Below, piece by piece: positions 1 through 64,000 of a DNA stretch of 64,000 nt. The notes beneath the pieces were generated by a model. The model did no database searches. It was not told where the DNA came from and saw nothing but the letters and a program-made list of their open reading frames with translations. The DNA lies in the NCBI RefSeq assembly GCF_002571385.2, contig NW_019217800.1, positions 1,295,854 through 1,359,853 on the forward strand. The letters are read 5' to 3'. The DNA comes from Stylophora pistillata. Lineage: Eukaryota. Positions within the stretch are counted from its first letter, which is position 1. Each line of letters starts with the position of its first letter. The translations under genes and the position numbers were made by a program.

Positions 1-13670: not shown

Positions 13671-16600
13671 GGATCGGTTTTAAAACGGTGTCAAGGCTTG
13701 GTTATGACATGTTTTAAAGGATTGCTTTCAAAATCGTGTTAGAGATGGTTTGCTGAAAATGATGCTGTTTAATATGGATTTCAGTTTGAGAGAACTGAAC
13801 TGAAGAGGAAACTGGGGCTTAAGCATGATGTCAAAGCTGTTGACTACAGCGTCGATGGACATATTTATGGTAACTGTGTCACTTAATTAGCTCCAAGACC
13901 TTGTAATTCCATTGTAAAAGCCATTACATTGGATTTACTGCATTATATTTATGTATGGCAAAATTCTTTTTTAGTTCGAGATTCAAACCGCAAACTTAAT
14001 ACGTATTCCTTTTATCTCGTTCCTGTATTCGATAATCTTTTACTAATATCGGATGACAGAGACAGGCAACCGGACAATGAACAAATCAATCAGCTTCTTT
14101 TCAAGTGGTTTTGCCGCCACAGCTATGTTTAGTGCGGAAAGAATCCTATTCAGTCTCTGGACGAAGTATGGATAAATTTTTCTCTAATAATACAATACAA
14201 CCTCAGACGAGGGTCGAACATTTTTGTTAGTTAAATTTGAAAATCTTGGTTCCTTTTTTGTAATGAAGAACCAAATCACAGTAACGTCCTATTTCGCACA
14301 CATTTCAACTATGCTTTAACGCCTTCAAATTGATAATAATAAGACGCCTTTGGCAAACGAACAGAGAGCTAAGATTGCGAAAGCCGACGGGAGGAAAAAA
14401 ATTTCCAAAATACCTGATTTTTTTTTAAATGCGTATATGTGTTAGATATTATCAGATTTAAACATCTCATTTTGGATCCGAAAAAGTGAAACAACAGTCA
14501 GAAAACTGAAGATTTTCAAGCATTGTTTCCTCCAAAATGATGACTTTGACTAAGCACGTACATTAGCGGAATCAACCAAGAATATACAATCATCATAATG
14601 ACATATTTGACAAGCCAAGTGATATTTTATTTATCTGTTCTGAGATCGGAAAAACCACAATTTGCTTTCCCTATTCCCTCTTGTACAAGTGTTAAATTTT
14701 AATTAGCCTTGTGTAAATGACAAATCACCAGCTTGTGACAGTACACATTGCATCCATAAGCCGAGTTTATTTTGCTTTATTCTTGTGAGTGAAGGTGTCT
14801 GCCAGGTTTTCGCCATCGATCTAACAAACCGCTTGGGTGAAAGCAGTGAGTATAATTTCCATTCATGCTTTTCCTCGGGAAATGCCGCTTTCTAGTATTT
14901 TTCCAAATATGTAGGTTAAATAGTGGTGCGATAAGCTATTCTGATGTTGAATTATGTTCTTTGTGTCACATATATTTCAGTTACGCTGTCACAGTAATTC
15001 TAGCAAGTTACAATGCACCTTTATCTACCCTTTTTTTCGCTACCTTTTGAAAATTATGTTTTGTCTTATTAGGCCTAAGTAAATCACTGTTTCACGCACT
15101 CGTGATTATTTTGGTTATTCTATTGGCCTATGAATTTTAAACACATTTCTTGTGAGATATCCTGTTGTCTGACGTGTGAATATTGACAAAGATGCCTCGC
15201 TATAAAGTGGCCGCTGTCGAGCGGCCTCATAATACTGTTAGCATAACAATTTACGACTTATCATTTAGGAGGAAATGGAATTATTGTTAAGAGTTTCTAT
15301 TTAGATGACTTTGCGAATGAATCACATAATGATTGGAAATGTTATTACCACGAAGACTGTTAATCCTTAGTTCATCTGCATGTCCACGTTGATATCGAAT
15401 TTCTTTCAAAGGTTCGTGCATTTGTTCCGTTCCAAACCGATTAAAAAAAAAAATACTCAATGCTTTTCTTTTATTAATATGACCACATCAAAGTACCAAA
15501 ATTTGAAGATAAATTTTTACTTTCGCCGTGAGGTTTGATGACAGTAAGCTTAAAATGAGCCATCTTTCAATGTAAATTCAGATCGGTTATTGCGTTAGCC
15601 AGGTTTTAACAATTTTTACTTATATTACTATAATCCTACAAATGACTTACGGTCACTTATGATGGTCTTCATATTCACATATATGTATGCACAATTCTTT
15701 GTCTTTTCGTGAGCGCGCTGTGATAATTACTTTACATCAAGGAAGGCGGGTAAAGAGTTTTGTTAATGCTGCATCTACCTGTTTTGCTAACCCCACCAAA
15801 AGCCAGTTTTGTTTCGGAACAAAATAAGTGTGAATTCTTTACTGATTTGTGTGAGAATATTCTTATATAGAATAATTGATATAAGAGTCAGGACATTTAT
15901 CACAAACCAGGTATGGCGTTTTCTCGCATAAATATTTCTCCCATTGGCTAATTTGGTGTGATAATTTGATATAATGATTTGACTCATAAAATAAAAATTA
16001 TATAGCGTGGTACGACGGAAGGCATGCGGAAGAAAGTTCTGCAGTGTGGAGTCGTGTCTCTACTTTTTCGGTTAAATCTGCGTTTTTCAAATCCTCAGAA
16101 GAGTTAAGATCGTCTTCTATTTTCAGTTTTTGAAGGTGAGACAACGAACTAACTTTCCTTGTTGATCCACATCACACTACCCTAATTAGTCTTGAAGGTG
16201 GTCCAATTTTACTTTTGTTGAAGAAAACTATTAAGATGTCTGCTCCTGGGAAGAGAAATTAATGCTCCCAATGTTTTAGTCTGTTTGCATGCTCTAGAGT
16301 ATCACACGCCGATTGCTAGGGTACTATATCTCATCACCATGATATGACTGTAACTCTAAATCAATATAGCTTTTTTTTTTTCAATTCAAAATTCTGTGGT
16401 GTTTAGTTGACTTTTACAATAGGGTAATGTGTAATTGGTTCGGATGAAGTCCCATAACTAGCAAATGTCGCTTATTGATTTCTCTTGTCCGCTGACTGAA
16501 GTTTGGTCAAACGAAAGAAGTTGTTAGATGTAAACCAAAAATATCAAATTGTAGTAAACGCTAGATTAGAATTGAATGTACCTCAAAGCACCAAAGGAAA

Positions 16601-18964
16601 TATATAGCAAAGTGTTGAGGATAAATTCATGCAGTCAGAACGGCACTCTTTAGAACTAAATGGTGAGAATCATTACCTGCTCTACTGTTTCTGTGTTTAC
16701 TGCTTCACATTCAGGATTGTTAATGACTAAAATCCAACACTAAGATTTAGCCACGCAGCTTTCTTGCTTCGTGGCTTCTTCATAGGTAGCGGTTTAAATA
16801 ACTAGGGACAAAAATAAGACCACAGCAAAGAAAAAATAAACAAAGTAAAAGAAAAACAACATTTGACAGAACATAAAAAAAAAAAACTTCTAGCACGCGT
16901 GAAAGAATACAGCGGTCCTTTTTGTTTTTGGTTTGGGAATTAGTTACTACAGTCGATCCTCAACCTAAAGAATTTCTACTGTTACTTTGTTTACTTTGCT
17001 GATTTCACCTAACTTGTATTCCTGCAGCAGCATATCTCACCTTAGGTCTAATGCTCATTCACTTGTGACTATCAACGAGCTTATGTTTGTCCCCCAGCTC
17101 AGGCATGTTCCGGTACGTGTAAACTTAATTTCATGGAAAGAAAATGACCCAGGACTTGAAGAGCTCTTTCCTTACGCAGGAAATTCTTGCTCAACGCATG
17201 GCTCACTTAGTATTGCGTGTTTTCGTGTTTCTTTCTTAGACGACACATTAATATATTATTTTGGTGACCTTATTTTACATTCAGATGGGCGGTTAACACT
17301 TGTTTCGTCACACGTACCCATACAAATCTATTCAGTAGCCACGAAAAAATATACAATTATAATTATATAGACATACAGTATGGTGCTGACCGCCACTGGC
17401 GGTTAGAATCAGTATATTTGGCGCTTACAGCTTTTTTGAGGGAATCAAAGATTGTTATTGCAAATTGTACCTTTGTAGACTTTTTTAACCAACGCTGAAA
17501 ACTGGTATTCAATATTGAATTTTATCATATCATTCGCACGGTCTGGGTCACGTAATTCTATGGAATACTGAAAGCTGACGCACGTTGGATCGAACGGGTT
17601 GACATGAACCGTTTCGGGAATACCCGTCCCGAACCTCGCACACACGGATCCGTGTTGGTTGTAATCTCCTAGTGCGTGGATTTGAATAGTGGACTTAAAC
17701 TTGCAATAAAACAGAAATGAGAAGATAACTCACGTTTTTCGGTAAATTGTGAGTTTCTTGTTCTGACTCTAAGAAATAAAGGAAAATTTTTTATTGTAGA
17801 ATCTCCTTTTCTAGGTGTCTAGTGCGCTCCTTTTTATGTAATTAGTTGCGTTTTATTTGGTTTCAAACAAAATCTCAAACAGTTTTAAGACTTAGTGGTC
17901 ATACGATAAAATGCTTATTGACTGAGTTTGATTGGGCTACGCCGGAAAATATTTGGTTGAGGGTCATGACGCATAGACCGAATGCAGCAAAGTCCTTGCG
18001 TCATGACCTAACACCAAATATTTAACCGTCGGCCCTCCCACTCATTAAGTAAGTACACATTATGAGATAACAATGAGATTCGACTGTTTAAAATCTCACC
18101 TTCATGAAACCGCAAAATTTATCTTAACATGAGGAACTAATTCAGTTTGTAGTGGCATAAGAGATGATTTAAAAAGAAATTGCTTTCAAAACAATCTTCT
18201 CAAAGACAACATCAGTTTTATAAAATTCGAATAGTTTATACATATCCATGTGACGTAACTTTGAATGGGTAGTTTGTCCTTAAATGTCGATTAATGTTAT
18301 AAGGGAACATAGCGGGCCAAGGTTTTGTACAAATTGTCGAAAAGTTACGGTTTCTAAAGTCAGTGTGGATGAGTCACGGTATTAAACAAACTCCTTGGTT
18401 TTCTCGAGAGTAGCTTTTAGCGTTTCTCTCACCTCTTTCACAGTGTATTAAGACCCGGGTTTGCCAGCAAATCATGTTCATGACTTTACCCATCAGATTA
18501 CTGAATATTTTATTGCAAGTGGTGCGATAAGATTAAAAATCGCGTGTCAACTGTGAACTGACGTGTTGGGGAAAATCTCTTGTTTAAACCATCAAAGCCA
18601 GTTGAAAAGTCGCTAAGCTGATTACGTTAGAAAACAAAAAACCAAGTAACCGCGAGAGTCACATTCTTTGATCATTTTTATTCACGAAAAAATTGCAAAG
18701 TGATGGCGTGTTTACGAGAAAGGCCATTAATAATAAACTCGCGTAGGAGAAAATCCTCTCAGATTTTATCTGTCCTCTGTTTGCGATGAGAACCACGGAA
18801 TCACGAGAGGCTTTTCCAGTTATAAACTCTTTGAGTGTCCCTGAAAATCATATCATTCACACTTTTATCTGAAGTGGCTTTAAGAACACTATTCAACAAC
18901 TGCTGTTATATTTTCCAGGTTCGTGCCGTTGTGTTGTGGACGATTCCTATGAAAAGAAGACAAA

Positions 18965-19666
18965 ATGGATGCAAACTCCAGCGACGGCAGAATTATTGTT
19001 AATATCGCAAAGAAGAAACTAGGCGGAGTGGGTTTTGTGACGAGCAAGCGAAGCGAAAGTCCTTACCTCGTTGTGTCACACGTCGTTAAGGGAGGAGTAG
19101 CTCACGAGACGGGTTTGATACAAACTGGGGACGTCATTCTTGAATTGAATGGGAAGTCTCTGGAGAGCCTGCCCTACCATAGGGCGCTAGAGATTATCGA
19201 CAAAGTCCCCACCGGGGAGGTGATGGCGATCAAACTACGTGCCCAGGACGGATTTCAAGCGTATCTAGAAACGGTCTTTGACGACCAAGGTGCTGTAAAG
19301 ACGGTGCGAAAAACCAGGCCACAAACGCCAAAAACTCCAAAAGCTAACAAGAACGTTAACGGAGAGTTAAATGGTGAATCACATTCCGGTCAACCGCAGA
19401 CCACGCAAGTGGAGCCAGTTTCTACCATTGAAGAAGACACAGGAAAAGAGCCCCACGATGACAACGAACCTGAAGCGCCAACGTCTCAAAATATTACCAA
19501 CGGACATCCAGACAACGAACGTGAAATAGTCAAAGAGTCACCAGAATCCAAAGGATGCCCAGTCACCAACATTTTATCAAAACCGCAAAATCCAAAATAT
19601 GTCAGGTTACAGAATCTCCTCGATGGCAAGTACACGACAGACACACTACATCAAATGGCCATGATA
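18965..19666 (+). CDS. NOS: NOS exon 1 (coding): PDZ domain, beta-finger and linker
   Basis: Acceptor ttttccag ends 18918; in-frame TGA upstream of AAAATGG; GGVGF carboxylate loop, LETVF beta-finger, TDTLH; donor ATA|gtaagt. Confidence 0.95.
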
Positions 19667-22600
19667 GTAAGTTGCAATTTTTGTCACTTGAACGTGTCTA
19701 AATGGTAGTTGTCCTGATTGTCTTCTTAGTAAAGTGGGTTCTTATTCTTGAAACTAATCATATAGACTTTAATAGTTTCAGTTAGTAGTTTCAAAATATT
19801 TTAATGATTATCCATTTAGCCATCGCCACCCACTCCTTACCCAAACAATGACCTGCCCTTAAATTGTTGTAAATGTCTTCAACAGACTGTACATTGTTTT
19901 AATAGATAAAAGTGATGGAAAGTGCAGTATTAGCTAACGGGAGCTCCTCTTATAGGCTTGAATAAATCTTCGTCGTGAATTCCTGGAGATTCTCTTCTAC
20001 GCCCACCCGGAAAACAACAAAACAGTAATGATCAACAATTTCCCAGCAAATATATTTGTGGCATTTCCAAAATCAATAGTGAAAAAAGCGAAGTTAGTAG
20101 CGTTGAGTGAATACTAACGTCATTAAATATTTTCAACAGCATTCTCAGCACGGGTTAGAATGCTTTCGAGGGCTGGATTTTTTTCAAGCTTTTATTCAGC
20201 AATTGCTTAAGTTGCAGAGCAATTGCTTAAATTGCAATGCAATTGCTTTAATTGCAGAGCAATTCAGTGCTTAAATTGAAGTCCACCTGCAAGGATCAAT
20301 TTGCTTGACTTGATTTTCATTCGCAAGTTTATTTCAGTCTTAAAAAAAAACAAGGACTTTCAAGATACGTGGATGATCTGCCGCTCTCTATTTTAATAGA
20401 AAATTGTTTCCTTCAACTGTTTTGCTTGTTCTTCTTCCGTCTAATTAACCCTTTCGTTAAAAGCACGAGCGCTTCTGTACTTAAAAGTTACTTGGTGGTT
20501 GTAAACTAATGGAGCCTGACATTTGTAAAAACAGTTAGCGGACCAACCGTTATAACCAACAGCATACAAATGAATAAAGGCTGATAGTTTCGAAAGAAAC
20601 TGTTTGGGGCTGCGTCGGTGGGAGTAACGAAATAATTTGGATCATATCAACAAAGTTGAAATGGTAAATTGGCCACCGTAACGATTACAAAAGCTGACGT
20701 TTCGAGCGTTAGGCCTTCGTCGGAGCGAATAGAGGAATTGTGGGTTGTGTGTGCTTTTAAAGGCAGAAAATGGAGCTACGTTATTGGTGGGAACATGGCA
20801 ACGAGAAAAACATGAATAAATTAGTGGAATGAAAAGCGTTCGTTGATCCCTGTGGGATTTAGACTGCCGGTTTGAAAAATGAGCTTTTGTTCAAGATTTT
20901 TACGGCTTTCCGTGCCACCTAAGTGCAAGGAAAGACCGCAGATTGCCATATGTTGCTTAGAATGATTAGGTAAATTAAAATGTCTAGCGACTGGTTTCGA
21001 TGTGTCCTTGTCATTCCAACAGCACTTTGTTTGCATTTTCAGCCCATAAACTGCACTGCAGGCCGTTGTTTGGGGTCCTTGATGCAACCTTATGGAGGAG
21101 AGGCTGCTCCAAAGAGGCTTTATGGTGTACCACGACAACCAGAAGAGGTCATAGTTCACGCTAAGGATTTTCTCCAACAGTATTACGGAGGCATGAAACT
21201 GTGAGTTTAAAAAAAATAACGTTAGTATACCATGGTATTCATGACAAAAAAAAGAAACATTTGAGATTCATGTCACCCTTATAGAGTGAAACGTCACTCC
21301 CGAAGCCCCAATTTTCAATAGCAAGGTTATTTAGAAAGGTCAGGTAACTATTTTTTGAGAAACAGCTAGTTTTCAAAAATATTTATATGTGTAAATAAAG
21401 GGAATCGAGAAAATAACTTATATAACAATGACAAAGTATTAAGGAAAGAAACAAATCTTTTGTTTACGTCATGGATCGTAAGTGTAAACCAGGATTAAAA
21501 GGAAGCAGTCTTATGGTGACAGACATAGGTCTAAGTGTAGTGAAGACTTGGTACTCACTCTTCTTGTATAAAAAGCGTTTATTAGGGCTGAAGTTTTGTT
21601 GGGTTGTATCTAACTGTAAAGAAGTGCTGAAGGATATAGAATTATCAAAAGTAAAACTGTGTGAAGGGCTACAAGCTTCGAGGCTTAATAAAAGATGTTA
21701 CGGTAACTTTGCGTTAGCTTAATGATGGTCTGAACAGCTCTTCTCGAGGGGGTTTTCTGACCAAACAAGCCATCACTAAACAGTCCAACAGTCTTCGTTT
21801 ATTGTAAATTAATACCCGATTTCCCAATTGAGATAAGTTTCATTCGCGGATTTATGTTTTTTTTTTTTCAGTGAGAATAGTCCGGCCCACAAGTTGCGTT
21901 TAGGGGAGGTAATGAAGGAGATTGAAAAGACGGGGACCTATGACCTCACCGAAAAGGAACTTATCTTTGGATGTAGAATGGCTTGGAGAAATGCCCCTCG
22001 ATGTATAGGACGAATTCAGTGGAACAAACTTCAAGTACGTCACTGTGTTTCCCTCAGTAGCGTTAGCCCTTTAATCCCCATGAGTGATTAGAGGCACACT
22101 TATTCTTACGGTATCACCCCTAAATCAAACATTAAGGTTATGAAGATATAGGAAATGACAGCCGACTAAAGAGGTTCTTGATTGTCAAACAAATTCTACC
22201 TTTTGGTACCACAGGAAAAGTTAAGATGATAGGTTGAAGACTATTGATCAGTATCAGGGTGTAAAGGGTTTTAGAGCAAAGCAAATTAATAAGGATTACT
22301 ATGACGAGCTTGAAAATGTAGGCTGAACAGTTTAGAGATTTAGATAGCGTCACCCGCCTTCCTTTGATTTTGGATTTTTGCCGCTAGTGGCCGTTTTTGA
22401 TTTTGGCCACTGATGGCCGATTTTGGATTTTGGCTAGAAGTGGCCGATTATAGATTTTTGACATTAGCGGCCGATTATGGATTTTGGGCACTAGTGGCCG
22501 ATTTTTGATTTAGGCCATCAGTGGCTGATTTTGGATTTTGGACGATAGTTGTTCTTTCTGGAGTTTGGGGGCTAGAAAAATAATCAGATATTCCCTTATT

Positions 22601-25600
22601 TTTAATGATAGTAAAAGATAAAGGAGAACAATTTTTGGTAACGTTGATTGTGCTGTCTGAGTCGACAGTTTTTAAACAAACACGAACTTAATTTTACTGG
22701 AGCTTAGACCGTCAAAGTAAATTTCAGTTCTATTCAAACTTCTTCACTGCTGAGCTATTGGAATGATTAAAGGCTGATAGTTTCGAAAGAAACTGTTTGG
22801 GGCTGCGTCGGTGGGAATAACGAAATAATTTGGATATATCAACAAAATTGAAATGGTAAATTGGCCACCGTAACGATTACAAAAGCTGACGTTTCGAGCG
22901 TTAGCCCCTCGTCGGGGCGAAGGGCTAACGCTCGAAACGTCAGCTTTTGTAATCGTTACGGTGGCCAATTTACCATTTCAACTTTGTTGATATATCCAAA
23001 TTATATTGGAATGATTGCTTCGTGTTTATGTCCTTTCGTTTTTACAAGAAGTCTTTTCATTTGTTATAGGTATTTGACGCTCGACATGTGAATACACCCT
23101 CCGAAATGTTCGAGGCTATTTGTAAGCACATAAAGTACGGAACAAACAAGGGAAATATCAGGTGATTATGAAATATTTACGTTGTATTTAAGTATTTTTG
23201 TTGGTTCTATAAGTGTTTTCAATATCATAATTATCAGTAAAAAGAAAAAGAAATATTTAGGCTTTTCACTATTCAATAGCTTATTTGTCTCTGATCTATC
23301 ACCAGAACGTACATAACCGCACGCATCAACTTGCCACCAGATTGTCATATTGTTTGTGATTAGAGAGAGTTATATTGCGCCTTTCATTCAGAGCAGGGGA
23401 ACTGTATTGCTAACCAGTTTCGAGTCAACAAGCAGTGATCTGATGTTTTGGACAGAAAATTAATGAATTTATAGATGTTGGCCTCTATCCAACCTCCAAT
23501 TCTCATGACATAATTCTAATTTCGCTGCCGCTCTTTCATACACCAAAATGCGTAGCAGTAAGTGCGCTGGAATCCAGGGCCCGGTTGTTCGAACGGTTGG
23601 ATAACGCTATCCACTGGATAAATCTCTCTCCTTTGGAAAGCGTTATATGCGCTTTGAACAATTGGGCCTAGACCGAGAAATTCGGGTTTCGAGTCTTAGC
23701 TGGGTCATTGTGCCCTCTTCATTTTTGTTTTGCTTCTCTCCACCCGGGAATATAAATGAGAACATGTAAACTCTTGGGGAAAATTTGAAATAACTATTTT
23801 GAAGTGACCAGTGGGTAATCATTTTGCTAATCATTTGAATTTGTCTTGTTTTGTCGTTGCATCTCTTGATCTAAGGTCCACGATAACGGTTTTTCCTCAA
23901 AGGAAGACTTCTTTCAAAGACTTCCGCGTGTGGAATACACAGCTGATTCGTTATGCTGGATATAAAAAACCCGACGGTTCGTGCATTGGAGATCCTTCAA
24001 ACATTGAGTTCACGGAGGTAAAAATGGATTTGGCTCCGACAAACTTGCATCAGTTCCAACAAATGCAAAACTAGTTTGGGTTTTGCTCTTTCGATTTCCT
24101 TTGAGTCTTCTGTGCTTGTCAGCTGTGATTTGACGGTTCTAGTTACTTGTGTTTTGTTTTTAAGACAGTATGTTTTCAACAGATTTGTCAGACCCTTGGC
24201 TGGGAAGGAAAGGGAGGTCCTTTTGATGTTTTGCCTTTGATTCTTCAAGCTAACGGTGGAGAACCCGAAATGTTCGAGATTCCGCCTGAAATCGTACTCG
24301 AAGTGGAAATAAAGCACCCAAAGTAAGTCTCAGACACAATCGATTGTAATGGCAGATATTTTTAATAATTGCTGTTTGTTAATAGCACAAGGAAGTCAGG
24401 GGGAAATTTTCTGTGTCTGAAGAATAATCTTCCAATGTCACCATAAGTAACCGCGGATCCTTACATGTCTTGCTGCCTAGCTAATCAACGATGTATTTTC
24501 CTTGACACCATTAAGTGACGCATCTGTTTTTTTTTTTTTTATGAAGACTTGTCACATAATTCTGGAGAAAATTTGTCAGTATCAACGACAAAGATACTGG
24601 CCGAGGAAATTCTGAGTGGTTGAAGAGAAATTCCTCTCTAACATGAATTACTCGGCCTGTCAGTTTTTTTTCAAAGTTTTATGGCCAGCCATTTTCACTT
24701 GTCAAGAGTAACTGCTAAGAAAACTTTTGATGTTCCAGAATTAACTCGTCTTCATTCGTAATCACCTTCAGTGGTCAATACATTTAAAACGAATTCTGTG
24801 TGAACCTTCCCCTTTTCGCGACCCTGCCTGACCCTCCCCCAGAAGTGATCAATTTGTAACTTTTCCTTACCATATGATCGTCTCTGCCAAGGTATCCGTG
24901 GTTTGAAGAGCTGGGATTGAAATGGTATGCGCTTCCCGCAGTCTCTTGTCTTTGTCTTGATGTCGGAGGAGTAGAAATACCTGCATGTCCCTTTAATGGC
25001 TGGTAAGAAACAGAATACTATATGAGTAATTCTAAACCAAACACGAAAAAAGAACCAAATAAAGTCTGGCTTAAATTTTTGATTAAAAAAAAAAAAAAAT
25101 TGGTTTTCGTTTACCGGAATGTAAATAACACTGGACAGTTGTATTAAAAAGCGCTAGGTCATTTTATCGCTGTCTGTATCCATTTTCATAGGTACATGGT
25201 TACAGAAATTGGAGCACGAGATTTCGGTGATACAAACCGATACAATATGCTTAAGGTAGGTTACCCACGAAGAGAGGTAACAGAGACCATAATATAAGAA
25301 TTGAAAACACTCACCAAATATATCATTTATGTAACACTTGTGATACAAATTAAATTTTCATATGAAAAGTTTTATTTCTATTCTGTTCTTAACTCACTTT
25401 AAAGAGTTTTTAGTTTTGCTTTTTGTCTTCTCCCGCTCTCTTCCAAAGCCCGTAGCGCTGCGTATGGGTCTGGACACTAAGAGTAATGCTTCTCTCTGGA
25501 AGGATCTCGCTTTGGTGGAACTTAATCTGGCAGTGATGCACAGCTTCCAGGTTTGTCTGGACGATAACTCTTTCCACTTTAGCCAGTTACCACTCAAGTG

Positions 25601-28060
25601 GCTATGAGTGTTTTACTATTAGAAAATCGTACGAGTTTGAATACGTTTTGATTTAAGGAATGTTCATGTCTCCATTATTTCAGAGGGTCTAAAATTACAC
25701 AGCGTAACAAATGCATGAGCTGTTTGTTGTATAAATGTTCTCGTCAGATTAAGTTAAACGAGTAACTTTTCCACAATTTCGTTATTTCTCTTCAAGGAAG
25801 CTGGAGTTACAATGACTGATCACCACAGCGCTTCCGAATCTTTCTTAAAGCACCTTGAGAATGAGGTTCGTGGTCAGTTTGTTTGTTTGTAAACTGAAAG
25901 CTTAATTAATATTTATACCACTGAGGGTTCCCCTTGGTTAGGAACATTTGGGGGGCAAAGAAAATGGTTTAAGACATCGAGGGCCAGAGTTATCCTAGGT
26001 AAGTTCACACTTCAGAGATTTCAAACTAGGGGGATCTTGCACCGACCCAATATTAGTTGGAAGAATACCAAATCTATTTTAGTTGTCATCAATCATAAAT
26101 TCTCCTTGACAGAGAGGGGTAACATTCATCTTGAGATAATCTAACCTTCCTTTTAGCTACGGGGCTCTGTCGCAAGTTGAAAGAAAGAATAAATTGTGAC
26201 AAACCAATATCGATGTCTCTGAATTACCTTCAAGATCACACTATTCGCCAAAAATAGTATCTTGACTTTGAAGGTGGCATTGACCATCTTACTTAAACTG
26301 ACACAGGTAAAACTTCGTGGAGGCTGCCCGGGAGACTGGGTGTGGATTGTACCTCCCATCTCAGGCAGTGCTACGCAGGTGTTTCATCAGGTTAGTTCAT
26401 TCTAAAGTAACCATTTGACCAGTCGAGAGAGCTTAAAAATGATATCTCTAGTTTAGGATGCAAAGGGATCCAGATTGCGTGCCAAAACGTGCATGAGTGG
26501 GGTCCTGTATCCTCGGGGGCTTTGAATATTGCACCCCAAATTTCAGTTCATTTTATTTCCATCTCTGCTGTCCACGGTACCCCCTTGGTACTCCTGACGA
26601 TAATTGACGTTCCTTTCGTCTACAGGAAATGTTAAATTACACTTTGAAACCAAGCTACGAATACCAGGTTAGTCATATTAACTTAAAATCGAAATCTCTT
26701 ACGCGCACTTAGATATCATGTGTATTAAATGTAAATTTGGAATGAACGGATCGACCAATATGGCGTCCCATTAGTCAGATGTTTTAAAAGTTTTAGTGTA
26801 TTTCTCAGACTTTTCTCAATTATTAAATGTTCCCCGCCTCATGATGATTTCAAAGAAACTATTATGTTATGAAAAATGATGCTCAACTCTCTCAACTGGC
26901 ACATCTCTGTGAAGCTCATGATACTCTTTTCCAAGAATGAGATTTCCTAACCTAGGTTTTTCTTTTGTTTGCTTACGCCTCAAGATTGATGATAATTATT
27001 GTTGTGTATTCCAGGACGATCCTTGGAAACACTATTCAATAAAGAAAGACACGTCTAGCGATTCTCCAAGGAAGAAAGCTTCCTTTAAGGAAGTAGCAAA
27101 GTAAGTTGAACGTACATGATTCATCGGCGCAAACGAGTAGAACGTACACAGTTCTTGCCATGAACCTGATGACAAGAACTATGTTAAAGAGTCCTTTCTT
27201 GCGGTAGTTCACTACTGCTCTCAGTTAATGTTCGTGAAAAAGTCCTCACAACGTTTCTTTTGATGAATATGTAATGTGAAACACTATGTGAGGGTAAAGT
27301 CACATAGCATGTCACAGCAGGCAAACAGGTCTGATCAAAGTGTAGAGTCCTTTGTAAAAGGAGAGAAAGAGGAAGAGGAATCAGGTAAAGCTTTTACTTA
27401 CGCCTCTGTTCCACCTGGAATTATCTAAGTGAAGACCACGGTTCTCCAGAATATGGTAGTTTCTGTTGTTAGAATCAGATATTTCTTATTGTTTTCTCAC
27501 TAATGAGATGAACTAACTCATAGCTGTAACTACATTTTTGCAAGAGATCTATAATTATACAGCTTCATCTTTCAACTTCGAGAACCGTTGATGTTGTTCA
27601 CAATTGATCAGCATTCTACATTGACTTGGGCTGGTTAAGGTCTATTCCAGCCAATGCTTTCATTTCAGTGTCATCCTTCGATGAACAGGAGGGTTACATT
27701 TTTAGCACTGAAATCTATGCTTACCTCCTTTTTAGGGCAGTTAAATTTTCTGCTAAACTATTTAGCAAAGCTTTGGCTAAAAGACAGAAGGCCGTCATCC
27801 TTTATGCAACAGAAACAGGAAAATCAGAGCGTTACGCCAAGATGCTCGGAGAACTCTTCTCTCATGCGTTTGATCCGAAGGTTAGGAAAGTTTGATTTTG
27901 AGATAATGTATGCCGACGAGGAATGTGAGACTTAAGTCGCTCACAGAATGCTTAACTTAGTTACTTGAAAAGTTAGAGGTTTCATCGTATTTCAATCATG
28001 CTTGTCGAGTTTGTAAATTGTCATAGTGAACGAGCGCTTTTAGAGAAATAATTATTATTA

Positions 28061-28097
<37 letters not shown>

Positions 28098-28113
28098 GCT
28101 TGTTATTGGTTTG

Positions 28114-28145
<32 letters not shown>

Positions 28146-28196
28146 TATAATATCAGTACTTTGTAACATCCGGTTTCTTCTTACAAAATAAAGTTT

Positions 28197-28229
<33 letters not shown>

Positions 28230-28297
28230 TTTTTTTAATTAAACATCTATTCCATCGCGCTTGTTGGATATGAGATGATTATAACCAACTCGGCGCT

Positions 28298-28347
<50 letters not shown>

Positions 28348-31300
28348 ATAATTGTTAAATACCGTTTTACTATATGTATTTCACAGGTTGTTTGTATGCA
28401 GGACTACGCCCATCCTGAGATGGAGAATGAACAGCTTGTCCTAATTGTAACTAGCACGTTTGGAAACGGAGACCCTCCTGAGAACGGAGATGTAAGCCAA
28501 AGTTGAAGTGCCATTCTCTCACACTTTACAAACATTGTGGACTTATTAGCATTGACACATAGAATATTCTCTATAAGTACTCCCCCCCTTATCGCTATCT
28601 TGAACTAGATGAGATGTAAGTGAGGCCTATTCATTCTACCTTACCACTTATAGGGATATCATGACCCTCACAACAAACTTTTCAAATTAGGGGGCATGCA
28701 AACCTTTGTAACCTCTACATCACCCAGTAGCCAGTACCCAATGATCCGGATTTTTGCTGAAATGTGCATCTATGTTTTCTCCCCAGGAATTCGCTCGTTA
28801 CTTGTACGAACTCCGCCATCCACCAGATGGGTAAGTTAAATCTTATTACGTTCAACTATTTTTCCTTGATTACCTTCAAAAGGCAAACATCCTGATGCAC
28901 GCTAAGCAGAGAACAGACGGTGGCACAGCCCTAGAAGCTAGTTCAATGTTTACTTTTTCTTTAATCAACAATTATGTTTCGTCCTAAACAAACTTTCAAA
29001 AGCCTCTCCTTACAGTTCTTATTGTTATTATTATCATTATTGTTATTTGTAGTATTATCATTATTATTACTGTTATTTCGCTCAAAAACTAATAGTTAGA
29101 TAAATGATGCAGATTATTTTTAATTTTATTTCCTCGATGGTACATGTCTTTTAGAAGTCGATCGTCGCGCAACATGATGAAACAACTCGGCAGCCTGTTG
29201 ATTCAAAAAGAGAAGGAAAAAAGAATTGATTTAATGAACAACAGTCAACCACTTGCTAACCTCAGGTAATCATACATAAAAAGAGACACAATCAGAAATT
29301 CCTATACTAGTAATTGTTTTAAATCATATATTAGACGAACCACGTTTAGTGGATCTAGCTCCTAACTAAAGAGCCAGTGTAATCGAAATGTTTAGAATTC
29401 GAACCAGCTTTGAACAAAATCAAATACAGACAACATTAAGCGACAGGGGTGCAAATGAAATAGAAGTGTATGGAGGTCCAAGATTGGAGTTTTTCTCCTT
29501 CACGAACAAAGACCCCATAGTTCGATTTGCACGATTGGTTGCTTTTTGTTCGATCTGGCTCATTGAAATCATCTTTTACGACATGTTTGTTTTATCGAAT
29601 GTTATTTTATGTGACGGAAGAGAAAAGTGGCTTCTTTATAATGCGCAGACTATGATGACATACCTATTTTTTAACCTTAAAGGTACTCTGTGTTTGGCCT
29701 GGGCTCCAGGGCTTACCCAAACTTCTGTGCATTTGCGCGTTCGCTTGATAAGATCATCCGGGAACTTGGAGGAGAGCCCGTGTTGAAGATGGGAGAAGGG
29801 GACGAGTTGTGTGGTCAAGAGGAGTCGTTCAAATTGTGGGCCAAAGACGTATTTAAGGTAAACAATAACGCTTACTGAACAGTAGCATTACTGGCTCGCA
29901 CGCACGTTAAGTGTTAACTTACTGGTAGACTCACCCTGACAGCTGCTTTATTCTTCTCAGAACGAGCTAAAAACTATTAAGAAACGAATTTAGATAAGGT
30001 TACTAAAGAACTTAATCACGGACATTTTTTAGACGTGAACGGCAGCTGGGCGTTGAGTGTCCTTGGGTTTTCCTATTGACTGTCGATGGTTAAAATGCTC
30101 CAAAAGCAGTTGTCTTCAACTGCCGGTCAATTCATCTTCTCTAATGGTCCTTAGATGTTAAATTCCTCACTATTACTCAGTGCATCAATCTTTGAATCCT
30201 CAGGCCGCTTGGGACTCATTCTGTATCAGTGACGAAATAACAAACGAAGCCAGTCAATCTCTGGACACAGTGCCAAGTGGCTGGGTACCAGGCCGCTTTC
30301 GGCTTGCGAATGTTATGATCTCCGCCGTGAATGCTTTCACTGAAGCGGTTGATGGACCGGACGGACACAATGAAATTATCCGAGGTAAGAAATGTGTTCA
30401 GCGGCCATTTTATTTTCATAAATTATTAGCTTAGCTTCTCATTATAAAGACGAAGTATACTTCAAACACAATGTAATATTTTCATCGCTATTAATTTCAG
30501 GTGTGTTGGACAATTGTGACACTAAATACGTTTCCAGAAATAAGGAAAATTATGAGGGGTTTGAAAAATATACTTCTTCTTTAATTAACCCTTGAACTCT
30601 CAAGATCTGAGGGAAATTCTCCTCTCTAGCTGCTACGCATTTTCATTTTAAATCAGTTACGAGAATTTGGTGTTAGATCGAGATAACATCTCCTGCCGGA
30701 TAAGTTTGAGCATTTTCACTACCTGTTTGCTGGATAACTTACGGATATTATGGGCAAAAGTTACGTGTGAATCACTTCTGGGAGTGTAAGGGTTAACAGA
30801 TTTTTGAAATAGCCACAGATGATTATTCAGCGATATTTATAGTTGCAATTTGACTCAAATACTTGCCAAGGACAAGAGACTGCAATCGCGCACAAAGTAG
30901 ACCAAATTCCAAGTTTATGATATATGATATTTAAATAATCTGTCACTTTTCTTGCCATCCAATATTTGTTTGATCTCTGCTTGTCTGTGTAGGTTTGACT
31001 CATATTTGTGGAAAAGCAGTGCGATCTGCGACGTTATTATCAGTTAAGAATTTACAGTGTCCTGAATCCAGGTCAGTGAATGAGTAAAGAAGTTTTTTTC
31101 TACCTTTTTGATTCGCAAGAATCTCCTTTTTGCGTCCTGAAAAGTCAAACAAAATAAGTATTAAAACCCTATATATATATATATACGCCTATAGCCCGAG
31201 CAAGGGTATGTCCACAGCTTTAACTGTGGGGCTGCACCTATGATGACGACACTGCCTGGCGCATGGGAAGCGTCCCTTGGCAAGGTACTCTGTTGATCGA

Positions 31301-34300
31301 TGACACAGCAAAGCTGAGATGATCGCAGAGAAGATCGTTGCATAACACCCACCCATCCCACCCCAGGGGAGGACATCCACCACACATTAATCTTGTACGT
31401 GGGAAATTAACGTCTCCTACCCCTAACCCTGCAGGAGACGGGGCCTACGGTGTACTCGTCCTTATCCTAGAAGACTAAAATATCTATCCATTTCTTGGTA
31501 TTATAGAAAGGTAGCGAATTCTCCTCAGTTATTTTAAGGCGATGAGTATTGGTCCGACCGGGGCTCGAACCCTCGACCTCGCGCACAACACAATCCCCGT
31601 ATTACAAACGCTTTGAGGGGGTAGTTGTTGTGCCAAAGGGTGGTGATAAGGCTTGAAATGGAGATCGTCACTAATGTATGTGCTTCATTCAGTTACACTG
31701 AGTTAGCAGAAAAAATGTCATGGCGAATATCCTCATACTCACCGCAAGTTCGTCGTTTTCCGTCGTCTGATTGTTAAGTGGAATCATCGTGATTCCACGA
31801 TTATGTGTGATTCCACGATTATGTATGATTCCACGATGATGTGTGATTCCACGATGACGTATTAGGAGTTGAGTGGTGTATAAACCCTAACAATTTTAAG
31901 TCATATGTGTGAAACAATGAAGAGATTCTACTGAAGTTAGGTATGGTCTGTTCGAAGCTCCTGATGGCAGTAAACTGACTCGAAAATTATAGGGGAAAGC
32001 AAAAAAACATAAGCAAGAAGAGAACACAAAATGAAACACAAATAAGTTACATGCGTTATATTCGGAATGAAATGAAGATATAATGTAATTGTTTGCGTGA
32101 CAGAACTGAATAATTTATTTATTTACGTCAGAAGACCTATTTCGTTATGAAATGTGTCAGAAAACAGATACTAATTACCCATGACGTAACCGTCAAATCT
32201 CATTGCCACTATAGTAAAAAATATTTTGATTGTTTCCTTGCCGACAAGGTTATAGATATTGGGTTGCTGTCTGACCGTACGTCATGGAGTGGGTAATTGA
32301 TGTCGGTACGAGATTCAAAAGGCCAGGGTGGCAAAAGAATCTGCCTATAATAAAGGAAGATCTAGTCTGAATGTACAACCAAATAATTTAATAGCGTTAC
32401 ATTGTAAACTAAAAAGGTTTTGGCAAGAATTGTGGGTCGTTTCTGTGTAAAACGATGAAAATTGGTAATAGGTAAAGATCTCGTGAGGCTTCGCATTTAC
32501 GTCACCATCGTTCACTAGGTCTTCGCCAAACAGACTAATTTCACCTAAGGGAGGTCTGGTGCGATTATATGACCAAAAAATTTGGCCGAGAAATTAAGCA
32601 GTGTAGCCTAAAAATTCGTGGTAACAAATGTAGAAAGTTACTGTGTCAAACCTTTTTCAATTTGATCCACAAAGAAATAATTTGATAGGCTTCACATTTA
32701 CGTTGTTCCTGTTGACTCTCGGAATACCAAACACCTTTGATGTCATCCAATTAAAATATTAAAATGCATCCAAATTAACAATTCTCAATTTTTCCAACTC
32801 ATAAGAGTTTTCTAGTTGCTCCCTGAAATTTCAAAGAATATGAGCCGAAAAACCCGCACTCAAACGATGATGGAGTTATGTGAGGCTTTCCAAAAAAGAG
32901 ATCGATGCCTTTCTTCAGAAGGTACTGGTGTTAGGTCATCGAAACTGCCCAAAGGGGTTGTCACTCAGACTTCGTTGCACAAAATTGAAGACTGAAACAT
33001 CGAAGTTTCCCTGTTACACTTCGTTCCCCAAGATTCAAGAAACACCAATAGTTTCTTGTGCTACGCTGTCAACGAAGTGTGGAGAACCACCGCTGGTTGC
33101 TAACTCCTCTTCTCAGAATATAGAAGGGGAGCAGAAGGAGGCCTGTTGACTTGCATTCAAAACTCTCAAGATAAATACACTTCGTTTGCCTGCAATCGAT
33201 GAACGGCGAGTGAGAGAGCTCAGTGGTAGTTTGGTTCAAGATCAGTGTCCTGTCAGAGATAAACAGGTTGAAGTCCCCCGCCGAAAAACAACACAGCGTC
33301 AAATCTCTCGAATCAAACATCCACAAGATCAACAAAAAAAGAGTCGAGAAGAGGTAGTGGTAGCTAAGCCGGTGTCAGTACGTGGGAATGTTACTGTCGA
33401 AGGTCCGAGGAGAAGAAGGTCTCCAGCAGTCCAGAATGAAAGAAAGATCTCCAAGCCTACCTTAGTATGTCAAACGCGAGTAGCAGTTAAAGTGTCCAAG
33501 CGTGAAGGGGGACAAGGTGGTCGTGGTACGATCAACAAAAAGTTCACACCTGGAGAACACGAACTTTGGATGCCACGAGCCTGGGTGAGTATCTATACAA
33601 CCTGGATCAATAAAGAAAAAACAGAGCGTTGAGGGACAGCAGATCACGAAACAGCAGCAGAATTTGACCGAAAACCAAATGCGACCCGAAAGTAGAAGAG
33701 CTGCGCCTTTGGTTCAAGTTTTGTGCATGCGCAGAGTTGGTCGTCAGGTTGTGACTGGTAATATGAAGATCACTGATAGAAGGAATGGACTCTGCGCCCA
33801 GACAAACCCTAGTCAAGAACACTTGACGTTTCTACGTGTTTTACGGAAACGATTCTAAATTAGCACTGGGGTTTTCCGTTATCAACTGCAAAATTTTCTT
33901 TTTTTTATGCTCAAAAATACCGTTGTATATATATTGTAATTTTCGATCGATTGACCATCGTAATCCGGAACAAGGTTGATTTTGGTTTACTCTGTCTTAA
34001 GCAATCACACTCGGTCAATTTTCCTACCCTTCAGCCTTTTGATAGGTTAAAACTGGTGTTTACCTTCTTTCTGATCAACTGTTGTGGCTATTTGGTTTTT
34101 TTATTTTCGACCTTCGATTGATAGCCGCTTTAAAGAGCTAGTCGTTGTCCTAAAAGGGTCGTGAACAGGCTTAAAATGGAGTTCGCCATTGGGATATATG
34201 CTTTGCTCAGCCATTCTTCTAGGAAGATTTCGTCTCGAATATTTTCATATATAGTCAGCGCAAGTTGTTCGATTTATGTAGTTTAAATATTTAGTGTGAG

Positions 34301-37300
34301 TACTCCTCAGTGATGTATCATAAGATTTGACTGGTGTATAAACCGTTAGAGCTTTGAATCGTATTTATGCAAGAATAAAAATGATTCTACCAGGGTTCGA
34401 AGCTCTCAACAAGTGTCTCCCAATAATTAAGAGCGGGCTGACAAAAAAAATTTAAATCTTGTGGGTCATGACCTCCCTCAAAAGCATGACTGTCTGAAAG
34501 CAACAAGCTAACCAGTCATGGAATTTGGAAAAATGCTGTAAAGTTCAAGATCATAAATTCCTTAAAACCTACTAAAAGCAATCAGTGTTGTTCCCTTCCA
34601 AATTAAAATATTATAACGATGCCCAAAGATTGCTGTTGTCAGTTCTCTTCGGGAGCAACCACACAGGGAGACGAAATATCTTGAATAATGGCTGACAATC
34701 AGACAAATTATGACTCTATACCTTTTTACTTCTTTTAGTCGCTCGACCATCTCAGTCCAGCTCAAAACAGAGAACAGCACAGAATTGCAGTACAAACCAG
34801 GGGATCACGTGGCCATCTTTCCCGCTAATCGCCCAGAGCTGGTACAAGCTTTGATTGACGGGCTATCAGATGACGTCGATCCTGATAAGCCAATCGCTGT
34901 TGAGGCCTTACGAGAAGTCAAAGGTGAATGCAAGTTCAGTTAAAAGTAGTAAGATATTTTCAGTGACCAGTCAGTACGTCTTCTGGATGAGATACTAGCC
35001 AACCCAAAACCTTCCACAAGAATTTCGTCCAGTTTCCACGACAGTTCGCCGGCCCCCGTCCTTACTCCTGGTTAGAAAGAGGCATTGAGAGGATGTAGTA
35101 TCTTGCTTAGAACACACTACAAATTACATAGTGCAAACGAGTAAGGTTACAAAAGGTAACAATTTCATTACGATTATTACCTTAGGTATTCTAAAAACAG
35201 CCAAGAAATGGGAAGTTTTCACCCGTCTTCCTTCACAAATTACACTGCGTCAAGCTCTCTCGCGTTACCTAGACGTTACGAGTGTTCCTTCACCACAGAT
35301 CCTGAAAGCTTTGTCTGCTACGGTAAACTCTCAACTTATTATAGTGATCCAGAATTCCTCCACAGTTCATTCGTAGAATAACTGACTCCTCTTGCTACAG
35401 CTATTACCTGTGCTTTTTGCTGTAGTTCCTTCTTACCTCACTGACACTCAACTTCAAGTTGAAACAGCTGAATGAATCCTTCTACAGCGGCGGTGTGTTC
35501 CTTGTCGTTTGCGTTCAAGGGCAAGGCTATCTAATGCATTTGCAGTACATTGAGCCCCGAATATCTCGAACTTTCCTGTAACTCGGCGGCGTACCCAGGT
35601 TGGGATGAGTGTCATTGTGTCACTGTTAATTTCGTTGGGTTGTCTGTGGGATCCCAGTGTCTCAAACCAGTCTTGTTTGTACCTCGTTCATTGATAATAT
35701 CTCATTTCCACTTCTTTGTTTGCCTGTACTTCTGACCTACACTGAACTGAGACATTTCCATTTTAAAATTATTTTAAAATGTCTACACTTGTTTAGGCTA
35801 CTGACCCAGCAGAAAAGGAAAAACTTGAAATTCTTAGCCAGGTGAGGTGTTGGTAATTTTTTTATTTTTAAGTTAAATCATACAATAAAAAAAACTCCGT
35901 CTTTCGCTCGTTTACATTTGTATATGTCCTTCTAAGTTCTCAACTTAAGTCTTCCTCTACAACACTTTGGTATTTTTTTCATTTCTTTTTCTCTCAGGGT
36001 AATAACCGATACGAGGACTGGAAGTTTGAAAGTGAATGTAACATTCTTGACGTGCTACAAGAGTATCCCTCCTTACAAGTTCCAGCTGACTTATTACTCA
36101 CTCAGTTGCCTTTGTTGCAGCCGGTAAGTCACACTGCTTGCTAGGTCAGCAAGCAGTTATACTGAATCATTCAACTTTTTACGGTGCAACCGCCCCTCTC
36201 CCCTCCCCCCCCCAAAAAAATTGTTGGGATCATAGGAATTGTGTAGAGGGAGTGAAGTCCGAGTTTTAAAACCCGTCTCAATGGGACTGAGATAAGACGT
36301 AAAGTTTGTTTTTACTCCACGTGAAACTCCGTTACGCGTTACGAGCCCACTCAAAGAGCAAAGATCTCCAAAACAATTCTTGTAAGTCCAGCGTGTCTAC
36401 CTCACTCAAAGCTATGACAAACGCTACTTGGAGACTTTTTTAATCTCCTCTCACAAATTACTACGATCTTTGTCAGAATAATTTCTTTGTTATCAACAGC
36501 GTTTCTACTCCATCTCATCATCGCCAGACTTTTTCCCAGGTGAAGTTCACCTGACGGTGGCAGTGGTACAGTATAAGAAGAGAGGTAAGATATTTGAGTT
36601 TGAAGTATCGAGAAATCACAGTTTTAATGCACTTGATTCATTGTCAATGAAGGTGATAGATTGATAGATGTGAAACATTGTCCAAGTATTACAACACAAT
36701 ACGAGAGAGCGTGTTTAATTGGAGATTCTTCTCTGGACAATAGAGGCCAAGTTGTGCTTTTCACGAGCGCTTCGGAAGTGATTACGAAGTTCTTTTCGTC
36801 TCCGTGCGGCCGAAGAGACATAATCTCGCGTCAAGAGTTTAATTTCCCAGCATTTTCCGGCACATTGGCAAAAATAAAGTAGTTTTTGGTTCGTTCTGTC
36901 CAGTATATACTAAATAAATATTCCCCTCAGTTGGTGTCATCTCGATATCACACCAAGCACACCAACTATTTGACAGTAAAATGTATAGTTGGTTAAAGGG
37001 AGGATTACAATATGATTCATATATTATGAGTTTAAGGGTTTACTATTGTATTCTTCTGGTGCTGTTTGCAACCTGATATATTTTGCGAATTTCTCTCATG
37101 GAATGTCTTGGTAACTCTGCTGCGTTACGTCTTAGATGGAAAAGGTCCCATACATCATGGCGTTTGCTCCACATGGTTAAACAGTTTGCAACCTGGAGAC
37201 AAAGTGGCTTGCTACGTGCGGCAGTAAGTCATGTCTCAACTTATTTTGCGTTGTGAAACTCAGTGAATTTAAAAACGTTGCTATGTACTGATTATGCGTG

Positions 37301-40300
37301 AAGAAGAATGGCTTTACAGCTCAGAACTTCGCCTCAGGACAGTACACACCTTTACAAATGAAGCAGCAAGAGACCACGTCCGATGTGGATCAGATATGTG
37401 TTAGACATTTGAATGTGTGCAAATCTGAGCACTTTTTTAAAATGTTTGAAAAAGAAATTTTTTATCTTTGATTAGCAAACATAATGAGGAGCGAAGTCCC
37501 CTTTCACCAGGTTACTTATTTCCTTTGTCGTAGAGCCCAAACCTTTCATTTGCCCGAGGATGGATCGGTCCCAGTAATAATGGTTGGGCCTGGGACTGGT
37601 ATAGCTCCATTCAGAAGCTTTTGGCAACAGCGCCAGTTTGACGTCGTGAACACAAGTGCTCCCAAGCCAAGGACGATGGACGTCACTCCGGACTCAAGCC
37701 CTCTGATACAGCGTCGAAACTTTAACTCCCCGGAAACGACTCCTCATACACGACATCGTTCCGTCGGCGGAAGCCCCTCTTTACAGCGCCAACTCTTTTC
37801 AGAAAAAGAACAAAACGAGAACGCTTCAAACCCTTCGTCAGGAAAGTGGGGTGAAATGTTGCTGTTTTTCGGATGTAGAAACGCTACTCAGGATTATATC
37901 TACAAGGATGAAATGGCGGAAGCGAAAAACGATGGCGCGTTGACTGAAGTATGGACAGCTCTCTCACGTGAACCAGGACAGCCAAAGGTAAGCAAATATT
38001 TTTTAGAGGCAAATTATCCTTTAGCTCCTCAACAAATGCGAACACAACAAAGTAAGTTCAAGTTAGCCTTGCTGCATTTCCATTTTTAATAGTGAGGAAA
38101 ATGAAAGAATGTCAAAACAGCTGCTGTTTCTTTCTTCTAAGTGGTACATACACTTGGCATTTTACCGTTGACAATAAAGTAACTTCGAAGTAGACCAGTG
38201 GCTGTTTTCTCTAATATGTATATCTTTAAAACGTTTACGTCACCTCTTCAAATTTGCAGGCTACTTTTTTATCCAAACGATAGATAGATAGAGAGATAGA
38301 TAGATAGATAGACGTTTATTAAGAATACCTTAATAGCAGCTGGAAGCTGAGTTGCAAAGCTGTACAAATTATGTAATAGAACTATACAATAAAATCAAAC
38401 CTAAAAGGGAACTAATTTATATATACAATTATCATAAATGTCAGTTAAAATGTCTTGCGCTTACTGGAATGAAAGTATCTCTGAACCGATTTGTTTTAAA
38501 GGAAACTCTAAATGGTCTGCGTCGTCGTAACTACATAAGTTGATCTCGGTTATCGAAAGGCAGTAAGTGGTACAAACAAGCCAAGGGATTGGAGACGATC
38601 TTGTTAGAGAATTTTAAGCAAAGGTCTTCTCTCCGATCCCTAAGGGTTATGAACAATTTTATCTTACATAGCCAATCTCATTTCGTACATATTTCAGAAA
38701 TATGTTCAGGATATGTTGAAAATGGAGGCGTTTGACATTTGTGACAAGCTGCTGAGTCAGCGAGGACATTTCTACGTGTGCGGCGATGTTTCAATGGCTG
38801 AGGATGTTTGTAGAACACTGCAGGTAATCCCGTCACTATAGTAAAGTTTACTTGCACTGCGCGCGTAATCGAAGTGCTCGTAAATAGGACTGTGCCTGCC
38901 AGTTCTGAACACAAATTTTCCTGAGTGAAAATTTCAGCAAAGGCGTGGGTTGCGAATGAAGAGGTTGCTTTTCTTATCCTACACTATTAATATAGAGAAT
39001 ATCAAATTACCATGGCGACGGTCAGATTCTATAGTGTAGGTACTGTGAAGCGAGTGCGCGCCTATTCTATCTCTTGTTGCAATCCACCTGGTGGTATTCG
39101 CTTCTAATCAAACGTTCCTCTGTCAAAGGAAAACTCAGTAACTTTGAAAGTTTATTGGACACAAATAACGCATCTGCGAGGTTATCGGGGGAGGATTTAA
39201 GCTTCTAAGAACGGGTAAATATTATGCGATCTGATCATCAGATAATTTCGCTTTGTTTATTGTTTTTAACCTCCTCAGACCCTCTTACAAGAATACGCCG
39301 CCATGTCTCAGCAGGAAGCTCAGGACACAGTAAACAAAATGAAGGTAAGGTGTGCATGTTGTATTCTTTGGGAGCACGATGTGCCATGCGGACAACTTAC
39401 AATTGAGGGGAGTGCACACCTGAAAAATATGTTACGCTCCTTTGGGTTTGGTTTACTCTAATCGCATGAAGGTATTGGAATTCCTTGTGTTCCCCAGTTT
39501 TGAGCCCCCTCTCAAAAATTAGAAAAAATGCGAAGTTACTGTTCCAGCAAAGCGGGACTTTTTGTAAAAAGTTATTGTGATAATATGTCAAGTGCATTCT
39601 CATCCTCCGCCGGTGGCTAACGCAAAAGAAAATCTTGTAGACCTGTTAAATTTTATGTATCGGTGTGCATGCTGCAAAATAGAAAAAAATAACAGAAACG
39701 AAAACTTTTGCCGTTACTTTAAGGAATTCAGTCGCTTACATAATTTAGTAAGATCAATATTCTATCTGTCAGCCGATGTTTTTGGTCTTGTCGCGCAAAA
39801 GCCCGCTCCCTCAGAGAACGGCAGCAAGAGAATCAAACAATCAAACATAGAAGATTCTTGTTTATCTTTTTCAGAGTTCCGGCCGATATCATGAGGATAT
39901 TTTTGGAGTAACTTTGAAAACACGAGAAGTGACTGACCGCGTCCGAACCGCAGCTAAAAGGTTGGTTAGTAGAATGATAGCTAAGGAAGTAAACTGGTTA
40001 AAAAACTCAACGGATTTAATTTGACATTGGTTCTCGTCAGTTTTTTTGGAGTTTGCTGTAAAGAGTTTACAAAAGTTTTACAACCAACTGACCAATACAG
40101 ACTTTCCATGAATACAAAAGACTGCAGCGCCGTTGTTCCCATCTTTAAATTTAAAAGCCATCCTCCTTAAACCAACATTCCCTTCCTGTTCGACGATTAA
40201 ACAAACAAACGCCTGTTTAGACAATTCTCGTCTTTTTTTCACTGACAAGGCTACTTAAGATTCACGGTTGTTCTGTACTCTTTCGACAGATCTTGGATGT

Positions 40301-41134
40301 ATCTAAGGACTTCTAGTAAAATGAGGGTGAGTAATAAGTTGTGCTTTAAATACCCATTAGAGTGACTAGCATCTAATTTCTCCTTACAATATCACCGCTG
40401 AATCAATCATTAGAGTCACGAGAATAAAGAAAATGGTCACCAACTAAAGAAGCTCTTGATTGTTAAACAAATTCTAAGGCTTTAAAGCGCTTTGAGGAGT
40501 AGGTTATGTATGAATTTTGAAATGTCTTTTAACTTTAGATAAGTCAGCACAATTTGAAGCCGCGCGCGCCTACTATTACCTTGCCCGTGGACAGAGATGA
40601 AGCAGAAGGCACAGCAGTGTGAGTACGTCAGTCGGTAAAACTGCAAATCATACACGTACGTACACTCATTCTTCCTCGTACATTATAGACTTTGTTGTCT
40701 GTTTGTTGTAACCGCACGAACGTGAGGATTTCTCCAGAAGAGGGGTAACAATTGCGCGCTCTGCTCCATGTTCTTCCGTGCATGCATGATACAATAATAT
40801 GCCTGTAGATATTTACCACGCACTCTTATGTCTTTCTCACATGCAACGGTTATAACTGGCTCAAAACAAGAAGACAACTTTAAATCCTCGTCATACGTAG
40901 TTGTGAACTAAACCGTCAAGTACTAATCGAAAACCGGTACTTCAATTCAATTTAGTTACTAGCTGTGGCTGGCACCCACTAAAACGTTCTTGGCACTATA
41001 TTACAGATCTCGCTCGGTATCTTTGGGATTTGTTTGAAAAATAGAATCGTGTACCTCCGTTCTACACCATATACATTTTTTTTTTCAGTCAAGACTCCAC
41101 AAGAGGAAGAACTTATTCAACTCCAATGCAATAG
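18965..41134 (+). CDS. NOS: Nitric oxide synthase, PDZ-containing nNOS(NOS1)-like, 33 coding exons, ~1451 aa
   Basis: join(18965-19666,21043-21200,21872-22034,23070-23161,23876-24017,24183-24322,24892-25002,25192-25255,25449-25550,25797-25865,26307-26390,26626-26667,27015-27100,27736-27880,28387-28491,28787-28830,29155-29265,29683-29857,30204-30384,30993-31071,34739-34923,35186-35322,35797-35841,35998-36123,36500-36584,37136-37223,37534-37987,38698-38823,39279-39344,39875-39960,40290-40326,40539-40618,41089-41134). All introns are GT-AG and phases are consistent. Hallmark motifs: [92 protein letters not shown]. The last three exons are less certain. Confidence 0.95.
20565..21015 (-). mobile_element. 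5'-truncated Penelope-like retroelement (GIY-YIG C-terminus and pLTR with hammerhead motif) in NOS intron 1
   Basis: Minus-strand ...[28 protein letters not shown]...GINERFSFH*; 9-bp direct repeat ccaacagca at 20556-20564 and 21016-21024. Confidence 0.85.
20690..20730 (-). ncRNA. Minimal type I hammerhead-ribozyme motif of the Penelope pLTR (variant core)
   Basis: Minus strand GCU-CCGACGA-AGGCCUAACGCUC-GAAAC-GUC-AGC, with palindromic ACGU stem III. Confidence 0.6.
21043..21200 (+). CDS. NOS: NOS exon 2: Zn-tetrathiolate CxxxxC ([11 protein letters not shown]) and AKDFLQQYY
   Basis: ttttcag acceptor, CT|gtgagt donor. Confidence 0.95.
21872..22034 (+). CDS. NOS: NOS exon 3: heme-ligating Cys ([18 protein letters not shown])
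   Basis: poly-T cag acceptor, CAA|gtacgt donor, 163 nt. Confidence 0.96.
22067..22268. mobile_element. piggyBac-like MITE (CCCTT...AAGGG), degenerate; related partial copy at ~40350-40475
   Basis: Terminal ccctttaatcccca / agggtgtaaaggg; body shared with 40350-40475. Confidence 0.6.
22366..22550. repeat. ~27-bp tandem repeat, ~7 copies (gattttggccactagtggccgattttg-like)
   Basis: Direct inspection. Confidence 0.85.
22769..23003. mobile_element. Penelope pLTR fold-back (inverted duplication) with 13-bp TSD in NOS intron 3
   Basis: Same sequence as 20576-20723; inverted arms 22826-22913 and 22916-23003; TSD tattggaatgatt at 22756-22768 and 23004-23016. Confidence 0.85.
23070..23161 (+). CDS. 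NOS: NOS exon 4 ([31 protein letters not shown])
   Basis: atag acceptor, AG|gtgatt donor, 92 nt. Confidence 0.95.
23577..23669. mobile_element. Short MITE with GGCCCRGTTGTTC-type terminal inverted repeats
   Basis: gggcccggttgttcgaa ... tttgaacaattgggcc. Confidence 0.6.
23876..24017 (+). CDS. NOS: NOS exon 5 (STITVFPQR...[14 protein letters not shown]...[11 protein letters not shown])
   Basis: Conserved oxygenase motifs, 142 nt. Confidence 0.95.
24183..24322 (+). CDS. NOS: NOS exon 6 (ICQTLGW...[12 protein letters not shown]...EIKHPK)
   Basis: acag acceptor, AA|gtaagt donor, 140 nt. Confidence 0.95.
24892..25002 (+). CDS. NOS: NOS exon 7 ([18 protein letters not shown]...PACPFNGW)
   Basis: Conserved motif, TG|gtaaga donor. 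Confidence 0.95.
25192..25255 (+). CDS. NOS: NOS exon 8 ([21 protein letters not shown]), contains the substrate-binding Glu
   Basis: catag acceptor, AAG|gtaggt donor. Confidence 0.95.
25449..25550 (+). CDS. NOS: NOS exon 9 ([34 protein letters not shown])
   Basis: Conserved SLWKD motif, 102 nt. Confidence 0.95.
25797..25865 (+). CDS. NOS: NOS exon 10 ([23 protein letters not shown])
   Basis: Conserved DHH motif. Confidence 0.93.
26307..26390 (+). CDS. NOS: NOS exon 11 ([28 protein letters not shown]), BH4-binding
   Basis: acag acceptor, CAG|gttagt donor. Confidence 0.95.
26626..26667 (+). CDS. NOS: NOS exon 12 ([14 protein letters not shown])
   Basis: tacag acceptor, CAG|gttagt donor. 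Confidence 0.93.
27015..27100 (+). CDS. NOS: NOS exon 13 (DDPWKH...[11 protein letters not shown]), start of CaM-binding helix
   Basis: ccag acceptor, AA|gtaagt donor. Confidence 0.93.
27736..27880 (+). CDS. NOS: NOS exon 14 (AVKFSAKLF...[11 protein letters not shown]...HAFDPK), CaM helix and FMN phosphate loop
   Basis: Flavodoxin motif, 145 nt. Confidence 0.96.
28061..28358 (-). mobile_element. Palindromic non-autonomous element (same family as the 57264-57954 array) in NOS intron 14
   Basis: Reverse complement of the 297-bp unit; palindrome ggatatgagatgat...atcatctcatatcc. Confidence 0.75.
28387..28491 (+). CDS. NOS: NOS exon 15 (VVCMQDY...[17 protein letters not shown])
   Basis: FMN motif, 105 nt. 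Confidence 0.96.
28787..28830 (+). CDS. NOS: NOS exon 16 ([15 protein letters not shown])
   Basis: ccccag acceptor, GG|gtaagt donor; aligns to nNOS FGCALMEMRHP. Confidence 0.9.
29155..29265 (+). CDS. NOS: NOS exon 17: autoinhibitory-insert region ending PLANLR
   Basis: TAGAAG (NAGNAG) acceptor, AG|gtaatc donor; PLANLR matches nNOS PLANVR. Confidence 0.9.
29683..29857 (+). CDS. NOS: NOS exon 18 ([17 protein letters not shown]...[13 protein letters not shown])
   Basis: FMN motif, 175 nt. Confidence 0.96.
30204..30384 (+). CDS. NOS: NOS exon 19 (AAWDSFCI...WVPGRFRL...NEIIR), FMN-FAD hinge
   Basis: cctcag acceptor, G|gtaaga donor. Confidence 0.92.
30589..30792. mobile_element. piggyBac-like MITE with TTAA target duplication
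   Basis: TTAA 30585-30588 and 30793-30796; TIRs cccttgaactctcaaga / tctgggagtgtaaggg. Confidence 0.8.
30993..31071 (+). CDS. NOS: NOS exon 20 ([25 protein letters not shown])
   Basis: NLQ motif, 79 nt. Confidence 0.92.
31170..31600 (-). mobile_element. tRNA-derived SINE-like element in NOS intron 20
   Basis: Minus strand B-box ggttcgagccc, conserved-looking core ttaaaataactgaggagaa...ggataaggacga...cgtaggccccgtctc, (TA)n tail. Confidence 0.55.
31789..31857. repeat. 18-bp tandem repeat x4 (gtgattccacgattatgt)
   Basis: Direct inspection. Confidence 0.9.
32840..33858 (+). pseudogene. Nested intronless decayed gene of unknown family inside NOS intron 20
   Basis: ATG 32840 to TAA 33858 reconstructs to ~338 codons with two +1 frameshifts (~32981-32984 A-run; ~33590) and one internal TGA (33147-33149). 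Confidence 0.55.
34739..34923 (+). CDS. NOS: NOS exon 21 (RSTISVQL...[15 protein letters not shown])
   Basis: FAD-domain motif YxPGDH. Confidence 0.95.
35186..35322 (+). CDS. NOS: NOS exon 22 ([27 protein letters not shown])
   Basis: Connecting-domain motif. Confidence 0.94.
35797..35841 (+). CDS. NOS: NOS exon 23 ([15 protein letters not shown])
   Basis: tttag acceptor, CAG|gtgagg donor. Confidence 0.9.
35998..36123 (+). CDS. NOS: NOS exon 24 (GNNRYEDWK...[11 protein letters not shown])
   Basis: Conserved motif, CCG|gtaagt donor. Confidence 0.95.
36500..36584 (+). CDS. NOS: NOS exon 25 ([25 protein letters not shown]), FAD-binding
   Basis: RxYSISSS motif. Confidence 0.96.
37136..37223 (+). 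CDS. NOS: NOS exon 26 ([16 protein letters not shown]...VACYVR)
   Basis: GVCSTWL motif, 88 nt. Confidence 0.96.
37534..37987 (+). CDS. NOS: NOS exon 27: NADPH-binding ([12 protein letters not shown]...FFGCR...[10 protein letters not shown]) with large S/P-rich insert
   Basis: 454-nt open exon, AAG|gtaagc donor. Confidence 0.93.
38281..38530 (-). mobile_element. LINE (L2-like) 3' tail fragment with (CTAT)n microsatellite
   Basis: (gata)n at 38281-38311, AATAAA on the minus strand, residual [12 protein letters not shown]. Confidence 0.55.
38698..38823 (+). CDS. NOS: NOS exon 28 (KYVQD...[15 protein letters not shown])
   Basis: NADPH adenine-binding motifs. Confidence 0.96.
39279..39344 (+). 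CDS. NOS: NOS exon 29 ([22 protein letters not shown])
   Basis: ctcag acceptor, AAG|gtaagg donor. Confidence 0.92.
39875..39960 (+). CDS. NOS: NOS exon 30 ([28 protein letters not shown])
   Basis: RYHEDIFG motif, AG|gttggt donor. Confidence 0.94.
40290..40326 (+). CDS. NOS: NOS putative exon 31 ([12 protein letters not shown])
   Basis: ctttcgacag acceptor, AGG|gtgagt donor, phase fits. Confidence 0.7.
40539..40618 (+). CDS. NOS: NOS putative exon 32 ([27 protein letters not shown])
   Basis: ctttag acceptor; GT|gtgagt donor overlaps an in-frame TGA (40620-40622). Confidence 0.65.
41089..41134 (+). CDS. NOS: NOS putative terminal exon ([14 protein letters not shown])
   Basis: T10-cag acceptor, phase-2 fit, TAG 41132-41134. 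Confidence 0.6.
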
Positions 41135-41536
41135 AATGAGAGTTAAGACGAGAAGACCTCAGACAACGGCATGGAAGCATGCGTATCACACTGACACAAA
41201 AGAACCTGCGCTTAAACGCTACAATCAAAATACATTTATGATTTTATTAAAATGTAGTGAAATAGTCTTAAATAATGATGATATAAATTTATTACAGAAT
41301 GGTAGTTGAAATTAAGGTTACGCTGATAAAGCAATATTATATTTATCAGGAAACTTATAAGAAAAATATAGAAATATGTAGTATTGGCTTCCATAATGCT
41401 CGGGCTTTCTCGTTTCCATTAGGGACCCTAAGTAGCTAGAATTATAGAATCTGTTTGCAATTATCAGCGAAAGAATTATTCTCCAGCAATACAGGGATCT
41501 CTTCGTTCTTTCTTTGTAACACCTTGGTTACACCTA

Positions 41537-43821
41537 TTAGGTAATTTTCTCGCAGAAACGGGACAGATTAAATTCCCTTTGCACAAGAGCACCCCTTTTA
41601 CTCAACGTCTTATTAGTCATAGCAATGAAAGCGAAATGCATCCGTAGTTTTCCAGATTGCCCATTGTGTTTCTTTCTTTCTTCGTTGCGTGGGCTTACAA
41701 TCCTTTTCAGAACACCATTCAATTATGAATACGAGGTTAAAAAGTGCCCTAGCACAATAATAATTTAAATCAACTTTAACCTAACACAGATTCAGACATG
41801 AGATACTTATTGGGAGAAATGTATATTAGATCATGCAATTATGTTATGCAATACCGCTTTGCTTTTTTGATTCAATCAGACTACGAGCCGGCATTCCCTT
41901 TTTTTCCCAATGCGATCCTACGCGCGAGTCGGTAGAAATCGATGAGATAACATCCCTGTGCGCCGAAATATCGTGGAAGTAGCGTGCGGGAAAGAGCGCG
42001 CCTTGCTTCTCTAAGTTCACGCGATGCCAGAATGTTTGGATTACGCAACGGATTACTGAGGGAGAGAAGGACTGATCGTAGTCTCTGGCTAAATGGAAAA
42101 CATAATCCATGTATACTCAGTTTCCTGATTGTTTATTATACACTTTGATGTGGATGCTTTTAATTGATTAGCGAGATTGTAACATGACAACATGGTAAGG
42201 ATTAAAATATGAAATCTACAGCGTTGTTTGGAGATCAAACAATTTAAAGTCGTCCACCCCCCTCCCCCCACTCCATAACCTGCTTTTCCTACGTCATTAC
42301 TGTCTCACCTTCTCTTCTTTTAAAACTGATCAATACTAAGTCCCACTCCCTCTTCTTCTTCTCAAAACCATAAGTTATTGCAGTGAATGACATTTAGGGT
42401 GTTTCCTATTGCTAGAGTAGGAGTTAATCTTTAGAGCAAGCCCCCATGCCCTTTCATCTCACAACCACTATGGACAGTCGGAGACAATGGAAATCCTGGC
42501 GAATTTGAAAGTTTATAGGAATGCCATGAGGTCGTAGAGAAACAGAGCGGAAAGTTGAAAATAAGCAAGCGATCGCAACTGATTACTAATCAATTCTCAT
42601 CAATGTATAGCATAAATATTCCCGAACTGAGTTCATCTTGCCACTACCCTTCGACCCATTCCCAAGCATTGGTCCACGCCATCAGTCGCAAAGAGGTTGT
42701 ATTCCCTACGGCAGGACGCTGATTTTTTCCACAACCCACACCTGTGACACATGCTTAACATCTCTCTTTGTTACACGATATACCTCCTCAAACCCTTACA
42801 AGCTCGAACTCGCCGGTCCTAAACCATACTTAAAGGCGTTATTTACCATTTTCCTACTTCTACGCACAGAACACTTTGACATAACTGATCTTATCAGTCA
42901 CTAGCCACGGCAGTACCCAGGAGGTGGTGAACGTCAAATTTGTATCTTATACTTGACTTGCAACCATCGTGGCACAGTTGGTAGAGTAATATAAAGCGAA
43001 TCCGATGGCGGATGGGGTTCTAATCTCCTGCGTTCTGTTTTCCTTTGTTTTTCGTTTAGAAATTTGCGTTTGGATATGTGTTCAAAGACCCTTTTTATCA
43101 CTTATGTTTTTCCCATTAAAGCCGGTTTCCATCACAACAATGCCCCGTCCGTTAAGCTTTTTCCTCAAATAACATCTCTTGAGAAAAAAATTCCTTTTTT
43201 TTCCTTGAATTTTCTCTTCAAAATAACAACTGATATCAATAACCCGTGGCATTTCAATCGTGGTGGGATTTTGTTGCTTTAGGAAAGTTAGTGAACATAA
43301 CAAAACGCCCCTAAAATGTGTAAAAAATATGCAGCTGAGACACTCTCTCGTTAAAAATGTGTGACGCATCTGCTGGCAATTGGTTCAAATTCTATTCCAT
43401 ATTCATGAAGATTTACAGGCATGGGTAACGTAATTTGCCAGTTAAACGAGTTCGTGTTTTAGGAAAGGTAGCTTGATTTGGTTATGTTCTGCTCGAGGAG
43501 CCATTTGTGACTTTGAAAGCGTTTGGACTGGAGAATCTCTTTGTACTTTACTTTATGGTGAGTACCAGTTCTTGATATTTTACTACCTTTGACATTCAAG
43601 GCGTAAAAAACTTTGGACATGTTTGTTTGAGATGTTAACACGCGCACTTGCTGAAGAAATTCACGTTCCGCGTCGAGGATGTTTGACTCTTTATGTCGTC
43701 TGTAGCAAACGCTTAAAATTGGCATAACAAGGTCAGAGGGATCGATAGCCGAAAGCACTATTAAATTGAATGTTAGGCTAACGTAAACTTCTGGAAAAAG
43801 ATGGGCTGATTTGTTGCTCAT
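41537..43821 (-). pseudogene. Possible degenerate multi-exon gene convergent with the NOS 3' end; family not recognised
   Basis: 120-aa ORF from ATG 43821; clean open exon 42088-41855 with ttttccatttag acceptor and G|gtattg donor; neighbouring segments interrupted by stops. Confidence 0.3.
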
Positions 43822-44554
43822 CGCTACTGTCTCACACGCCTAAACAAGCTGCGAAAATGTTTTGTTTCACGAGTCTTTGAATTATTAAATGTCGGAGCTG
43901 AAAACTCTACCTTTTAAGGCTTTCAGCTCGCAGCTTCTAATAAAAATTATCAATTTACTTTTATGTTAGCTTTCTTTCTTATGTATTTTTTTATCCTATC
44001 GACTTCAGGGTGATATATTTGATATATTGAGGGCAACCCCAAGACCTTCTTGACTCGAAGAACCCAGCTTAGAGCGCACTAATGAATACTTTGAATGATT
44101 CACATGTAGAGCCACCTTAGAGCTAGAAGATTTTGAGAGATTGAAGGTTTCTGAAATTATCCTTGCACACTGAGAACTTTGAATCGACAAAAGTTCTTTT
44201 TATGTAACTTCAAATAACCTCTTAGAAGCTTCCAGCCCCTTCATGTAGAGTGATCTTCTATGCATTCATGTCTGGCAAATTGAAAATAATTCCTGGGCGG
44301 TTGACTAAAAACTTTTCATGAAAAAATAATCATCGATTGAACAGAAACTCAACATTGTTGTCATATGTCACAACAATATTTTTTTTGAGTCTATCTCAAA
44401 TTGATTTCTTCCATTTGATTGTTTAATCATATAATTGCCTCTGGCGAAAATTGTACTTAATTCAACGTCATTAACTCTTTCTACTTAAAGCGTGCCATGC
44501 AAAACGTGAAATACATTGCCAGATATGAGTTTTAGAATCTCACTTAATTTCATA

Positions 44555-44728
44555 TAGAGCGTTGCCACTCACGTGACCTGCAGCGATATTAGTTTACTAA
44601 ATAAAAGATGATATTGGCATAAAAATAGTTTATCTCCCGGAGGATTGGTTTTGAACACTTATATGGCCACGGTTATTTGTCTTGGAACACCAATATGTCT
44701 GCTGTGACGTCTCGTGAAAACGCACTCA
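44555..44728. mobile_element. MITE with agagcgtt...cacgtga / tcgtgaaaacgcactc imperfect TIRs
   Basis: Imperfect terminal inverted repeats. Confidence 0.45.

Positions 44729-64000: not shown

Follow-up and report, generated by a model that had tools for sequence, protein, structure and literature searches.

A constitutive coding loop with a probable phospho-motif in the NADPH-binding domain of a PDZ-type nitric oxide synthase of Stylophora pistillata

Here, we analysed a 64,000-nt stretch of Stylophora pistillata DNA (contig NW_019217800.1; hereafter the window) and found that the NADPH-binding domain of its PDZ-type nitric oxide synthase (NOS) carries a real, conserved and constitutive coding segment, a predicted disordered insert of the reductase at a new site. 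An initial annotation had read this segment as an ancestral intron turned into a possibly optional part of the exon. This more striking claim does not hold up: on present evidence the segment is neither an exitron nor a recently exonised ancestral intron. Its sequence codes for protein and is kept by purifying selection; the loop likely grew by tandem duplication of a 14-codon unit ([ST]P-x-x-[ST]P plus a basic cluster) and, judged from sequence comparison, it holds a probable phospho-motif. The features are collected in Table 1.

Table 1. Features of the NOS gene and of its NADPH-domain loop (positions within the window)
Feature	Position	Strand	Basis or remark
PDZ-containing nitric oxide synthase gene	18965..40622	+	32 coding exons, 1437-aa model
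First coding exon, holds PDZ domain	18965..19666	+	Pfam PF00595, E 2.7e-12
Two exons (28787-28830 and 29155-29265), ~30-aa insert at the FMN-domain autoinhibitory position	28787..29265	+	
Upstream intron, 310 nt, GT..AG	37224..37533	+	RNA joint 37223-37534 (X24, 6 raw reads; contigs from 6 further runs)
Single 454-nt exon, equal to two vertebrate-type NADPH-domain exons plus loop	37534..37987	+	one open frame, RNA
71-aa loop from the helix following GPGTG to the next strand, NADPH-binding domain	37643..37855	+	predicted disordered
Proposed exitron, GT..AG, 186 nt, GC 53%	37656..37841	+	in the sequence, but no splicing observed
Repeat unit 1, T-P-x-x-S-P plus basic cluster (T 37685, S 37697)	37679..37723	+	conserved motif
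Repeat unit 2, S-P-x-x-T-P plus basic cluster	37724..37765	+	likely duplicate of unit 1
Degenerate unit 3, S-P-S-L-x-R-x-hydrophobic-F	37766..37798	+	kept in orthologues
Downstream intron, 710 nt, GT..AG	37988..38697	+	RNA joint (X24, 9 raw reads; contigs from 6 further runs)

The window contains a complete PDZ-type NOS gene, which was modelled by tblastn with the Orbicella NOS and then corrected by RNA joints; all 31 introns have GT-AG borders. The model is 83% identical to the Orbicella protein P0133, in which all five Pfam domains were found, and through P0133 it shows the domain order that marks a metazoan PDZ-NOS (PDZ, oxygenase, FMN, FAD, NADPH). Its nearest rows in a quick IQ-TREE search (29 rows, midpoint root; not a formal test) are Orbicella, a JGI coral protein and Desmophyllum (99% support), with Acropora next. 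Moroz et al. 2020 (PMC7400543) list the Stylophora pistillata PDZ-NOS XP_022808128.1 as 'Stylophora-1'; compared by eye, the ~350 N-terminal residues visible in their supplement agree with the model, and the length of the entry (1470 characters including spaces) would fit a loop-containing model. The second NOS of the genome, on contig C393, matches 'Stylophora-2'. At the FMN position, the window gene spans 56 aa, compared with 63 in nNOS and 26 in the non-PDZ coral NOS, and the enzyme also has a 58-aa C-terminal tail. The idea that the loop stands in for a missing FMN autoinhibitory insert was thus ruled out, as an insert of ~30 aa is present there.

The unusual spacing that had drawn attention to the loop was borne out. 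Between QRQFD and MLLFFGCR lie 71 residues in the window versus 10 in rat nNOS (1F20/1TLL/8T1J), a net excess of 61 aa, and the three S/T-P plus basic units described there are present. The coordinates of the proposed exitron are likewise correct: the GT at 37656 stands 122 nt into the exon, the AG ends at 37841 with 146 nt of exon remaining after it, and both sites are in phase 1, 186 nt apart, and enclose a stop-free multiple of three (62 codons) whose removal would leave 9 residues, near the canonical length given by nNOS. The GT itself fills positions two and three of a Ser/Cys codon, which the intronless short-loop paralog has as well. Such a pair is only a modest coincidence at this site: 5% of codons offer a phase-1 GT, and in 39% of cases a phase-1 AG stands no more than 5 codons off, which makes ~2% jointly for a site named beforehand.

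Is the segment removed from any of the transcripts? Eight of the 24 listed RNA runs were examined, seven of which are informative; X10 consists of unspliced pieces (37760-38232). The complete joint tables of X24, X1, X11 and X14 list only the two flanking introns and no joint 37655-37842, and no such joint was seen among those listed for X2, X5 and X18, which rest on unbroken pieces. Contigs cover 37534-37985 in one piece in X1, X14, X2, X5 and X18, while X11 crosses the exon in two overlapping pieces with the break near a variant at 37768. In the raw reads of X24 (~2% of the data read, joint listing threshold of 3 reads) the depth over the segment is continuous at 3-7, next to flanking junctions of 6 and 9 reads. 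An ordinary, always-spliced intron was ruled out by this read-through in all informative runs, and the spliced cDNA-type locus L011 keeps its loop too. The RNA therefore excludes constitutive splicing and argues against major skipping, with low power at skip fractions of 50% or less. The initial annotation had called for a search for the 37655-37842 junction against read-through; it was the read-through that was found, in line with the fallback of constitutive retention that the annotation had allowed.

The splice sites point in the same direction. Scored with a matrix built solely from the 31 introns of this gene, the donor at 37656 reaches 2.05. Each of the 31 real donors scores higher (minimum 4.44), and 17% of 214 exonic GTs come up to the same value, in agreement with the weakness ascribed to the site at the outset. 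The acceptor at 37841, with a score of 2.07, outranks 2 of the 31 real acceptors, and 32 of 259 exonic AGs do as well. Among eight long-loop relatives, the GT is kept in six, always within a Cys codon, and the AG in five; the donors of the orthologues score from -1.4 to -5.4, L011 has lost the AG, and L019 and L020 have no GT. The base composition of the insert exceeds the mean of the exons of the gene (47% GC) and that of its introns (38%, maximum 44%).

Exitrons are defined by junction reads inside a coding exon (Marquez et al. 2015, PMC4484396, in the parts available to us), and in Arabidopsis their GC content is lower than that of their exons (same source). The segment shares with them an in-frame, stop-free GT..AG within a long coding exon, weak sites, encoded disorder and short motifs, and it lies where other lineages have an intron; it differs in that the defining junction reads were not found, in that its sites are not conserved and in that its GC content lies above that of the exons of the gene. 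One could still suppose that splicing removes the 186 nt from a minority of the transcripts, or in few tissues or stress states, to yield a short-loop isoform. The sites retained in most of the long-loop relatives, the strong acceptor-like site of L020 (score 9.8, one codon downstream, without a donor) and the limited depth are compatible with this supposition, as the raw reads would fail to show a skip fraction of 25% in 71% of cases and rare variants are lost from contigs, so that minor skipping is poorly visible. With no skip joint in the eight runs (listed joints, or else unbroken pieces), a donor weaker than every real one, sites missing from individual orthologues and a GC bias opposite to that of the Arabidopsis cases, we nevertheless consider optional splicing very unlikely, and the corresponding proposal of the initial annotation finds no support here.

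A second part of that proposal concerned the origin of the segment, for which a vertebrate phase-1 intron at this site had been invoked. Such an intron was indeed matched in the fish-like genomic loci L045 and L047, whose frame breaks at a predicted phase-1 intron 55 nt past the IAPF anchor, which is exactly the offset of the window GT; these introns are predicted from frame breaks, not from RNA. Our survey comprised 60 of 80 metagenome loci, of which 38 were continuous across the site, 13 had a predicted intron and 9 were truncated or unresolved. All but one of the 13 predicted introns are in phase 1 at offsets 52-67, the exception being in phase 0. The intron-bearing loci that can be placed are closest to fish or mollusc NOS, and L039 and L054-L060 have no firm placement. 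The coincidence of offsets and the 12 phase-1 introns among the 60 loci would be expected if an early-animal intron had been kept as coding sequence in the cnidarian ancestor and had later shrunk or expanded. The phase-1 GT of the short-loop paralog family, followed in most loci by an AG of the same phase 24 nt on, could in this case be a vestige of it, but 24 nt are too short to splice and Cys and Thr/Ser-Gly codons explain the pair equally well.

We regard this ancient exonisation as hardly probable, because no phase-1 intron was found here in the cnidarian-like or sponge-like genomic records examined. Each of the 19 genomic coral-like loci reaching across the site (L012-L020, L023-L031 and L033, several of them near-identical and hence fewer independent cases) is continuous, at loop lengths from +9 to +71 relative to nNOS, and the 10 short-loop coral-like loci are intronless. 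The C393 paralog agrees in its outer exon borders, is intronless and has a loop of +9 vs nNOS. Likewise, the genomic ORFs P0163, P0166 and P0170 (Acropora-like, Actinia-like) read through the site, as do the sponge-like ORFs P0192, P0207 and P0215 and the loci L021/L022; in the sponge-like L042 the donor is in phase 0 and 41 nt further on. The acceptor predicted for L042 and the 'genomic' label of L032 were left out of use. At the codon equivalent to the donor, the intronless anemone P0170 (loop of +3) and three of the eight long-loop sequences have Pro, not Ser/Cys. Moreover, the first residues of the window insert align with the short-loop paralog, and recent duplication explains most of the remainder. 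Thus, position and phase agree with an exonised intron, but the insert-free relatives have no intron at the site and the sequence is not intron-like (GC 0.53, dN/dS 0.1-0.6, duplication of a codon unit). Since the site is intronless in the coral and anemone genomic records, their common ancestor was likely intronless there before the loop grew. The comparison of orthologues for intron or insert, proposed in the initial annotation, therefore speaks against its own origin scenario: coral and anemone NOS lack an intron here at any loop length, and duplication under purifying selection accounts for the insert. A paper on metazoan NOS evolution reportedly maps the intron positions of NOS and could bear on the age of the intron.

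How, then, did the loop arise? Units 1 and 2 are identical at 22 of 42 nt in the window and at 24-31 of 42 nt in six orthologues. The self-repeat score was matched by none of 500 shuffles in four orthologues and by 5 of 500 in the window. Of 10,000 shuffles of the loop, 12 contained the pattern [ST]P-x-x-[ST]P twice; the pattern was picked after seeing the sequence, and it occurs nowhere else in the 1437-aa model. In coral-like NOS that are more remote, a single unit was found at the identical distance from the preceding helix (L019, L020/P0182, P0180, P0181 and P0183) or further along (P0199). Together, these data suggest a path from a short loop to one unit and then, by tandem duplication, likely to two or three units; a single-unit loop of 35-55 extra aa would have been duplicated in the lineage of the window gene, Desmophyllum and Orbicella. 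Both duplicated units retain the motif.

The insert evolves as coding sequence. Its dN/dS is 0.10-0.22 between the window and four orthologues and 0.28-0.60 among the orthologues; the flanks show 0.04-0.24 among the orthologues, so that the insert evolves faster than they do. Between the window and L012, 36 of 66 variable sites are at third positions, and length differences of the insert among orthologues are whole codons. Fisher tests of four pairs gave p values of 2e-6, 0.002, 0.001 and 0.16, the last of which is not significant.

Unit 1 lies at the same offset in all eight aligned coral-like sequences chosen for their long loops, and both prolines, the second S and the last R are invariant across them. 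Mean pairwise identity (28 pairs) is 0.77 for the 6-aa core and 0.59 for the 14-aa unit, as opposed to 0.36 in the linker preceding the unit and 0.33 in the remaining loop; the eight rows were picked for long loops, and P0180, P0181, P0182 and P0183 come from a profile that contained the motif, which biases the conservation upward. The fixed distance between motif and helix holds across different clusters at 50% identity. The putative proline-directed phospho-motif of the initial annotation thus appears conserved in distant coral-like NOS. It was not found in the NOS of Acropora, Nematostella, Actinia and Actinostola or in two octocoral NOS and is, by its absence from many anthozoan NOS, dispensable there rather than essential. 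The paralog family with PDZ domain and FMN insert has a long loop, and the non-PDZ family, which has no such insert, a short one (+8, +9). A homologue search with the insert alone found one protein among 41 candidates, and the ESM Atlas gave no usable match; neither is a sign of novelty.

In AlphaFold2 models of the orthologues P0001 and P0003, the reductase is predicted with confidence and best matches nNOS (1TLL/1F20, E ~1e-36). The loop shows no secondary structure, and its pLDDT is below 50 at 257-299 of P0001 and 502-561 of P0003, in the latter also with the FMN domain present (three-domain model). It did not dock on the reductase in these models, which are blind to phospho-dependent binding. 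Conserved islands within disordered loops are typical of short linear motifs, and dual-phospho T-P-x-x-S motifs are found in GSK3-primed sites, SCF-Fbw7 phosphodegrons and Pin1 sites; such short patterns of kinases and readers also match often by chance in loops rich in S, P and R. Here, the T-P-x-x-S/T pattern lies in a conserved and predicted disordered region, with the conservation taken from the biased rows. The coral unit resembles these motifs in its hydrophobic residue, the T-P, the S/T four positions on followed by P, and the disordered loop. It departs from them in that a conserved basic cluster follows and that the unit is in tandem; phosphorylation and binding are putative.

We lean towards the view that the constitutive, duplicated and disordered loop is a kinase-controlled docking site that would set the turnover or location of the NOS. 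By the consensus patterns of these motifs, the second S/T-P would be phosphorylated by a proline-directed kinase, the phosphorylated S/T-P would prime GSK3 at the residue four positions upstream, and the doubly phosphorylated unit could be recognised by a reader, for instance an SCF-Fbw7-type ligase or Pin1. The outcome would be a change in turnover or location rather than direct gating of electron transfer, which we do not propose because, by the general topology of the Rossmann fold, the loop would sit at an edge away from the NADPH site and likely from the flavin interface.

Alternatively, the constitutive, duplicated loop could be a tolerated surface expansion with no specific regulation, in which selection merely keeps frame, solubility and disorder. 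Unrelated inserts with 1-145 extra aa occur at this loop position in various animals, close relatives (Acropora, anemones) do without the motif, the insert is less constrained than its flanks, and it is predicted to be disordered without docking in the three-domain model. A core of six residues about twice as conserved as the neighbouring loop, its fixed distance from the helix and the retention of the motif in both duplicated units speak against it, and we hold neutral expansion to be rather unlikely.

Could the loop control the enzyme more directly? Known NOS-specific control elements are the FMN insert and the C-terminal tail (PMC11929083 and bioRxiv 10.1101/410571, in the parts available to us), and a small hinge-subdomain insertion is named among the mammalian ones in the title of a reference. 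Like them, the coral loop is NOS-specific, located in the reductase, predicted to be disordered and rich in S/T and R, is absent from P450 reductase and inducible-type NOS, and is long in the PDZ- and insert-bearing paralog and short in the iNOS-like one. Unlike them, it sits in the NADPH-binding domain, in a loop that counts 10 aa in the examined nNOS and fish NOS, is unrelated in sequence and consists of tandem [ST]P-x-x-[ST]P units; a role in electron transfer is unsupported. An autoinhibitory loop that folds on the reductase and slows electron transfer until released by calmodulin or phosphorylation would suit the control elements of constitutive rather than inducible isoforms, which are disordered inserts (PMC11929083, as far as available), the same long/short split between the two coral paralog families and the reach of 70 residues. 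The persistently low pLDDT of the P0003 loop next to the FMN domain, the presence of the FMN-position insert and the 58-aa tail in the same enzyme and the presumed orientation away from the flavin interface make it improbable in our view.

Returning to the kinase-controlled docking site, a conserved, easily deleted loop with a putative phospho-motif offers a concrete handle on the regulation of coral NOS. According to the accessible part of PMC10073611, it is unknown how the NOS of sponges and cnidarians are controlled and whether they depend on calcium; the paper also reports, citing others, that NO is implicated in coral bleaching. The work on NOS of basal animals in PMC7400543 discusses, in its accessible part, the PDZ domain, the FMN insert and the calmodulin site; the NADPH-domain loop is not mentioned in the parts of PMC7400543 and PMC10073611 available to us, nor was a description of it found in the literature searched, which covered few subscription papers.

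Long loops at this position are not confined to corals. In a profile search, 29 of 131 measurable loops were at least 10 residues longer than that of nNOS, a few of the 29 being unspliced introns in gene calls or non-NOS reductases. The loop measures +80 in Ephydatia (P0012), +98 in Halichondria (P0091), up to +145 in sponge-like proteins, +33 in a placozoan NOS and +134 in the NOS of Owenia (P0252). From these alignments, the helix-to-strand loop of the NADPH domain is a recurrent insertion point in NOS. The inserts of Ephydatia, Halichondria and Owenia resemble the coral loop in position, length, richness in S and R and a conserved putative phospho-motif, whereas they are unrelated to it in sequence. 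A common origin of the coral and sponge inserts was ruled out on sequence, the motifs being unrelated, and independent origins in corals and demosponges appear likely from the quick tree. We tentatively speculate that the loop is an overlooked regulatory site that corals, demosponges and an annelid filled independently with long disordered inserts, tandem proline-directed dual-phospho motifs in corals and basophilic R-S-x-S-D motifs in sponges, while vertebrates kept it short, and that a tandem phosphodegron places the bleaching-linked NO output of reef corals under stress-kinase/GSK3 control; taken as a whole, this wider picture is possible but doubtful. In the sponge-like sequences, all eight rows chosen as long sponge-like loops share a motif of the R-[SA]-x-S type, which stands 33-35 aa ahead of the segment end.

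Across loci L039-L060, phase-1 introns in the NADPH-domain loop are predicted at offsets of 52, 55, 61, 64 and 67 nt after the IAPF anchor, differing by animal, and the offset follows the length of the loop. Other loci, among them L035, L049, L051 and L052, carry no phase-1 intron in the loop.

We also observed long inserts at the same loop as in the coral PDZ-NOS in sponge, placozoan and Owenia NOS. The carriers are the proteins P0012, P0091, P0098, P0192, P0207, P0224, P0246, P0258, P0252 and P0043 and the sponge-like loci L021 and L042. Among rows chosen as long sponge-like loops, the inserts have in common a motif of the R-[SA]-x-S type, whose spacing to the strand that follows is constant. 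The sponge, placozoan and Owenia inserts are likely independent of the coral insert.

At the FMN autoinhibitory position, the window PDZ-NOS carries an insert of ~30 aa, as do the PDZ-NOS of Orbicella, Acropora, Nematostella and Actinia. The autoinhibitory span measures 55-56 in these proteins, as compared with 63 for nNOS and 26 for coral NOS of the non-PDZ kind. This measured insert in Nematostella and coral PDZ-NOS differs from the account in PMC7400543, which describes the NOS of Nematostella and three corals as lacking the FMN autoinhibitory loop.

Contig C393 of the same species' genome (G000) holds a second NOS gene (L002, L007-L010) with neither PDZ nor FMN insert, whose exon borders are near-identical to those of the window PDZ-NOS. 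In the non-PDZ family to which it belongs, the NADPH domain opens with G-N-G-T-G instead of G-P-G-T-G. Several exons in the oxygenase region of the window gene are short, and the intron number of this region is presumably above that of vertebrate NOS.

Further features of the window and their coordinates.
Feature	Window position	Strand	Remarks
Short oxygenase-domain exons	24892-26667		111, 64, 102, 69, 84, 42 nt
FMN-position insert, PDZ-NOS	28787-29265		~30 aa
Intronic repeat	38290-38650		RNA runs: high read depth, many variants
Reverse transcriptase fragment (PF00078)	47452-48318	+	adjoins N gap
Tandem arrays, GC-rich	53605-56102		periods ~172-192 nt
Exact 297-nt repeat	57264-57955		beside N gap
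GIY-YIG endonuclease fragment (PF01541)	61546-61920	-

The reads and variants over the intronic repeat come from copies elsewhere in the genome. The PF00078 and PF01541 fragments are retroelement remnants, and the exact 297-nt repeat is possibly an assembly artefact. Elsewhere, on contig C24 of G000 (L006), a diflavin reductase lies in a single long open frame of 840 aa, apparently without introns; by eye, its sequence resembles methionine synthase reductase.

What the first reader, a model, noticed from the sequence alone, without database searches (positions are those of the whole stretch)
39875..41134. Rewired NOS C-terminal tail: Akt serine lost, splice choice between a PDZ ligand and a new RxRxxS site
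Seen: the canonical tail site reads RVRTAA (eNOS RIRTQS, nNOS RLRSES), so Ser is replaced by Ala. Three small phase-compatible exons extend the tail. At 40617-40624 the sequence GT|GTGAGT is both a consensus donor and GTG TGA. Unspliced, the protein ends ...EGTAV* (class I PDZ ligand T-x-V). Spliced to 41089, it ends ...[15 protein letters not shown], a complete Akt-type RxRxxS motif (also 14-3-3-like RxxSxP). Inference: the phospho-switch moved to a distal alternative exon, mutually exclusive with a scaffold-binding end.
Basis: partly seen in the sequence, partly recalled or inferred. Interest (0 to 1): 0.7.

Follow-up and report, generated by a model that had tools for sequence, protein, structure and literature searches.

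The report
Coral NO synthase: ancestral long tail
This coral nitric oxide synthase has a spliced tail extension that ends in a likely kinase site, and some transcripts keep the last intron and would stop just before that site; but the 'missing' serine is the usual state outside vertebrates, and the scaffold-binding end is likely a coincidence.

Summary
The gene is a 33-exon, 1451-aa PDZ-type NOS of a stony coral. Raw RNA reads show all tail joints (39960>40290, 40326>40539, 40618>41089), and about 7-8 reads from perhaps 4 fragments run into the last intron, against 12 spliced in the same three runs. (1) The Akt serine was not lost: Ala (or Val) at the S1412 position is shared by sponge, placozoan, anemone, coral, jellyfish, amphioxus and bivalve NOS; Ser is fixed only in lamprey and nNOS among my rows. 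(2) GT|GTGAGT doubling as a stop is ordinary: 9 of 11 phase-2 donors of this gene do it. (3) T-x-V is not kept in merulinid corals (IQA*). (4) The distal site is the real find: R-x-x-S/T lies in the last 15 residues of 12 of 15 long-tailed non-bilaterian NOS (3.3 expected) and 0 of 20 others; strict RxRxxS only 2 of 15, most hexacorals have hydrophobic-x-R-x-x-S. It is likely an old terminal kinase site, not a relocated Akt switch. Phosphorylation, binding and a short protein are untested.

The parts
18965..41134 (+). PDZ-type nitric oxide synthase gene, 33 coding exons, 1451 aa (long form)
   Evidence: Model from tblastn and GT/AG fitting, no internal stop, 1157 of 1451 residues identical to P0122; only the last four joints were checked with reads
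18965..19666 (+). First coding exon with the N-terminal PDZ domain
   Evidence: PF00595 E 2.7e-12, over cut-off
39875..39960 (+). Exon A: end of the NADPH domain (YHEDIF) and start of the C-terminal helix
   Evidence: Joints in 4 of 4 runs; aligns to rat nNOS up to 1411
39938..39955 (+). RVRTAA; the Ala at 39953-39955 sits at the place of nNOS Ser1412
   Evidence: inside a predicted helix in two relatives
40290..40326 (+). Exon B (37 nt), continues the helix (KRSW motif; K/R-K/R-A/S-W in sponges, anemones, bivalves)
   Evidence: Joints on both sides in 4 of 4 runs
40539..40618 (+). Exon C (80 nt)
40563..40589 (+). Mid-tail motif RAPTITLPV, a degenerate copy of R-x-P-T-[IV]-T-[VL]-L shared with sponges, anemones, a placozoan and echinoderms; partner unknown
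   Evidence: Block aligned by MAFFT across 17 of 21 rows (the relative P0299 stood in for the window); low-confidence, not packed in two monomer models
40617..40624 (+). Phase-2 donor GT|GTGAGT; if unspliced gives V then TGA (40620-40622): short form ending TAV*
   Evidence: Sequence; read-through reads; same property in 9 of 11 phase-2 donors
40619..41088 (+). Last intron (470 nt), partly retained in RNA
   Evidence: Sense-strand depth 0-5 in raw runs, patchy; upstream intron bins 0
41089..41134 (+). Exon D coding part; RGRTYS at 41102-41119, Ser codon 41117-41119, stop 41132-41134
   Evidence: Joint 40618>41089 in 4 of 4 runs; RERTYSNP in relative P0299
41135..41640 (+). 3' untranslated region, transcribed at least to 41640
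   Evidence: Sense depth 4-46; end not mapped

Best explanation
This is a stony-coral PDZ-type NOS whose helix carries the widespread non-vertebrate Ala at the S1412 position and whose spliced tail ends in a likely old basophilic kinase site (R-x-x-S, four residues from the end), while a minority of transcripts keep the last intron and would give a protein 14 residues shorter without that site. Shown: exon use, the two RNA ends, the Ala state across phyla, the enrichment of terminal R-x-x-S/T. Predicted: the helix runs on through [10 protein letters not shown] and the rest of the tail is disordered. Inferred: the helix damps electron flow as in nNOS but cannot be released by phosphorylation at the S1412 place; phospho-control is instead likely read at the tail end by basophilic kinases (CaMK/AMPK/PKD type in most hexacorals, where -5 is hydrophobic; Akt/SGK/RSK-compatible here, where -5 is Arg), likely through a binding partner such as 14-3-3 and not through direct repulsion of the FMN domain. 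Intron retention would remove that input; the T-x-V it leaves is most likely incidental.
For: Joints and read-through. In run X24 the 14 laid reads split into 7 that carry exon-B letters and 7 on exon D, so the 2 reads entering the intron carry the B>C splice (inference; lengths fit): RNA, not DNA. Ala/Val in all 17 listed sponge, placozoan, hexacoral PDZ-type and jellyfish/Clytia rows with the RxRxx helix, amphioxus NOS P0016 and several bivalves; Ser in lamprey and five nNOS rows, plus Hydra, one Tubulanus copy and Owenia. R-x-x-S/T in the last 15 residues: 12 of 15 non-bilaterian long tails (3.3 expected by shuffling) and 0 of 20 bilaterian or unnamed; without the window 6 of 7 hexacoral rows (1.5 expected, P 5e-4) and 5 of 7 one-per-lineage rows (1.3 expected, P 0.0035). 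AlphaFold models of two relatives: helix 691-722 in P0003 and 960-984 in P0009, tail beyond mostly pLDDT under 50; P0003 superposes on nNOS 1TLL out to residue 1413 (Z 40.5, rmsd 3.2, 574 aligned). Short forms ending at the same place exist in three merulinid entries.
Against: Pattern, 15-residue limit and the bilaterian split were chosen after seeing the tails, the rows are related, and many tails are unverified gene models, so the P values overstate. No R-x-x-S end was seen in the Orbicella cluster (15 of 83 members listed; ends IQA* and IQAVKDRR*), nor in Rhopilema or at the placozoan end. Retention rests on 7-8 reads, perhaps 4 fragments; against the upstream junction Fisher P is 0.001 by reads but 0.10 by fragments, and depth is 0 over 40665-40917 in the three runs. 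No phosphoprotein, binding or activity data exist here. Arthropod NOS, eNOS and iNOS were not among my aligned rows.
Confidence: 0.5

Rival explanations
1. There is one functional protein, the long form; the intron-containing reads are unfinished nuclear pre-mRNA of a slowly spliced last intron and no short protein is made.
For: Few fragments; three of the four raw libraries are labelled random-primed; patchy intron depth; weak exon side of the donor (T at -1, in 3 of 32 donors); a published record whose shown first 350 residues read identical by eye has a cell length that implies 1450 aa, near the long form (1451) and not the short (1437) (length rule checked on the Nematostella row).
Against: Upstream introns show no read-through in the same runs (0 of 26 reads at the exon C acceptor); three merulinid entries end at the same place, two of them complete 1450-1451 aa frames on 6.3-6.6 kb contigs, so likely assembled transcripts.
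Confidence: 0.25
2. The tail beyond the helix is a drifting disordered extension; the terminal R-x-x-S is not used as a phosphosite and neither ending matters.
For: Tails differ widely in length and sequence; low pLDDT; Orbicella ends lack the site; shuffled tails give R-x-x-S/T in 15-36% of cases; the four differences to P0299 all miss the four motif positions, but chance allows that about one time in four (my count: 330/1365).
Against: The Ser sits 3-6 residues from the end in corals, anemones, demosponges and Clytia (Thr there), well above shuffles, and a mid-tail block is kept from sponges to echinoderms.
Confidence: 0.15
3. One reading: a regulated splice switch chooses between a scaffold-binding class I PDZ ligand (TAV*) and an Akt/14-3-3 site that replaced the lost helix serine.
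For: Both RNA ends exist; TAV and RxRxxSxP are both kept in P0299; three demosponge NOS end in a basic-x-x-S site followed at once by a class I ligand (ETII, ETVV, QTDV), so NOS tails can carry PDZ ligands.
Against: No loss to compensate; stop-in-donor is the rule for phase-2 introns; merulinid short ends are IQA*; +1 is Thr or Asn, not the hydrophobic residue of nNOS/eNOS sites (RLRSESI, RIRTQSF per PMC3989272); strict RxRxxS in 2 of 15; the enzyme already has its own PDZ anchor.
Confidence: 0.1

Closest known systems
Vertebrate nNOS (NOS1; rat, PDB 1TLL, 8T1J) and eNOS with the C-terminal helix site S1412/S1177
   Same: PDZ, oxygenase, FMN, FAD, NADPH layout; [10 protein letters not shown]; a C-terminal helix in the same register. 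PMC3989272 (passages) places S1412 in the C-terminal helix and lists Akt, PKA, AMPK and PKD as its kinases.
   Different: Ala at the S1412 place and Lys at the R1400 place; the tail is about 73 residues after the Phe against 35, spread over three more exons; the basophilic site is about 50 residues further on, outside the predicted helix, so the nNOS release mechanism cannot be assumed.
Long-tailed PDZ-type NOS of hexacorals, demosponges and placozoans (Acropora P0008, Nematostella P0007, Actinia P0168, Amphimedon P0191, Placozoa H4 P0043; surveyed for domains in PMC7400543)
   Same: RxRxA[AV] helix, following Trp in most, mid-tail strand motif, terminal R-x-x-S in most.
   Different: Arg at -5 and Pro at +2 here; hydrophobic -5 in 5 of the 7 other hexacoral rows; demosponges end in a class I PDZ ligand in the same chain as the site.
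Merulinid coral NOS (Orbicella cluster P0003, P0121-P0123)
   Same: 88% identical over 1026 columns; a short and a longer ending that part at the same place.
   Different: Short end IQA*, long end AVKDRR* with no Ser; no genomic DNA was available, so which is spliced could not be shown.
Alternative C-termini by last-intron retention (general class, recalled)
   Same: In-frame stop inside a phase-2 donor; no junction downstream, so no junction-dependent decay expected (general knowledge).
   Different: Regulation and translation not shown here.

Membership tests
Animal PDZ-type (nNOS-like) NOS | N-terminal PDZ domain | tested here: met
   PF00595 E 2.7e-12 on 18965-19666
Animal PDZ-type (nNOS-like) NOS | Oxygenase, flavodoxin, FAD and NADPH domains in one intact frame | tested here: met
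   1451-aa model, 1157 identities to P0122, which carries PF02898, PF00258, PF00667, PF00175; PF00175 also on the window's own exon
Animal PDZ-type (nNOS-like) NOS | NO synthesis, Ca/calmodulin dependence | not testable with these tools
   No assay; cnidarian host NOS activity is reported in PMC2861001 (first third read), not for this protein
Vertebrate NOS activated at the C-terminal helix (S1412/S1177) | Ser in RxRxxS inside the helix | tested here: not met
   Ala at that place
Vertebrate NOS activated at the C-terminal helix (S1412/S1177) | C-terminal helix in the nNOS register | tested here: met
   Predicted in relatives P0003 and P0009, pLDDT about 50-70; superposes on 1TLL to 1413; the window's own protein was not folded
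Akt-type substrate site (RxRxxS-hydrophobic) | Arg at -5 and -3 | tested here: met
   RGRTYS in the window, RERTYS in P0299; 2 of 15 non-bilaterian rows overall
Akt-type substrate site (RxRxxS-hydrophobic) | Hydrophobic residue at +1 (preference recalled; Ile/Phe in nNOS/eNOS) | tested here: not met
   Thr in the window, Asn in P0299
Akt-type substrate site (RxRxxS-hydrophobic) | Phosphorylation by Akt | not testable with these tools
   No data
PKD/CaMK-group site (hydrophobic at -5, basic at -3; PMC3989272) | Hydrophobic -5, Arg -3 | tested here: not met
   Arg at -5 in the window; met in Acropora, P0301, P0300, Desmophyllum, Nematostella. PKD does accept Arg at -5 in nNOS
14-3-3 mode I ligand (R-x-x-pS-x-P, recalled) | Arg -3 and Pro +2 | tested here: met
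   Window, P0299 and Actinia; 2 of 15 rows in the count, 0.23 expected
14-3-3 mode I ligand (R-x-x-pS-x-P, recalled) | Phospho-dependent binding | not testable with these tools
   No phospho-residue modelling or assay
Class I PDZ ligand (S/T-x-hydrophobic-COOH, recalled) | T-x-V at a free C-terminus | tested here: inconclusive
   Pattern met in the short frame; RNA seen; protein not shown
Class I PDZ ligand (S/T-x-hydrophobic-COOH, recalled) | Kept in orthologous short ends | tested here: not met
   IQA* in 3 of 3 merulinid short entries; TAV is present inside the long form of the close relative P0299
Calcineurin PxIxIT docking motif | P-x-I-x-[IV]-non-Pro (pattern recalled) | tested here: not met
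   Window PTITLP fails strict and loose patterns; strict met in P0121, P0122, P0001; loose in 9 of 21 rows
Calcineurin PxIxIT docking motif | Docks on the catalytic-domain edge strand | not tested
   The complex predictor was not available
Regulated alternative 3' end | Mature, translated, condition-dependent second isoform | tested here: inconclusive
   Retention about 0.3-0.4 with wide limits (0.08-0.64) in three runs

The most novel reading that the evidence does not exclude
Early animal NOS was phospho-controlled not at the helix serine but at a terminal R-x-x-S in a long disordered tail that also carries a conserved docking strand (possibly for calcineurin) and, in demosponges, an adjoining PDZ ligand; vertebrates dropped the tail and gained S1412/S1177 as a second solution, and stony corals switch the old site on and off by retaining the last intron, which would tune host NO output.
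Probability: 0.2. Interest if true: 0.65.

Novelty: new variant of a known kind. Interest (0 to 1): 0.36.

Why it matters
That gives one testable residue (Ser codon 41117-41119) and one testable splice event for asking how host NO is controlled in corals, where host-derived NO has been tied to the algal symbiosis and heat stress (PMC2861001, first third read). I found no paper on these tail motifs in ten full-text searches, but the main NOS-evolution papers that I recall were not held and may already note that the Akt motif is vertebrate.

Tried and rejected
Read-through at 39960 or skipping of exons B/C: no depth and no such joint (joints under 3 reads are not listed). Donor-as-stop as design: rejected. 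Contigs of run X1: unspliced across two introns and 10 of 412 letters different, so DNA or pre-mRNA of a relative; not used for splicing. High depth at 40359-40475: a dispersed repeat, not an exon. Mid-tail motif as a strand of the enzyme's own fold: not placed with confidence in two monomer models; a dimer or PDZ contact was not modelled. Calcineurin docking: a calcineurin A stand-in was found (P0402; the edge-strand exon matches the coral's own) but the complex predictor was not available, so no verdict. Short end as ligand of the enzyme's own PDZ: nNOS PDZ prefers an acid at -2 or -3, the coral PDZ has the like Tyr by eye, and GTAV lacks the acid; not pursued. Wider coral sampling: the third homologue search gave only 8 hits among 44 candidates. 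IQ-TREE did not finish; FastTree used. Supplement of PMC7400543: sequence cells are cut, tails not visible. Earlier scan notes: none on this gene. Rows with tails under about 45 residues, second isoforms, vertebrates and short-tail paralogues were left out of the count (Solemya, at 24 after the helix, stayed in); four extra rows were printed but not counted, except Desmophyllum, which was counted from its last 43 residues.

Full report
Gene. The window holds a complete PDZ-type nitric oxide synthase on the + strand, 18965-41134. A model fitted to a merulinid homologue has 33 coding exons, 1451 residues, no internal stop and 1157 identities to P0122. The first exon carries a PDZ domain. On a FastTree of 50 NOS built without the tail it groups with Orbicella, then Acropora, then anemones. 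A second, short-tailed NOS lies elsewhere in the genome. A PDZ-NOS of Stylophora pistillata listed in the supplement of PMC7400543 reads identical by eye over the 350 residues shown, so the gene itself is already annotated.

Observation. Raw RNA reads from 4 runs of 2 studies, 2-6% of each run read, show joints 39960>40290 and 40326>40539 (3, 11, 6, 7 reads each) and 40618>41089 (9, 1, 3, 2); nothing reads through 39960. At fine scale, 3 of 3 raw runs have reads entering the last intron: mean depth 3.17, 2.0 and 2.0 over its first 23 bases, against 9, 1 and 2 spliced reads, and depth 0 in the intron bin before exon C. In X24 the read tally (7 with exon-B letters, 7 on exon D, 14 in all) implies that the intron-entering reads are spliced upstream, and the read lengths fit. 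The numbers are small: perhaps 4 fragments; retention 0.29-0.40 with limits 0.08-0.64; Fisher P 0.001 by reads, 0.10 by fragments, the fragment counts being my estimate. Depth is 0 over 40665-40917 in these three runs, though X23 has 0.35-1.5 over 40698-41021 and X21 about 4 over 40941-41055.

Is the donor special? No. A phase-2 donor GT[AG]A always gives an in-frame stop after one residue; 9 of 11 phase-2 donors of this gene do so, and 23 of 32 donors are GT[AG]A (upstream boundaries are fitted, not read-checked). The final Val is set by GT+G, and S/T make up 24% of the tail. In the Orbicella cluster three JGI entries end in IQA* at the same place and a RefSeq isoform runs on to AVKDRR* (15 of 83 members listed). 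So a short/long pair at this boundary may be shared between coral families, but T-x-V is not.

Was the serine lost? RVRTA aligns without gaps to rat nNOS RLRSE 1407-1411, so the next Ala stands at S1412. The same Ala (Val in Acropora, P0301 and Clytia) is found in four sponges, three placozoan rows, two anemones, the corals, Rhopilema, amphioxus P0016, Diadema and several bivalves; Ser is in lamprey and five nNOS rows, and in Hydra, one Tubulanus copy and Owenia, where the surrounding motif differs (65 rows, ungapped offset, so rows with indels are unreliable). On the tree the Ser rows form the lamprey+nNOS clade plus those three. A vertebrate gain is the simpler reading; no formal reconstruction was run and arthropods, eNOS and iNOS were not sampled. 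AlphaFold models of two relatives continue the helix through this motif (P0003 691-722, P0009 960-984) and leave most of the remaining tail under pLDDT 50; P0003 superposes on 1TLL to residue 1413.

The distal site. A close relative keeps R-x-R-T-Y-S-x-P with four other changes in the last 15 residues (P0299). More widely, R-x-x-S/T falls in the last 15 residues of 12 of 15 long-tailed non-bilaterian NOS (3.3 expected from shuffles, window included) and 0 of 20 bilaterian or unnamed rows (3.1 expected). Without the window: 6 of 7 hexacoral rows and 5 of 7 one-per-lineage rows, holding for limits of 10, 15 and 20 residues (P 6e-5 to 0.011). The acceptor is mostly 3-6 residues from the end: LKRAAS, LKRAVS, FVRASS, MRRAFS, IKRFPS, NQRRSS in hexacorals. 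Five of these have a hydrophobic -5, the PKD-type consensus given in PMC3989272; strict RxRxxS occurs in 2 of 15 and RxxSxP in 2 of 15. Misses: Orbicella, Rhopilema, the placozoan end. The test was framed after seeing the data and rows are related.

Mid-tail motif. MAFFT aligns a block R-x-P-T-[IV]-T-[VL]-L across sponges, a placozoan, anemones, robust corals and echinoderms; acroporids, P0300 and Clytia lack a clear copy. It resembles a calcineurin PxIxIT site (PMC8583826 passages; pattern recalled), but the window's copy fails the pattern and a 2.4%-divergent relative reads PTMTLL. The complex predictor was not available, so this is a lead only.

Mechanism. Shown: exon use, two RNA ends, Ala as the common non-vertebrate state, enrichment of the terminal motif. 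Predicted: helix plus disordered tail. Inferred: the helix restrains electron flow as in nNOS (PMC12932508 and PMC3989272, passages) but has no phospho-release; kinase input likely arrives at the tail end and acts through a partner; retention of the last intron would drop that input.

Literature seen: PMC7400543 (passages; supplement file 4 searched and part 2 of 18 read, cells cut), PMC3989272, PMC12932508, PMC5400507, PMC8583826, PMC4224125 (passages), PMC2861001 (first of three parts); the rest as search listings only. Ten searches found nothing on these tail motifs; two recalled NOS-evolution papers were not held, so prior notice of the vertebrate origin of the Akt motif is not excluded.

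Verdict. Interest 0.36.

Noticed in passing
P0012, P0091, P0191 (demosponge NOS C-termini): All three end in a basic-x-x-S site followed directly by a class I PDZ pattern (ETII, ETVV, QTDV): a candidate phospho-regulated PDZ ligand on sponge NOS.
   Followed up: partly
window 40563-40589 and homologues (alignment A2): Mid-tail block R-x-P-T-[IV]-T-[VL]-L kept from sponges to echinoderms; PxIxIT-like; partner unknown.
   Followed up: partly
window 39938-39960 + 40290-40326: The helix continues as a basic amphipathic stretch with a conserved Trp (K/R-K/R-A/S-W) in sponges, placozoans, anemones, amphioxus and bivalves; it resembles a calmodulin anchor by recall only.
   Followed up: no
window 40359-40475: Short dispersed repeat in intron B-C: 3053 first-look candidates in the genome, 40 scored at 85-94%; abundant in RNA on both strands.
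   Followed up: partly
window 37650-37850 (within exon 37534-37987): About 65-residue Ser/Pro/Arg-rich insert in the NADPH domain (SSP, TTP, RHRS, GSPS), disordered in the relative's model (499-562): further candidate phosphosites.
   Followed up: no
G000:C393 (L037 2663-2788, minus strand): Second NOS paralogue with a short basic tail, no Ser at the S1412 place in relatives (Lys in P0024, P0020).
   Followed up: partly
window 46681-48321: Non-LTR retroelement remnant with a weak RVT_1 match below cut-off and an assembly gap.
   Followed up: partly
window 53605-56102: GC-rich tandem arrays with periods of about 172-192 bases.
   Followed up: no
window 61543-62150 (minus strand): Frames that look by eye like fragments of a GIY-YIG/Penelope-type and an endonuclease-type retroelement (labels recalled).
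   Followed up: no
G000:C339 (L020, L038): Calcineurin A gene of this genome; its edge-strand exon matches the insect stand-in P0402.
   Followed up: partly
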